From positions 86,214-150,213 of the forward strand of contig JAKLFP010000006.1 in NCBI GenBank assembly GCA_022711115.1: a stretch of 64,000 nt of DNA. The letters run 5' to 3'. Below the pieces are notes generated by a model. It made no database searches, was not told the origin of the DNA, and saw nothing but the letters and a program-made list of their open reading frames with translations. This DNA is from Candidatus Omnitrophota bacterium (GTDB taxonomy: Bacteria; Omnitrophota; Omnitrophia; Omnitrophales; Aquincolibacteriaceae). The position numbers and the translations under genes are program-made. This document shows positions 1 through 64,000 of the stretch, in pieces; the first letter of the stretch is position 1, and the number at the start of each line of letters is the position of its first letter.

Positions 1-3000
1 TAAAGTGTTTGCGCCCAGTTGTTTTTCCAAACGGTTCATCAAAATATCCATGGGATCCAGAAGAGCGCTTTGATTTTTAACTTTTCCGGCCGTCTCTTTT
101 TCTATTTGGGCTTTCCTTCCCGCCAAGTTAATCGCTTCTTCCAGTCTCTGCAGACCCAGAACAAATTCATCCATACCCGGGAAAATAGGTTGGGCTTTAG
201 CTGCCTCCAGTTTGCTTTTTGATTTTTTCAGATCGTCTTTTGCTAAAGCGCCTTCGACACCTGCCAAGAAACTTTTTAAAATCTCATTCCGCCGCGTCCA
301 TTCCTGTATGTCCTGCCCGTTTCGGACAAATTTTCCGAGTGCTTCAAGTTCTGTTTCTGAAAGAAGCGAAACCATGGCTTCATAAATTCTTCCGGCTTCA
401 TAAAGTTTTTTCTTTTTGGAATCGACATCCTGCAAGGCGCCCCGCTCCTCCATAAGGGCAACCAGCATCTCAAGTTTTTCAAGTACTAGAAGCTCCTTCG
501 CGCTCTGTTCTTTTGATGTCGCGAGAAAAACCTCGGCGATTCGTTCAACGGACGCAAGATATTCCTGAGAAGTGACCCATGGCAAAATCGTTTGCCGAAA
601 ATTTGCGGCAGAAGTTGCCTTTTTTGTTTTCAACATTTGGATCGTTGCGGCAAGCCGCCCCGCCGCGCCGCCATGTCCGCTCAACGCATCCTCCCACGAA
701 GCTTTGAAAAGAGCGCTACGGCCTTCTTTTTCTTCAGAGAAACCTATTTGGATCCACTCATCCGCATTGGGCCATTGGCCGCTTGGATCGAAATATTCTT
801 TGAGAAAATCAAAAAATTTTGTCCGCACAGCGGAAAGCCGGGTTTCCTTCACGGTCCTTTGATCATCCAGGCCCATGCGCTTGAAAAAAGCCACATTAAG
901 CGCGATCAGAAAACGGTTCTTTTCTCCGGCGTCCGGAATGGCATCGAGATAACTCTGCATCTTCTCTGTCGCGGGAACCATATCGTCAAGAACCTTTTTT
1001 AGCGGTGGAAAAAGAGACGTCCCGCTGGAAAAACGGCCGAAATCTTTCTGAGTGATCAGTGCTTGTCTTGGGTTCTCCTGCATAGCAAGGAATAGACCGA
1101 GTACCGGCATATAGATTTCACGCATTTGTTCTGGAATCTCAAAAAGCCTTTGCCTTTCCGGGGGAACCTTGCCGAACTCCTTTTGAAGCCGTTCCAAAAG
1201 ACTTCGCTTGGGACGCGCCGCTTCTGACAAAGATTGGACGGTACGCGCGACCTGTTTATGAGCTTGTATCAAGGGGTAGAGCACTGAACGCAGTTCCGGA
1301 AAATCTTCGCGCAAGGCTTCATAGGCCTGCGCCGAATCTTGCGGGGTGCCCGTTTCAAGGGCTTTACGAAAATCAATCAGCCGTTGGAATTGAGCAAGCC
1401 GCACGTTTAGATCTTCCACGACACTTCTTAATTCACTGCGCGGCGTTTTAGTTTGCACCCATTGAAAAATAGCCTCCACGCTTTGGACAAAAGCATCTTG
1501 TGAACTTAAATCGAAAGACGGCGGGCTGTTCATTCTTTTTATTTCGCTAAGCTCGATAAGCCGGCGAACCTGTCCTTGATAAATCTCAAAAGCCTGGGTT
1601 AATTCCTTTAAAATTTTATTGGCATAATCAGCCGCCGCCAGATTTTTAATCTTTTGTTCGAGACCGGCCAGATTTTTTTGTTTTTCAAATTCACGAACCG
1701 CGCCATGCCAAGTCTTATAAAAAACGGGCGTTTCTCCGGCGTCCGGGGCATACTTCATCATGAAATCGTCCAACCGGTCTCTCAGCACTTCGCCATCGGA
1801 TGTTTTAAAGGCATCATTGGAATCCATTCCAAGAGAGGTCAAGAAGGCCAGATTGAGGGCAACATACAATTCCCTTGCGGTTTCCGGCTTCGCTTGAAAA
1901 CGCTTTAAGATTTCAGAAGATGCCTTCTCGATCCATGGGTTGATAATGCGGAATTTGGAGCGGAATGCATGCATGTCTTGTGGCTGCAACAGGAAAACAA
2001 CTTTTCCGCTTGTTTTATCGAGATAAGTCGCAAGGAGAAGTCCGAGAACAGGAAAAAAGTGATCGGCTATTGAAATGTATTCCGTGAAGAATCCCATCCG
2101 GCCTTCAAGACCGGAATAACTTTTTGCGGGATCCAATCCGAACTCCCGCATCAGATTTTCTTTGGAAGCTAGGGGTTTAAGCGCGCGGCGGATCTGTGTT
2201 TCGGCTTGATGAAATGCTTGCAGGATCTGTTGGGTAGAACCTGCGGGGATCGTTTCCGGAGAGTGGAGTTTAAAAACACGCCGCTCATACTGTAATTCTA
2301 CTTTCATATGGTCATAGGTGGCCTGTTTCTCTTCTTCGGTCCGGGTGATTTGATGTGAATAAGCAACAATGGCCGGGGAGTTTCGCCCATGCTGGCGCGA
2401 CTCCGGAAAAAGACGCCCGTGCAGGGCGACTTCGGTAAGGAGTTTTTTCAGAGTATCAAATTTTTCATCTGTGTTCATCCCTTCATGAAACGCATATTTT
2501 TGAACCTCCGTATCCGCATAGACCATATTGGGAATCTCCTGAATGTCAACGCTGGGAGAACGAAGCGGCGATTCCAAAAACGCTACGATGAGCTCCTTCA
2601 TGAAACTTGCTTTGCTTTCATGGCCATGGGCCTCTGCCGGGGGGTCGACGATAGGCTGGTTGAAAACCAGTTTTAAACGGGGCGGATAATGGATCAAAGG
2701 TGAGAACTCTTTGCCCAGAGGATCCGCCGGAACGGACGGAATAAACTGGATGTCTACCACGTTCTTCAAGGCACGTGCAATTTCATATTCGGAACGTAGC
2801 ACCGGTCGAAAACCAAGATTGAGCATGACCCACAGCAAGATGATATTGGCTGCTCTGGGACTGGGTGGTGTGAAGCGGGGTTTTTCTGACGATGGAAGCG
2901 ATTCCGGAAAAAGATTCAAGAGACGATAGGCGAGAAGTTCATTGTCCCGGAACGCGCTAACAGTCGTGATTTCATTCGGAGGCTTGGGTTTGTCGCCAAG

Positions 3001-6000
3001 AGACGGCACCTTCGGATCGATGTCCGTGTCCAAATTAGCCAGGATCCGCCGAACCTTGAAGGCATCCCGAAGAAGGACCCAGATGGGATGGTTTTGATCT
3101 GCTAAGAGCAAATTATATTTTTTTCTTGCCCCGACAAGAACATGCATTAACTGAACTAGATTTCCGGTCTTTCCTTTCGTAAGATACTCCTGATAGTACA
3201 ATTTTCTGGCCATTTCTTCTGTGGTAAAAAGATTTTTCCCCGCATTGAGCCGTTCCAGATCTTTGAGAACATATTGGAAAAAGATTCTATGTTGTTCTTG
3301 CAATTCAGGAACGTCATGAGGTGAAAGCGCCACACCCGGTCGCGAATCAATATCAAACAAGCTGATATCTTGAAGCAATTTCCGGTACTGCAAGCCTTCC
3401 TGAACCCGATTCAGTTGGTCCATGACATCGGGATTGATCCGAGAAACTTCTTGAGCTTCGACATGACCTTCGGCATCCATACTTAAATAGGAAATACCAT
3501 GGGGCTCCGAAGGAGCTTGGACGGCCATATGAATGCTTTTGTCGGCTCCAAAAACAAACCCGAAAATATGTTCAATGGTATTTTCTTTCGCATTCGACTG
3601 CGTTGTGATTTTAAGCACACCCGCGCCACTGACAGAAAACACATAAAAGTTTTGATCCGGGAAATCACTTCGAATCTCATTTATCCGCCTCTGGAGGGCT
3701 TTGGAATCCATCACGATTTTTCCGTTTGCCGCCGGAGCTTGCGACATTTTCGAAGAGCCTTCCCCGCTGCGCACTTCAGAACGTACAGGACCATCTGCTC
3801 GTGATTTTTCTACAGCCTTTGAAACAGCATAGATGACCGGCTCCCAGCTCACCTGACCCGCTTTATCTTCCAAGATGCTTGTTAGCTGGGTATGGACGTA
3901 ACTGCTTATCGCATTGTAATGAGGCCGGACTTCACCGCTGCGAACTCTTGCAACAAAAAACTCCACCCATTTTTGTCCGGAACCTTCGCCAAAAGCTTTA
4001 TCGATTTTTTCAAAAGAAGAACGCACCTCCGCTCGATGTATAGACCTATGTTTCGGTTGTAAGATTATCGCGGTCGCTCCCCCATCATAGAGTTGCTCAA
4101 TTTTTTTAGACGCATACCATTGGCCTTCAGGGTCGAGATGCTCAAGATATCGGCGATAGCGGTCTTGCAGCATTTGCCTGAAATAGGTATGCCTGCTGAT
4201 GGTGTTATCCCACAATGGAATATCCGCGTCCTTTTCGACAGAGCTTTTTTCCAACAGCAAATGGGATCTTAAACTATTAGCAATCACGGCCGCCTTGGGC
4301 AATTGGGTTAAAGAATGAAGCGACGCTGTGGTGATCCTGACTGCATTATCAAACGGGTCTCCTTCTTCACTCCCCCCCAGCGATAAAACTCCACTATTGA
4401 GAATAAGATCGAATTTTTTCCCATGAAAATATCCTTTCGTATCCATCAGGCGCGCATCACCGTTTCGGGCATCTATTCCATTTTCTCTTTTACCATTCCA
4501 TCCTCCGACCGTAAGGGTCGACATAGCGCCACCGGCTTTTTTCAGAATATCATTGAGGAAATTCTCAAACACTCCGTCCGAGCCAATCTCTAAAATGTTT
4601 TTGATGCCATAATGCCTGAGGAGAAAGAGCAGCCGGTCCTCGGGATCCGATGGAAGCTCACCGTCAAAATCGTGCTCAAGATGATAAAAAATCATTGCTA
4701 AAAGATGCACATAATTGAATCTGGGAAGCTCAAAGCCTTCTTCGCCTTTCTTAATCAGCAAAGCTCTTGCCAAATAGTAATATTTTTTGGTTTTTGAATC
4801 CGGGAATTCTACGTAATTGAGAGGAACGACAGTTTTCGAATCATAGCGTTGTTGCATGTCCGACTGCAGTTTCTGCCATAGAGTAGGTTCAACAATATTG
4901 GGATGCGAAATAATGGACTGGGATTCTTGCTTGTACATCTGTGCCACAACGGTTTTGGATTGATCGAAAATGGGAGTCAACTGACCTTCAAAAGGTAAAG
5001 TTGCATTTCTTATTTCGGAACGATCAAAGGTAAGGCCTTGATTTGCAACAGTGAGACCGTGCTCTTCCAGGACAAGGGGATCAAGTGAACGGAGTAAAGC
5101 GGCAAACGGATGGTCGGCATCACCGACCTCGCGAAGACCTGTATTCAAACCCTCCAAATATTGAGTCCCCATTGCTTCGCTGAGCTGTGACTGAATAGCG
5201 CCTAACCCCATGAGGAGTGTAGGTTGGCGAATCGTTGACCCTGCCAAGACCCGGTCTTTGATCTCATGCGCACGAAGCTTAAGACCGGGTCTTGATTGTT
5301 CGGTCATAAGCTTGAGATAGCACTTGCCGTCGATTTTTTTCGAAATCCTTGGCGTAACGCGTATAAAAGAAATCTGGTGATCCTTGAAATATTGCGAAAG
5401 CCCTTCCGAGTGAAAGCCCCCGGTTACGAGAACCGCGTTTGGTTGATTGAGTGATTTCATCCGCCGCAGCATTTTTTCGAACATAATTTTTTCGCGTGCT
5501 TCCGCCAGCTCATAGAATCGCAAAGCGTCCACTACCCTGTCTTGGACGGTTCCGTTCCCTGGCGGATTATGCTCAGCGTTCAAAAGACGGTTTTGATCGT
5601 TGCCCGCTGACCGTTTTTCTTTGATTGTTCGATATTCTTCCCTGCTTAGTTCCAGAGCAAAGAGCTTCTTCAACAACAAATAATCTTGGTAACGATGGAT
5701 CACTTCTTTTTCAAAAGTTGTCTTCCCGAGCTTCTCCAGAACTTTTTCATTAAGTTGTTCGATTTCCTTAAATAGATCCGTCGCTTGAAGTTCGCTGGAA
5801 AGAATCGCCACGCCTATCCGACGCGTAAGGTTGGGATAATCTTCGAAACGAAAACCTTTCGGGGCAACGATACTATAAAATTCTTCAAAAAAACTTCGGG
5901 ACTCAAGACTCGGGGCTGGGGACTTGACTAAAAACGTTTCAAAACCATCTGCCATGGTGCCCAGTTTATGATCTATGAGCCATTTTTTCAGTTTTTGTAT

Positions 6001-6942
6001 TTCAGATTCAACAAGGGACGAGTTCCGGGCAACAAGTTTCTGTAAATTTTGGATTTTAAAAAATCGAACTAGCATGGGCCATTCAATCTGATGGCGAGTA
6101 TCGTTAAAATCGTGCCCTAAATAATCACGGGCATATTTCTCAAGAAGCGTTAAATGCGAAAGGATATCCTTGCCGGCTTCTTCTTGAAAAATCCAGGCTT
6201 TAAAAAAATCTTTTAGCTCTTTATTCAGAACCTTCGAGCTCTGCACCATAATCTTTCGGCGCATCTCATTCAAAAAACGATCCGTTTCGTTCTTGTGGCC
6301 GTAAACATCTCGAAAGACTTCAAGGTTCTTGCGATAGAGCACTTCGTCTTCAACTCCATAGACCACAGACTGAAGACTGGCGACTGAAACTTTAAAGTCT
6401 TTGGCCTGACGTCTTTGGCCGGCAGTCTGTTTTGAAAGAAACCGCTCCACGCCGCCAACGAACCCGAGTTTCGTCAATGCATCGATATATTTTTGATTCA
6501 GTTTTTCATCTTTGAAAAAAGCAAGTCTTTCCGGTTTTAACTCTCCGAAGCCGCCTTCTAAAAGAATCGTGTCGAACCCGTAACGGTCCTTCAGATGATT
6601 GAGAATGCGTTCTGTCTTGATCTGTGCTTCCTCACTGCCGTGGGCATCTTCGATATGGACAACCAGACTGGAGACTGAAAATGGAAGACCGAAGCGAGAG
6701 GTATTGCCAATTTCGGGTTTATAAATCTCGTTGATGATACCGATTTCGGAAGGAATAGCGATTTGATCGACCAATGAGGAGATGCTAGTCTCTAGTCTCT
6801 GGTCTACAGTCTGTAGTCTTGGAATTGAAAGATCCGCAGGCGCAGCTTGGGTGATGGTGGTGGTGGTGAAAATAAATACAATGATTCCCGCCACCAAGCG
6901 AATAGGAAAAGAGAATCTGGCACTTTTCTCGACGAAGCGCAT
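1..6942 (-). CDS. Giant modular protein, paralog of the 35-kb ORF (gene A). It is 5'-complete (ATG at 6942, GGAG about 14 nt upstream) and runs past the window start with no stop (at least 2,314 codons in window). Its N-terminal ~640-aa module is homologous to module 1 of the giant ORF and to the gene at 61396..63573. In-frame junction motifs: RSEIR (5008..5022), RAEVR (4021..4035), RSEVR (3769..3783), RSELR (1426..1440).
   Basis: Hand translation of the minus strand from 6942 gives MRFVEKSARFSFPIRLVAGIIVFIFTTTITQAAPADLSIPRL...VHIEDAHGSEEAQIKTERILNHL...AVLVTGGFHSEGLSQYF, which aligns with VHIQDAHANYDAQKNIENILRHL / AVLVTGGFHTNGF in the giant ORF. No stop met in the stretches translated. The ORF track shows no ORF longer than 136 aa on any frame across 1..6950, as expected if the real ORF is open-ended and omitted from the track. 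All four motif copies share the frame of the ATG at 6942. Confidence 0.75.
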   Translation of the reverse strand, partial: MRFVEKSARFSFPIRLVAGIIVFIFTTTTITQAAPADLSIPRLQTVDQRLETSISSLVDQIAIPSEIGIINEIYKPEIGNTSRFGLPFSVSSLVVHIEDAHGSEEAQIKTERILNHLKDRYGFDTILLEGGFGELKPERLAFFKDEKLNQKYIDALTKLGFVGGVERFLSKQTAGQRRQAKDFKVSVASLQSVVYGVEDEVLYRKNLEVFRDVYGHKNETDRFLNEMRRKIMVQSSKVLNKELKDFFKAWIFQEEAGKDILSHLTLLEKYARDYLGHDFNDTRHQIEWPMLVRFFKIQNLQKLVARNSSLVESEIQKLKKWLIDHKLGTMADGFETFLVKSPAPSLESRSFFEEFYSIVAPKGFRFEDYPNLTRRIGVAILSSELQATDLFKEIEQLNEKVLEKLGKTTFEKEVIHRYQDYLLLKKLFALELSREEYRTIKEKRSAGNDQNRLLNAEHNPPGNGTVQDRVVDALRFYELAEAREKIMFEKMLRRMKSLNQPNAVLVTGGFHSEGLSQYFKDHQISFIRVTPRISKKIDGKCYLKLMTEQSRPGLKLRAHEIKDRVLAGSTIRQPTLLMGLGAIQSQLSEAMGTQYLEGLNTGLREVGDADHPFAALLRSLDPLVLEEHGLTVANQGLTFDRSEIRNATLPFEGQLTPIFDQSKTVVAQMYKQESQSIISHPNIVEPTLWQKLQSDMQQRYDSKTVVPLNYVEFPDSKTKKYYYLARALLIKKGEEGFELPRFNYVHLLAMIFYHLEHDFDGELPSDPEDRLLFLLRHYGIKNILEIGSDGVFENFLNDILKKAGGAMSTLTVGGWNGKRENGIDARNGDARLMDTKGYFHGKKFDLILNSGVLSLGGSEEGDPFDNAVRITTASLHSLTQLPKAAVIANSLRSHLLLEKSSVEKDADIPLWDNTISRHTYFRQMLQDRYRRYLEHLDPEGQWYASKKIEQLYDGGATAIILQPKHRSIHRAEVRSSFEKIDKAFGEGSGQKWVEFFVARVRSGEVRPHYNAISSYVHTQLTSILEDKAGQVSWEPVIYAVSKAVEKSRADGPVRSEVRSGEGSSKMSQAPAANGKIVMDSKALQRRINEIRSDFPDQNFYVFSVSGAGVLKITTQSNAKENTIEHIFGFVFGADKSIHMAVQAPSEPHGISYLSMDAEGHVEAQEVSRINPDVMDQLNRVQEGLQYRKLLQDISLFDIDSRPGVALSPHDVPELQEQHRIFFQYVLKDLERLNAGKNLFTTEEMARKLYYQEYLTKGKTGNLVQLMHVLVGARKKYNLLLADQNHPIWVLLRDAFKVRRILANLDTDIDPKVPSLGDKPKPPNEITTVSAFRDNELLAYRLLNLFPESLPSSEKPRFTPPSPRAANIILLWVMLNLGFRPVLRSEYEIARALKNVVDIQFIPSVPADPLGKEFSPLIHYPPRLKLVFNQPIVDPPAEAHGHESKASFMKELIVAFLESPLRSPSVDIQEIPNMVYADTEVQKYAFHEGMNTDEKFDTLKKLLTEVALHGRLFPESRQHGRNSPAIVAYSHQITRTEEEKQATYDHMKVELQYERRVFKLHSPETIPAGSTQQILQAFHQAETQIRRALKPLASKENLMREFGLDPAKSYSGLEGRMGFFTEYISIADHFFPVLGLLLATYLDKTSGKVVFLLQPQDMHAFRSKFRIINPWIEKASSEILKRFQAKPETARELYVALNLAFLTSLGMDSNDAFKTSDGEVLRDRLDDFMMKYAPDAGETPVFYKTWHGAVREFEKQKNLAGLEQKIKNLAAADYANKILKELTQAFEIYQGQVRRLIELSEIKRMNSPPSFDLSSQDAFVQSVEAIFQWVQTKTPRSELRSVVEDLNVRLAQFQRLIDFRKALETGTPQDSAQAYEALREDFPELRSVLYPLIQAHKQVARTVQSLSEAARPKRSLLERLQKEFGKVPPERQRLFEIPEQMREIYMPVLGLFLAMQENPRQALITQKDFGRFSSGTSLFPPLKKVLDDMVPATEKMQSYLDAIPDAGEKNRFLIALNVAFFKRMGLDDQRTVKETRLSAVRTKFFDFLKEYFDPSGQWPNADEWIQIGFSEEKEGRSALFKASWEDALSGHGGAAGRLAATIQMLKTKKATSAANFRQTILPWVTSQEYLASVERIAEVFLATSKEQSAKELLVLEKLEMLVALMEERGALQDVDSKKKKLYEAGRIYEAMVSLLSETELEALGKFVRNGQDIQEWTRRNEILKSFLAGVEGALAKDDLKKSKSKLEAAKAQPIFPGMDEFVLGLQRLEEAINLAGRKAQIEKETAGKVKNQSALLDPMDILMNRLEKQLGANTL

Positions 6943-7149
6943 CTTCTTTTTTGTAACTCCAATGAGGCTTGGTATTTAGAGCATGTAAAAGTTAACACAT
7001 GTTTTTAAGTCTTACAATGGACTTATAAAATTTATTTATAAAATATAACAAGCTTTGGATAAAAAAAACTATCTTAAAATAGCATTATTATTCATAAAAT
7101 CAGCAACCTGCTACCTGGAGTTATTTATGAAATCCTTGTGATTTTTAAC

Positions 7150-7191
7150 AATATTTTTGAGACTTTACGATGATTTTTGTCATGCTATAAT
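7150..7191 (+). promoter_or_regulatory. Putative sigma70-type promoter with an extended -10 (TGcTATAAT, -10 at 7186..7191) upstream of the Prx remnant and sodB.
   Basis: Sequence ...gatttttgtcaTGcTATAATgcc in an AT-rich 460-bp intergenic region. Confidence 0.3.
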
Positions 7192-7226
7192 GCCTCTTCT
7201 TGAAATTGTAAAGGGGGACCTGAGCC

Positions 7227-7350
7227 ATGCTGCAGATCGGCGAAACCGTTCCTGATTTTGAAATACCATTCATTTAAATGGGAACGAAGTCTTTCCGGCA
7301 GGCTGGCAACCCGATAAAAGGATATTTAGACTTAACCAAGCTTTGGTTAA
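7227..7350 (+). pseudogene. Peroxiredoxin gene remnant. A 16-codon N-terminal fragment (MLQIGETVPDFEIPFI*) with a strong SD (AAAGGGGGA) is followed in a shifted frame by a C-terminal fragment (..NEVFPAGWQPDKRIF..). The ~150 codons of the catalytic core are missing.
   Basis: The N-terminus matches the Prx/Bcp pattern M.L.[IV]GD.APDF..P. The C-terminal piece matches the 2-Cys Prx EVCPAGWKPGDKTI tail. The two pieces lie about 50 nt apart and in different frames. Confidence 0.45.
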
Positions 7351-7442
7351 AAAAATATAAAACCCAGCGATTAATTTCAGGCCATTGCGGTAGAAAACTT
7401 TTTACGGCTGTGTTTTTATCGCTTACAAAATGAGAGGTATTT

Positions 7443-8021
7443 ATGCCATTTTCACTTCCTGAACTCCCTTACGCCATGGACGCTCTCGCGCCTCACATCA
7501 GCAAGGAAACCCTCGAATACCATTATGGGAAGCACCATAATGCCTATGTCACGAATCTCAACAAACTTACGGAGGGAAAACCTGCGGCTGGAAAAACCCT
7601 TGAAGAATTGATCAAGACTGCCAAGGGACCTGTTTTCAATAATGCCGCCCAGGTTTGGAACCACACCTTTTATTGGAATTGTTTGAAAGCGAACGGCGGC
7701 GGCATTCCCACCGGGCCGGTAGCCGAAGCCATCAACGCTTCTTTCGGTAGTTTTGAAGAATTTAAAACTCTTTTTACAAATATGTCGGTCGGACTTTTTG
7801 GCTCAGGCTGGACATGGCTTGTCAAAGACAGCGACGGCTCTCTCGGCGTCGAAGCGCTCTCCAATGCCGGAAATCCGCTGACCAATGACCAGAAACCCCT
7901 TCTCACCTGCGATGTCTGGGAACATGCCTATTACATCGATTACCGGAATGAGCGCGCGAAATACGTGGAAACTTTCTGGAATTTGGTGAATTGGGATTTT
8001 GTGAATCAGCAACTCAGCTGA
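7443..8021 (+). CDS. sodB: Fe/Mn-family superoxide dismutase (Fe-SOD-like).
   Basis: PFSLPELPYAMDALAPHISKETLEYHYGKHHNAYVTNLN and DVWEHAYYIDYRN are the classic Fe/Mn SOD signatures. AGAGG RBS 7 nt upstream. Confidence 0.9.
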   Translation: MPFSLPELPYAMDALAPHISKETLEYHYGKHHNAYVTNLNKLTEGKPAAGKTLEELIKTAKGPVFNNAAQVWNHTFYWNCLKANGGGIPTGPVAEAINASFGSFEEFKTLFTNMSVGLFGSGWTWLVKDSDGSLGVEALSNAGNPLTNDQKPLLTCDVWEHAYYIDYRNERAKYVETFWNLVNWDFVNQQLS

Positions 8022-8095
8022 GTCTGCAGGCTGAAGACTAGAGACTTAAGACTAAAACTGTGAAAAGCTTCAGTTTGTAGTCTTTGGTCTTCCGG
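8022..8095. terminator. Bidirectional terminator hairpin between the convergent sodB and TPR genes (AGACTAaAACTG ... CAGTTtGTAGTCT, extended by GAAGAC/GTCTTC).
   Basis: Imperfect inverted repeat with a ~12-bp stem and a 10-nt loop, lying exactly between two convergent stop codons. Confidence 0.45.
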
Positions 8096-8590
8096 CTAAT
8101 TGAGCATGGATTCCATACGACTGATCGCTTTCGCCGCCAAAGTGTATTCCGTGTTTTGTTGAAGGGCATGACGATAAGCTTCAAGCGCCTTGCTCCAATC
8201 ACCCTGATGCTCCCAAACTCTTCCCAAGTTATACCACGCATAGAACCGACCGTCATAACGTTCCGCAGTGGTCGCCTTTTCAAGCCAGGGAAGCGCTTCC
8301 TGCCAACGGCCTGTTTCGATCAGATAGGCTCCGATATCGTTATAAGGATTCCCATATTGCGGATCAATCCGAATCGCTCTCTCGCATTCCCTGATGGCAT
8401 CCCCGTAACGGCCTTTGACACTGTAGGCCCATCCTAAAAAGGTATGTGCCTCAGCGGTCGGCTGAGAGGCTATGGATTGGAGATACAATGTGACGGCCTC
8501 GTCGACTTTTCCGGCCATTTGTTTTTCATAACCTTCCTGAAGATAGCGATTTGCGGTTTCTTGAGGGTTCGGGATATCGAAGTTTTCCAT
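8096..8590 (-). CDS. Tetratricopeptide-repeat protein. Start at 8590 (MENFDIP...) sits 1 nt after the upstream gene's stop. The track ORF extends to 8662 and would overlap that gene by 70 nt.
   Basis: Several TPR-like 34-aa repeats (AHTFLGWAYSVKGRYGDAIRECERAIRIDPQY, PYNDIGAYLIETGRWQEALPWLEKA, AWYNLGRVWEHQGDWSKALEAYRHALQ). Confidence 0.7.
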   Translation of the reverse strand: MENFDIPNPQETANRYLQEGYEKQMAGKVDEAVTLYLQSIASQPTAEAHTFLGWAYSVKGRYGDAIRECERAIRIDPQYGNPYNDIGAYLIETGRWQEALPWLEKATTAERYDGRFYAWYNLGRVWEHQGDWSKALEAYRHALQQNTEYTLAAKAISRMESMLN

Positions 8591-8591
8591 A

Positions 8592-9200
8592 TTAAAATCG
8601 CATAAAAGGGTTGGTTTTCTTTTCGTGACCCATCGTTGACTCCTCAGCATCGCCATAGGCATGGCCTGGAAAAACCTTGAGAGTTTCTTTCAAACCGGCT
8701 AGTCGCTTCAAACTTTCCCGCATTTTCAGTTCACTGCCTCCCGGAAGGTCACAACGCCCGCAAGCCCCGACAAAAAGTGTGTCCCCGGTCACCAGCCTAT
8801 CCTCGACAAGAATACATTGAGATCCTTCCGTATGACCCGGCGTGTGTATCAATATCAACTCCACATTGCCGATCTTCAGCAGAAAGCCTTCATAAGTTTC
8901 CAGAAGACGCTCTTTGATATCCTTGAGATGCCTTGCCTCTTTTTCGTGGACATAGACAGGACCCGCTATTTTTTGAATAAGATCGTTGACGCCGTTGCAG
9001 TGATCAAAATGCGTATGCGTCAAGACTCCGGCCACAACCTTCATTCCATCTTTCTCGGCTTCGCTCAAAACCGCATCCACATCCCAGGCCGGATCAACCA
9101 CAACGCATTCTTTTTTGCTTTTGTCCCCGATCAAATAGCAAAAATTCTGCATATAGCCAACCGGTATTTGTTTAAAATAAAGATTGCCGCTGTTACTCAC
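8592..9200 (-). CDS. MBL-fold metallo-hydrolase (hydroxyacylglutathione hydrolase-like).
   Basis: THTHFDHCNG (HxHxDH motif) plus downstream His and Asp ligands (HTPGHTEG, FPGHAY). Confidence 0.75.
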   Translation of the reverse strand: MSNSGNLYFKQIPVGYMQNFCYLIGDKSKKECVVVDPAWDVDAVLSEAEKDGMKVVAGVLTHTHFDHCNGVNDLIQKIAGPVYVHEKEARHLKDIKERLLETYEGFLLKIGNVELILIHTPGHTEGSQCILVEDRLVTGDTLFVGACGRCDLPGGSELKMRESLKRLAGLKETLKVFPGHAYGDAEESTMGHEKKTNPFMRF

Positions 9201-9684
9201 CGCATGGACACCTTTTCGTCTGGATACGTTCGTAATAAATACTTTCTATCTTAGGCTGGTCGCATAAATTCAAACGGGATTGTTCCGAAAAAGAAAACGG
9301 AAGCGGTGGATAAAAAACATCGCCGTCATAATTCTGATGAATCCGCGTCATATAGACCCCATCAATGAGAGAAAGTGTTTGCATGAAAAGATCCGCTCCC
9401 CCAAGGATAAAAGCCTTTTGTGTTTTGATTTGCCCAAGGGCATCTCCGAGCGTATCGAAGAATTGCGGATTGTCACCTCCTGAGGGAAGAGATTTGCTCA
9501 GAACAAAATTCTGACAATCCGGCAACGGTTTGCCGAGACCTTCATAGGTTTTGCGACCCATGATCACCGTGCTCCCAATGGTCAACTTACTGCGGTGTTC
9601 CCTGTCTTCTGGAAAACACCAAGGTATTTTCTGGTTCTTTCCGATAATATGATTTTGAGCGACCGTCACGATATGAAATAGCAT
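9193..9684 (-). CDS. folA: Dihydrofolate reductase, tandem copy 1.
   Basis: 163 aa; HIVTVAQNHIIGKNQKIPW...TVIMGRKTYEGLG...FILGGADLF is the DHFR fold pattern. Confidence 0.8.
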   Translation of the reverse strand: MLFHIVTVAQNHIIGKNQKIPWCFPEDREHRSKLTIGSTVIMGRKTYEGLGKPLPDCQNFVLSKSLPSGGDNPQFFDTLGDALGQIKTQKAFILGGADLFMQTLSLIDGVYMTRIHQNYDGDVFYPPLPFSFSEQSRLNLCDQPKIESIYYERIQTKRCPCGE

Positions 9685-9726
9685 AAGACCTTCCCTGCAG
9701 CAGCTACCTTAAAGAATTAAAAAGAC

Positions 9727-10221
9727 TCACGCTTGTTTCTCATAAAAAACAACTTCAAGCAAGGGATCGTCCTGCAGTTTTTCCCGTGATTTTTCTTTAA
9801 AGGCAGCCGGGATTTCCGGATAAAAAACATCGCCCTGGTAATCGGCGTGAATACGGGTGAGATAAATGCCGTGGGCTCGATTAATGGAAGTCCTGTAAAG
9901 CTCCGCACCCCCAATGATAAAAGCGCGCTCGGTCTTCACATTTTTCAAAGCGTCCTCGAGCGTGGAGAAATAGGTTTGACCTGGATAGGGATTTTGACCG
10001 CTCCGATCCAAAATAAAGTTTTGACGTCCCGGCAACGCCTTGCAACCAAGGCTTTCAAATGTCTTGAGGCCCATAATCACCGTCTGGCCTGTGGTCATTT
10101 TTTTGAAATGCTGCAGATCTTTTGAAAAATGCCAGGGGAGTTGATTCCCCTTCCCAATCACTCGGTTATTCGCAACAGCCACAATATGGTAAAGCACAAA
10201 ACCTCCAAACTTTTTGACCAA
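9727..10221 (-). CDS. folA: Dihydrofolate reductase, tandem copy 2 (about 45% identical to copy 1).
   Basis: 164 aa; IVAVANNRVIGKGNQLPWHF...TVIMGLKTFESLG...FIIGGAELY. Confidence 0.8.
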   Translation of the reverse strand: MVKKFGGFVLYHIVAVANNRVIGKGNQLPWHFSKDLQHFKKMTTGQTVIMGLKTFESLGCKALPGRQNFILDRSGQNPYPGQTYFSTLEDALKNVKTERAFIIGGAELYRTSINRAHGIYLTRIHADYQGDVFYPEIPAAFKEKSREKLQDDPLLEVVFYEKQA

Positions 10222-10277
10222 AGCTTATGGCTCATAGCTTAGAGCTAGCCGCTAGGGGCTATAGTCTATGGTCTGAT

Positions 10278-11072
10278 TTAAACAGCAACAGGTGCCTTGA
10301 TCGCCGGATGAGGGTCATAACCTTCCAGCTTAAAATCTTCGTATTTAAAATCAAAAATATTTTTTACCGAGGGATTCAGAACCATCTTCGGCAGAGTTTT
10401 CGGCTCGCGGCTCAACTGCAGCTGAACCTGTTCCCGATGATTCAGATAAATGTGCACGTCTCCAAACGTATGCACAAATTCGCCCGACTTCAGACCCGTC
10501 ACCTGTGCCATCATCATAGTCAGAAGCGCGTAAGAAGCAATATTGAAAGGCACCCCCAGAAAAACATCCGCGCTCCGCTGAAAAAGCTGGCAGGAAAGCT
10601 TCCCGTTCAGAACATAAAACTGGAAAAACGCATGGCAGGGCGGCAAAGCCATTCGGTCGATCTCCCCGGCGTTCCATGCGCTGACGATGATTCTCCGGCT
10701 GTCCGGATTGATTTTGATCATGTTAACCGCGTCCGAGATCTGGTCCACCGTCGTTCCGTCATTTTTTTTCCAAGACCGCCACTGAGCGCCATAAACCGGC
10801 CCAAGATCTCCGTTCGCGTCGGCCCACTCGTCCCAGATGGTCACACCGTTGTCTTTCAAAAATTTGATGTTCGTATCCCCTTTTAAAAGCCAAAGCAATT
10901 CATAGAAAATCGATTTGGTGTGGATTTTTTTGGTGGTCACTAGCGGAAACCCTTCCGCCAGATCAAACCGCATCTGATAACCGAAGGTGCTGATCGTCCC
11001 AACGCCCGTGCGGTCTTTTTTTTCGGTGCCGTTTTTGAGGATATGCCGTAGAAGATCAAGATACGGCTTCAT
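10278..11072 (-). CDS. thyA: Thymidylate synthase.
   Basis: [50 protein letters not shown] (catalytic Cys), 264 aa. Its ATG overlaps the stop of the upstream gene (ATGA). Confidence 0.92.
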
Positions 11073-12142
11073 GAAGCCTGTCCGGCAGCATTGAGCTCTT
11101 GCATCTTTGTCTTCTGCGAATCTGCGGGCGGCTGAGACTCTTTGAAAAAATGAGTGTCATCGATATTAAGATCTCCGAAGTAATAACCATTCACAAGAAA
11201 AATCGAGGATGCATCGGAGATCTTCGCATAATAACCCCCTGCTTTTTCGTCATTCACCCCTAGACTGATCGCGGTTTCTTTCCCCCCTGCCGTCACAGCG
11301 ATTTCTAACACCGGTTTCTCAAGGCCATACCCTTTTCCGTCCGGGTCCACGACATTCTTCGCTTTAATGCTGTTCAAAGTCGCGATAAAACGTATGACCT
11401 TATCCGGATCAATGGAGGAAGAAAGATCCTGCCTTAAAAATTTCCAGGAGTTTTTCGTGGGATCTGATTTATCGGTGACTAATTCTATTCCGGCAGCGCC
11501 CGTTTTCGCGCCGTTCTTTAACTGGAATACTGTTATTTTTTGAACGTTTTCGGGTTGAAACTTAAAAAGAGTCAAATCCGCCCAATAATCACTTGAGGGT
11601 TTCCCTTCTTCAAGGGGCGTATAGATCCCAAGGAGATCCGCCATGTTCACATCGGAGAAGTAAACCTCATCGCTGGCCGTTTGGCGCAAAAAACACCCCT
11701 GCATCCCGGCCTGTTTCGTGCCCACCTTCAGATCTAAAAGAACCTTTCCTCCGTCCCCTGAAATCACCATGGAAAAAGCATCTTCATTTTTTATTTTAAA
11801 ATCCTCAAAAAGCTTTTTTTCATTCCCGCGCAATTCGCCTTTGGCCGTACTAAGTTTTTCCAAAAGATGATTCACCTTCGTAACATCTGCCGGAACATCC
11901 CAAAGGCTTTTGACTCTCCAAAGATCCTTTTCTTTGACAAGTTCGACAGGCGGCATGGCCACACCGCGGCCGATCAGGATCTTTTTCGCTTTCGTCGAAT
12001 CGAAATGAAACAGCCTAGTCCCCTCCGCTGACTTCAAGGATGCAACAGTCGTGTCACCGGACCGAACCCAGTATTTCGCTAAGATACCGAGCGAAAGAAT
12101 TCCAAGGATCAAAACCAAAACGATTATTTGTTTTTTTTCCAT
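11069..12142 (-). CDS. DUF4340-like periplasmic protein with an N-terminal TM anchor (GldG-associated).
   Basis: N-terminal hydrophobic helix [17 protein letters not shown]. Its position just downstream of a GldG-type gene is the usual DUF4340 context. Confidence 0.45.
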
Positions 12143-12193
12143 AGCAAGAGAGGCGCCAGAAGTTTGTTCCGCTGACGCTCGGTCTGAGGTCCG

Positions 12194-14701
12194 TTAAGCT
12201 GTCAAACTTTTCAGATACACCTGTTTTGCTCGACGCCGCCAATAAGCCCGTCCAAAACCAAGGATCGCAATAAGCAGCGGTACAAGAAGCGTCGCAAAAA
12301 AACGCCAAAACATTTTTTGAGTTGCCGAGATCTTCGGCAACATCCGATCCACAGGCCCTTTGGAACGGATCCCGATCAGGGCATCCCCTAACGTCAATAT
12401 ATCCATGGCATTAATGAAAAAGTTGAGATGACCGCCCCCCTGCATCAATTGTTTTTGAAAAGGAATAGAAGCACCGATTAAAATGAGTTTCCCCGGTTTC
12501 GGCTGAAGAGGGGGCGCATTTTTTTCCGAAGTTGCATTCGGTTCAGGAGGTGTCGAAGGCGGCTGTGTGGGTGTCGATTCGGCCCATTCAGGGATTTTTT
12601 GGTCTTTAAATGCATCGGCGAATTGGCCTTCCGCCATCACTGCCAACGGAAATGGCCCTTTGGGACTCTTGGGCTGAGACGCGAGAGATGCCGCGCCCAT
12701 AGGCTCTTTTTTAAACGGTACTGTCCAGGAGTTCTTCGACGATGTCAACAAAGTCTCGAGCTTAAGCTGCTGCTCGTTGATTTTCTTGGTATCGATCTTT
12801 AAGGCGCTCCCCCACATATAGAAAAAAGTCGAAAGACGAGAAGTGATGGAAACGTTTAAATTCATCTCCGCATCAGACAAGCGTATCTGAACCGGCAGTT
12901 TGACGGGAATAGAAAGACCCAGGAGTTCGGCACGGGCGCCGCCGCCAAGACTGATCACTTCACTCTGTTCATCCGCCAGAATGTTTTCATCCACTTGGAA
13001 TCCCCAATGTGAAAGCAGGTCATTTACTTCAGGCTCTTTGTTTTTGGGAACAAGAGACAAAGACCCCGTTGCCGAAGGCCGGTAGCTGAATTCATAATTT
13101 TGAACGGCCATGAAAACGGACCCGCCCTGGTAAAGGAACCTGTTGATCTCGTATTTTTGGCGTTCGCTCAATTTGTGAGGTTCGATAACGGCGAGAGTTT
13201 TCATCCCGTCAGGAATCGGCGTCTCTTTATCAAGGGCAATCCGCGCCACAGAATAGCCCTCATACTGCAATCCCAACTGGAGGAATTCATAAGGATCGTC
13301 CCGGTAACTTGGCGGGATCTGACCGCCTCCGAGCTGCTGCAGCAAAGCCATCAGGTTCGGGTCCATGGAACGCTCTTCATAGGGTGCCACCAGTGCGATC
13401 TTGGGAATTTCCGGCAAGGTCATGCGGTAAAGTTTTGAAACAATGGTGTATTCGAGCTCGTTGAGATTCCCGGGATGAATACGCGGCAAAACCTCCTCGG
13501 GCTTTTCTTTATAGGAAAGCGTGATCCCTGAATAAATCAACCGGACGCCCATTTCATCGGACTGGATGGATTCCACCTGAAAAGGCTCAATGCCTTTTTT
13601 GGAAATTTTTTCTTCCATCGTCTCTTCTTTCTTACTTCCTTCGACCGCGTTCGCCGCATCCATATGGAACACCTTATACTGAAAACGGCCTTCAGATACG
13701 GCGCGCAATTCCTCGAGTTTGTCGCGGACATCCTGCTCCAGGGTTTTCATGGCAGTCGGCATCTTATCGGCGGAGGAAATATAGAATTTTGCGATCACGG
13801 GTGATTTAAGATCCCGCAGGATCTTTTTCGTTGCCGTTGAGATCGTGTACATTTTCCCTTCGCTCAAATCAAAACGGCCAAGCGGAATCTCCGCCACAAA
13901 CCAATTGCTCAAAAGAAAAATAGCGGTGCAGATTACCGTCGTTGTTGTAAATATCGATACCGCTTTCGGACGCATCCGTCCTTCGACCCAAAACCCGTTC
14001 AGCACAAGCGCCACCGCGCTACCGACCACAAAATAAAGCACATCCCGGTTATCAACCACTCCTTTGGCAAAAGAAGCATAATGGTCCGCGGCCCCCAGAA
14101 AATGCCTGAGAAACGTGCCCAAACCCGAGACCCAGCCGTCGAGTGATGTGGCGACAAATTCCGTCCCGATCAGGAACAGGCCGAAGCAGATCATCATCGA
14201 GAGAATAAAAGAAACAATCTGATCGCGAAAAAATCCTGAAATAAGAATGCCCATAGCGAGAAAAAAACCTCCCAGAAATGCCGCACCGACATAACCGCTT
14301 AAGATGGCCCCGGTATCCGGACGGCCGAGCGCTTGAAGCATGACCGGGACGGGAAAAGTAGCGACAAGGGCGATTAGATAAAAAAGGAAGCTTGCAAAAA
14401 ATTTCCCGAGTACAAGTTCTTGAGGCTGCATCGGGAAAGTCAGCAGAAGCTCCTGAGTGTTCCCTCGTTTTTCTTCGGACCAAAGCCGCATCGAAACCGC
14501 GGGAATAAACGCGGCCAGCAAGAACGGCAACATATAAAAGAAAGTCCGCATATCCACACGGCCGATCAAAAAGAACTGGGTCATAAAAAGACCGCCGTTC
14601 AGAAGCGTAAAAATGATCAGGAAGATATAAGCGATGGGAGAATTGAAATAGGTTGCCATTTCCCGCCGCAGAATAATGGAAAGATTCGAAAGCGTTTTCA
14701 T
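12194..14701 (-). CDS. ABC-2 family permease fused to a GldG-like auxiliary domain (gliding-motility-type ABC transporter, GldF+GldG fusion).
   Basis: 835 aa. Six predicted N-terminal TM helices of ABC-2 type, then a large extracytoplasmic domain and a C-terminal TM helix. Start overlaps the stop of the ABC ATPase (ATGA). Confidence 0.6.
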   Translation of the reverse strand: MKTLSNLSIILRREMATYFNSPIAYIFLIIFTLLNGGLFMTQFFLIGRVDMRTFFYMLPFLLAAFIPAVSMRLWSEEKRGNTQELLLTFPMQPQELVLGKFFASFLFYLIALVATFPVPVMLQALGRPDTGAILSGYVGAAFLGGFFLAMGILISGFFRDQIVSFILSMMICFGLFLIGTEFVATSLDGWVSGLGTFLRHFLGAADHYASFAKGVVDNRDVLYFVVGSAVALVLNGFWVEGRMRPKAVSIFTTTTVICTAIFLLSNWFVAEIPLGRFDLSEGKMYTISTATKKILRDLKSPVIAKFYISSADKMPTAMKTLEQDVRDKLEELRAVSEGRFQYKVFHMDAANAVEGSKKEETMEEKISKKGIEPFQVESIQSDEMGVRLIYSGITLSYKEKPEEVLPRIHPGNLNELEYTIVSKLYRMTLPEIPKIALVAPYEERSMDPNLMALLQQLGGGQIPPSYRDDPYEFLQLGLQYEGYSVARIALDKETPIPDGMKTLAVIEPHKLSERQKYEINRFLYQGGSVFMAVQNYEFSYRPSATGSLSLVPKNKEPEVNDLLSHWGFQVDENILADEQSEVISLGGGARAELLGLSIPVKLPVQIRLSDAEMNLNVSITSRLSTFFYMWGSALKIDTKKINEQQLKLETLLTSSKNSWTVPFKKEPMGAASLASQPKSPKGPFPLAVMAEGQFADAFKDQKIPEWAESTPTQPPSTPPEPNATSEKNAPPLQPKPGKLILIGASIPFQKQLMQGGGHLNFFINAMDILTLGDALIGIRSKGPVDRMLPKISATQKMFWRFFATLLVPLLIAILGFGRAYWRRRAKQVYLKSLTA

Positions 14702-15450
14702 GCATTCACCGTTTTCCGGGGGGCCAATAGCTGGATAAAAATATCTTCGAGGCTCAGCTCTTTTGCAGACTGACCTTGCGCTAAAACTTTTTCCGCCAGT
14801 TCTCTTTTCGTCCCCTGCGCCACCAATTTCCCTTCGTTGATGATCACAATCCGGTCCGCAAGAACTTCGACTTCTTGTAAAATGTGTGTGGAAAAAATAA
14901 TGGTCTTTTCTTTGGCAAGGCTTTTGATCAGGGAACGAATCCCGATGATCTGAATCGGATCCAGCCCGGAGGTCGGCTCATCAAGGATCAGAACTTTAGG
15001 GTCATGGATCAGCGCCTGCGCAAGCCCGACGCGCTGTCCATAGCCTTTGGATAACTCGCAAAGCAAATGTTTCCACACGGATTTCAGCTGACAAGCCTCT
15101 CTCACCCATCCGAGACGTTCCTGGAGACTCTTCGAAGAAAGTTCACGCGCCTTGCCGACAAAATTCAGATATTCCTCTACTTGCATATCGGCATAAAGCG
15201 GCAAGGTTTCCGGCAGATAGCCGATGCGTTTGCGGACTTCAAGCGGATTTTCCAGAATGTCGATCCCGTCGACCTTCGCGGTGCCCGAGGAAGGATAAAG
15301 GTAGGTCGTCAGAATTCTCATCGCCGTGGTTTTACCGGCACCATTCGGCCCCAAAAGACCGAGAATCTCTCCGGGATTTGCCTGAAAAGAAACCCCGTCA
15401 AGTGCGACCACGGGGCCGTACCGCATGGCTAAGGATTGAACATCTATCAT
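14698..15450 (-). CDS. ABC transporter ATP-binding protein (GldA-like).
   Basis: Walker A GPNGAGKTT, ABC signature LSKGYGQRVGLAQAL, Walker B LILDEPTSGLD. Confidence 0.9.
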   Translation of the reverse strand: MIDVQSLAMRYGPVVALDGVSFQANPGEILGLLGPNGAGKTTAMRILTTYLYPSSGTAKVDGIDILENPLEVRKRIGYLPETLPLYADMQVEEYLNFVGKARELSSKSLQERLGWVREACQLKSVWKHLLCELSKGYGQRVGLAQALIHDPKVLILDEPTSGLDPIQIIGIRSLIKSLAKEKTIIFSTHILQEVEVLADRIVIINEGKLVAQGTKRELAEKVLAQGQSAKELSLEDIFIQLLAPRKTVNA

Positions 15451-15491
15451 AAAAAATAAAATTCCTTAAAAAATATAGATCAAAGTTAAAT

Positions 15492-16199
15492 TTACCGGCG
15501 CCGTCCAAAAAGCCGGAGGAGAAACAGAAACATATTAATGAAATCGAGATAAAGCCTCAAGGCGCCCATGATCGCAAGCTGTTCCGGCGCATGGGACCCG
15601 CTCTGGTGGATCGCTTTCAGTTTTTGAGTGTCATAAGCCGTGAGACCGATAAAAACCGCGACCCCGACATAAGAGAGGATCCAGTCAAAGACCGGCGAGT
15701 GAAAGAAAATATTTACAACACTGGCAAGGATCACTCCCCAGAGAGCCATCCCGCAAAAACTGCCGACTGAAGTTAAATCTTGTTTGGTCACCCATCCGTA
15801 CAAGCTCACCCCTGCGAAGGTCATGGCCGTGATAAAAAAAGTCGCAGAGATCGACGCCATGGTGTAAATAAGGAAAATAGTCGCCATGGTAATGCCATTC
15901 AGCGCGGAATAAATAAGAAACCCGAGTACGGCCGTTTGTGCGGAAATCCTTTGGATGCTCGCGGAAAGCCATAGGACGATTCCGAATTCCGCGATAAAGA
16001 AAAGCCAAATACCGCCTTTTAAGAGAAACCGAAGTAAGGGAACATTGCCTGCCGTAAAAAAAGCGATAAGCCCTGTCAGTGCAAGCCCCATGGCCATCCA
16101 CTGATAGACGCGTTGCATAAAAGTCGAAAAAACGGCTCCGTGGGAATAGGAAAATTGGTTCTGTTCATTCTGCTCCATAAAAAAATCCTCCTTTGACAT
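15492..16199 (-). CDS. Bax-inhibitor-1/YccA-family membrane protein.
   Basis: Seven TM helices, 235 aa, with the BI-1 C-terminal motif AIMGALRLYLDFINMFLFLLRLF. Confidence 0.7.
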   Translation of the reverse strand: MSKEDFFMEQNEQNQFSYSHGAVFSTFMQRVYQWMAMGLALTGLIAFFTAGNVPLLRFLLKGGIWLFFIAEFGIVLWLSASIQRISAQTAVLGFLIYSALNGITMATIFLIYTMASISATFFITAMTFAGVSLYGWVTKQDLTSVGSFCGMALWGVILASVVNIFFHSPVFDWILSYVGVAVFIGLTAYDTQKLKAIHQSGSHAPEQLAIMGALRLYLDFINMFLFLLRLFGRRR

Positions 16200-16291
16200 T
16201 ACTGATGTGCGTGTATTGTAGCTAAAAAAACACTCTTTCTCAAGACAGATGCGAGACCCACCCGCATGGAAGGAATAAAAGCTTTTTCAGA

Positions 16292-16678
16292 TCAAGCAAC
16301 CGGCGGCACGTCTGAAGTAACAGGAGGCGCCAGAAATTCCCTGATCTTTTTGGCCGGTCTCGCCACAATGGCCTTATCCCCCTTTTCCACAATCGGTCTT
16401 TGAAGAAGATCCGGATAAATTGCTAAAAGATCCAGCCATTGGTTTTCGGTAAGTTTTTTCTGGTTCAATTTCAAGTCAAGATACAGCTGGTCCTTTTTCC
16501 GGATCAGTTCTTCGATGGGAAGTCCGATCTTCTGAATGAGTTCCTTAAGTTTTGATTTCGGGATCGGGTCTGTAAAATAATCCACCGCTTCAAAATCTAC
16601 ATTGGATTCTTTCAGGATCTGATGAACTTCCTTACAAGTCGTGCAGGTAGGTTTCTGATAAACTGTGATCTCTGACAT
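16292..16678 (-). CDS. ArsC/Spx-family protein (YffB-like thioredoxin-fold reductase). The track ORF starts at 16693; MSEIT at 16678 avoids overlap with the NUDIX gene.
   Basis: ITVYQKPTCTTCKEVHQIL has the CxxC-type Cys near the N-terminus of an ArsC-family fold; about 128 aa. Confidence 0.55.
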   Translation of the reverse strand: MSEITVYQKPTCTTCKEVHQILKESNVDFEAVDYFTDPIPKSKLKELIQKIGLPIEELIRKKDQLYLDLKLNQKKLTENQWLDLLAIYPDLLQRPIVEKGDKAIVARPAKKIREFLAPPVTSDVPPVA

Positions 16679-16680
16679 GC

Positions 16681-17280
16681 TTACTCCTTCCAATCATTAG
16701 GCGGACGGATCTGACAGGAAGAAGGTCCTTGGTCAGGGTTTTGCTTTTCTTCCTTCACTTTGCGGTCCGCAAAGTAAATTTTTAAAAAATAGAGTCCTGT
16801 ATACACTTTCGGGTCCACAAGATAACCGTGTTTTTCCATGGTATGCAGCCACAAAGCCGCTCCCGTCAGAGGGACTTCATGGACGATGATGGATTCTGTC
16901 GCGTCCCCTCCGCCCGGCCCTTTTTTAACAACGCCGATGGCTTGATAGAATGTAATGATCTCGGAACTCAACCCGCTTGAAACAGGTCCCTCGACGATCA
17001 AGGAAAGATGTTCCGCTTCATAACCTGTTTCTTCCAAAAGCTCGCGCCGGGCCGCATCTTCCATGGTCTCGGGATCATGGGACAGCTTGTCATTGACGAG
17101 GCCGGCCGGGAATTCGATCACGTGAGATTTGACCGGTCGGCGAAACTGTTCGACAAAAAGAACCTTTTCTTCCCTCGTCACCGCCACAATGACCACGATA
17201 CCGCTGCAATTGGTCCTTTTGACGTACTCCCAGTTGTCTTCGCGAATCAAATCAAGATACTTCCCCTTAAAAAGAATCAT
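16681..17280 (-). CDS. NUDIX hydrolase (ADP-ribose pyrophosphatase-like).
   Basis: Nudix box GLVNDKLSHDPETMEDAARRELLEETG (GX5EX7REUXEEXGU). Confidence 0.8.
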   Translation of the reverse strand: MILFKGKYLDLIREDNWEYVKRTNCSGIVVIVAVTREEKVLFVEQFRRPVKSHVIEFPAGLVNDKLSHDPETMEDAARRELLEETGYEAEHLSLIVEGPVSSGLSSEIITFYQAIGVVKKGPGGGDATESIIVHEVPLTGAALWLHTMEKHGYLVDPKVYTGLYFLKIYFADRKVKEEKQNPDQGPSSCQIRPPNDWKE

Positions 17281-17318
17281 GCCTGGAATCTCCGTTTTCG
17301 ATGAATGGAAGCGGCTGC

Positions 17319-19013
17319 TTATAAAGTTTGCCGCGGATCACTTTCGCCCGCTATTTTACCAGAACTATCTTCAAAACAAATCATTTGTGCAGTACCGATC
17401 TTTTCCTTTTTCTCGATCTTATGGCCTAGAAGCTCAAGCTTGACCCGCATCGTCTCTTGCGCATAGATCCCCGGCTCCATCCATAAAATGCCCTCGCGAT
17501 CCAAAACACGTGAAGCCGCTATGGAATCAGCGCAGGTCCTGCCGAAATCGATCTTCTGGACAAAAAGATTCATCAGAACCGCCGCGGGATCTTCATCCCC
17601 ATAGGCATCCATCACAAGAAAAGGCTTCCCCTTTTCAAAGACCAGTGTCGAAACAACCGGAGCTCGCGGTCTCTGCCCGGGGGAAGGAATATTGACGGCC
17701 TCCCCCTTTTTGACAAGGTCGGGTGTGGCATTAAAATCTGTCAACTGGTTATTCAGGAAAAAACCATAACCGGGGACCATGACCGCAGAACCAAAGGCGT
17801 CTCCGAGCGTCATAGTTAATGCGGCGATATTCCCGTGAGTATCCGCAACAAGAACAGAAGACAGCATCTGTTTTCTGCCGGTCTCAGGGGTATTTTTTTG
17901 AGAATCTTTTAATCGGAGAACTTTATCAAATTTGATCGATTCCCTGAGTTCCTGAGCCCATTTTTCAGACAGAAGCTCCTCCAGAGGAACTTCAAAGACA
18001 TCCGGATCGGCAATGGCAAGGCCCCCGGTAAAAGCATGTTTTTGAGTTTCCTCCAAAATATGATAGGTCTCCGCGGTTTTTCCAAAACCCGCAAGTCCGA
18101 ACTGAGACAAAATATTGAGCGCACGAAAAAGCATGATACCGCCGGCCGCCGGAGGACTGACGCTGAAAACATCATACCCTTCATAGGTGATATGGATCGG
18201 GTCCCGCCTGGCTACACTGTAATCTTCAAGATCACGATAGTTTAGAAACCCCGGCCGAAAAGAATTTTTTTGGACCGTTTGCACTATCGCTTTGGCAATC
18301 TCTCCCTCGTAAAAAATCCGGATCCCTTTTGACTGTATGAGTCGAAAAGTTTTGGCAAGGTCGGGTTGAGAGATTTTGGATTCTGCGCTGACCGGTTGGT
18401 TGTTTTTTAAAAAAAGCCCGCGCCCCGCATCAAAAAGCGCCAGTCTTTCTTTGTGTTCCTGAATCGCTTGCGCCAACGATGCAGAAACAGCGGCCGCCCC
18501 ACCGGCTTCCTGGATGGCAGGATCAAAAAGTTTTGCAAAAGAAAATTTTTGAGTGCCATACCGCGCATGCACCTCCTCCAACAATTTCAGAAGCCCGGGC
18601 GTGCCGACAGGAAGTCCGCCGGTGTTCCGATCCGACCGATAAGGACGAAGTTCCCCTTTTTCATCAAAAAACATTTCCGCAAAGACCTCTGCCGGCGTTT
18701 GAACGCTGCCATCAAAAAAAAGGATCCGCCTTGTCCCGATATCATAAAAAAGGAGATACCCGCTTCCGCCAAGGCCGGACGACTGAGGCTGCACCACATT
18801 GAGAACCCAAGCCGCGGCTACCGCAGCATCAATCGCATTGCCTCCCTGCCCTAAAACTTCCGTGGCGGCTTTTGTCGCACGGAGATCTGAAGTCACAGCA
18901 ATAGCTTTATCACTCAGGGCTGCCTGAAGTACCGGAGAAAAAAGAAAGGTGAGAAAAAGGCTTCGTAAAACACAGGAAGCAACGGGGAAGGTATACTTTA
19001 GAAAAAACTTCAT
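17319..19013 (-). CDS. ggt: Gamma-glutamyltranspeptidase with a signal peptide. Start taken at MKFFLKYTFPV..; the track ORF extends to 19085.
   Basis: 566–588 aa. Nucleophile region VADTHGNIAALTMTLGDAFGSAVMVPGYGFFLNNQLTDF is characteristic of the GGT small-subunit junction. Confidence 0.85.
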   Translation of the reverse strand: MKFFLKYTFPVASCVLRSLFLTFLFSPVLQAALSDKAIAVTSDLRATKAATEVLGQGGNAIDAAVAAAWVLNVVQPQSSGLGGSGYLLFYDIGTRRILFFDGSVQTPAEVFAEMFFDEKGELRPYRSDRNTGGLPVGTPGLLKLLEEVHARYGTQKFSFAKLFDPAIQEAGGAAAVSASLAQAIQEHKERLALFDAGRGLFLKNNQPVSAESKISQPDLAKTFRLIQSKGIRIFYEGEIAKAIVQTVQKNSFRPGFLNYRDLEDYSVARRDPIHITYEGYDVFSVSPPAAGGIMLFRALNILSQFGLAGFGKTAETYHILEETQKHAFTGGLAIADPDVFEVPLEELLSEKWAQELRESIKFDKVLRLKDSQKNTPETGRKQMLSSVLVADTHGNIAALTMTLGDAFGSAVMVPGYGFFLNNQLTDFNATPDLVKKGEAVNIPSPGQRPRAPVVSTLVFEKGKPFLVMDAYGDEDPAAVLMNLFVQKIDFGRTCADSIAASRVLDREGILWMEPGIYAQETMRVKLELLGHKIEKKEKIGTAQMICFEDSSGKIAGESDPRQTL

Positions 19014-19130
19014 TTTAAGAGGCCCAGAACGCCGCACATCATGCGTTGGATAATTGAAAATTTTCATTCCGAAAATATTCTCCACCCAGGAAAAGTGTGA
19101 TCATCGGTACAAACCACGAGGGCCTAACGG

Positions 19131-20075
19131 TTATCGGCCAAGGATTTTTTTTGCAGTCTTGACAATATAAGGCGAAGTAAGATTGTATTTTTCCAAAAGC
19201 TCTTCGGGTTGACCGGATTCCGCGTAAGTATCCTGAATAGCCACAAATCCCACCTTGCAAGGATGTTTCCTGGCAAGCAATGTCGCAACCGCACTCCCGA
19301 GACCGCCCCAGATTTGATGTTCTTCCGCGACTACCACGTGCCCGGTCTTTTTAGCTTCTTCAAGGATCAGTTCGGCATCCAGGGGCTTTACAGTGTGCAT
19401 ATCAATGACGCTAGCTTGAATACCATCATCCTCGGCTAGTTTTTCTGCGGCGCATAGGGCTTCAAAAACAAGAAAACCGTTGGCGATAATCGTTAGGTCC
19501 TTTCCTTCGCGCATCCGAACGCCTTTACCGATTTTGAATGGGGTCGCGGCTTTATGAATGATCGGAGCTTTCGGCCGACCCGTACGGATATACACCGGAG
19601 CGGGATAATGAACCGCTTCCAAAACCAACGCGCGCGTTTCGACCTCATCGCTTGGAACCATGACCACAAAACCGGGCAGACTGGTCATCAAGGCAACGTC
19701 TTCGATGCTCATCTGCGAAGCCCCGTCTTCCCCCACCGTAATACCGCCATGGGAACCGACCACTTTGACATTGAGTTCTGAAAAAGCAACGCCCATGCGG
19801 AATTGGTCAAAACCCTTGCAAACCAAAAAAGACGCAAAACTGGAAATGAACGGGATCTTCCCGCAAGACGCAAGACCGGATGCAACACCGACCAGATTGG
19901 CTTCCTGGATTCCGACATTTAAAAAACGTTCCGGAAACACCTGGCTAAAAGCGTAGGATTTGGTGGATTTGGAAAGGTCTGCATCCAGCACCACCACATT
20001 CGGATTGGCTTTGCCGATCTCGACGATCGTTTCACCGTAAGCATCTCGTGTGGGCTTCCCGTATTTCTTTTCCAT
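19131..20075 (-). CDS. Transketolase, C-terminal subunit (split transketolase).
   Basis: 314 aa with pyrimidine-binding and C-terminal transketolase domains (MTSLPGFVVMVPSDEVE..). Confidence 0.8.
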   Translation of the reverse strand: MEKKYGKPTRDAYGETIVEIGKANPNVVVLDADLSKSTKSYAFSQVFPERFLNVGIQEANLVGVASGLASCGKIPFISSFASFLVCKGFDQFRMGVAFSELNVKVVGSHGGITVGEDGASQMSIEDVALMTSLPGFVVMVPSDEVETRALVLEAVHYPAPVYIRTGRPKAPIIHKAATPFKIGKGVRMREGKDLTIIANGFLVFEALCAAEKLAEDDGIQASVIDMHTVKPLDAELILEEAKKTGHVVVAEEHQIWGGLGSAVATLLARKHPCKVGFVAIQDTYAESGQPEELLEKYNLTSPYIVKTAKKILGR

Positions 20076-20076
20076 T

Positions 20077-20895
20077 TTAAGTGAGTTCCTTCAAAGCTTT
20101 TTCCACTTCCGCCGGCGTCGGAGCCACCCCGTGATAATGATTATTCCCTTCCATGAATGAAACACCTTTGCCTTTAATCGTATGTGCCACGATCATTGCC
20201 GGTCGATCTTTGACCTTTTTGGCTTTTTCAACAGCGTTCAAAATCGCCTTGAGATCATGCCCGTCGATCTCCTGTACATGCCAGCAGAAAGATTCCCACT
20301 TTTTGATGACGGGTTCCATATCGCAGATCACGCGGGTGGCATCATCCAGCTGGAATTTATTATAGTCAAGGAACGCAATCAGATGATCCACCTTATGATG
20401 CGCAGCCATGGCCGCGGCTTCCCAGGTCTGGCCTTCATTCATCTCACCATCGCTTGTGACCACGTAGGTATAATAATTTTTTTTATCAAGACGCCGCGCA
20501 AGCGCCATCCCGATCCCCATCGATAATCCCTGTCCAAGAGACCCCGTGGAAGCTTCCACACCCGGTAGCTTCCGACGATCCGGATGCCCTTGAAGGGGGC
20601 TGCCAAATTTGCGAAAATCTTTTAACGTGCTAGGATCAAAATAGCCGGCCTCCGACAATACAGAATAAAGCGCCGGCGAGGCATGTCCTTTACTTAAAAT
20701 GCAGCGGTCACGGTCCGGCCAATGAGGATCCTGGGGGTTGTGGTCCATGAGGTTAAAATAGAGGGCGACCAGTATTTCAGTCGCGGAAAGCGAGCCGCCC
20801 GGATGACCGGAGGCTGCGGCACCCGTCATCTCGACGATATGTCGGCGAACCACTTTTGCCTTGGCCTTAAGCTGTTCTATCGAAAAATTTTCCAT
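20077..20895 (-). CDS. Transketolase, N-terminal (TPP-binding) subunit.
   Basis: GHPGGSLSATEILVALYF.. and the GDGEMNEGQTWEA TPP motif; 272 aa; directly abuts the C-terminal subunit gene. Confidence 0.85.
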   Translation of the reverse strand: MENFSIEQLKAKAKVVRRHIVEMTGAAASGHPGGSLSATEILVALYFNLMDHNPQDPHWPDRDRCILSKGHASPALYSVLSEAGYFDPSTLKDFRKFGSPLQGHPDRRKLPGVEASTGSLGQGLSMGIGMALARRLDKKNYYTYVVTSDGEMNEGQTWEAAAMAAHHKVDHLIAFLDYNKFQLDDATRVICDMEPVIKKWESFCWHVQEIDGHDLKAILNAVEKAKKVKDRPAMIVAHTIKGKGVSFMEGNNHYHGVAPTPAEVEKALKELT

Positions 20896-21044
20896 GAATA
20901 TAAGGACTGTCCTGACTGCTCATTAAAACACTTGTATAGGGGAATGAGGAATGAAGTTTAACGGCTTTCAGTGTTACCGTCAATGACTAAAAACCTGTGG
21001 TTTGTCCGTTGCGCGCCTTGCCCTCTGCGTGTTATTCTTACGAC

Positions 21045-22169
21045 ATGTCCAAACCAGCGGCTCTGATCATCGGCTCCAGCGAGAAAGATTCTGACCTTTT
21101 TTATGCAACAAAGTTCATCGCACCGGATCCTTTTATTTTTGTGGAGATCCGGAATAAAAAATATCTCCTCGCTAACGATCTTGAGATCGACCGTGCCAAA
21201 AAACAGGCCGCCGTTCATGCCGTGGTCTCAACCTCTGTTTTAAGCAAAGCCTACCGCGCAAAGTTCAAGAAAGCCGCACCCCTCGAGGAGAAGCTTTTCT
21301 GGTTCCTGAAAAAGCATCGGGTCAAGTCCTTGATCATTCCTGCGGATTTCCCAGTCCGGTATTACGAGCCTTTAAAGCGCGCGGGATTCCGGATTCGCTA
21401 CAAAAATCCTCCTTTTTATGAAAAGCGCAGCATCAAGAACCGCTATGAAATTGCGGCGATCAAACAAGCTCTTCGCGCCACGGAATATGCCGTCGCGAAA
21501 GCGATCCAGGTCCTGAAAAAAAGCGTCATCAAAAAAAACAGGCTTTATTACAAATCAAAGCTTCTCACCAGCGAATTTCTCAAAACGATCATCCATCAAT
21601 CTCTTCTGGAAAAAAGCTGCATCGGAGAACATACGATCGTTTCCTGCGGCCAGCAGACCATCGACCCGCATCACCGCGGCTCCGGCCCCCTTTACGCGCA
21701 CCAACCGATCATCATGGATGTCTTCCCCCGTCATGAGCAAACGCTTTATTACGCGGATTTCACGCGCACGGTTGTCCGCGGCAAAGCTTCGCCTGTGTTG
21801 AAAAGAATGTATGCTGCCGTCAAAGAGGGCCAGAAAATTGCCTTTCAAATGATCCGTGCGAGGATGGACGGGAAAAAAGTTCATGCCGCAATTCAAGAAA
21901 GATTCTCGCAATCCGGTTTCCAGACCGGAAACATGGGAGGTCGCATGCAAGGTTTTTTCCATAGCACAGGACACGGCCTCGGGTTGGATATCCACGAGCC
22001 GCCGCGCATCGGCGCCGCCACTGACCTCTTGAAGGCGGGGCAGGTGGTGACTGTGGAGCCCGGACTTTATTATAAGGGTATCGGCGGTGTACGTCTGGAA
22101 GATGTGGTGCTTGTCACAAAAAAAGGCTGCACCAACCTCACTAAATTTCCTAAATTCTTAGAACTCTAA
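21045..22169 (+). CDS. M24-family metallopeptidase (Xaa-Pro aminopeptidase/prolidase-like). Start taken at MSKPAALIIG; the track ORF starts at 20997.
   Basis: Creatinase/prolidase N-domain followed by the pita-bread metal ligands (DPHHRGSGP, HSTGHGLGLDIHEPPRI, VEPGLY). Confidence 0.8.
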   Translation: MSKPAALIIGSSEKDSDLFYATKFIAPDPFIFVEIRNKKYLLANDLEIDRAKKQAAVHAVVSTSVLSKAYRAKFKKAAPLEEKLFWFLKKHRVKSLIIPADFPVRYYEPLKRAGFRIRYKNPPFYEKRSIKNRYEIAAIKQALRATEYAVAKAIQVLKKSVIKKNRLYYKSKLLTSEFLKTIIHQSLLEKSCIGEHTIVSCGQQTIDPHHRGSGPLYAHQPIIMDVFPRHEQTLYYADFTRTVVRGKASPVLKRMYAAVKEGQKIAFQMIRARMDGKKVHAAIQERFSQSGFQTGNMGGRMQGFFHSTGHGLGLDIHEPPRIGAATDLLKAGQVVTVEPGLYYKGIGGVRLEDVVLVTKKGCTNLTKFPKFLEL

Positions 22170-22255
22170 AGGTTGTTGGTGCTGCACTAAATTCCTTATT
22201 CAAAAAAATTAATGGGAGTCAGTGCTGCACCAACCTTACTAAATTTCCTAAACAT
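22115..22255. repeat. The 3' end of the M24 peptidase gene (GCTGCACCAACCTCACTAAATTTCCTAAA) is repeated directly about 100 nt downstream (22222..22252), with a partial inverted copy (GGTTGTTGGTGCTGCAC, 22171..22188) between them.
   Basis: Direct nucleotide comparison. The inverted copy can pair with 22115..22126 as a terminator-like stem. Confidence 0.5.
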
Positions 22256-22298
22256 TTGGAAATTTAAGATCCTGGCAATGCCGGGTACTGCAGAAGCT

Positions 22299-22634
22299 TT
22301 ATCGACCGCCTCTCATGACACCAGAAACAAGCGCTTCTTTTTTCTTCCTCGGCCATTCTTTGACTTCACATTCACGGACAAGGGCCTGTGTCCTATCTCC
22401 GCATTTCTCATGGTAGACCATTTCTACCGGTCGATGCACCCGCGTGTAACGAGAGGCCTTGCCGGTCTGATGCATTTTGAGACGCCGTTCCAGATCTTTA
22501 GTGATCCCCGTATAGAATGAATCGTCGCAGCATTTGAGAATATAAAGAAACCAATCTCCGCGGGTTTTTTCCCTCCGGGAAATCTTCTTCTTTTTTTGAA
22601 GCCCTTGAAGCATTTTTTTATAGGTTGGATGCAT
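22299..22634 (-). CDS. GIY-YIG domain protein (UPF0213-like putative endonuclease).
   Basis: WFLYILKCCDDSFYTGITKDLERRLKMHQ is the GIY-YIG core. Confidence 0.7.
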   Translation of the reverse strand: MHPTYKKMLQGLQKKKKISRREKTRGDWFLYILKCCDDSFYTGITKDLERRLKMHQTGKASRYTRVHRPVEMVYHEKCGDRTQALVRECEVKEWPRKKKEALVSGVMRGGR

Positions 22635-22693
22635 CTTAGAATCCGATCCACGTGCAAGGCGCAAGGTTAGAAGGTCTTTTAGACACGCGTTGC

Positions 22694-22975
22694 TTATTGC
22701 TTTTTTGGGTCTTTAACGCGATGATGATACTTTATCGTTACAAAAACAACCGCGGTGAAAAATATCAGGTTGCTGTATCCAAACAGCCTGAAACTTAATT
22801 CCTTGGACGCGAAAGTCGCCGGCAACATCAAAAGGATGCAAGTCCAGACCCCCAAAAGCCACACCAGACTGATATCGTCCGAGGATTTGCGTTTGATGAT
22901 CCTGAGGATCATGGGGATGTTGAAAAGCGGCATGACAGCTCCCGCATAGATGGCGATATGCTGAAAGATCTCCAT
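22694..22975 (-). CDS. Small three-TM membrane protein, SemiSWEET/PQ-loop-like. Start taken at MEIFQH; the long N-terminal extension in the track ORF is probably not translated.
   Basis: About 94 aa with 3 TM helices, a basic patch (RIIKRK) after TM1, and a conserved Pro in TM1. Confidence 0.4.
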   Translation of the reverse strand: MEIFQHIAIYAGAVMPLFNIPMILRIIKRKSSDDISLVWLLGVWTCILLMLPATFASKELSFRLFGYSNLIFFTAVVFVTIKYHHRVKDPKKQ

Positions 22976-22977
22976 TT

Positions 22978-23592
22978 TTACTTGTACCATTCCCTTGTGA
23001 TGGCTCTGACTTTTTCCTGAGCTTCCGCTACAATCTCCTCCGGCTGACGCTTCCCAGCGTTCATCCCCGACGCGGTCACGGCGCGAATGTCCGAAAATCC
23101 CATGAGTTGAAATTCCACTCTTGCCAGACTTACCGCGTGTTCCCAAGAGGCCATCGGCCCTTCATAAATCCCCCCGCTCGCCAAGAGAATCAGCGCTTTT
23201 TTCCCAGTCATAAGCCCTATGAATTTTCCGTCCTGGATATCCCAGGTCTCACTTTTGAGCAAAATAGAATCGAAATAAGTTTTAACGCATCCAGGCAAGG
23301 AGAAATTATGCATCGGTGTTGCCAGCACCACAATATCCGCCCCCTTGAACTGGGCGGTCATGCGGTCCATGGTTGCGATGGCCTTTTGATGAACGGCATC
23401 CAGCTTTTGTCCCATATAATTGCGTTGGATATAGGCCTCAAGACTTGTTTCCATGAAAAAGCCGGGGATATCTTTAAGAAGATCCAGAGATTCAATGGGT
23501 TGATTTTTTATGCCTTCCAAAAAAGCATCTGCTAACTTTTTTGTGTAGGATCGTTCTCCCCTTGGAAGATACGTCACCATCAGTGTTTTCAT
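22978..23592 (-). CDS. azoR: FMN-dependent NADH-azoreductase / flavodoxin-like NAD(P)H:quinone oxidoreductase.
   Basis: 204 aa, flavodoxin-like fold (MKTLMVTYLPRGERSYTKKLADAF.., VLATPMHNFSLPG). Confidence 0.7.
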   Translation of the reverse strand: MKTLMVTYLPRGERSYTKKLADAFLEGIKNQPIESLDLLKDIPGFFMETSLEAYIQRNYMGQKLDAVHQKAIATMDRMTAQFKGADIVVLATPMHNFSLPGCVKTYFDSILLKSETWDIQDGKFIGLMTGKKALILLASGGIYEGPMASWEHAVSLARVEFQLMGFSDIRAVTASGMNAGKRQPEEIVAEAQEKVRAITREWYK

Positions 23593-23680
23593 GATCAGTC
23601 TCCTCTTCGAATCTCTGTTTGTTCAAGATCCAGTCTCAAACCAGTTTGCGACCGGATCTTAAAACGGGCCATCTGCAAAG

Positions 23681-24280
23681 TCACTCAAGTTGATCTGCTA
23701 ATTTCTGGGCCAAGGTATCCATTTGTTTTAGTAGGTAATCCGGTACAAGATCTTCTTCTTCGAGCTGACTTTTCGCTGAGTTAAGAAAACCTATTAACCG
23801 CTTCAAAACGCCGTTTCGTTTTTGCTCCTTGGCTTCCGGAGTGTCTTTGGGCTTATGGACTTCAAGGATCTTTTTGACCTGGGCCCGAACTTCCTTGGAT
23901 TCTTTGCCTTCGTTTAAAACATCGTTGCGAAGTTCCGCGAATTCATTGGTAGGAATATTTTTATTATTTTTGGCGAGCCGGAGCAAATTCACAGCTTCAT
24001 AATCCGGGATCTTTCTCGGCGTTTCTTCTTCCGTGTAATCCGGCTTTACAATCCGGGGCTCTTCTTTTTCAAGAAAAGAGTAAGATTTGATCAGTTTGGA
24101 GGCTGTGGCCTCTTTAACGCCTAATTCTTTATGACAATAAGTCTCAAACGCTTGATAGCCCCATTCTTTATAAAGCTTGTTCTTGTAGATCGAAAAAAGG
24201 TGCTGCCCGAGCTCGATCCAGGAAGCTTTGTGTTTTTTAGCCACTTCGACTGTTTTAGCTCTCAACTCATCGCTTCCCAT
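23681..24280 (-). CDS. Hypothetical protein.
   Basis: 199-aa ORF with a coding-like composition and no recognised motif. Confidence 0.5.
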   Translation of the reverse strand: MGSDELRAKTVEVAKKHKASWIELGQHLFSIYKNKLYKEWGYQAFETYCHKELGVKEATASKLIKSYSFLEKEEPRIVKPDYTEEETPRKIPDYEAVNLLRLAKNNKNIPTNEFAELRNDVLNEGKESKEVRAQVKKILEVHKPKDTPEAKEQKRNGVLKRLIGFLNSAKSQLEEEDLVPDYLLKQMDTLAQKLADQLE

Positions 24281-24317
24281 GTTTTCCTTTCATGTAACTT
24301 AAAATAACTTTAAACCT

Positions 24318-24944
24318 CTAATTGTTGATTAAAAAAGGCCGTTTTTTAAGCGCCTTTGCCAAAAAAAATCCTAAATTATTTTTAAATAATTTATAAAATC
24401 TGTCCTTCATAGTATTCTTCCTTGGAAAGGCAATCCTCGGAATGGGCTTGCCTAGAAAAGGGCACAACGTCTTCCACCCTTCGCCGTCACAAATCCGAAA
24501 GATCAATAATTGACTCGGTTTTTCCTTAAAATAATGCAACACGTCCGAAGTGTGGTTTAGATATAAATCTTCGCATTTTTCCTTGTCAATTTTTAAAAAA
24601 TCAAACTTATAAAAAGGATCTTTGCGGTTTACCCAGGCGTGCACTTGATTGCTTCGCATCCAAGATTCAAAATCGCGGCCCGTAAAGATAAACTGGCTGT
24701 CGGGATACTGCTGATCCAGGATCTTATAAAACTTTTTTACATTAAACCCCAGAAAGGCATCATATGTTTCAAGGCCGTCTAAAAGTTTTTTACCCTGATT
24801 CATATTTTCTTGAAATAAATCCATGAGGCGTTTGCCTTTAAAAACGTCATGAAGACTCCGATATCCCAAAAGAATCAGAGCCTCATGAAGCGATAAAGTC
24901 CCTGTTTTTCTAAGGCCGATACAAAATATTTTTTTATTTCCCAT
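24318..24944 (-). CDS. Sulfotransferase-family-like protein.
   Basis: N-terminal P-loop-like 5'-PSB motif GLRKTGT, about 208 aa. Weak assignment. Confidence 0.35.
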   Translation of the reverse strand: MGNKKIFCIGLRKTGTLSLHEALILLGYRSLHDVFKGKRLMDLFQENMNQGKKLLDGLETYDAFLGFNVKKFYKILDQQYPDSQFIFTGRDFESWMRSNQVHAWVNRKDPFYKFDFLKIDKEKCEDLYLNHTSDVLHYFKEKPSQLLIFRICDGEGWKTLCPFLGKPIPRIAFPRKNTMKDRFYKLFKNNLGFFLAKALKKRPFLINN

Positions 24945-25023
24945 AATTCCTTATCCAAAAAAACAGTTTTATGCTTCCGGTTTGTGCGTTTTTATTCTGA
25001 AAAATCTCCGCCTTGAACTAAAA

Positions 25024-25875
25024 TCAAATAAATTCCAAAAGGACTTTTCGGGGAATCATGCAACATTGATATGCTTCATCCATCAATCTCTGAAATCCCT
25101 CTTCCCCTTTTATGCCAAGTTCTAGCGTAAAATCGTTCACATACATGCCGACAAAACGATCATTCAGGTCTTCCGAAATACCGCGGCCGTACTGAAGCGC
25201 GTATGCTAAGGCTTCGCGACGGTGCGTCAATGCATACTGAATGCTTGTCTTGAAAAGTCTGGCGAAATCCCTGATTGTTTCTTTTCCCAGGTCGCGACGG
25301 ATAATATCGATGCCAAGCGGCAACGGAAGTTTTGTTTTTTCATGCCACCAGACACCCAGATCCACGGCCTTGTTCAGCCCATGCTTTTCATAAGTGATCT
25401 GCCCTTCATGAATGATCAAACCGTAATCTACTTCACCGTTTTTGACAGCATCAAGGATCTTGTCGAAAGGAACAAAAACAGGCGCAAAATTTTTTTCAAA
25501 AAGCTGGAGGACGAGAAATGCCGTAGTTAATTTACCGGGAATCGCTATTTTTTTATTCTTTAAATCGTGCCCCGGCGAACGAGGAGCATCCCCCTTGCAA
25601 ACCAGAATGGGTCCGTAACCATCGCCCACGCTCGCGCCGGAACGCATCACGATATATGGATCCGCCAGATAAGCGTAGGCGTGACAGGAAACGGCCGTCA
25701 CCTCAAGCTCCCCTTGGAGTGCTCGCTGGTTCAGACTTTCGATATCCTCGATCACATGCTCAACCTCGAACCCGCATATATCGATCTTTTTTTTAGCGAG
25801 CGCATAAAACATGAAGGCGTCGTCAGGATCGGGGCTGTGGCCGATGCGGATAAGTTGTTTGCCTGTGGTTTTCAT
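25024..25875 (-). CDS. MqnA/MqnD-family menaquinone (futalosine pathway) enzyme. Start taken at MKTTGK; the track ORF extends to 25902. It lies 90 nt downstream of the giant ORF's stop on the same strand.
   Basis: LIRIGHSPDPDDAFMFYAL is the hallmark N-terminal motif of MqnA/MqnD periplasmic-binding-like folds. Confidence 0.65.
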   Translation of the reverse strand: MKTTGKQLIRIGHSPDPDDAFMFYALAKKKIDICGFEVEHVIEDIESLNQRALQGELEVTAVSCHAYAYLADPYIVMRSGASVGDGYGPILVCKGDAPRSPGHDLKNKKIAIPGKLTTAFLVLQLFEKNFAPVFVPFDKILDAVKNGEVDYGLIIHEGQITYEKHGLNKAVDLGVWWHEKTKLPLPLGIDIIRRDLGKETIRDFARLFKTSIQYALTHRREALAYALQYGRGISEDLNDRFVGMYVNDFTLELGIKGEEGFQRLMDEAYQCCMIPRKVLLEFI

Positions 25876-25992
25876 AGGGAAGGCATTATAACGCAATTTC
25901 AAAAAAATCGGGACTAGTTCCTCGGATCTTGAAACTCTTTTTGGTTTTTTATTGAGACGAATCTCATGGAACGAAATCCGAATCCGTGCTTT

Positions 25993-28900
25993 TTACGCGC
26001 TTCTTGCCATCGCGAACTGCGCTTGGACTTCCGTCACAAGCGTATTGATGCGGTCCCCAGCAAGGGTGAGGAAATTCTTGAGCATTTTAGGCATCACCAG
26101 CATCGTATCCGGCCATTGCGCTTTCAGGGCCACGGCCAAAGGTTCGCTCGCATAGGCCAATGGCTTGAGATTTAAAGATAAAATACCGGTACTGCGCAGA
26201 CGCGCGGCTTCTATATCCAGGAGTTTTCTCGCTTCATCCAGATGATCGGCTGGAAGGATCGGCGGCCGATGGGCTTGGGCAAGCTGGATATTGATTTTTT
26301 CAAGGAAGCCGCGGTCTGCGGCATTACGTACTAATACGATAACAGGCGTATCGCCGAAAATCGGACGGATAGCCGCGATCAAGCCATGATCCAGCGCAAG
26401 TTCAGGAGCAAGGATCAAGGCATCGGAGGTGGAAATTGTTTTAATCCCAAGGGCTTTAAGCGCTTGGGTGAAACGAACTTTGTCCAGAACCTGTTGAGCC
26501 TTTTGCACCATAGAATCCGGCAAAAGCGATATGGCAAGTTCCGCCGCGTTAAAGGCATAAGCCTGAAGCGAAACAAGGCCATCAGTCAGCTTTTCCGTTA
26601 CTCCTTCGAAACCTTGCAGGTTCCCGCCACCTATTTTTCTGTTTTCCCTGATCAGGTCTTCGATAGTTTTCACGGCAACACGCTCTGGCGTAAAAGTCGT
26701 CAAAGTAACCGTAGGAAGCGGAACAGACAAAGGAACATTTCCAACAACGGCTGCTGTCATGGTGGGTGTTACCGTATGAATCGCCATGGTTTGCCGCACT
26801 TCCGAACGTGACGCCTTTCCTTTGTCTGCCTGTAATTCAGAATGGATAGGTTTAAGATGTAAAATTTGCGCATGATCCCCATCCCTGACCGGTACGCGAT
26901 GTTTCCAACCCGAAAGCAAGTTATCGCGTTCTCCATAGTTTTCCCAGGTTAACATATCCACTACTTGGTAACGGACGCCCGGGTCGATCATTCTTTCAAG
27001 ACCGTTTGTAAGTGTTGTCGATACTTTCCCGTCACCGGCTAATTCACCCTCCTGAATGCCGAAAATAATCGAGGCAAAAACCATTTGCCCAGAATCACTT
27101 TTCCTTGCGAAAACAAGAGAACTCTGATTGGAAGGATCAAAAACTGTCCATTGATGTCCTTCAGCATCGGAAAGATTGTCTCCAAAAACAGCTTTGATCT
27201 CTGTGACTGCCTTCCGAAGTTTTGAGTAATATCCCGGGTTCCAATGTGCAACTTCGGATTTTTCTAGAAGTTCCGGTCTAAAAAGAGCTATCAGGGTCAT
27301 TAAGGGCTTTATGTTTTCTCCAAAGTAATGGGCCGCATCTTTAGCCGAAAAACTGGCCATGATCGCCAATTGTTCAAAAAAGTGGTCCGACCGTACAACA
27401 CCGTCTGTTAAAGTGTACCCTCTGCCTTTTTGGCGGACGAGTTGTTTCATAAGCGCCATCGCAGAGGTTTCACGGTTTCGGATCTTTTCCGCAATATTGG
27501 CAACTTCCGGCAACTCAATGGCCTCCCATTCTTGGACTTCCACAGCGATGGGCATCGAGATCGACGCAGGAACTTCCGAAGCGACTTCATCGCTATGTTG
27601 AATGGTGTGCTTTTTCTCGTATTTGGGGTCCGAGATTCGAACAAGAGGAACATTGCCCGTTTTTCCGACCAACCCGGCAAAGATAGCCGGATCGATGGCG
27701 ATGGAAGTCCGAGACTTGAAAAGTTTCCCCCCGCTCGAGGGGACTTCTTCTCTCACAGGAGCACCTGTATTAATATTCACCTGAAGCGGTTTTCCTCCTC
27801 GTGGAGTAAAAATGAAAGATTGGATCTCGGTGCGCCGGCTCTTTAGGGGTTTGGCGGCCGGATGACCTTCAAGGTAACGCACAATATAAACAGCCCAAGG
27901 CTGATATTTGGGACTGACGTTTTGCGTCAATTCTTTTCTTAGTTTATGGGCTTCCGCGGGAGAAGCTTGCATGTAACGTTCAAACCAATCACCCGCCATA
28001 CGAAGCAACAGTTCTTCTGTCAGATCCAAAGCTTCCAAATTAAGCCGGATTCTTGTCTTTTCATCTGCCGTTTCCGCTTCCGCGGCTAATTGTCCGATCC
28101 GTTTTTTAAAGGGCTCCAATCCTGAAGAAAATTTGGTGAGGACTTGCTCGCGTAAATATCTGAAGATATCATCGTAATAAACATGATGCCGTAAGCTGTT
28201 TAAGGCTTCAACGCCGCGCGAAGAAGGGCTTCCCGTGGGCTGCCATGTTTTGATTTCTCGAAATGAACGGAACATCCCGAAAAGCCCCAAGCCTTCAGCT
28301 GAATGTTTTCGGAATCTGCTTAAACCCTCCCACACAAAATCAGGCGCCTGCACAGGAACCGCATAATCGGAAAACTGATATTGAAGCTGGCTAAATAACG
28401 CTTCCCGCTCTTCATTTTCCTTGAGCATATTTTCAAACAAATAGGCGTGCCCCATGGCCTGTCCTGTCACCATATCCACACGCCAGGCGGCCGCTACGGA
28501 TTGATACATACGTTCACGGCGGGTCGCAGGATCTTTTCTTAATGCTTTGACTGTTTTCAAGGCTTCAAAGAGACTGCGGGCCGAAGGGCGCCTCCCCCCG
28601 CCTTCCTGGCTACTTTTCTCGCTATCGTCATAGGCTACAAAAACACCGCTCAAAATCTCCCAGTCACCGCTTCTTAAACGTTCCCTCAAAATGTCCTGAG
28701 TGATCACTTTGGTGTTCGGTTCCCCTTTTTCATTCAAGACATCGATCATCGCCCCTGTTTTTCTGTCGCGGATCACCCAAACCTCGGGGTTGCTTCCGGC
28801 AAAAGGTCCGACAACTTCGCCTCCGTTGGCCATGACTTTCATCATGCTCGTGGCGGAAGCTTCCAGATCTTCATCGGACAGCATAACTCCTGCTTGGGCT

Positions 28901-31900
28901 CCTCGAAAAATAATTTGCGCTTCGTAATAGGTGTAATCTTCGAGAGTGGCTATCCGGTCTTCCAATCCGAGAAGTTCCGTCATAAAACGTATATAAAGAA
29001 AACGGTCATGCGCGTCGTCTGCAAAAGTACGCCCGCCGATCAACAGGCGAGACATGGTACGCCGCAAAACTTCAACTGCCGGCTGGTTTTTAAGACGTTC
29101 CCGAAGCCCTTCAAAATCATTTTTATAGCGTCCATGATTTTGATCCCTTCCATCTCTATACGCTTTCCAAAAAAGAAAAAGTTGATCGAAAGGCCTTGCA
29201 AAAGGGCCGGAAAATTCCACTTTAAGCCCGGCTTGAGTCACCGCTTCTTCCACTCTTCGTTTGAGCGTTTCTTCGGCTTCTACGGCTGTCATGATAGGTT
29301 TTTTTATCTTTTGGGCGGCTTCGTCTGCGGCTTTGGCAGCGGTGTCTTTCAATCTTTCTTCATATTTATCCGGACCTTTATAAGGTACCTGGCGTCTGAC
29401 ATTCGATGAAATAGGATCGCCAAGAAGCAGATCGCGGGCTTTCCCATAATTTTGTTCAAGTGTCGCCCAGTTTTCTGGTCGGTTTTCTTGAATCGCTGTC
29501 GAAAAAAGTTCCTGCATTTCTCTTAAATGTCCCGCCAGCTGCGTGTCATCTAAATGGCGTTCCGTTTGATAATCTCTAAACGTGCTCCCAAGCCAGTCGC
29601 TCGCGCCTTTGAAACCGCGTTTTTCGCGGAGCCAGATCAGAAGCTGGGCTGCATCGGCCGCGCTGACCCATTCATTTTGAATCTTGAATTGTTCGCGCAG
29701 ATCCGAATGTTTTTCAAGCTCCTGGAAAAATTGCCGGTCGTTGGCTTCTGAAGGAAGTCCGTTTTCCGGTTTTGGGATCTGAAGTTCTTGCTTAAAACGT
29801 TCGATCAAAAGCCTTCTTGCCGGAGACTGCCAACGCGGCAGAAAAACACCGTTCGTACTTCGAATACCTTTAGAAGGATCATAAAAACCTTTGACGCGAT
29901 GCCATGCGGCGCGAAAAATATTTTTTAGAAGCGCCGGTAAGTGTTCCACAAGATTGACGCCGGAAATGAGATGAAAAACCTCTGCCGTAAACCCGGCAAT
30001 ATCGATCATACCGTCATGAACCAGCGTGGAGCGCAACCATTCGGGGAATCCCAAAAGCTCGTAGTGACCTTCCCAGGCTTCAAAAAGACCCGGACGAAAA
30101 ACCGTATGGTTCAGTGTCACTCGCTTCGCACTCTTGAGATGCCGCACCGGGAGGCTCACGAACACTTCATGGTCCAGAAGAATGATGTTCTGGGGATTGT
30201 TTTGATTTTCAAGGATTTGGATCAGACGTTCGCTCGCGGCGCTGAAGAAAGCCATATCAATTTCGCGATTACCCGTATCGTCGTAAACCTCCAAAAAGGC
30301 CGGCGCTTCTTCTTGTCCATTCGGACCTTTGACATAGGCGTCCAGATAATACTGCGGTGATTTGTGAAATTGAAAATAAGTTTTGTAAACCCGGAAAGAG
30401 ACCGTTCTGGGAACTCCTCTCACGGGAAGTGTGACCTCCAAGGCAATATCGGTAGGATCTAAAAACTTTTTGATGATCTGACCGAGAAGTTTCCGCTGAT
30501 GATGATCATAACCTTTGCCGGGCTTATTTTTGATGAAGTTCCAAAGCGGATGAATCCCGGTTACATTCATCCCGAGCGCAGCCCAGGCTTCAAAAAGGTC
30601 CGGCATCAAAGCTCCAAGGCCGCCTGTCAAAGTTGTTTGGGAAGCTTCCCCTGCAGTCCAAGCGCTCATCTCCGCAGCGATTTTTTCCAGAACAGGCATC
30701 GGAAGACCGCATTCGAATTGCCGGCTATAAATATGCTGTTTATGAACTCGGGGCGTATTAACTTCGACCCACTTTGGCACCTTTTGCTCCCGCAATTCTG
30801 AACGTGGAAAAGACGGGGTTATCCCGAGTGTTTTGAAATCAATATTGATCAGGCGGGGATGGCTTAAAAAATCCAACGCGACATCCCAGGATTTCAGCGC
30901 AAGACCCGCTGCGACAAGATTTAAAACGGTCCTGCGGTACAACTCAAAATCCGGACGGTCGACAAGCTCATAAGCTTCCATGCCCTCATAGAAAGATCCA
31001 TGGCCTGCAGCGGCAAGCTTTTGGATCCCTGCCAGGAAATGGGTCTTGGTGTTTTCTTCGAAAATCTTTTTTCTGACCCAAACGATTGTTTTCCCTCTCA
31101 CACCGTAATACCAGCTTGTCTTCATATCCACTTCGACAAATTCATCTGGCTCCGACGGCCGCTCATAGGTCACAAGCCACTGAAGCATACCGGCTAAATA
31201 GTTCGGAGTAATAACGGAATGGTCTATCAAGCTTCGCACCTCGGATCGCCGGTAACGAATGGTTACTTTGGAATTGTTGATCACGGTGTTTTCCCAACCG
31301 CGGGAAGAAGCAGTGACCGATTGGGTTCCCCAGCTTACGGAAACAAACCGGTATCTATTCATATCTGAAATGCCCGCAGCCCTGATTCCGTCAGCACCTT
31401 CAAAATGATTGTCAATGAATTGCCTCACGGTCAGTCCGCGCGGCACATTGATAAAATTGATTGCGATCAGATTTGAAGCGGGCGCAGAAGGTTTCGGCAT
31501 CTCTTGTTGTTTAGGCGCCGGCGGAAGTATTCCCATAATCTTCGCCGCCATTGCTTCCCCGGCAGCTTTCGCTTTTGTTTCATCCGCCACAGTTAAAGGT
31601 ATTTCTTTTTGAACTGGTTCGACGGGTGTTGTTTTTACCGTTGGCACAGACGGTGTATTCCGGGAAGATAGCGCGGCAGCTTCTTCGGTTTTGGACAAAG
31701 CTTGTATGACAAAATGGAGCTCATTCGTCCACGGGTGATCAGGTCGACGGTCTAAAATAGTAAGCGCTTGGATCCGATGGAGAGGATAATGCTCAGGCTG
31801 GTCTCGAAGCATACGGCGCACCGCTTCAGCAATACGTTCCGGAGCTTCGCCCATGCCCACATGATGCACAAGCTTGCGATTGCTATAGCTTGTATCCGTG

Positions 31901-34900
31901 GACGTTTCAAAACTAATCTCATCAATCCTCATCTTCACCTGGAACATAAGCCGATACACAGCATCCCGGACCTCAGAAGGCGTACGTGCAAACACCTCCA
32001 TAGACTTGGATTCTGCTAATGTTTCCGAAACCTTTTTTGGGCTAATTTTCTCTGAAACAGTCATCACGTCGATCTTCTGCCCGATTTGAAACTCGGGTTT
32101 AGGCGCGACAGTCGGTTGAAGTGTGAGCGTGATCTCGCCTTTGTTGTTCTCGGCAGTCAATAAGAACCATCCGTATATTTCTTGGTGGGATGGCACATTC
32201 GCGAAAAAGTCGTTGCCCGTATCGTTCCAAAATGCTGAGGATTGAATCCGGCGACCTGCGCTTTGATAAATAACTTCAATGGCGTGGTCCCGCGCGATAT
32301 TCCACCGATCACCGATTTGGCGCAATGCGTCGGAAATCCGGTCAAATGTCAGCGGTTCAGAGGTCCACGTGTCTTTAGACGGAGCATAAGAAACGCTTAC
32401 AATGCGGTTCGCGTTATAACCGGTTGAACCGGCTTTCTCTTGGATATAAAGCGTCCCGCCTATCAATGCCTCGAATTTTCCTTCGTAAACAGTTCCATCC
32501 TGCATGGAAAGCTTCAACATCGTCCCCAAAGCGACATTTCCCGCTTGAGCATCCGTTTTAAATTGCGCGAACGGGACTTTGGCAAGCAACGTTTCCGCTA
32601 TGTTTTTGGCCATCCCTTCCGGCTTTGGTTGCTCTTCACCGCGCACTTCCGAGCGTTTGGAATCCACATAGGTTAGTGAGGGAGAGAGACGATCATCGGC
32701 AAAATGCAGCCAAAAAATTTCGCCTTTCTGAATAAGAATATCTCGCCATTCCATCGGACGGCTATAAGCATAACGCTGGCCTTTGCTAGAAACCTCTGCA
32801 CCGACCAGGGCCTTATCACTGAGCGAACGAAGACGGATAAGAGATTCCATCAGATCCGCGAGAGACGATTTCTTTAACGCCTTGACTTTTATGAGTGCTT
32901 CCGAGCCATGGATTATCTGGACAGCCTGCTGCGAAGCGCTAAGCCCGGAACCCGGACTCACTAGGCTTCTCAATTCCGAGCGGGACTCGGCGATGAGGAA
33001 GGAATCGCCGGCTCCGGCAATTTCGAAAGTTTTCAAATCCGGATTCAGAAAAGAGCGCCGGAACGCTTCGCCCAAGGACATCCGTCCCGCACTATCCAAT
33101 TCAATAAAAATGGCCCTGCGATGAATTTGATCCATATAGTCTCTTGCCGCAACCGGATCTTGAGGCGTTGTTTGCTCAACCATTTGCTGCCATGCTGTCG
33201 AAGGATAAACCCGCAAGGCTTTGCCTGCCTTTTCCGATACAGCGATAAGTTGAGTCTCCTCTCCTAACATGGTTCGGAAAGGTGCGGGAAGTTGGATCCT
33301 ATTTTTATCATCCACCTTGAAGGTATAAGAGCTGGTGAAGATCACCGGCGCCCGCACTTCAGAGCGGGAAATCACGGGTAAGAGACCTTTATATTTAAGA
33401 TCAGGTCTTTGTATGCCAAGAGAAAAATTTGAACTGCCATCCGCGTACCGGATCACCCATGGTTTTTCGGTTTTGCTTTGGGCTTCCAGCAGTTCAGAAA
33501 GCGATGGTAACTTCACCGGTTGGCCGTTCTTGAACCATTCCAAAACTCGGTTTTGCTGCGACGTATAGCCCAATTTTTTTGCTAGGGTCTCGCGAAGCGC
33601 TTGGGAATCCATGAACTTCATGGGCCAAGGAGCTTTAAGATCAGGCGGGAACCTTGGATTGGTGCGAATCCCGTATACTTGTTTAATTTCACCATCCTGG
33701 GTGATAAAAATTGCCTGGAGAGGGAAACGGCCGTCAAAGCTGCTTCGTAATTGGTCACCGTCAAAAAACCTGGTTTTAAACCGGCCAAAGTGAACGGAAA
33801 TGTTTTTGGCGCCGGTCCGATAAACGAGTTCATGGTCAGGTCCAAGATAAAATCCTTCGAATTCCGGGCTTCTCGGGTCCTGCGTTCCGTTGAACGCGAC
33901 AACTCCCTGCTCAACCGGCTGCTGATACTTCTGCGCCAAATCGAACAGGATTTGTTCTCCTTCAAAATAAGTGACATACGGATCAAGCGCCTGCGCGAGG
34001 TCCCTGTCCCCGAAAAGATTGCCGACGATTTTGACCGTAACGGGTTGCACTGCCTTTGCCCCTTCCGCTTGAGCAAGGCTGATGATCTCGATGCTGTTCG
34101 GATCCTTCGCAGGTTTAAAATCCACGCCCTCGATCAAATAAAGTTTGTCGCGCCAGGCCTGAAGCTGGCTAATCAATTCATTGATAGTGATCTGCGGTCC
34201 GGTTAATGGTTTCAACGTAATCCTCGATTGCCCGATCTGTATCCACCTTGTCGGGCTCGTCACGGACCGGCTGTAAAGAACTTGGGTTTCCGGTAACGCA
34301 ATGGCCGGTTCGGGTTTCTGTTCAACGGGTTCTGTTTTCTTGACTTCTTCTACAGGGGCTTGCGCTGTCTGAACCGGGGTCTTGGGAGAAGCAAATCCCT
34401 GCCGTTGCTGAGCCGCTTTCTCACGGAGTTCTTGCTCTTTCTGAGCTACTTTTGACACCCTGACATCCCACTGCCCGCTACGGCGGGCGTCGTCTTTATT
34501 CATTCGCACTTCAGAGCGGGAGGTAAGCTCGACAATTTGGACGGTAAGTCTTTTCATTTTCTCTTCAGCGGAAGTATTGAGTAATCGATAGGCCGTAAAC
34601 GGTCCCGCAAGCATTTCCGTCACTTCTTGAAAGCCATATTGCCTGACCTTCGGAATAGCGTAATTGAATTCCACAACCGTGACAGTTTGAGAAGCGCTAT
34701 CGACTTTAGCGATCACTCTTTTCCATGAAATGGAGCCGAGATTGGAATTGTCGATGCGCCAATCCTTAGAGATCAACACGCTATTTTCTAAAGTATCGAA
34801 GTCCCCTGCCGAGGTTTGAGAAGTGATCCTGCCGCTTGCCGTATTATTTTCAAGGAGCTTCAGAAGATCGCCATACGGGATGAATCTAACTTCCCCTTCC

Positions 34901-37900
34901 GCTTGCGAAATAACAAGATAAGATTTGTATGCGTCGTGTTCTTGTTCTGCGACAAAAAAGCTAAGATCGCCTGTGGTTTCATCTTTTTGGAAGTCAAGGA
35001 TCCGTTTCCCGGCAAGGAATGTTTCGATTTCTTTTTGAAGTTCCGCGGCAGAACGCCCATTCGCGGCCTCAAATTCAACCTGCCGTTCACCTTGCTTCAC
35101 GATTAATTTTTGTCCGGATTGTTCAATGATAATTGCCGGCGGCGCTGAGTAAGGCCCACCCCACGGAATGCGTCCTTTTCGGGACAGGCTGCGTACTTCC
35201 GAGCGCAACGCAGGTTTTTCCTGCGGTAATTTTCCCAAAACCGCTCTGGCCGCATCATGAACAAGGCTTTTTCCTTTTTCATCAAGACGATTTCCTGAAA
35301 CAAGCTGCTGGACAACATTGGTCACACGGGCATTTACAAAATCGATGAGATCCTGGACCGTCAAACCTGAAAATTCATAATAGGCCGGTTTGCTTTTGGC
35401 CTGCAAGGCGGCTTCATCCGTTTTTGTGATTTCGATGCCGAATCTTTCTTCGAGAGACTGCATCAGACTCATTTCATCCAGGGAATCCATGCCGAGATCT
35501 TCTACTAACCGATCCGTCAGACGAATTTCTTCCTCGATCGCGGGAGGTAAAACCTCTTTTAAAATATCGATGACCTCTTGATCAATATTTTCACTCACCG
35601 TTCCCCGCATTTCCGAGCGACTGGCCTTTCTTCTTTCATTGATGGCGTGCTGAAAGGCATTCGAAAGTATTTTGTAGGGATTTTGCGAATAAAAATAATT
35701 TTGCCACAACCAATGCGCCAGACCTGAAATCCCGATAAAAATCATGCTAAACGCAACCACGCGGGGGATCTGTTCCTCCGCCGGCAAGAAGAATGTTGCC
35801 GTCCCGATAAGAGGAAATATAATCCCCACCAGGACCTTCATAAAAGCACTGCTCCGTCGGAATTGGAGTTCAGCAAGAAAAGAGGTGGGGTTACCGTTTT
35901 CCGCTTTTTTGTAATTGTCGGCATATCGGTTTTTCATTTTTTCCCACAATTGTTCTAAGCGGTCTAAGGTTATCCGGTTTTTACTATTTGATCGGAGATA
36001 TGCTCTGACCGATTCATCAAGAGAGCGCAATTCAGACCTTGCTTCCGTAAAGAGAACAGGATTGATTAAGTCATGGCTTAAATTAAGGGCATCATATTTC
36101 AAAGCTTTTTTTTGCTGTAAAAGTTGAATGCTTTTTGAAGGAATAGTTCGAAACTCAATACGATCAAACTCTGGGACTGTTTCTGTCCTGACGTTTTTGG
36201 TCGGTTTGATGCCCATGGAAGATATCCAGCCTTCAAAGGTTGTTTCCCCTGCTTCTTCCTGAAAGAAGTAAAAACGAAGTTTGAACGGCCCTTGAACAAT
36301 GTCCTCGGGTCCCAATTCGCGGGACCGGATGGTCCCGGCAGCCCCCGCTAACCATGAAAACCACACAAGATGGGAAAATTGTGTCCTTGGCAAATGTTCG
36401 TGGTGGGAATTATAAAGTTTATCGGGAAGTGCGAGATAGTGCTGTACCGCCTTACGGTTCTTAAACAACGTGATCATAAGACCTAAGGATCCTTGCTCAT
36501 CACCTTCAAAGTCATGGGCATCCAACCGAAGCTCCCGCTCCCATCCGATGCCTCCATTTCTCATATTCCAAACAAGCGGTTGGTGGACCAGATCCGACAG
36601 TTTGAATAAAGGTCCCTGAACAGCCCGTACTTCGGAACGAGTTTCCAGCTTCCTTGGCATAAAGAAATTTCCCGCATCGTCCTTCGAATCCCCCATAGAA
36701 AGCTGCTCGATGCCTTTAAAAACTTCGGCAAAAAACTTTTTTGCTTCGGCCTGTCTTATAGATTTTGAAGCGATAGAAAATTCCACTGTGATATCACGGC
36801 CATAGCTATTCAGCATCGCCTGCGTGTGATAGTTCAAGCCTAAAAGGGTCATCTCGTCCCACGACAAAAGATTAAATCTCTGTCCGTCGCTGCGAATAAT
36901 GGCTGCTTGAAAACTCTTGTCTTGAACAAGATATTTTCTTTCGAGAAGATGTTTGGTTCTGGCGGTAGGCGCCGTGTGAAGCCCGAGAGCGTTTCCGATG
37001 CTGTATTTCTTTGCCGCGATCCAGCGATCTCCTATTTTTGTCAGCTTAAAATCAGTTTTTCTTAATTCGGAGCGCTGATCGTTCATGTAATTCGGCTTGC
37101 GGGTCACCGGAAAAGCAGGCTCGGCGGTTTTTCGGGCATATGCAAGCAGGTATTTCTGCATTTTTTCGTATTTTGTACCGACGTTGATCGGGCCTTCGAT
37201 CCCACGGATGGGCTCCGTCAGTGTGAATCCCGCGGCCCGAAGAAGTGTTTCGAAATAACTCGGCGTGACAGTAAAGACCCAGCCATTGAGAAGTCGATCG
37301 CCGCTTAATTTTTGATTTTTAGGCTTGAAGATATTTCCCCCCGGGGCCCATCGGACAAAAAGAGGCGCGTCTTTTTCGAGAAGGTCCCTGAGCGAAAGTA
37401 ATGCGTTTAGCTGTTCTTCGGGCGAAAAATAAAGGAGCACATCGCTGATAAAAATCCCTCCGAAAGTTTTCCCGTTGAAATCAGCCGTTCGGAAATCGGC
37501 GGTCATGAACCTGTCTTTAGACATGTCCCCGAAAGAGGGATCTTCGAGAGCGGCTTTGATAAGCGACGGCGAGATGTCCGTTCCCCAAAGGTCGGTAAAT
37601 CCCTGTTCCTTAAATTTCTTGAGCGCCCTTCCGATGCCCATACCCACATCAAGAATGCTTTTATCCTTGCCGGCCATCAACGCCAGGAACTGATCGATCG
37701 TTTCTTGATGCGGAGAAACGTTCCAATCGCGGAGCTTATGGCGTTCAAAATCAAGGGAGAATTCATCATCCGTCCAGTACCGGACATTGCTGATCGCCGG
37801 GTCGGGGGGTGATTTTCTGAAGGTTTCTACCGCCGCCTGGAATTCCGGAGAAGTTTCCATCAGCGTTGCCAAAACCCGGGCAAATTCCGGATGATGTCTT

Positions 37901-40900
37901 ATCTCGGAACGTTTTGGGGAAGCTGGGACTGCGGAAGATACAGGCAGCAACGGTATGAGCGGCTCATAATAATGTGGCGCCGGATTGTAGTAAGAAGAAA
38001 CGTCTTCTGTTTCTTGTGCGCGTAATTCATTGCGCGGTGGAGCAATGTAGATACCGTCAAAAACAAGTTTGCCAACCAGATTGGTCCCGGCGTATTCTCT
38101 TTTTACAATAAAATCTATCTGGGCAATGCCACCATCTAAATACAGTATTGGCACCTCTACTATTTGATTTGCATATACCCTGGGAATGTCTCTCCCATCA
38201 CTTCCATGCAGTTGTATTCTAAACTGGCTGGGCACATTAATTGTTTCAGCGCCAACATGAAGTCTCAGTATAGTATTAGTCGGCCAACTTGCCAGTGATA
38301 CGTAATTAATTTTCGCCCATGCCCCTTCCCAGTTGCCTTGCCTAAAATCAAAATTAATTGTCCATTTACCCCCTGAGATACTTTCAGTCACTCCGCTCCA
38401 AAGAATGCCATGACTGGTAACTAACGGGATCAGGGATATGTTTCCTGAGGCACTAAAAAATTCCTTCTCGAGCTCTGTGGAATTCAAAGGGCGGGTAAAG
38501 GATGCGTCTCCGTTTTTGCCGGGAACATTCGTAAGGACTGCGGAGGATCCCGTAAAATTAGCCGGATAAGTTCGTATGTCATAAGCGTTGTAATTGGTGG
38601 GGCCGGTAATATTCATCGTGACTTGATTTGTCGCAGGTCCTTTTCTGATCGACATCAGTATATTCGTCATCTGTGCCAGCGCGCTTTGCGCCTGAAGTCC
38701 GAGCACGAGCAGGCCGGTTATGACAAGTTTTGAGATCGCGCTCATCCGTACTTCAGAGCGGCCGGCGTTATTGTTGTCGTTCAGTATCTCCAGTAGTTTT
38801 AGAATGTTTGGCTGAAGAATATCTTCTGTTGAAACATACTTCCGAAGAATGGTTTCGACTTGAGCAACCCGTAAGGTCCTTTGAGCCGCTAAATCCCGTA
38901 TATCTCCGTAAAGAACACTTGCAACGCCCCCCAACCCAAAAGCAATAAGGAATGCTACTGCGCCAAATCCGAAAAGACCGATGCTCCCTATTCCTAAAGC
39001 CAACGCGAAAAGCTTATGACGTTTTAATTGGGATTCTGTTTTAAAGGAAAGCTCATTCATCCAAAACGTATATAAAACGGCTATCTGGGCAAAATCAACC
39101 TGCGCCTCCTCACCCTCCATTTGAGCCCATTTGTATATACTTTCCGCGATCTTATTCCATTCTTCTTCTTGATAAATCGTAAGCCGTTGTTTTACCCATT
39201 GAAGATCGACTTTCTCAATTGGTTTACGGGAAGCCGCCATAGATAGAATGTCATCAATAGCGCGCAAGGAATAAGGATGCGAAATTCTTCCTTTTTTGAT
39301 TGATTCGTTTAAAAAATTGATCCCCTTAAAAACTTCGGTTCTTCTTTCATCTATGAGAGGGGAAACTTCACCTGCAGGGAATGCCTCTCCACGCACCTCG
39401 GAACGTTTTTGAGAAACAGGAACTGTGGCAGGCATGAGTGATAGCCGATGACCGCTCCGGTTATAAATCACTCCATTGAGTGTTAGTGTTTGATCGTCAT
39501 TAAAATGGACGCTCTCAAGAGGAGCCTCTAAGGTTGCCCATTGGATTCCTAAATTGGGATAAGGATTGAACATGTCTATCAGATGGATCCCCGCCAAGTA
39601 ATTAGTCATACCTCCGGCGCGGACCCATTCTCCCCAAACTACCACCTTGCCATCCGGCGAAACATCCCAAACATTAGGAACCAATCCGCGATCTTCCGCT
39701 GAATCATGTAACTTAAACGTTCTCCAGGTATGCGAGCGCGGGTTTCGAAGATCAACCATTTGAAGCGTTTGAATGCCAGAGGGTAAACCTGGACCTACTT
39801 GCACCCATGTTCTAAGCTCAAAATCAGGATTGGAAGTAGCCCGGATAAAAGGTGTTGGCGAATATTGAATCAGTGGAAAAACCTGATCTGTTTTGACACG
39901 ATAAAAAGCCTCAGCCCAGTAAGGCGTCATATTCACTACGGTTTGGGTTGCTCCCACAATGCCGGCCTGTGCCGTGAACCAAGTCCCGGAAGCAAGATTG
40001 GTCGAGATCTGAACCCAGTAAGTACGGTTGGTGGAACTTTTAAAACCCATGCCCATGACTGAACCATTTTTTACAAAAGAAATTATTTCGACCAGATTCG
40101 TCATCTGTGCCAGCGCGCTTTGAGCCTGAAGTCCGAGCACAAGAAATCCAAGCAAGGCAATCTTGGAAATCGTCTTGGCGCGCATTTCGGAACGTGTCTT
40201 TGAATGATAAGTTCCGGGCAAATGATAAGTACCGGGTAATAGCTTTATATAAGTTTGCTGCCCCGGAGAAATAAAAGCCAGTTTCTCATCAAGTTTCGCC
40301 GTCACATCCACTATGTTTTCTTGCAAATTCCATGATGAGATAGCCTTAACAGTAAACAAAGGCCCTTCAGATTTCCAGGAGGGCGCACTCATCATCACAA
40401 ATCCCATCGCACTAAACGCTTCTATCGCATCCTTTTCGAATTCAGCCCTGGAATACGAACGGGCCGTCCGCGCCTCGGAACGCCGGATTCCGTTGCGGTC
40501 ATACGTCCTGTTGCCATTCAGAGTGATGGTTCCGTTTTCATTGAAGCGGATTGATTGCAACGGATCCGGAAGATCAAGAAAGATTCTTTGCTTGGTAGCT
40601 GGTTTATAAAAAACAGCACGATTGCCTAAGATTCCATAGACAACAATGACTCCATCCTGGGAAACATCCCATGGGAAAGCTGAAATACGCGCATAGTAAG
40701 CGTCATCAGAAATGATTGTCCATGTTCGATTACGCAAATTCATCATGTCAAAAAAGATATCCCATGATGTTCCCCCTGTCGTCCGCGGATCAATTCGAAA
40801 AGCGAAATCAGGGTTGGATGGGGCTCGGGTCCAACTAACAATAGATCCGGGTGATGAAGGCACAGCATACAAAGAACCGGCTTGTATTTTAAGAAACCCT

Positions 40901-43900
40901 TTCCCGGTAAAAGATCCGAACAACTGAACAGATGTTTGTGGGGTGCTAATGAAACCCGCCCAGGCAAAATTCCATGTGGGATTTGCCGTAAGATTCGTTG
41001 CAGTTAAAACGCGATGTGCGATATTGGTCCCGAAATTCGTTTCGCTGAGAAATCGTAGCCAAAGATTTGTCGGCGAGTAAGCAAACGAAGTGATCACCGG
41101 CGGGTTTATCTGCGGGATTGCGGGATACCCGATAGCACGGAAAAATCTCTGGCTTGGATTTAGAGCCAATCGATTTAAATAGAGGGCGACAGAATCCACA
41201 TAAGATTCTCGGCCGTAACCGCTGCCCATTACGTCAACTGACGTAACCGTATCGCCTTCCGCAAGTCCGAGCTCCTGAACCGTAAAAGTTCGGGTCACCC
41301 ACTGATTCTGCGGAACTAAAACAAAATTGGTATTGCTGGCTGAATTTTCATCATGCCTGTAATTAAAGTACCTGGCTACCTGATAGGCCGAGCCGTTGTT
41401 TCTCAAGCCATTCAATCGGAAATAAACTGGCGCTTCCCTCCCCGAACCGTCTCCAGTAAGTGGGGCTGAAACAATTTTGAAAGTTATATCAAATCGGCTG
41501 AAATTACTCAGCGTAATCGGTGTGTTATATTCCTGCATCATAAAACGGCCTTCACCGTAATCGGGAGGACGTGACAGGCTAACAACTCCTGTGCGTCCAT
41601 CGTAAGAAGAAAAATATCTGGGAACAGTTTCCGCATTAGTCGAATATGGGACCCAACTGTCTGGCAGGCTATTGGTAGATGATCTTTGAAGAAAATCCCC
41701 ATTGACGACCCCATCAACCACATCCGACGGAACCGTAAAGGTATAAGAAGCTGAACCATTCGTTGCCGCAACATTGGCAAAATGAAGAAAATTTGTGGCT
41801 GTCCCGTTGAAAAGCCGCTCAGCGCTTTGGATCTCATAGGTTTTGTTGGTCGCCGGCCCCGTGATGCCCAGCGTGAATTGATTGGTCGCAGGCCCTTTTC
41901 TGATCGACATCAATATGTTCTGCGCCCATCCTCCGACAGAGGACAGCATCAGGCCAATAAGAGCGGTAATCGCTAATTTGCCCCGCACTTCGGAGCGAGG
42001 TGCGACCGGAGCTGCGGAAGAAGTAGGCGGAGATTCTATTAGCGGCTCATAATAATGCGGCGTCGGGTTGTAGTAAGAAGAAACGTCTTCCGTTCCTTGT
42101 GCGCGCAATTCGTTGCGGCGTGGTGCGACATAGATGCCATCAAACACAATCCTCCCGACCATGTTGGTTCCCGCGTCTCTTTTGTCCAGAACAAAAGCAA
42201 GCTCGTTATGCGCAGTTGGCTTAAGCGGCAACTCTATAATCTGTCCCGCTTGTGGATTATGAACCCCTAGAATTTGCGTATTGGGCTTAAATTCGATTTT
42301 GATATAGGTCGGCAGATTTGTCGTACCGGCGCCAAAATGCAGCCTCAAAACCCTGTCGGCGGGAATGTACATTATATCTCCATACTTCAATCTCCCCCAC
42401 GCGCCGACTAAGCTGCTAATGTTAAAATCAAAGTCGATTGTCCATTTTTTGTCCGCTGAAATTCTCTCGACCACACCTGTCCAAATGATGCCATGGTAAT
42501 AAAATAACGGAATCCACGAGACATTCCCTACGGCACTAAAAAATTCGTGGTCTAATTGGCTCGAATTTAAAGGATGGACATAGGAGGCAATTCCACCCGT
42601 TGCGCGAATATTTGTTAAAACCATGGGTGAGCCTACGAAATTAGGGGGATAAGTTCGCAGATCATAAGCATTGTAACTTTTAGGACCAGTAATGTTCATC
42701 GTGACTTGATTTGTCGCAGGTCCTTTTCTGATCGACATCAAGATATTCGTCGCCTGCGCTAGCGCGCTTTGAACTTGAAGCCCGAGCGCAAGCAGTCCGG
42801 CCATGGCGAGTTTCGAAACCACTCCAACCCGCACTTCGAAGCGGGCGAAAGAAGTGATGAGTTGGCGGACTTCCCTGTGAACGGCAGGAGCCCCTAAAAG
42901 AGCTGAGAGGTTAAAGCGCGGAGAATTGACTTTTTTAAGATTGATATTGTCAAAACGCATCGGAAAGATTGGATCACCGTTCTCAAGAGTCGCTTCTCCA
43001 CCGGCCTTCAAGACCAGAAACGCTCCCTGAACAATATCCCAGATTGACGGAGTGGGTTTCATGTAAAAGATCTCAGGGTCTCCTTGGTTATAAACACCGC
43101 TTGAAATGACGCGCCCGATATTGATAAACCCGGATTCTCCTTTATTGAAGATCACTGAACGAGCCGCCGCCTGAACGGCCGCATAGTAAGGCGCCGGAGA
43201 AACTCCGGCTTTATCGGATTGATAAATAGCAACCCTGGCATTTGCAAGGGTACCGGCTGCAGGATCGATCCAAACGGGTTTTCCGTTCAATAAAACTCCG
43301 GGCCGATCCCGGGTGGCGGTCCACATCGAGCTGCCTGTTCCGTCAACATCGTATTCGGGAGCAAAAATAACTGAAAGGACCGGCATGCCGTCTTCAAGCA
43401 GAAGAAGCGCGGTATCATAGCCTTTCTTTTTTGTCTCATAAGCTTTAGTGCCATCAATAGGGTCCACGATCCAGACATGCTTCGCTTTCTTGGCATTCTC
43501 GATCAGCTGCCTGTTCGCTTCCAGATCGGCATCGTCCTGAGAAAAATTTTCTTCACCGAGGACCACAGAATCAGGCACGATCCTGGGAAGTTCAAGATTG
43601 AAGAGATTCTGAATGTCTCGATCAGCCTTTGTTTGCCCTGAGTTGTCACTTTTGACGACGCGATCCAGATCGGAAGACTGAAGGGCTTTTCGCATAATTT
43701 CACCGGCTTGTCTGGCTAGGCTTTCAACTTCACTCAGCGCTTTTTGAACTTCGCCCGGTGTTAAATCCCGCATTTCGGAACGAGATTTTGGTTTTCCGAG
43801 ACGGACGAAAAATTTATGATCCATGTGACCAATGGCGGTTGTCCGTGCTACCGGACGATCTCGATAAGTCTCATCGATCTTGTGCACCCGCAAACCTTTG

Positions 43901-46900
43901 GGAGCTTCCACGCTCAAGTTTGCCGTTTGAAGATCCGCCACTTGCCGCAAAGAAATCTTAACAACACCTTTTCCTGTCTCGATTACAAGCGGTTGGGACA
44001 ACGAAACCTCAAAAATTTGTCCGGCCAAAATCGCCACACCGCCTTTTGTGATCATCGAACCGTCCTTGATTAAAGGAATGGAAACCATCATCCTTTGCTG
44101 TTGTGAAGACAATGTATCGATCTGGACCCGGAAGATCCCGGGGCCGAAAACAAGTTTATGCCCGCGGGAAACGCGCATTGTCTCTGTGGTAAGGATAGTG
44201 GGCTTTTCCGGATTTCGCATTTCCGAACGATGCTTTTTTTCAATTCCTATTTCAGCATACAAAGGCTGCCCTGTGTCCTGGACTTTATGAAGATGAACAA
44301 TAATATCACCGACGGAAATGCTTTCTCCGGCAATCCGTCTGCCCTCTTGGATTACTTGGCCCTCCTTTAAAATTTGCAAAAAAGCGGCAGGCAGACTATC
44401 CCAACCATAACGACCGGGATAAGCTTCAACATCTACGGTCAAAGATAATCCATGGTCTAATTCGATAGTTTGCTGATCTTCAACACGTTTTAAGGATAGT
44501 TCTATTTCATTCGACACTTCAAGTTTTTGTCTTTGGGGACGGTTTTTATAAAGTTCTTTTATTCCTATCACGATCATCCCTAAGATCGCAGCCGGTGCAA
44601 CAATCCTGGCCAGAACAACCAGGGAATTGACCCAATCGATATCCATCCGCAATTCCGAGCGACGAAAATGAGGCGCTTCGTCCATTTCCGGGGCCAAAAG
44701 ATCTTGAGTTTGCTCCACCGCGGCCCTGACAACCGACATTTCATCAAGATAGCGGCGATAAGCGCGCGTGGTCACGGGATCGGCCGGCGATTCCTCGGAC
44801 AAAGATTCGATTTTCTTTTCCAGACCCTGAAGCCAGCTCGCCCATGCCGCAGAAGCCGCGTAGAGCCATCCCAGAGTTCTTACAAGATTTTCGACGTTTT
44901 CCGGTTTTGCGTTTTGACGGTCCGACAGAAGCCGTTCGGCCGCAGGATTGAATTTACGAACCAACGGATCCCGGATCTGGCTAAGCATGCTCGGTTGGTC
45001 CAGCCGGTTATCCTGGAGATGCCTTCCGATCTCTGTCTTGATCCTCACAGGGTCCGTGGAAGGATTCCCGTTGTGCGGCGCGAGCGCAAATAAAGCGTTG
45101 GAAACTTCTCGGAGCGCGGACAAAGCGTCGGCGTGAACCTGTTCCGGTAACAATTTATTTTGATAAATCTCTTCCAGACTCAACAGCCTGTCCATAAGAG
45201 ACGCGGTATTTGAACCGATAAAATCAAGCCCTTCCTCTCCGGCTACCGCCTCTTGTCCTTCTTTTTCAAGAAAACGCTGCGCTTCCCGTCTGCTCTGAAA
45301 GATCAAGGCCGTTTCATTTTCAATCCGCAACTCCGAGTGAGGCGTTTGGGAAGCCGTGTCCCCGCCCGTAAGCGAGAACAACCGCCCGCGCAACACCTCG
45401 AGCCGGCTCGATAAAACCTTCCGGCTACGTTCCAAATTTATCCGTTCTTGTAAAGAGGTTGCTTGGCGAAACTTTACAGCAAAAGATTTTGAGCTGGATT
45501 CCAAATTGGCGATCCTCAAACGAATCTCTTGTTCGTCAACTGGAATCCCCGGATCCGGATCTTCGGCACGCGCCTCCGACCGGGAGATCTTAGTCATGTC
45601 CGGAATATTCCCGAGCAGCTCTCCGACAGCACGGGCTATGCGAACCCGGGAATTGTTGGGATCATCACCGAAATTCCCGGCATTGCTCTGCACTATTCCG
45701 ATCAAGTCAGAGACAACTTCCGCTTGTTTACGGACAGCCTCGGGAAATCCTTCCGTGGAAATCACGTCGAACAGCCCGCCTTTATTTTCCGTAATAGCCA
45801 GGAAAAGTTCCTTCAGCTTTTCACGATCCCCTTTGAAATTTTCCTTGATGCCGGTCATGTCGGGATTAACGCTCCGGACCAAAAGCCTCAAAAGGATCTC
45901 GGCCTTGATTTCAGAAGTCAATGTCCGGTTGCTCATAATATCGTTCAGGACTTTTGCCCGCCGCTCCGCCTCAGAAAAACCCGTCATGGATTCAGGCAAT
46001 GATTCTCCGAGATTCAGAGCCTTGGATTTTTGTTCCTGCGCGTGAAACTCATAGGCCGAGGCCACGATCAGATCCAACCCACGCTGTGCCCGCCAAGCCA
46101 GTTTCCGCGTCGCCAATTCACTGCTGGCACGAAGAACATCCGGATCGCCCTGCCGGCGCGGACCGTAATCCACCACTAATTTGCCGCGCTCTGCCGCGGG
46201 AAGCACTTTCCTGAAACTTTCAACGATCTGATTATTGGAGGTTGGGGTTCCTGTCCCTAAGGTAAAGACTTCGCCTACTTTTTTATTCTCTGTCTTGGCT
46301 TGATAAGACAGTGACAAAGATTTCATAATCGCGTGACCAATGTCCAGAACATGGATATAATCCCGGATATTGGTGCCATCGGGCGTCTGATAATCTTTCC
46401 CAAAGATCTGGAACGGAACCTTTTCTTTTCCGTAAAGGAAATATTTGATGAGCCTCGGGATGAGGTGCGTCTCCGGACCGATATGCCCTTCCCCGACCCA
46501 CTCTCCGATCTCCTCCCAGTAAAACGCTCCTGCCAGATTGAAAAAACGCAGCGCCGCGAAATTAACGCCCTGCGCTTGATAGGCCTGCATCAGGCGTTCC
46601 ATCAGATATTTGGTCTCTCCGTAAGGGTTCATCGGTTTTGCCGGGATCTTTTCATCAAGCAATCCGTATTTATTGAAATTCTTTCCTTCAAAAACACCAG
46701 CGCTCGAGGCGAACGCCAGGGGGATCCCCAGTTCCTTCGCGACTTCTTCCACATCCAGCGTACCAACCACATTATTGTCAAAGTACGTCGCCGGAAAATT
46801 TCCGGAGACCCCAGCGGCAATGTAAGCCGCCAAATGAACAATGCTGTCCGCGTGATGTTCCATCGCGACCTGCTTCAAAAGATCGCGGCTTGCGATATTT

Positions 46901-49900
46901 CCTTCCACCACTGAAACTCTTCCAGGGTAGGCCGCCTGGACCTTCCGCAGATAGGCCTTCCGCTTGGGTGTGAGCATGTTGTCAAAAAGGACGACCCTGG
47001 ACCCGTTGGAAAGCGCTTCATACATGACCCCTGAGGCTACATAACCAAAACCTCCCGTGATCAAGACGGTCTTTCCTTCATGGATTTTAGGATCCACATT
47101 CGGAGCCACCGGGCTTTCGATCATGGATTTCTGCCAATTTAAAAAGTAGAGACGCTCGTCATCTTTAGGAAGGATCTCAAGTTCCCAGTTCTCTTTGATC
47201 AAAATTCCGCCGAGCTCATAAGATTTCTTGGAAGCCAGAAAGGCCGCGATCTTTTCAGGGATCCCTTTTTCCCGAAGTTTGCGTCCCAATTCTTCAGAAG
47301 ACATGTAAAAAGCTTCCTGGGCCGCGATCTCGACAGCGATATGATCGTCTTGCGTCACCTCCACGCCTCCGATGCTGCCAAGACTGGCCTGAAGACGTTT
47401 TTTCCAGTAATGAGACTGCGCCAGATACGAAGTAGCGACCGTTTCCACCACGGCTACGGCATCGGGCTTTTTGATCGGTTCGAAAGTATCTTCGCGCGTC
47501 AGCCCGACCAGAGGAGATTCCGGTCTGCGGGGCCTGTCATCGCTCGCACGTTCTAATTTTTTGACAGTTCTTGTATTCCCCTCGAAATCCACCTGCGGTT
47601 TGGTGTCAAGCCGCCACGGCGTTCGGCTGGACGCTTTGAGACTTTTTCTCCACAACACGCGAAAACTCGGGTCCCCCCACAGCACTGTGTCCTTAATGGC
47701 GTCCGTGGCGTTCCCGTAGCCGATATGGCGCCACTGCCCGTCGGAGGTTTTGATCTGGTTCCCAAGCCGGTCATCGCGATTATTTTTCTTCACAACACCC
47801 AATGCGATATGGGCTCGGTCATCCTGATTGCCGGGATTCCATGTCATTTGCCCGTAGCCGATCAATCGCTCATCCGCGATGGGGTTCAGCTGATTGTCCA
47901 CATTAAGGTACTGGACCACTTCAACGCCGAAGGAATCGAGAAAAGCGTTCACATCCTCCCGGAGAAGAACATCATCAAACGTATCCCCATGACCGGTTCC
48001 CCCTGTCGCGATCTCGCCGTTCTTGTTCAGAAAAGGCATTCCTGTTTTCGCGTCAAAAAGCGGCATCACGCCCTGTTGGGCGATAAAGATCCGGTCTTTC
48101 ATCCCGAACCACTGATTTTCCTCAAAGAACTGTATCGTTTTTTCATGGGTGATATCGCTTGTCATGATGATGACGGGAAAAGACGCGTCGTGACCGTAAT
48201 ATTTTGCTGCGGCCTGGATCTTCTTGATGATCCCGGCATAAAGCGGGAGCTGGCTCAAGGGTGTTCCGGGCAAAAATCCCTTGGGGTCAGGGCTCTTAAA
48301 CTCAGACCCCGAACCTCCGGCCGCCAGGACAAGCGCAAATCTTGATTTCCCGGGCATCGCCGGATCCGCCCGCAAAACTTTTTCCCGGGCCAGACGCTTT
48401 GCGGCGGCATCCTCCGCTGCTCCCGGTTCATGAACAGGAACGGTGAACGTTTCCGGAACTTCCGGCTTCGGCACTCCCGGCATCACAATCGTGTCCCGGA
48501 GTCGCTTGGCCTCTCTCCACAGAATTGTTTTAATCTGTCCGAGTATTTTTTTCTGCTGCTTTTCGCTTAAGGAATCCCACGGCGCCAGCAGGTGCTCCCA
48601 GCCGACTTCCTTGAGGCTTTTCATGGCCCAGGATGGGATTTCCGCGGCAACGCGTACTTCGGAACGTTTCTGCGAACCGCTTGCCGGAACAATCCCGCTA
48701 AGAATATCTTTTTCCCCCGCCGTCAGAACGGCATACGCTTGCGCGTGTTGTTCCGCAATGTCTCGCAAAACTTCTTCAGCGTAGTCTTCATCATCAACTT
48801 CCGGATCAAGACTTTGCATGACTTCTTTAAGAACGCTGGCGAATACTCTCGTGTTGAATTTCCCGTCGGCAAAAGTCTTCGGCAAAAGTTTCCCTTCCGC
48901 CAATTCCTCGGGAGAAAGGTCAAGTTTGGAGATCGCCTTTGCCGCGGCCTCTTCCATAACATGTAGTTTCAGGTCTTTCAGTGTCGGCACATCACGCAGC
49001 GCCCTGAAAATGGCCGGAAAACTGTAGCTGTTGTTCAAGGTGCTTCCCTGCGGGTATCCAAAAGCGCCTGTTGCGATAAAACGGATGTTCGGCATTTTTT
49101 TGAGTTCTGCCGGGTCCGCTTCGGGAGTCGGGTTCGAGCCCATAAAAGCACTGGCCTGGTCCTTCATGCCAGAAAAGATCGATTCCTTGCCCCACAAAAA
49201 CCCAGGCTCGGATAATCCTATAAAAGCATCCGCCCCTTGCAGTCCTTCCGCCAAACGCCCCTGATCGATCAAAGAAAGGACTATTTGGTTAATCTCGGGC
49301 ATAAGATCGCCGTATTTTTCGCTGAGAAATCCCGCGATGTTCTCCGGCAAACGGCCTTGTTTCTGCAGGGCCTCCATCGCGGCCAATCTTTCTGCCGCGG
49401 CATGGGCAACATGCTTTTTATCTCCTCCCTGCTCGACTTCGGCTAAAGCCAGTTCATGGGCCTTCGCAACCGAAAACTCCAGGCTTCCTTTAAATCCCTG
49501 AATGTTCAAAGCCGCCAGGTCATTTTTATGCTCTTCAAAGATTCCTTTTCGGCCCGAATAAAGAGGGCCCTTGGTGTCGTATACGATAATATTGCCACCC
49601 CCTGTTTTATCCATACCGAAACCGAGACGTTTCAGGAGAAGTGCTGTCGCGGTGGCAGAGGCCCCGGCGCCGGCGATCACCACTTTCATTTTAGAAATAT
49701 CACGGTTGGTTTCTTTCGCGGCCCGTAGAAGAGCTCCCGCAAAAACCATCGCGGTCCCGTGCTGATCGTCATGAATGGTCGTGATCCCTGTTTCGTTCAG
49801 TTCTCTTTCCAGCGGAAAACAGACCGGCGACCCGATATCCTCCAGCATCACCACAACCTCAAGTCCTTCCTCCTCGCGAACCTTGGTGACATAAGCCTGG

Positions 49901-52900
49901 ACTTGCTGTTTGATCTTTTCCTTAATCTCAAACGCTATTCGTTTTTTCGCCCCGGGATCTTTTTCTGCCTTGTATTTGAGCCACATGTCCCGCGTATCCA
50001 CAAACGCGATGTCCACGTTCACGCCGCCGAACCACTTCAGCAAAATCCTTTTCCCTTCCGATACCGCGCGCATCACGGCCGGCCACTGCAGTCCGATCCC
50101 AAGCACCGCGGAAGCGTCCGAAAAAATCACGATCTTTCTTTTTTGAGCCGGGAAAGACAAAGGCTTTTTGCCGTAAAGCGGCGTTTCAAGGTCCAGGCCT
50201 TTTTTCAGCGCGTCCGCGATCGCTTCACAAACGGCTCCCACGCCGGGGGTATAAACCGTCTTCATCGCTTCGATCACATCGACCGGGACAATGCCGTGCT
50301 TAAAAAATATGTCGATGAGTTTTTTGTAAGTCTGATATTCCGATGGGATCGCCGCCGGCAAGCTGTCCTCAGATGTCTCCCGAACTTCAGACCGGGGTCT
50401 GCTTTCCATACTAACCGCTACTTTGCAATTATTTGTGTCGGCCCGGGTCCTTACGCGGACATTTTCCCATCCCAATCGGGTAAGGTTTTTGAATGGAATA
50501 TCAAAGACAACCCAAGTTGTCCGATTTGAATCTACAATAAGCGAAGCTTCTTCTATCAATGCGTGGATATCTCCGTAGATATCAGCAGGCCTTTTCCCGG
50601 AAGGATCCACGTATAACCGCATAGGGATCCGGATCCGATCGTCCGGCTCAATGAGTTCGACTTGAAGTTGTTTGTGATCCTTAAAGAAGGATTGCTTAAC
50701 AAAAATATTGACGGCTTTGTCGTTTGTTTCGACGAAACCCGGAACCAAAAGGCTGATATCCTGTGCGGGTAAATGCCATTGGGGGCCTATGAAATCTCCC
50801 AGCGGCTCCCGAAAACTCCATGCCGTCAGCGCAAGAATTAACAACGCCATAGCCATACTTAGGTTTAAGAAAATAGCCCGTGAACTTAGGTTTGGATTCC
50901 ACCAGCGCCTTATCTGGGTGTCTGTGCGTGAAGCTTCTGGGATGGCAGCAACAGAACCGCCTTTCGGGGGCATGGTTCGTATTTCGGAACGGCGTCCAAA
51001 AGCTTTGGTAAGCGCTTCGGCAAGGGCTTTCGGATTGTCCCATGGAGCAAGATGTAATGAGGAATCTTTTTTGGGGTTTTTAAAAACAATTTTTTTCTGG
51101 AAAGGTTCAAGGCTTCGTTTTTCTCCTGACTGTATGACAGACACTTGTTTTGAGTTCAATCCAAGCGCCCGCTGTAATGTTAAAACAAGGTCTTCCGGAC
51201 TTTGCACAAAATCCAACGGGGCCATGTCAATGCCCACCCAAATACCGTTTCCAGCCTGATGAAAAGTTACCTCATACCCAAGTACTTTTGCCGTCTCACC
51301 CCGCATTTCGGAACGGCCCAGGTTTTGGCTTGGATCTGTTCTACCATTTGCGCGCTGATGAACGTTGATGATCGTTTGGGCGATCTCCATGGAGTTCATA
51401 ACAAAACCGTCTTTCATCACCGGTTTTACATTTTCGGTAACAAACTCCGAGGGACCCTGAGCGTAAACAAGCAACTGGCCGTCTTCGCTCTCAATAACAT
51501 GAATCCCATTCGGCAATGTCCTTCCCATACCTTGGATCAATCCTGCGAGCTGTTTTGCCGAGAAAACCGTGGTGTAATCACCGATGACCGCCGCAAGAGA
51601 TGTCGGATCTTTCCGGCTAGCGGCCCTCACTTCAGCCCGTTGAATGGCAGCAATTGCATTTTTTGCACTTAGGTGAACGGATGGATCTGAATCATTCAGC
51701 GCTGAGTAGAGCGCTGAAAGCGCTGGTTGGGCCTGGGGACCAATTTCCCCAAGTGTGATAATGGTCTGCTCACGAATCTCCGGAGAAGGGTCCCTCAATT
51801 GGGGCATTAACTGCCAAACTGCATCGCCCGCCTCAGAACCCAAGGCGCCAATAGCGGCAATGGCCTTTAAACGCACCTCTTTTTCCGGGTCGCCGATTAA
51901 ATGAAGCCAATCACTCACATTTTTCGGCATAGCCGTTTCAGACGTACTCCTCATTTCAGAGCGATTGTCCGCGGGATGTTTTCCTTCGAAGTGTGATGGT
52001 TTTTTGACAAAGGTGACTTTAGCGGTTGTCCCTTTAGGATAAGGATGTTTCAGGGTTTCGGGATTTTTTAAATCAACTGCTTTATGGCCGGGAGATGGAA
52101 TGATGCTGGCAATGTATTCACCGCCGCCTAGATTTTCACGTACCTCAACGGCTCGCTTGATAGCCTTGAGCGTCATGGTTGCCTCAAGTTTATAGATTTT
52201 AAAATGAAGGGCGTCGTCAGCTTTCACTTCCGTTAGCCCTTTGACCTTCGTCCTCATCTCGGACCTGGCAGAACGGCTTTTCAGGGTATCTATTTTTCTT
52301 TGACCCTCTTGATCTTCCGGTTGGATATAGCGGTGCAGAAAATGCCAAAGAAGAGATTCAGGAGTGAGAAGCGACTGGTCCCAAACCGGCATGTCTTTAA
52401 AAATCGTCTTGAATCGTTTCAGGACGTTGAATACAAAATCATTCTGCTTTCTCTGGAATTGCTGGGCATAGGCGATTTCGATTAACGGCCCCAAAAAACG
52501 GTTAAGAAACGGCAGTTCATAAGCAAGTTGTGTATTAATGGAACGATGCGCTTTTTTCATGGTTTTAAAGCTACGTTCCGTTTCTTCGAATCTCATCTTT
52601 TGCCATCTCCGGATCACCTCGGCAACCGTATGCTCCGGTCCCACCACCAAACTTGCGAGGATATCCCGCATCAAGCGGATGTCATAACCTGTCAGGATAT
52701 TATTGCCGTAAAGCAGCATATCAGGACTTGTATAAAGAAAGATCCCATAATGTGTTTCTTCAGGTTTCAAAACGGCCAACAACTCATCACTCAAAGCTTC
52801 AACCCCTGTCACAATCAAGGTCTCGTCCGGCGCAAGCTGCAAAAGCTGTTTTTCTCCTCGGTCGTCTTTAACGCGGATTTTCTTCCCGTCCAAAGCATTA

Positions 52901-55900
52901 CGGACATCCCACGGATTGGCAAATTCAAGGTCCAAATGTTTCAGCTTAAGACCTGCTTGAGCGAGCATTTCAGAGAGCTCTTCGGTGATTCCATGTTTGC
53001 CCGAAGCGCGCATGCCACCGATCAAGATCACCTTGGGTTTTTTCTCAAGGATCTCACGGATAACCTCCTCGGTCTGTTGCTTTTTGGATCGATCCACCTT
53101 TTCGACCAATGCTTTTCTTTCCTCTTCGGTTTTGATCGCTCGAAGTTCGTCGAGAGTTTCGGGCAGAAGTTCCAGGCTCATGCCTTCAAGGTCATAAGGT
53201 TTTTGGCCCTCAAGTTTTTTCGCCCATGCTTCGGGATGGCGCGCCAATTCCGCATTCATAATACGGATGACGGCCAAAATAAAGGCTGCTTTTCGAAGAC
53301 TTATTTTTTTCGCGTCGGCAATACGAACAACATTGTTAAAAGCGCTGATAATTTTATCTTCCATAATGCGGTTCACGGCATCTTCCGGCCATTGTTCACG
53401 AACAAGGTTCTGCCGCCATTCCAGGTAAGAAACGATCACGCCGCCCGCATTGGCAACCACATCCGGAACAACGATGACACCTTTTTGCTTCAAAATTCCG
53501 TCGGTTTCCTTGTTTTTGATCGGTCCGTTGGCTGCTTCAATCACCAATTTGACCCGGAGCAAACGGGCAATGCGTTCATCAATGGTATTTTCGAGTGCGG
53601 CAGGCACTAGGGTATGAACCTCGCTGGCCCAAAATTCTTCCTCGGAGATCACTTTCACTTCTTCGGGGTATTCTTTTGCATAATCCAAAATGGTTTTCCT
53701 GGGAAGCATGTTGCCGGCCGCGTCTTTCCTGGGTGCCAGGAATTCCAGAATCTTGGGAATGTTCAAACGTTCACCGGTTTTGGTCGCAATAGCGCCTTCT
53801 TTTTCTTTCACGGCCATAATCCTTGCTCCATTTTCATGAAAGATTTGCGCGCCATGCCCGCCCACATTGCCGAGTCCTTCAAACGCAACGGTTTGTTTTT
53901 CTATCTCTGTCCCGATGCCGAGCCGGGCTCCAAAAACTTTGACTGCTTCGCGCCAGACAAAAAACACCCCACGGCCTGTTGCTGCAGTCCGACCATGTGA
54001 ACCGCCTTTTTTCTCGGGCTTGGCGGTCACCACAGCAATGGGAGATCCTTCTACCATTGGAATTTTATGCTTTTCAGGATTTGCTAAATACGCGTCTAAA
54101 TAGGGTGTGTCGACATCTTTGGAATTGCTTAGTTTCCACCGAAATTCGATTGTTTTTTTGAATAATTTGTCATGCTTAATCTTTAAAAATTCATCTGCCA
54201 TCCATGCCATTTCCTTTTCTCCAGTGCCGACATCCGGAGCCGGAATATCATTCAAAGGACCGATCGCATCGGCATCTTTGGCAAGCAAAGCCTTCACATA
54301 ACCTCGAGTCAATCGTGCGAGCTCGCCTTCTGAAAGCTCGCGCGGATTCACGGCAATGCCTCCCTTGCCCCCTCCGTAAGGAAGCCCTGTGATGGCATTT
54401 TTGATGCTCATCCACATGGAAAGAGCCTGCACATCCTCAAGATCGACATTCGATTTATAGCGCACACCGCCTTTTCCCGCCCCCCGCGCATCATTGTGAT
54501 AGACGCGATAGCCTTTAAAGATCTTTGTGGTGCCATTATCCATACGCACCGGAATATTTACTTCAAGGATACGATAAAAGCTGAGGAGCCATTCAAGAAG
54601 TTGGGGATCAAGGTGGATCAGCTCTGCGACCTCCGAAACCTGACGCTTTGCATTATCAAGGGCCACCTGACCTTCGGATGCTTTTGCCTGTGCTTCTTTT
54701 TCTGCTCGCACTTCGGACCGTCCTTCAAGTTGGCCGGGCATGTCGGCCATCAAAATTCCCTCGTCATCTGACAGCAACGTCTGCTGACCGCCAGGCGCTA
54801 CATAGCGCGACACCGGCCTGCTGAGTTTTTTTCCTCCGCTGAAATTCAGGAAAGCGATCGGTTTCCGGTTGAATTTTTCAGAAAGTTTGGAAGCCCAAAA
54901 ATCAGCGCTAAACTGATCCGTTCCGGCCACTACCAAAATCTGGTCTGCTTCTGATAATTCGTTAAATAACCTGTCGGGAGGTGAAGTGATGTCGATGGCC
55001 CATTCACTCTCATTGCAGATGAGCAGTGCCAGTTTGAATTTTTGATTCAATAAAATGATTCGCGATTCTTGGTTATGAGCGTATTTCTTGAATTCTGTTT
55101 TTTGAACTCGACCCGTTCCATCGGAAAGGAAAAAGACATAGAAAGCCCTTAAGTACTCCAGCCCTTCGGGAGGGATCCTCTCCAAACCGTAGCCGACCGA
55201 AATTCCAAGACGCCGGACCGTTTCTGAGAGAATTCTTTCTCTTTCTTTTTCGCGTTCCGGAGTGTAGCTGTTCCAACCCACAACTTCATCCGGGCTTTCA
55301 GGGAAAACAACAAGATCGGGGGCATTTGTTCCGAATTTATCTTTGAGCCCTTGCAGAATCCCCGCCATTCTGGCTGTGCTCGCATCAAAATCATTTTCCT
55401 TCATTTGGACCCAAGCGATCCTTGGAGCGTCACTTTTTGCCTTTTCGTCAAGCCACACAATCTGTGCGGGTAACGCTTCTTCTTTTTTTCTCACTTCGGA
55501 ACGAGAAGAAACTTCGGGCGGCTGTTCTTCAAAAAGAAGATCAAGGGCCAACTGACCTTCTTGACCATAACCTTTCTGCCGAAACAGATCTTCTAAGCGA
55601 GGGCGTTGTACGAGGTCGCTGAAATCCGCATCTTCGGAAATTTGGTCTTGTATGGTCTTGCGAAGCAATTCCAGAATCCTTCCCGCGGATGAATAATCAG
55701 AACCACGTTGAGTCTTACGAATAAGAGAATCTGTTAACGCCGTAAAAATATTAGCGAGAAAAATAGTGTCTCGAGCTTCCTGAGAGATATTGGCAGGAAC
55801 ACGGCTGGCTGGTTTTTGATCCTGCATTTTTGCCCTCGCAATAGCACTTTGAATCCAGTCCATGACCGTTTTCTTGGTTTTGTTTTCAGTCCTCACTTCA

Positions 55901-58900
55901 GAACGAACTGTGGCAGAAACCGTCATCTTTTCAAGAAGCTTTTGAGGTACAGGACGGCCCTCCTCAAAAAAATTGGCTGTCGCCCAATCATAAATGGCAC
56001 CCCCTACGGATTTTTGGGCTTGGAAAAAGTTTTCTTCTTTATTGCCGGGAAATTTTGATAACGTTTCGCCGGCTACCTTTAAAAACTCACTTTCAAGAAA
56101 TGTTTGCATCTCCTTTTTTCGCTTGGATAAATCCTGAAAAAATTTTCTTTCTTCTGCACTTGCGGTTTCTTCTATGTTTTTGGGGCGTTCAAGGAGTCTT
56201 TCGATAAAAAGCTTGGCGTAGAATTGCGCCATTTCGAGGTTAATCTTGTCCCATTTTAAATTTTTAAGCTCTTCGAGGGCTTTCTGCGCTTGCTGCCCCG
56301 CCGTCGTCAAAGCATCTTTTTTGGATAGGGCCAATTTTTGCCAATATTCGGAAGGCATACTCGCGATCATTTCGGGCGTTAGGTCATCCGCGCGAGTTGC
56401 GTTTTTGATTTTTTCCCAAGCAGCTTCGTTTTGTGCTAGGAATGCAGCTTCAGCTTCTCTTTTTTCAGCTTCAACGGCTTCCAGCTCTTCGATCTCCTTG
56501 TTTGTCACATCGAGTAAGAGGCGGCTCTTTTTCTCTAGAGCTTTTTGTTTTAACTCAGGAGTCGGCAACGCTTCGATGATTTCTTTTGTGATTTCTCCTG
56601 GCTCTGTTGCGTTCTGAACTACGGTGAGAGCATTCTTTACAGCCTGTCGCTTATTTTGCTCAACAACGCGCATGTAGTCTGTTTGAACCTGACCCATTTG
56701 CTTTGCTGTCCTGGTTTCTCCTTCTTGCATCAGTTTGGCTGTCGCTAATGCCTTTTTTTTAGCCCTTGCTAATTCCTGCCAATATCCGGATGGCATCCTT
56801 GCGATCATGGCTGGGGTGATGCTTTTGCTGCTTGTGGCTGTCCGGATGGTTTCCCAAACTTTTTTATTTTTTTCTGCTTGGACATCACCGGATCTCCGGA
56901 CTTCAGCTTCTTCAGATTCCATCTTCGAAATTTCCGCAGCTGTTATCTCCGAGAAAAGACGGCTTTTTGTCGCGATGGCTTCCTGTTTCAACGCCTGCGT
57001 CGGCAGTGCGTCGATAATTTCTTGCGTGATTTCTCCGGGCTCCATGGCACGCCGCACTACTTCTAAGGCATTTTGGATGATTTGCCGATCGTGCGCCTGA
57101 AGTTCGCGAGTCTGTTGCTCAAGCAAGGCTGTCTGACGAGCTTCACCGGCCGCTATGACTTTCCCCCATGACAATTGAGAAGCTTTTATTGCCGCTTTTT
57201 GGGCCTTTTGAACAGCAGCTTCTTTTGCAGCTTTTTCATCGGCCTTTTTCTTCGGTAAGGCAGCTCCCTGGGCAAGTTTCGACTTTTGAGCTGCTTCTTT
57301 GGATTTCTGAGTTTCTTGTTTCTCCCTTTCTTTTTGTTCCTTGGCCAACAAAGTAGCTATCTTCAAGGCTTCTGCCTTTTGAGCCGCCTCCTTGGCTTTT
57401 TGAGCCGCTTTTTCTTCCTCTTCTCTTTGTTTTTTTTCTAAAGCAGCTATTTTCGCAGCTTCTGATTTTTGAGCTGCTCTTTCTTCTTTTTCTTTTTCCT
57501 TTTTTTCAAGAGCGGCTAATTGGGCTTCGGACAAGCTTGGCTTTGCCGGTCGCGAAGTAATAATCTTTGGCTCTCTCCTTTGAGCCCGTTCAACCAAATA
57601 AGTTTTAAGAACCTCGCTTTCGGGATACATCTGCTGCAACTGGGTCATGGCACCATGGATCTGCTCCATGGTTCCCGTTTTTTGGATCTGGCGCACGCGG
57701 GCTTCTACTGCATTCCGAACGGTTTGAATATACATGTCCCTGTCACGCCGCTGCCTTTGTTTGATCTGTTGCAGATCCAAAAGTTTTTCGGCTGTCTTTT
57801 TTAAATCAGGATGTTTCGCGACCCACTGAGCCAATGCTTCTTGGAAGCGCCGGCCAATAAACACATTTCTTTTGCCAAAAAAAACATCCGCATTCCCTTT
57901 CCCATAGATTTGATTGATCTTCCGTCCGATACTTGTTGTTTCGATGACGCGCAGTTCGTTGGCGAGTATTTCAAGAGGAACGGGCATATTTTTGAATTGC
58001 GGGTTTCCATAATCGCGGATTCTTTTCAAAGCGCTATCCACTAATTCTGTGAAATCTTTATTTTCACTCGGAAGATGCAGTCCCCAAACTCCCATCTCCC
58101 TGAAATCCACTTCAAAACGGTGGATCGTGGAAGCTACAATCCCCGTTGTTTTTTCAAGGGCTTCCTTCAAACGAAGAAGCGTCAGCTTTTGATCTTTCGC
58201 GAGTTCTTTTTCGAGGTCTTCGACAGTCTTTATCACGGTATCGAACGTCAGCGTGACATGGCCGAGATTGACCTTTGTTTCCTTTGCTTTCTTTGCTCTT
58301 ACCTCGGAGCGAGAATGCGAAAGAAAAAGTTCCTGGATAGCCGACTTCTGATAATTCATGTCGGCGGGCCAGTCCTTTCCAAGAACGCCGTGGGCCCATT
58401 CGTGAAGATCCGCAAGAATATCCAAGAAAAATGCTTCTTTGGGATGGAGATCCGCAAGCTCGTGCGCGTAACCGATAATAGAAAACCGTTTGAGTGAATC
58501 AAGAAAAGTCAGTGCGCCATGAAAATTTGTATCCGCCGTACCGGCCTCAAGCGCCAAAAAAAGATCTTCCGATTCCTGGATCAATCGCTCAAGAAGTGGC
58601 CGCCAAATTTGATGCGCGGGAGTAGAGCTCGAGAGATTCCATTGTTGCAGGACCTTTACAAGTCGATTGTTGGTCCGGTCTAAAAGGCTCTTCAGCTCCT
58701 TGATGGATTTTTCATCCGCAGGCGAAAAAGAAATATTCCTGGAAAAAACAACCCCATAGAAATTTTTATCCGGTATCGGAGAAATCCCAGGGACATGCTG
58801 CCTGGTGAACATATCCAATGCCTCAAGCCATAAACCTGAAAGCTGATAATAAACTGCTCCAAAATGCGCCAAAAGCACGTCACCCTCTTTGGCATTCCCT

Positions 58901-61080: not shown

Positions 61081-61188
61081 GAAATAGGTTGTCTTTCCTT
61101 ATTTCCGATCTGGATCTTTAGGTATGAGAAAACTCGCTGAAAGCGTAACATATTTTTTTATAATTTCAAGTTCTTGAAAAAGGATTTA

Positions 61189-61204
61189 TTAATGCATGCA
61201 TTAA
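61189..61204. promoter_or_regulatory. Perfect 16-bp palindrome TTAATGCATGCATTAA in the 315-bp AT-rich divergent intergenic region between the giant ORF (start 61080, minus) and its paralog (start 61396, plus).
   Basis: Read directly; the sequence equals its own reverse complement. Confidence 0.5.
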
Positions 61205-61395
61205 GATTTTAAATTTCGTTACTAATGACACTCCATTGCTATATACTGCTAGAATAAGAAAATTCATGGCAGGAGCTGTCTCTACTCCGTGTTGATTTTA
61301 GACACGATCTGGGCTATATATATTGTGCATTGCGCGAGAGTTCCAAGGTACACTGCAATAAAATTACGTAATGCTGTTTCCAAAATGAGGACACG

Positions 61396-63573
61396 ATGCG
61401 TCATCCTATTTCCTATAAAAGCGCTAGTGTGGCATTGGCTGCTATTTCAATGTTCCTTTTTTACAACTGGACTGCCACGGCGGAAACAACTCCTTCGTTA
61501 CCTTTAGAAAATCTTGCAATCCCTGAGTCCTTAGGCAAGGTTCAGGAACGTTTCGTCGGTTCCGGAAACCGCATCATTATTCAGATTCAGGATGTCCATG
61601 CACACGCCGCCGCACAGGAAAACATCGCGGCCATTCTGGAGCATCTTCAAATTGTCGGCAGGATCGATAAAGTCGCCTTGGAGGGTGCCTGGATCACAAC
61701 TGATTTGCCGAAAAGCCACGCTTTACCGACTTCCAGAGAAAAACAACTTCTCGCCAGATCCCTGCTGAGCGATGATCTTATTTCAGGCCCTGTCTACGCC
61801 TCCCTGATTGCCCCCTCCCCCTTGATGCTGATGGGGATGGAAGATGCGGAGTTGTATGAAAAAAACCGCGATCTTTTCATTAAACATCTTGAAGCCGCAC
61901 CAGCCATTGATTCGAAAGTTCGTGCTTATGGAGAAAGATTGCAAAACCTGCAAAAACAAGCCTGGAACCAGGATCTTCTGACTTTTGGAATTGCTTTTTC
62001 AAAATTTGAAGAAGCGATGGATTATGGAAAATTTTTTCCTTTCTTAATAGAAATTTCAGGTTCTCACAACGTTGATTTTTCAGACCTCGCTCAGATTGTT
62101 TTAACACGGGACATTATGGCTTTCGAAAAATCCATCTCGAAAGAACGCCTCGAGAAAGAGGCCAAACAGCTTATGCGTCAATTCAAGGACACTCCCTGGA
62201 CGCTGGAAGAATTGATTCGAGGCAATAAAATCCCGTCCGAACAGCTGGGTTTTTATCCGGAAATAAAAAAACTCCTCCACTTATTCAAACTTAGAGATCG
62301 GGTTTCTCTAACCGAGCTCATGTCTCAGACGGAAACCCTCATCAGTCGTATCCTCAAAATGCTTATTCAGACACCGGAAGAAGAGGCTTTGTGGGGAAAA
62401 AGTGAAAGATTTTTCCTGGCGAAACGGATTCTTCTTCTCAAGGCAGCGCCAGATGACCTCAAAACTTATGAGGATGAAAAAGCGGCTCTGGAGGCGGATC
62501 TTCAAGAGGCCGGACTTTCCGAGGGATTAGATCTTTCCTTGAAATTTTATGAAGTTGTTAAAAAACGCGATGAAATCTTTTATGACAAGATCGTTAATGG
62601 CCCCGCGTTCGCGGGTCCCCTTGCCGTCGTCACGGGGGGATTTCATACGGATGGTCTCTCCAAAAAATTTCGCGCCGCAGGAATCTCATATATCACGATT
62701 GCTCCCGAACTCGGGAACACTTCTATGGATGAAAAGCTTTATGTTGAGAGAATGCGTTCTTCAAAACCAGCGCAATACCAGGATTTGCCGCCCTTGGCAG
62801 ATCCCGGTATTGCCGAGGGTAAAACGGAAACTCTCTCGGAGCTTCGCAATGCTATTGCTTGGATCGACGAAAGATTTTTCGAGGCTTATGAGGTCTTGAT
62901 GCAAACCAAGGATGTACGAAAAGCCGTTGCTGCTTTTTCCGGAACAACCGTCACTATTTCTAACGCGCAAAAGATATCGTATGCCTATTCTGCGGGCAAA
63001 GTTGTTTCGGCAAGAAAGACAGGGGGAACCACCATTCCGGCCATTCATGAAGCTGAATTCCTAGCCAGCACGCGACAGGAACAATTAGCCGTTGTGCAAG
63101 GATGGCTTGATAAAGCTCCCCGCGTCGATCAAAAGGCCATGCTGGTCTCTTCTGTCAGTGTTCTTAAAAAATTGCTTTCGGACGAAAAAGTTCCAGGGCT
63201 GATCGAAAAAATCACTAAAAACGGGGATTTGCTTGTACTCCTGCAGGATATTCCCTTAACCGAAGTGCCTGAATCTTTGATGACAGCACGAGGGATCGAT
63301 CGTTTTGATGCGCCGGATTTCCAGCACTTGCTCCAAAATATGCCGCGTTTTCAAAGGCTTGCTAAAAAATATCCTTTTGCAATCATGAAAGAGGGCTACC
63401 GAAGCCAGGCCTATGTGGTGCTTCCGGAAGATCCGGCCTCATTAATCCTTTACCGAATCGTCACCTTAAGCCCAAGCCTTTATCAGGCTGCCAAAAACCC
63501 TCGCTTTCTTAATCTTTTGAAGGAGCTTGTTGCAGAGATCTTGTCCGAAGAGCTTCCTAAAAAATCCGTTTAG
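61396..63573 (+). CDS. Standalone paralog of the giant gene's N-terminal module (gene C): signal peptide plus TraB/GumN-like domain plus C-terminal extension. 725 aa, no RSExR junction.
   Basis: IIQIQDVHAHAAAQENIAAILEHL and AVVTGGFHTDGL align with module 1 of gene B and the N-terminus of gene A. GAGGA RBS 8 nt upstream. Confidence 0.8.
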   Translation: MRHPISYKSASVALAAISMFLFYNWTATAETTPSLPLENLAIPESLGKVQERFVGSGNRIIIQIQDVHAHAAAQENIAAILEHLQIVGRIDKVALEGAWITTDLPKSHALPTSREKQLLARSLLSDDLISGPVYASLIAPSPLMLMGMEDAELYEKNRDLFIKHLEAAPAIDSKVRAYGERLQNLQKQAWNQDLLTFGIAFSKFEEAMDYGKFFPFLIEISGSHNVDFSDLAQIVLTRDIMAFEKSISKERLEKEAKQLMRQFKDTPWTLEELIRGNKIPSEQLGFYPEIKKLLHLFKLRDRVSLTELMSQTETLISRILKMLIQTPEEEALWGKSERFFLAKRILLLKAAPDDLKTYEDEKAALEADLQEAGLSEGLDLSLKFYEVVKKRDEIFYDKIVNGPAFAGPLAVVTGGFHTDGLSKKFRAAGISYITIAPELGNTSMDEKLYVERMRSSKPAQYQDLPPLADPGIAEGKTETLSELRNAIAWIDERFFEAYEVLMQTKDVRKAVAAFSGTTVTISNAQKISYAYSAGKVVSARKTGGTTIPAIHEAEFLASTRQEQLAVVQGWLDKAPRVDQKAMLVSSVSVLKKLLSDEKVPGLIEKITKNGDLLVLLQDIPLTEVPESLMTARGIDRFDAPDFQHLLQNMPRFQRLAKKYPFAIMKEGYRSQAYVVLPEDPASLILYRIVTLSPSLYQAAKNPRFLNLLKELVAEILSEELPKKSV

Positions 63574-64000
63574 ACTTTTTCCGCCAGTTCTTTCCAGTTT
63601 GCAAGCGTCGTTTCAAAGCTTTGTTCGAGAATGTCTCTGACCTTCTGCTCGCCGAGAATCATACCTGCAATCCCCAGATCCCAGGCCACTTCAATGGCAA
63701 CCTGAACACCGTCTGAAACCGGCTGAAAGTCGTGCGTTCTTTTCATGACACCATTCATCGGAAGCTTGCTCTGAATGACCGCATGGCGCATCGGTTCCCA
63801 AACCATCATTTCATGCTCAGCTTCGATATGCTGCCGGCCAAGTTCACAGGATTCGCGCCAGCACAGGCCTTTCCCTTCCACGATCTCACCCATCCGTTCG
63901 GTTTCCTTGACACCATCGATCCATTCGGGATACCGGCGGACATCGGCAAGCAGTCCCCAAACTTTGTCAAGAGACGCATTGATGAAAATTGATTTTTTAA
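63570..64000 (-). CDS. SRPBCC (polyketide cyclase/dehydrase-like) protein, 3' part. The ORF continues past the window end; no stop upstream of 63893 in frame.
   Basis: Extended translation reads ..KKSIFINASLDKVWGLLADVRRYPEWIDGVKETERMGEIVEG.., a typical SRPBCC N-terminus. Confidence 0.55.
   Translation of the reverse strand, partial: KKSIFINASLDKVWGLLADVRRYPEWIDGVKETERMGEIVEGKGLCWRESCELGRQHIEAEHEMMVWEPMRHAVIQSKLPMNGVMKRTHDFQPVSDGVQVAIEVAWDLGIAGMILGEQKVRDILEQSFETTLANWKELAEKV

Follow-up and report, generated by a model that had tools for sequence, protein, structure and literature searches.

Organization of the 35-kb ORF

The locus raises the question whether a 35-kb open reading frame (ORF) of an Omnitrophota bacterium encodes one giant protein or many proteins that are separated after translation. 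Within the window, i.e., the whole stretch of 64,000 nucleotides analyzed, stop-free translation yielded a polyprotein-candidate ORF of 11,695 aa on the minus strand (25993..61080), comprising approximately 35 junction-bounded modules and only five Cys residues, compared to Cys contents of 0.2–1.9% in most neighboring genes. Four assemblies, independent of one another (ENA, two JGI and NCBI GCA_035390585.1), carry an ORF equal in length to this one, in each case beside an identical 725-aa neighbor; the match refers to length and neighbor, the fetched loci covering the ORF in part. The ORF probably represents a true polyprotein, in which about 35 proteins would share one chain that is cut at the motif R-S-E-[V/M/L/I/A]-R and whose modules would be sorted separately.

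The Junction Motif

In total, 34 RSE[VMLIA]R/RFEVR motifs were counted in the 11,695-aa ORF, whereas 0.07 would be expected from composition; RFEVR is the degenerate junction before module 17 (42829-42843, minus strand, identified by translation). The median stretch between motifs is 261 aa, i.e., the usual size of a protein. Among 83 related ORFs, 377 R[SA]ExR motifs were observed versus approximately 11.5 expected. None of the motifs in the large ORF falls within a Pfam envelope (P = 0.0016), and Ser, Pro, Ala and Thr are enriched just upstream of the motif, as in exposed linkers.

Such junctions could also represent DNA-level scars or microhomologies used for in-frame cassette exchange, the peptide being incidental and the product uncleaved. 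Cassette shuffling falls exactly at the junctions, and their codon usage is biased, with CGY encoding the first Arg in 203/264 cases (41% background) and TCN encoding Ser in 235/264 (68% background). However, the motif codons are synonymously variable with free third positions, all six Arg codons are used and the flanking DNA is unrelated and unconserved, so that selection acts on the junction peptide. Moreover, 15 nt with approximately ten fixed bases and no inverted repeat do not constitute a recombinase site, and a scar would explain neither the constancy of the peptide as opposed to the DNA nor the variation of the motif between lineages around an acidic-x-Arg core. An origin at the DNA level is considered highly improbable. 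Other lineages use motifs of their own (RAExR, RPESR, LSDSR, AxSLG), as would be predicted for a protease co-evolving with its cleavage sites. No recurrent motif was found in the head-led giant ORFs of loci L007, L033 and L083, an observation counting against the polyprotein model.

Internal ribosome-binding sites are absent: Shine-Dalgarno-like sequences precede 4/34 and 6/34 junctions, versus a background of 22.5% and 8/15 real gene starts, and the modules are therefore not initiated separately. The original prediction had let a signal peptide begin at the Met of RSEMR, but this Met is simply one of the residues (V/M/L/I/A) allowed at motif position 4 and not a vestigial start; as the residue next to the motif, Met shows no phylum-wide enrichment (6/377). 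The modules at 44646 (MDIDW...) and 34503 (MNKDD...) do open with Met right after a junction, as it had stated.

Module Content and Cassette Behavior

As judged by sequence comparison, the inter-motif stretches are complete, mutually unrelated proteins starting at family-native N-termini; all modules are encoded on the minus strand. In module 16 (42829..43767), an inositol-monophosphatase/CysQ-family protein according to Pfam and NCBIfam, position 2 of the inositol-monophosphatase-family (CysQ) model lies at module residue 11. Likewise, position 3 of the ACP profile lies at residue 6 of the acyl-carrier-protein-like module 27 (35191..35604), and profile position 2 at residue 5 of the MraZ-like module 30 (32968..33351). 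Module 6 (52252..54705) combines a glutamate-dehydrogenase-family part (Pfam ELFV_dehydrog, 1e-57) with approximately 330 aa of unknown function, module 11 (48652..50379) encodes a malic-enzyme-family protein (Pfam, NCBIfam), and module 12 (45568..48651) joins a UDPGP-like domain to a GalE-like epimerase without an intervening junction. A SAM methyltransferase (module 23; 37060..37896), the 1,332-aa GT5/glucan-phosphorylase-like module 34 (26794..30789) and HEAT (Pfam) complete this domain content. The enzyme modules, among them module 6, fall far short of the NCBIfam equivalog cut-offs and are thus possibly not the housekeeping copies; these low scores also count against the polyprotein model.

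Modules 12a, 12b, 19, 23, 30 and 34 recur at other positions in other Omnitrophota loci, always starting 1–14 aa past a junction. In L028 and L027, the two halves of module 12 (12a, 12b) occur as individual cassettes, each bounded by junctions; the orthologous cassette of module 23 starts 1 aa past a junction in L018, and that of module 30 starts 3–4 aa past one in L016, L020 and L029. Module 34 forms a junction-bounded cassette at varying positions in 13 loci. The tail module 35 (25996..26793; 266 aa, function unknown, ending ...ARSA-stop) is also the last module of ORFs in L009, L018, L020 and L029.

Signal-Peptide-Like N-Termini Following Junctions

The original prediction had placed signal peptides right after junctions. 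The strings it quoted were recovered by minus-strand translation, and a simple rule-based check identified four such N-termini directly after junctions, starting at 42828, 41982, 40179 and 38745, each combining a positive n-region with an h-region of 11–17 uncharged residues and small residues in the c-region (ALA|Q). They read VGVVSKLAMAGLLALGLQVQSALAQ (42754-42828) after RFEVR, GKLAITALIGLMLSSVGGWAQ (41920-41982) after RSEVR (41983-41997), AKTISKIALLGFLVLGLQAQSALAQ (40105-40179) after RSEMR (40180-40194) and MSAISKLVITGLLVLGLQAQSALAQ (38671-38745) after RSEVR (38746-38760), and open modules 17, 18, 20 and 22, respectively. Module 17 (41983..42828; 282 aa), ending with the RSEVR at 41983-41997, is a paralogue of module 22 (37897..38745; 283 aa), which ends with RSEIR (37897-37911); they share 57% identity. 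An inner RNELR is present in both (42103-42117 and 38020-38034), in module 17 together with a conserved tail of approximately 40 aa. Module 18 (40468..41982; 505 aa, ending with RSEAR at 40468-40482) resembles modules 17/22 in its N-terminal part and module 20 (39391..40179; 263 aa, ending with RSEVR at 39391-39405) in its C-terminal part. Interspersed among these four modules lie module 19 (40180..40467; 96 aa), which is devoid of an export signal, ends with the above RSEMR and has a homologue in L031 starting 2 aa past a junction, and module 21 (38746..39390; 215 aa), which has two internal transmembrane-like segments and ends with the RSEVR at 38746-38760.

In agreement with their description as NxT/S-rich, modules 17, 18, 20 and 22 contain 1.58 NxS/T sequons per 100 aa versus 0.41 elsewhere (p = 3e-6), and the noted strings WDVSPDG (module 20) and PATNQ are present. 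Support for their supposed β-richness is weak: 14 strands appear in the AlphaFold model of module 22, but its mean pLDDT is 42.8. Standalone homologues with these N-termini, which the original prediction had suggested looking for, were not found in 5.8e9 protein clusters; among 1.84e9 representatives, only two weak matches were obtained, both to large repeat proteins.

Conservation among paralogues 17/20/22 is highest in the signal-peptide region, which is thus not a decaying relic. Furthermore, of the 13 strongly hydrophobic segments in the 11,695-aa ORF, 7 are found no more than 40 aa from a module start (binomial P = 3e-4), and hydrophobic stretches are 2.2-fold enriched in the first 30 aa past junctions of the 83 related ORFs (Fisher p = 0.0015). 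A Tat motif and a lipobox directly follow a junction in L082 (RSEVR|AEEGQRRMWSRRDFVTTTFVAAGFVALTGC), as does a lipobox in L050. Different destinations are implied for the modules, the ORF combining MraZ, ACP and NAD(P)/UDP-sugar enzymes with Sec signal peptides.

The premise that a signal peptide functions only at a free N-terminus was too strong. In polytopic proteins, start-transfer sequences are functional at internal positions, and in flavivirus-type polyproteins internal signals are processed by signal peptidase; cleavage at a junction therefore cannot be deduced solely from a signal peptide that follows it. That internal signal sequences can work without an upstream cut also counts against the polyprotein model. 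Nor would concatenation alone imply processing. The polyprotein reading itself is strongly supported, mostly by evidence that was unavailable to the original prediction: peptide-level selection, complete cassettes, shuffling and phylum-wide architecture.

The same hydrophobic stretches could be transmembrane anchors of an uncleaved, giant, multi-domain, membrane-threaded protein with RSExR as inter-domain linker or docking motif, a reading judged rather unlikely. [quoted passage not shown] However, an invariant R-S-E-x-R under phylum-wide purifying selection is more than a flexible linker would require, and 11-residue h-regions, AxA c-regions and the lipobox/Tat motifs of related loci are features of signal peptides, not of transmembrane helices. 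An intact chain would also hold MraZ-like, ACP-like and nucleotide-sugar enzymes partly outside the cell and, if hydrophobic segments are taken to span alternately, paralogues 17 and 22 on opposite membrane sides, and it sits poorly with cassettes that begin at family-native N-termini.

The Head Family and the Possible Site of Processing

The head module (aa 1–631; 59188..61080, minus strand) extends to the first junction, RSEVR (59188-59202), and starts with the signal peptide MGYFKKLKRLLSSIVVITFSITNTISPSSVSYA|Q (60979-61080, minus strand), followed by a TIKI/Ere/ChaN/RRSP-like domain with D82-x-H84, E112, R475 and H503. It shows a TIKI/erythromycin-esterase/RRSP-like fold, the 2His/2Glu+Arg motif of this superfamily and a helical insertion of approximately 300 aa; sequence similarity to known superfamily members was not found in Pfam, NCBIfam and PDB profile searches. 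Each polyprotein-type ORF opens with such a conserved, signal-peptide-bearing head of approximately 600 aa; among the 139 head loci found, the named ones all belong to Omnitrophota, and the architecture is spread across the phylum. A second ORF of this type (1..6942, minus strand; start MRFVEKSARFSFPIRLVAGIIVF...) leaves the window after at least 2,314 aa with one Cys and possesses a homologous head and the junctions RSEIR (5022), RSEVR (3783) and RSELR (1440). The 725-aa neighbor (61396..63573, plus strand) is a divergently transcribed, Cys-free standalone head-family paralogue, and 22 loci retain it at this place upstream of the head.

By Pfam or NCBIfam, no recognized protease family was detected in the 11,695-aa ORF, which also counts against the polyprotein model. 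The head family is a tentative candidate for the junction-cutting enzyme because it is a TIKI/RRSP-like hydrolase, occupies the first position in every such ORF and has an adjoining standalone paralogue. This assignment is rated low because the cleavable-looking signal peptides imply that heads should act outside the cytoplasm. Likewise counting against the model, the Sec-type signal peptides of heads predict a periplasmic location, while signal-bearing modules need N-termini freed on the cytoplasmic side.

Alternatively, the signal peptide of the head might direct export of the whole polyprotein, which the head hydrolase would cleave during its emergence, i.e., in the periplasm, at the cell surface or in a prey cell, like a MARTX-like multi-effector of a predatory or epibiotic bacterium. 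The invariably first, signal-bearing head, the mostly extracytoplasmic TIKI-family relatives, RRSP as a MARTX effector and the divergent enzyme modules point in this direction, as does a Cys content that is extremely low in all modules; near-absence of Cys (5/11,695 aa) is commoner in exported proteins than in cytoplasmic enzymes, to the detriment of the polyprotein model. In addition, Omnitrophota have been suggested to live as predators, and enrichment of giant-ORF peptides in attached cells has been reported. However, once the preceding chain is outside, canonical Sec, Tat and lipoprotein signals located directly behind junctions would serve no purpose or point the wrong way, and it is not obvious what a DNA-binding MraZ-like module or cofactor-dependent enzymes would do in the periplasm. 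Moreover, no CPD (Peptidase_C80), RTX repeats or T1SS signal were detected by Pfam, and export before cutting is deemed unlikely. MARTX toxins, whose RRSP belongs to the TIKI/erythromycin-esterase/ChaN/TraB superfamily (PMC6254334), differ from the present ORF in having a CPD cysteine protease, RTX repeats and glycine-rich translocation regions, and RRSP is cargo there rather than a processing enzyme.

Comparison with Known Systems and Proposed Processing

'Archaeovorin-type' giant genes of Omnitrophota were described by West-Roberts et al. 2023 (10.1101/2023.11.21.568195), Seymour et al. 2023 (PMC10066038) and in a 2026 preprint (10.64898/2026.06.07.730766). They share with the present ORF the phylum, HEAT, GT5 glycogen-synthase-like, methyltransferase and UDP-sugar epimerase domains, a signal at the N-terminus and dispersed transmembrane segments, whereas the latter is smaller (11.7 kaa) and lacks a C39 or S8 peptidase domain. 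West-Roberts et al. flagged extracellular placement as a problem for glycolytic domains (10.1101/2023.11.21.568195); the preprint set aside signal-peptide calls at internal positions, regarding them as artefacts of chunking, and mentions neither cleavage nor motifs (10.64898/2026.06.07.730766). In the Omnitrophota giant-protein literature searched, cleavage was raised as a question and cleavage sites were not reported; nor was a description of the RSExR junction, the cassette structure or the TIKI-like head found in the literature searched.

Viral polyproteins (picorna-, poty- and flaviviruses) similarly yield many products, a mix of cytoplasmic, membrane and exported proteins, from one ORF with a short boundary site. 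In flavivirus C-prM, a viral protease site lies just upstream of an internal signal sequence that is later cut by signal peptidase, resembling the site-then-signal-peptide arrangement observed here. In contrast, the present ORF resides on a cellular chromosome, comprises approximately 35 unrelated metabolic, regulatory and surface modules shuffled as cassettes between genomes, and has no detected chymotrypsin-like or papain-like protease, its cleavage being presumptive. The gingipain-adhesin polyproteins RgpA/Kgp/HagA of Porphyromonas gingivalis, processed by a C25 cysteine protease with T9SS secretion of all products, likewise exemplify a bacterial chromosomal ORF cut after Arg/Lys into several proteins by an N-terminally encoded protease, as the cut and protease of the present ORF would be. 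Unlike here, they comprise a few related adhesin domains, involve a C25 protease and no defined pentapeptide, and are secreted entirely by T9SS.

For the polyprotein model, it is proposed that approximately 35 independent proteins would be translated as a single chain, which a site-specific endopeptidase would cut at R-S-E-[V/M/L/I/A]-R, most simply after the last Arg, leaving each module with a native-like N-terminus. Enzyme-like and DNA-binding modules would remain cytoplasmic, modules 17, 18, 20 and 22 as well as the head would be exported via their own Sec-type signal peptides, and modules 14, 21 and 26 would insert in the membrane. With the RSExR junctions, the giant genes of Omnitrophota gain their first concrete candidates for cleavage sites. 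If the model is true, this bacterium would possess a virus-style polyprotein combining enzymes, membrane proteins and secreted proteins in one frame.

Signal-Peptide-Like N-Termini Directly behind Junctions of the Large ORF

The ORF listing of the window contains one reading frame without stops on the minus strand (25993–61080), encoding 11,695 amino acids in approximately 35 modules, numbered from the N- to the C-terminus and separated by junctions of the pentapeptide type RSExR. In the original prediction, secreted-protein modules were described as carrying their own signal peptide immediately behind a junction. All strings quoted there were reproduced by translation, and signal-peptide-like starts were found directly after RFEVR at 42828 (module 17), RSEVR at 41982 (module 18), RSEMR at 40179 (module 20) and RSEVR at 38745 (module 22). 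According to a rule-based check, each of these four N-termini begins with a positively charged n-region and continues with 11–17 uncharged residues as h-region and a c-region of the type ALA followed by Q. Features of Sec (type I) signal peptides, namely a positive n-region, an h-region in the range of 7–15 residues and small residues at positions −3 and −1, were recognized in these modules and in the head (N-terminal module, residues 1–631), where the assignment is based on this check combined with a Kyte-Doolittle scan and not on a trained predictor. Moreover, 7 of the 13 strongly hydrophobic segments of the large ORF are located within 40 residues of a module start (P = 3e-4).

Signal-type N-termini after junctions also recur across related ORFs from other Omnitrophota (2.2-fold, p = 0.0015). 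The ORF of locus L082 encodes a twin-arginine motif and a lipobox directly after a junction (residues 1299–1334, RSEVR followed by AEEGQRRMWSRRDFVTTTFVAAGFVALTGC), and the ORF of locus L050 features a lipoprotein signal with a lipobox at the corresponding place (residues 895–919, RSESR followed by EMVNLVVSMAAVGYLALGC). The lipobox cysteine in both is conspicuous given the rarity of this residue in such ORFs.

Among the signal-peptide modules, 17 and 22 share 57% identity. Module 18 is related to these two in its N-terminal part and to module 20 in its C-terminal part, and the likeness of module 20 to modules 17 and 22 is confined to the signal-peptide region. The predicted richness in NxS/T sequons was confirmed, as they are 3.9-fold more frequent in the four modules than in the rest of the large ORF. 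A beta-rich character, also proposed, is at most faintly indicated; the AlphaFold model of module 22 reached a pLDDT of 42.8 and was unusable for a fold search. Remote profile matches of the signal-peptide modules comprised only large secreted repeat proteins (E = 1.5e-6 and 4e-5). Standalone homologues, suggested as a check, were not detected in large protein databases, where giant ORFs seem to be unindexed: two such databases did not return the 11,695-residue protein for its own module, so that this negative result does not cover other giant ORFs. Furthermore, the idea that a methionine behind the junction represents a former start codon had to be abandoned as a general rule, since methionine directly follows the motif in 6 of 377 cases.

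Modules 17 and 22 additionally contain an inner RNELR (42103–42117 and 38020–38034, respectively, minus strand), followed by a near-identical peptide of about 40 residues (AQ.TEDVSSYYNP.PHYYEPLI...) and then by RSE[VI]R. The intervening peptide may be set free as a small product or may serve as a spacer.

The Junction Pentapeptide

The large ORF contains 34 copies of the pentapeptide RSE[VMLIA]R (one of them being RFEVR) compared to 0.07 expected occurrences, and RAEVR and RNELR were observed as further variants. No junction is located inside a Pfam envelope (P = 0.0016), and the median module length is 261 residues. The ten residues upstream of the motif are enriched in S, P, A and T; at the position directly after it, E, A, G, T and S predominate and P is nearly absent. 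All junction positions show synonymous codon variation, and the DNA on either side is unrelated; therefore, the peptide is the conserved entity. A repeated DNA element or an RNA motif was ruled out on these grounds and by Rfam and tRNA searches of the window, which gave no matches. Internal translation initiation at the junctions, where position 4 is often ATG, GTG or TTG, was likewise ruled out: Shine-Dalgarno-like sequences are not enriched before the junctions, therefore the modules are not separately initiated, and GTA, GTT, GCG and ATA also occur at position 4. A role of the motif serine as modification site or nucleophile is unlikely, since lineages featuring RAExR and RPESR exist.

Concerning codon usage, the first junction arginine is encoded by CGY in 77% of cases versus 41% background (window and loci L009–L088), the serine by TCN in 89% versus 68% (33 of 33 in the window), and position 4 favours NTG codons. 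This bias beyond the need of the peptide could originate from shared descent, recombination microhomology or a translational effect. An RSEIR-coding string in another frame (61097–61111, minus strand), located in the 5′ leader shortly before the ATG of the large ORF, is probably due to chance, as approximately 0.8 such strings are expected in six frames and four were seen outside the two polyprotein-type ORFs of the window.

Ntn-type enzymes need a free N-terminus for their cysteine, and an enzyme of this type starting with cysteine directly after RSExR would prove cleavage following the last arginine. None was found in 83 related ORFs; a look-alike is present only in the motif-less locus L007 (NCBI GCA_900206355.1, 4009–13988). 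At this locus, a distant standalone head protein of 593 amino acids (P0010) is followed 21 nt downstream by an ORF of at least 3,326 amino acids without a recurrent motif, in which a GlmS-like CGINATF is preceded by LSDSELAGVVGC, resembling a double-glycine leader. Leaders of the LSxxELxxIxGG type are absent from module boundaries of the large ORF, this look-alike in L007 being the only one.

Modules Represent Whole, Unrelated Proteins

Pfam and NCBIfam families recognized in the large ORF include glutamate dehydrogenase, HEAT repeats, malic enzyme, a UDPGP-like domain with GalE, inositol-monophosphatase/CysQ, SAM methyltransferase, acyl carrier protein (ACP), MraZ and a GT5/phosphorylase-like enzyme. 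As in a polyprotein in the viral sense, several complete, unrelated proteins are encoded in one ORF, and each boundary is marked by a short, conserved site. For families with a clear-cut N-terminus, only a few residues separate this N-terminus from the module start: position 3 of the ACP profile corresponds to module residue 6, position 2 of MraZ to residue 5 and position 2 of the CysQ model to residue 11. All recognized modules score well below equivalog cut-offs and therefore represent divergent copies.

Cassettes are relocated as whole units: homologues of modules 12a, 12b, 19, 23, 30 and 34 occur at other positions in other loci, each starting 1–14 residues after a junction. Module 12 (45568–48651, minus strand) combines a UDPGP-like and a GalE-like enzyme without an intervening junction. 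In loci L028 and L027, each half forms a cassette of its own with junctions at its boundaries; junctions can therefore disappear or arise. The tail, module 35 (25996–26793, minus strand), is also the last module in loci L009, L018, L020 and L029. Pfam and PDB searches gave no match for it, and 5.8e9 protein clusters yielded only two homologues, both of them fragments. This orphan module always ends with [A/S]RSA and the stop codon, resembling the first junction residues.

The large ORF is surrounded by ordinary bacterial genes (MqnA-family, split transketolase, gamma-glutamyltranspeptidase, M24 peptidase and ABC transporter). It is not an assembly artefact, because an ORF of the same length adjoins an identical neighbour gene encoding 725 amino acids in four independent assemblies (ENA ERZ27257456, JGI 3300009838, JGI 3300025706 and NCBI GCA_035390585.1), where equality of the ORF refers to its length and the fetched loci cover part of it. 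A second polyprotein-type ORF on the minus strand (1–6942), which runs off the window start, encodes at least 2,314 amino acids with one cysteine; a homologous head is followed by the junctions RSEIR, RSEVR and RSELR.

Cysteine Depletion and a MARTX-Like Alternative

The large ORF encodes 5 cysteines in 11,695 residues (0.04%), compared to 0.2–1.9% in most ordinary genes nearby, and the value for 83 related ORFs (206 kaa) is 0.14%. This scarcity extends even to the dehydrogenase and epimerase modules. This striking depletion hints at an extracytoplasmic life of the entire chain and forms the basis of a MARTX-like alternative; however, neither a CPD (Peptidase_C80) nor RTX/glycine-rich repeats nor a T1SS signal was found in the large ORF by means of Pfam.

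A Putative TIKI-Like Head Family in Omnitrophota

The heads of the large ORF and of the ORF at 1–6942 are homologous over approximately 630 residues (31% identity, E = 2e-65). Among 5.8e9 protein clusters only 13 matches to the head were obtained, several of them being contig fragments that run on into RSExR junctions, in one case followed by a signal peptide. Invariant or near-invariant residues are [D/E/N]82-x-H84, E112, R475 and H503 (alignments A1 and A2). The superfamily comprising TIKI, erythromycin esterase, ChaN, TraB and RRSP features a catalytic set of two histidines, two glutamates and an arginine (PMC6254334), and the head possesses the 2His/2Glu and basic-residue motif as judged by order and spacing rather than by residue-level superposition. 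The H84–E112 spacing of 28 equals that of Bcr135 (H85–E113) and RRSP (H3902–E3930); R475–H503 are likewise spaced by 28, compared to 29 in RRSP (R4001–H4030). Comparison of the head with the PDB by sequence profile and Foldseek gave nothing significant. Based on its putative fold, its motif and its invariable N-terminal position, the head is a candidate in-cis protease. All heads carry Sec-type signal peptides and are thus predicted to be exported, which is the wrong location for cytoplasmic cutting.

The neighbour gene mentioned above (61396–63573, plus strand, divergently transcribed) encodes a standalone head paralogue of 725 amino acids (23% identity, E = 2e-14) with the same DxH...E...GGFH motifs, a signal peptide, no cysteine and no Pfam match. 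It is kept at the same position in 22 loci.

Searching GTDB species representatives with tblastn, using a subset of the head alignment, yielded 139 head-homologous loci, often several per genome, and every named genome belongs to Candidatus Omnitrophota/Omnitrophica. In all 80 fetched loci the head is located at the ORF N-terminus, and most ORFs extend beyond the 10-kb flank. The top enriched 5-mer pattern found de novo was RSE.R in most of the longer ORFs; R[SA]ExR occurs 377 times in the 206 kaa of 83 ORFs versus approximately 11.5 expected. Other loci feature RPESR (L011), RAExR (L028, L032, L057), LSDSR (L034), AxSLG (L061, L063, L064, L077) or RP.TK (L078) as the most enriched boundary motif, and pairs of loci from one genome share their motif, e.g., L061/L077, L014/L050 and L015/L040.

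Proposed Cleavage of a Polyprotein versus a Single Giant Protein

The most economical interpretation is that the large ORF encodes a polyprotein cut at the junction pentapeptide and not a single giant protein threaded through the membrane, because the invariant motif is located only at boundaries and the hydrophobic stretches show features of signal peptides rather than of transmembrane helices. Moreover, in a single chain whose hydrophobic segments spanned the membrane alternately, paralogues would end up on different sides of it. If the cut lies behind the terminal arginine, the module N-termini would be native-like; once released, each module would be sorted on its own, and modules 17, 18, 20 and 22 would be exported via their own signal peptides. 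The original prediction is partly supported: its processing conclusion looks right, but its logic was incomplete and the standalone-homologue test came back empty.

Tentatively, and as a possibility rather than an expectation, it is proposed that Omnitrophota express unrelated cytoplasmic, membrane and secreted proteins as chromosomal polyproteins, with a TIKI-like endopeptidase of the head family cutting at lineage-specific pentapeptides (RSExR, RAExR, RPESR, LSDSR, AxSLG), so that many giant proteins would not be giant. If true, many record ‘giant proteins’ (up to >100,000 amino acids) would represent operon-equivalents translated as one chain. To our knowledge, a polyprotein mode of gene expression of this kind has so far been known only from viruses.

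Relation to Known Giant Genes and Implications

Like Archaeovorin-type giant genes, the large ORF is very long, features a signal or transmembrane segment at the N-terminus and contains the domains that recur in this group (HEAT, GT5, methyltransferase and sugar epimerase). Its host likewise belongs to the Omnitrophota, and its contig is common to the MAG GCA_035390585.1. In contrast, the C39/S8 peptidase that is common, but not universal, near the N-terminus of Archaeovorin-type proteins is absent, the large ORF having no Pfam/NCBIfam peptidase match, and its 11,695 residues are below the ≥30,000 on which West-Roberts et al. 2023 focus. For giant genes of Omnitrophota, these authors considered cleavage by C39/S8 domains possible and expressly noted the absence of known cleavage points (10.1101/2023.11.21.568195). 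Seymour et al. 2023 described such ORFs as poorly understood (PMC10066038), and a 2026 preprint regarded signal-peptide calls at internal positions as artefacts and contains no discussion of cleavage (10.64898/2026.06.07.730766). Neither RSEVR nor a naturally occurring bacterial polyprotein of this type was found in literature searches. The general idea of a giant, possibly cleaved ORF is already known. The polyprotein strategy is known from viruses and has been hypothesized for giant genes of Omnitrophota; defined sites and a candidate enzyme are added here. As far as the searched literature goes, neither the junction motif nor the cassette structure nor the TIKI-like head has been described before.

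Giant ORFs in Omnitrophota pose an acknowledged puzzle, the published question being whether they encode one protein or a cleaved one, and missing cleavage points are regarded as blocking their structural and functional analysis. The junction pentapeptide offers exact, testable cut sites, by means of which every such ORF can be divided in silico into units of protein size that are suited to annotation and structure prediction. The junction reading explains the co-occurrence of ‘cytoplasmic’ enzymes and ‘extracellular’ domains in one chain and yields predictions of specific neo-termini that proteomics could look for. Cleavage, if confirmed, would establish the first case of a cellular organism using a polyprotein strategy on a large scale, together with a new site-specific pair of protease and site with possible biotechnological use, and cassette shuffling at the level of protein boundaries would constitute a mode of genome evolution.

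Follow-up and report, generated by a model that had tools for sequence, protein, structure and literature searches.

Near-matches to RSExR, a putative processing site in a giant Omnitrophota polyprotein gene

Results

Architecture of the giant ORF

The window analysed here is a stretch of 64,000 nucleotides from a Candidatus Omnitrophota assembly (contig JAKLFP010000006.1), on the minus strand of which an ORF at 25993..61080 encodes 11,695 aa without an internal stop. The pentapeptide R-S-E-[VMLIA]-R (RSExR) occurs in this giant ORF 33 times, exactly the number counted in an earlier note on this DNA, against 0.074 occurrences expected by composition, and forms the junctions between 34 modules. 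Recognisable among these are GDH, HEAT, malic enzyme, UDPGP+epimerase, IMPase, methyltransferase, ACP, MraZ and glycogen-synthase-like modules, with matches to the Pfam families ELFV_dehydrog, HEAT, malic, UDPGP, Epimerase, Inositol_P, Methyltransf, PP-binding, MraZ and Glyco_transf_5; many distinct families tile the ORF, with no single one dominant. Pfam matches were interrupted at 0 of the 33 sites (P=0.003). The modules begin at native N-termini, with Met as the first residue of three of them, and MraZ, ACP and IMPase start 3, 9 and 14 aa downstream of their junctions, respectively.

Position 4 of the 33 sites was occupied by V (17), M (7), L (5), I (2) or A (2), and all 52 canonical sites had S at position 2. 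Orthologous copies of junction 1 differ between proteins at position 4 only (RSEVR, RSETR or RSEIR). RSExR is also present in gene A, a second polyprotein on the minus strand (start codon at 6942, reaching beyond the left end of the window), and in the relatives P0019, P0021, P0023 and L021, with RSEAR followed by a signal peptide in P0021; it was not found in the 21 other genes of the window (5,761 aa combined). The genome is represented in anaerobic-digester samples (JGI 3300009838, 3300025706, 3300009776; ENA ERZ27257456). A gene of identical length (11,695 aa) is called in four independent assemblies, and a strain variant differs from the giant gene by 25 synonymous and 16 non-synonymous codons; the loci of other assemblies used for comparison end short of position 42829..42843, where the near-match RFEVR lies.

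Leader domain

Module 1 (59188..61080, minus strand) consists of a signal peptide followed by a leader domain, which is homologous between the giant protein, gene A (5008..6942) and p725 (61396..62850). Residues D82-x-H84, E112 and H503 (in GGFH) are conserved in the alignments; this arrangement, D/E-x-H, an E 28 residues on, and GGFH, matches the 2His/2Glu motif, and the H84/E112 spacing equals that of His85/Glu113 in Bcr135 and His3902/Glu3930 in RRSP (PMC6254334). In comparison with Pfam ChaN/Tiki (PF04187), 3 of 14 members matched at a sub-threshold best E=0.0046. The AF2 model of the leader (pLDDT 78) contains a large helical insertion; EreC, Bcr135 and ChaN were among its top Foldseek matches, at non-significant scores (E at least 0.29, TM 0.12-0.2), and a profile search against the PDB found nothing.

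In every case the leader domain is either part of a polyprotein-type ORF or a direct neighbour of one. Distant relatives encode it on its own, in a gene immediately ahead of ORFs of 2.5-3.8 kaa, which are without RSExR and contain 8 GLEE motifs versus 0.17 expected. Polyproteins that share 49% identity in the leader domain differ almost wholly in module content. In the giant ORF, Pfam searches found no C39 or S8 peptidase domain, and neither a subtilisin or gingipain domain nor any endopeptidase domain other than the candidate leader was found; a literature search on RSEVR returned nothing relevant.

Codon signature and near-match spectrum

At the canonical sites Ser is encoded by TCN in 33 of 33 cases (background 68%, P=3e-6) and the first Arg by CGY in 27 of 33 (background 39%, P=7e-7), and the position-4 codon ends in a purine at 31 of 33; the junctions of L021 share this codon bias. 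The codon-signature LLR by which individual strings were judged has a null of -2.2+/-2.8 bits. Synonymous positions of the junction DNA carry 0.35-1.06 bits and the flanks none; the idea of a longer DNA or RNA element around the junctions was rejected, the conservation being confined to 15 coding bases. A flank-composition log-odds score (0.21 for canonical sites versus -0.86, SD 1.45, for random positions) was not relied on because it separates the two only weakly.

Besides the 33 matches at all five positions, the giant ORF contains 6 at four of five, versus 3.68 expected (Poisson P=0.17), and 85 at three of five, the class of HREVR, versus 87.1 expected. The earlier note had flagged five near-matches, all of which were found where it placed them, and had taken them for a population of junctions at graded stages of decay; near-matches are no more frequent than chance predicts, which defeats the graded-decay idea, and the spectrum is all-or-none. 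That junctions do change was borne out by RFEVR, which is homologous by position to the canonical junctions of three paralogous modules. A canonical RSEMR that belongs to one repeat unit of L021 aligns with RSDGS in a 51%-identical paralogue. No relic motif was found between UDPGP and epimerase, nor after GDH.

Near-matches flagged previously

RFEVR (aa 6080-6084; 42829..42843, minus strand) follows the first half of 'module 16', an IMPase-family domain (aa 5772-6079; 42844..43767, minus strand; PF00459, E=3e-23) that also matches IMPase and SAL1 entries of the PDB. The C-terminus of an IMPase homologue aligns to ...SFAR, immediately ahead of FEVR. Downstream lies the secreted module 16b (aa 6085-6361; 41998..42828, minus strand), a paralogue of modules 21, 19 and 17 with a signal-peptide-like N-terminus (VGVVSKLAMAGLLALGLQVQSALA, followed by Q); a canonical RSEVR (41983..41997, minus strand) comes after it. 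In the alignment of these paralogues, RFEVR is in register with the RSEVR/RSEMR that precedes modules 21 (56% identity), 19 and 17, the reference being the RSEVR before the signal peptide of module 21 (38746..38760, minus strand). It occupies the canonical junction column and separates independent domains, and the paralogue alignment refutes its being a chance string. The peptide across the junction is SFARFEVRVGVVSK, and an uncut form would be represented by a peptide spanning ...TSFARFEVRVGVVSK....

The codons of RFEVR (CGC TTC GAA GTG CGG) are one nucleotide (C>T) from the commonest canonical set, CGC TCC GAA GTG CGG, and score an LLR of +3.3 bits in both species, that of the giant gene and that of L021. 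RFE[h]R has two occurrences versus 0.08 expected (P=0.003), in the giant ORF and in L021, and both copies read SF[A/S]RFEVR behind unrelated upstream domains. Because SFxRFEVR recurs in L021, RFEVR appears maintained and not dead, and its recurrence at an unrelated junction of another species argues for selection keeping the pentapeptide; with the canonical codons recurring as well, decay followed by fusion of the modules, as formerly proposed, is not the best reading. RFEVR is a real, altered junction and is probably still in use. Against its use stands the exchange of S for F, a drastic change at a protease subsite.

A search with aa 6027-6366 against 5.8 billion proteins gave no match, and a HMMER search with aa 6040-6871 against 1.8 billion representatives gave as its sole match a surface-protein domain of ~180 aa within module 17; homologues of module 16b outside the giant gene were found in neither collection. 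Module 16 matched only unrelated, 24%-identical IMPases among genome and metagenome contigs, and no orthologue of the junction between IMPase and 16b was found in any collection searched.

RAEVR (aa 3148-3152; 51625..51639, minus strand) divides module 8 into 108 and 108 aa, between the HEAT array and a domain of ~100 aa, 8b. It had been placed inside the HEAT module; it lies 9 aa beyond the end of the HEAT_2 Pfam match at aa 3139, and domain 8b (aa 3161-3263), which is separately mobile, starts 9 aa past it. Domain 8b is homologous to the C-terminal appendage of the PfkB kinase module in L021, where the two are joined without any motif. An internal duplication of module 8, with RAEVR and RSEMR as equivalent ends, was rejected, 8a and 8b being unrelated (z=0.4). 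The string is present in a 99.6% strain variant; its codon LLR of -1.2 is background-like, no paralogue or orthologue is in register with it, and it abuts a HEAT helix, EVR-type strings being typical of HEAT repeats. The second RAEVR, in gene A (4021..4035, minus strand), precedes a canonical RSEVR by 79 aa and has a codon LLR of -2.7. For RAE[VMLIA]R as a class, three independent events were counted versus 0.15 expected in 20,096 aa of polyprotein (P=5e-4), and in L021 RAExR closes repeat units whose paralogue closes with RSEMR. It is plausible that the RAEVR at 51625..51639 is an alternative or relic junction, and likewise plausible that the one in gene A is a junction variant.

HREVR (aa 6068-6072; 42865..42879, minus strand), a match at three of five positions, lies within the C-terminal helix of the IMPase domain and aligns with 'YPQLK' in the corresponding helix of an IMPase-family protein from Klebsiella. 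The earlier statement that HREVR and RFEVR lie between the IMPase domain and the secreted module therefore holds for RFEVR and not for HREVR, which is part of the IMPase fold; the more general one, that near-matches mark domain boundaries, stands for RFEVR and for RAEVR at aa 3148 and falls for HREVR. With codons CAC AGG GAA GTC CGC and an LLR of -3.8, HREVR is most likely a chance match. PSEVR (aa 9701-9705; 31966..31980, minus strand; codons CCT TCT GAG GTC CGG, LLR -2.7) lies in module 31, for which neither homologues nor a PDB relative were found. The xSE[h]R class has 2 members versus ~1 expected, and the flank score of PSEVR ranks at the 31st percentile among random positions. A single-sequence AF2 model of module 31, at a pLDDT of 42.8 too low to use, places it before a strand in the beta-rich N-terminal part. 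PSEVR, too, is probably a chance match. The most likely assignment of the five flagged strings is thus one true junction (RFEVR), two plausible ones (the RAEVR copies) and two chance matches (HREVR and PSEVR).

Further variants

Further variants were absent from the earlier list. HSELR (aa 5248-5252; 45325..45339, minus strand), a candidate variant junction in module 13, has the codons CAC TCG GAG TTG CGG, one nucleotide from canonical, an LLR of +2.9 (P=0.023) and a polar upstream flank (ggdtasqtp); it is a stronger candidate and probably a genuine junction. RNELR occurs in two paralogous copies (42103..42117 and 38020..38034), and LSELR in the neighbouring gene (62833..62847).

Discussion

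We interpret the giant gene as fused-operon-like, with whole proteins in one reading frame joined by R-S-E-[V/M/L/I/A]-R. The junctions are probably protease sites; we infer that the pentapeptide is a candidate for endoproteolytic processing, cut probably just after the second Arg, which would release native-like N-termini, Sec signal peptides included. The cutting enzyme may possibly be the leader, a candidate TIKI/Ere-like hydrolase domain with which each polyprotein begins; as it carries a signal peptide it would be extracytoplasmic, yet many modules resemble cytoplasmic enzymes, which speaks against this assignment. RFEVR, and probably HSELR, would be genuine junctions one nucleotide off the canonical DNA and kept by selection. 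RFEVR may be a tolerated, possibly slower site that still parts IMPase from the signal-peptide-bearing module, and signal peptidase I could cut ~24 residues past it as a backup separation. RAExR would be either a less common alternative form or an ancient relic, present at some domain boundaries, and HREVR and PSEVR would be chance strings in folded regions. On balance we lean towards this account, with RSExR as a putative processing site and its near-matches falling into three kinds and not into a continuum of decay.

On the earlier note's reading, restricted to strings that do derive from junctions, RFEVR and RAEVR would instead be dead relics, and IMPase+16b and HEAT+8b would now be permanent two-domain proteins, the substitution having put an end to cleavage. 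Exchanges of S for F or A are perhaps not tolerated, because S is invariant at position 2 of the canonical sites; motif-free fused modules do exist (UDPGP+epimerase, and PfkB with its 8b-like domain in L021), and the putative signal peptidase site 24 aa past RFEVR would render cleavage at the junction dispensable. A dead site would be expected to drift, however, and RFEVR keeps four perfect residues and the canonical codons in two species, at unrelated junctions and with the SFx prefix; moreover, the tiny excess at four of five matches and the chance level at three of five indicate that decayed intermediates are not accumulating. We consider such relics unlikely. That all five near-matches are due to chance, with meaning confined to the 33 exact sites, would agree with these same counts (6 versus 3.68, P=0.17, and 85 versus 87), with the weak discrimination by the flank score and with the background-type codons of HREVR, PSEVR and both RAEVR copies. 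It is very improbable given that RFEVR is aligned by column with the canonical junctions of three paralogues, exactly at the end of the IMPase, and that recurrence in relatives is well above chance for RFEVR as for RAExR.

A third possibility concerns the motif itself: RSExR could be, in place of a protease site, an in-frame joint at the DNA level, for example a boundary of cassettes or of recombination whose copies gene conversion keeps alike, or else a purely structural or docking linker, and its variants would be mutated copies without effect on processing. Non-random codon choice at the sites, in L021 likewise, and the near-complete turnover of modules behind similar leader domains would fit this reading, which we regard as highly unlikely: nucleotide conservation is limited to the 15 coding bases and lacks the inverted repeat or extended core typical of recombinase sites, the freedom of position 4 among hydrophobic residues is a protein-level pattern, and the signal peptides right after junctions must sit near an N-terminus.

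Returning to processing at RSExR, a more far-reaching version, which we hold to be quite unlikely, would have Omnitrophota make secreted proteins along with housekeeping-type enzymes in sets, as cysteine-free, signal-peptide-led polyproteins in which a TIKI-family leader protease cuts lineage-specific peptides (RSExR, or GLEE in a sister lineage), with RFEVR, RAExR and HSELR as selected slow sites. If true, slow sites would keep particular pairs of modules joined temporarily or within a compartment, a regulated processing of the RNA-virus type in a cellular genome. 

The few genuine variants amount to a natural mutational scan of the motif, with V/M/L/I/A/T at position 4, S and rarely A/F at position 2, and rarely H at position 1. 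They also show junction turnover to be rare and abrupt, not gradual, which constrains the evolution of fused operons.

Giant Omnitrophota ORFs are already known. A 'multi-enzyme metabolic cluster' has been described as a class of these ORFs (bioRxiv 10.64898/2026.06.07.730766), and others were reported by West-Roberts et al. 2023 (bioRxiv 10.1101/2023.11.21.568195) and Seymour et al. 2023 (PMC10066038). The present gene shares with them a single ORF of >10 kaa in an Omnitrophota MAG, unrelated enzyme Pfams together with HEAT repeats, and starch-synthase, methyltransferase and sugar-nucleotide content. In the earlier papers, peptidase domains of the C39 or S8 type were hypothesised to do the cutting (bioRxiv 10.1101/2023.11.21.568195; PMC10066038), the 2023 preprint stating the cleavage points to be unknown (bioRxiv 10.1101/2023.11.21.568195), and the 2026 preprint is silent on cleavage and on motifs (bioRxiv 10.64898/2026.06.07.730766). 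Here, by comparison, a precise, repeated junction motif is found together with its variants and a different candidate enzyme, and RSExR supplies candidate cut points for the giant Omnitrophota ORFs.

In the polyproteins of positive-strand RNA viruses (picornavirus 3C, potyvirus NIa, coronavirus Mpro), non-consensus junctions are cut more slowly, giving stable intermediates. Common to both systems are the long ORF, the short conserved junction peptide and the protease within the chain, which here is a candidate; abstracts on the viral processing are found in PMC6422069 and PMC10590986. The Omnitrophota gene differs in belonging to a cellular genome, in joining housekeeping-type enzymes with secreted proteins and in having a candidate protease of another superfamily and putative cleavage. 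MARTX toxins are likewise very large, modular bacterial proteins, the modules of which are freed by autoprocessing, as would be the case here. Their processing enzyme is a cysteine protease domain and not a TIKI domain. Sequence-specific endopeptidase activity is possible for a TIKI-fold domain that has the 2His/2Glu motif, as the MARTX effector RRSP demonstrates (PMC6254334). RRSP cuts host Ras, whereas the TIKI-like domain described here is N-terminal, carries a large helical insertion and matches the family below threshold. Precursors of the Kex2/furin type and the gingipain polyproteins of Porphyromonas are cut at short Arg junctions, some of them off-consensus; the junction in the giant ORF differs from these in having R-x-x-x-R with an invariant Ser-Glu in place of a dibasic pair or R-x-x-R.

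Canonical junctions

A single minus-strand ORF (25993..61080) encodes a giant protein of 11,695 aa with 33 RSE.R sites, the number given in the earlier note, where 0.06-0.07 are expected from composition. Position 4 of these sites is occupied by V, M, L, I or A (17, 7, 5, 2 and 2 sites, respectively) and by no other residue. Split at the sites, the chain yields 34 modules of 96-1,332 aa each. By Pfam, single modules hold whole enzymes (glutamate dehydrogenase (GDH), malic enzyme, UDP-glucose pyrophosphorylase with epimerase, inositol monophosphatase (IMPase), a methyltransferase, an acyl carrier protein (ACP), MraZ and a starch-synthase-like protein), and a HEAT array is also recognised. None of the 33 sites interrupts a Pfam hit (P=0.003), and module starts coincide with the starts of free-standing proteins, with junction-to-domain distances of 3 aa for MraZ, 9 aa for ACP and 14 aa for IMPase; in several modules, a Sec-type signal peptide stands immediately behind the motif. 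Gene A, a large minus-strand ORF running off the left end of the window, has three canonical sites. Neither RSExR nor any 4-of-5 match was found in the window's 21 ordinary genes (5,761 aa).

The giant ORF is called identically in the ENA, JGI and NCBI assemblies, and a strain at 99.6% identity shows 25 synonymous and 16 non-synonymous codon differences as well as three inserted codons that keep the frame; the ORF is therefore a real gene under purifying selection. The flanking proteins are named Candidatus Omnitrophota bacterium by NCBI. In the strain variant (loci L016 and L019, compared with 51405..61080), RSEMR at aa 3040 is changed to RSEIR and the remaining junctions are unchanged, with the amino-acid changes, including a KKP insertion, concentrated in aa 2679-2766 behind the GDH domain. 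Cysteine accounts for 5 of 11,695 residues in the giant protein (0.04%), 1 of 2,314 in gene A and 0 of 725 in the divergent neighbour p725 (61396..63573), compared to 58 of 5,761 (1.0%) in the 21 other window genes (7443..25875); the big ORFs of the related loci L021, L024 and L025 are likewise cysteine-poor (0.12-0.20%). This depletion suggests that the entire chain is exported or transits unfolded.

At the canonical sites (for example 41983..41997), serine is encoded by TCN in 33 of 33 cases (background 68%; P=3e-6) and the first arginine by CGY in 27 of 33 (background 39%; P=7e-7); 31 of the 33 position-4 codons end in a purine, and CGG is favoured for the last arginine. The same bias is found at junctions of one related species (L021). 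As nucleotide conservation is limited to the 15 coding bases of the motif, this is a codon signature and not a separate DNA element; common descent of the junctions, codon-level selection and gene conversion are candidate causes.

Near-matches to the junction motif

All near-match strings listed in the earlier note, HREVR, RFEVR, PSEVR and two RAEVR, were found in place. Their interpretation as a population of decaying junctions does not hold: the giant protein contains 33 matches at five of five motif positions (0.06 expected), 6 at four (3.68 expected, P=0.17) and 85 at three (87.1 expected), so that near-matches are not enriched as a class and the spectrum is all-or-none, with no continuum. 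The six 4-of-5 matches are RFEVR, RAEVR, PSEVR, HSELR and two RNELR, the latter being copies of one another in paralogous modules; HREVR matches at three positions only. Given this spectrum, each near-match was judged on its own evidence. For codon usage, motif-matching residues only were scored in bits as canonical versus background usage (left-out canonical sites, +1.8+/-2.1; null, about -2.2+/-2.8). RFEVR scored +3.3, HSELR +2.9, the two RNELR +2.0 and +1.6, RAEVR of the giant ORF -1.2, RAEVR of gene A and PSEVR -2.7 each, and HREVR -3.8. On balance, RFEVR is a solid imperfect junction, HSELR a likely one and the RAEVR pair plausible, with HREVR and PSEVR attributed to chance; a general decay series is not borne out.

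RFEVR (42829..42843) lies, as proposed, between the IMPase domain and the next secreted module. Module 16 consists of two units, the IMPase domain and a 282-aa unit, 16b, which shares 56% identity with module 21 and has further relatives in modules 19 and 17. RFEVR shares exact alignment columns with the RSEVR/RSEMR ahead of modules 21, 19 and 17, and the same signal peptide follows it and the paralogue junctions (VGVVSKLAMAGLLALGLQVQSALAQ vs MSAISKLVITGLLVLGLQAQSALAQ). On the upstream side, a Klebsiella IMPase-family protein ends opposite ...SFAR, so that RFEVR stands where the IMPase fold ends. The DNA of RFEVR, CGC TTC GAA GTG CGG, is a single C>T transition away from CGC TCC GAA GTG CGG, as present at the next canonical site. 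The L021 polyprotein has ...KSFSRFEVR (CGT TTC GAA GTG CGG) following a domain that is unrelated and weakly NDK-like, where the giant protein has ...TSFARFEVR; two RFE[h]R are present in 20,096 aa of such polyproteins (0.08 expected, P=0.003). Decay and permanent fusion had been suggested for such sites, yet a dead site should drift, and in both species RFEVR still has four perfect residues, canonical codons and an identical prefix, which favours a maintained variant. Even if RFEVR were cut poorly, 16b could be released by signal peptidase after ...SALA, and such a backup may be the reason why junctions of this kind can vary.

Within the same family, RNELR (42103..42117 and 38020..38034) is kept in 16b and 21, about 40 aa ahead of their canonical C-terminal junctions, with a Pro/Ser/Tyr-rich tail behind it; RNELR could be an additional, tail-trimming processing site or simply a conserved part of the domain. 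Module 17 (40468..41982) carries an insertion of about 180 aa that is homologous, at up to 59% identity, to a repeated domain of large surface proteins from other organisms (P0001-P0014); no other part of the 16b/17/19/21 family has relatives elsewhere.

RAEVR of the giant ORF (51625..51639) had been placed inside the HEAT module. The string is there, but behind the HEAT array: HEAT_2 ends at aa 3139, and RAEVR spans aa 3148-3152. The roughly 100 aa following it (8b) are homologous to an appendage at the C-terminus of an L021 PfkB kinase module (35% identity, E=2e-8), and comparison of the two halves of module 8 showed no internal duplication, so RAEVR lies at a boundary of independently mobile domains. 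Against an origin as junction stand its background-like codons, the EVR typical of HEAT repeats (EKEVR occurs 80 aa upstream) and the L021 PfkB, which carries the same appendage fused without a motif. RAEVR of gene A (4021..4035) lies 79 aa ahead of a canonical RSEVR, and no domain is recognisable in that region. The 20,096 aa contain four RAE[h]R, three of them independent (0.15 expected, P=5e-4). Both RAEVR copies are rated as plausible junctions.

HREVR, next to RFEVR within about 42829..42879, is not a boundary as claimed, since it aligns with the terminal helix of an IMPase homologue (VHREVRQLI vs LYPQLKKMI); it is at least 4 bases off canonical DNA, and its match class occurs at chance frequency. 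PSEVR (about 31966..31980) is flanked by hydrophobic, structured-looking sequence (31st percentile of random positions), uses a valine codon, GTC, that no canonical site has, and lacks supporting homology; at pLDDT 42.8, the AF2 model of module 31 is too poor to place it. Both are best treated as coincidences. HSELR (45325..45339; aa 5248; CAC TCG GAG TTG CGG), absent from the earlier list, is one nucleotide off canonical, combines a canonical codon signature with a polar flank upstream, and is a better variant-junction candidate than either. In p725, LSELR (62833..62847; CTC TCG GAG CTT CGC) aligns with the leader-ending RSEVR/RSEIR of the giant protein and gene A and may be a junction relic within a two-domain protein.

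Relatives and junction turnover

No homologues of 16b or module 31 were found in any collection searched. Mutual homology is found between module 1 of the giant protein, the N-terminal 645 aa of gene A and the N-terminal ~470 aa of p725. A profile of these leader regions retrieved 11 relatives; three of them extend into sequence with RSE[MVIA]R sites, and in P0021 one such site has a signal peptide behind it. L021, the contig of P0018, whose leader domain is 49% identical, encodes 3,343 aa more of polyprotein, with 11 canonical sites as well as RSETR, two RAEAR, RSEAH and RFEVR. The orthologous first junction is RSEVR in the giant protein, RSETR in L021 and RSEIR in gene A. Both RAEAR copies end duplicated 25-aa tails. 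Two L021 repeat units (aa 101-201 and 478-589) are 51% identical; one ends in ...SSADARSEMR, the other in ...SSADARSDGSTSLTIGSEQAKRVERAEAR, with RSDGS in place of canonical RSEMR and RAEAR 17 aa downstream of the degenerate string. Junction loss and replacement thus occur in this polyprotein family. The L021 leader domain (721-2469) and the remaining polyprotein (2441 onwards) are in different frames with a 29-nt overlap, for which a sequencing frameshift, a true split of the gene and programmed frameshifting are possible explanations.

Proposed processing and comparison with known systems

RSExR is a strictly conserved peptide between units that match whole proteins, and is probably a protease site, judging from native-like module N-termini, the signal peptides behind junctions and the parallel of viral polyproteins. 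The best candidate for the cutting enzyme is the leader domain of about 500 aa, which has a signal peptide (59188..61080 in the giant protein, 5008..6942 in gene A and 61396..62850 in the divergently transcribed p725); this signal peptide is itself a difficulty for the proposal. The domain is always fused to such ORFs (giant protein, gene A, L021, P0019, P0021, P0023) or encoded directly upstream (L024, L025). In the lineage with a separate leader gene, the big ORFs lack RSExR and contain GLEE eight times (0.17 expected, P=1.5e-11), as [A/G]-G-L-E-E in Pro/Ala-rich, linker-like context (L024:4009-13988, L025:3219-10910 and 11073-12825). GLEE may be a lineage-specific alternative junction motif, which fits a junction peptide co-varying with its enzyme.

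The leader domain conserves D/E-x-H84, E112 and GGFH503 (motifs D-x-H, LEG and GGFH), matching the 2His/2Glu motif and 28-residue His-Glu spacing of the TIKI/erythromycin-esterase site in Bcr135 and the sequence-specific endopeptidase RRSP (PMC6254334). Similarity of the domain (model pLDDT 78) to the TIKI superfamily is sub-threshold throughout (PF04187, E=0.0046; EreC, Bcr135 and ChaN, Foldseek E>=0.29). Omnitrophota are already known to encode giant ORFs, among them a class called 'multi-enzyme metabolic cluster'; the 2026 catalogue mentions neither cleavage nor motifs (bioRxiv 10.64898/2026.06.07.730766). Cleavage via C39 or S8 domains has been proposed in a preprint that calls the points of cleavage unknown (bioRxiv 10.1101/2023.11.21.568195). 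As RSExR was not found in the literature searched, the giant protein belongs to a known class with an undescribed junction code, of which the imperfect junctions are a modest part.
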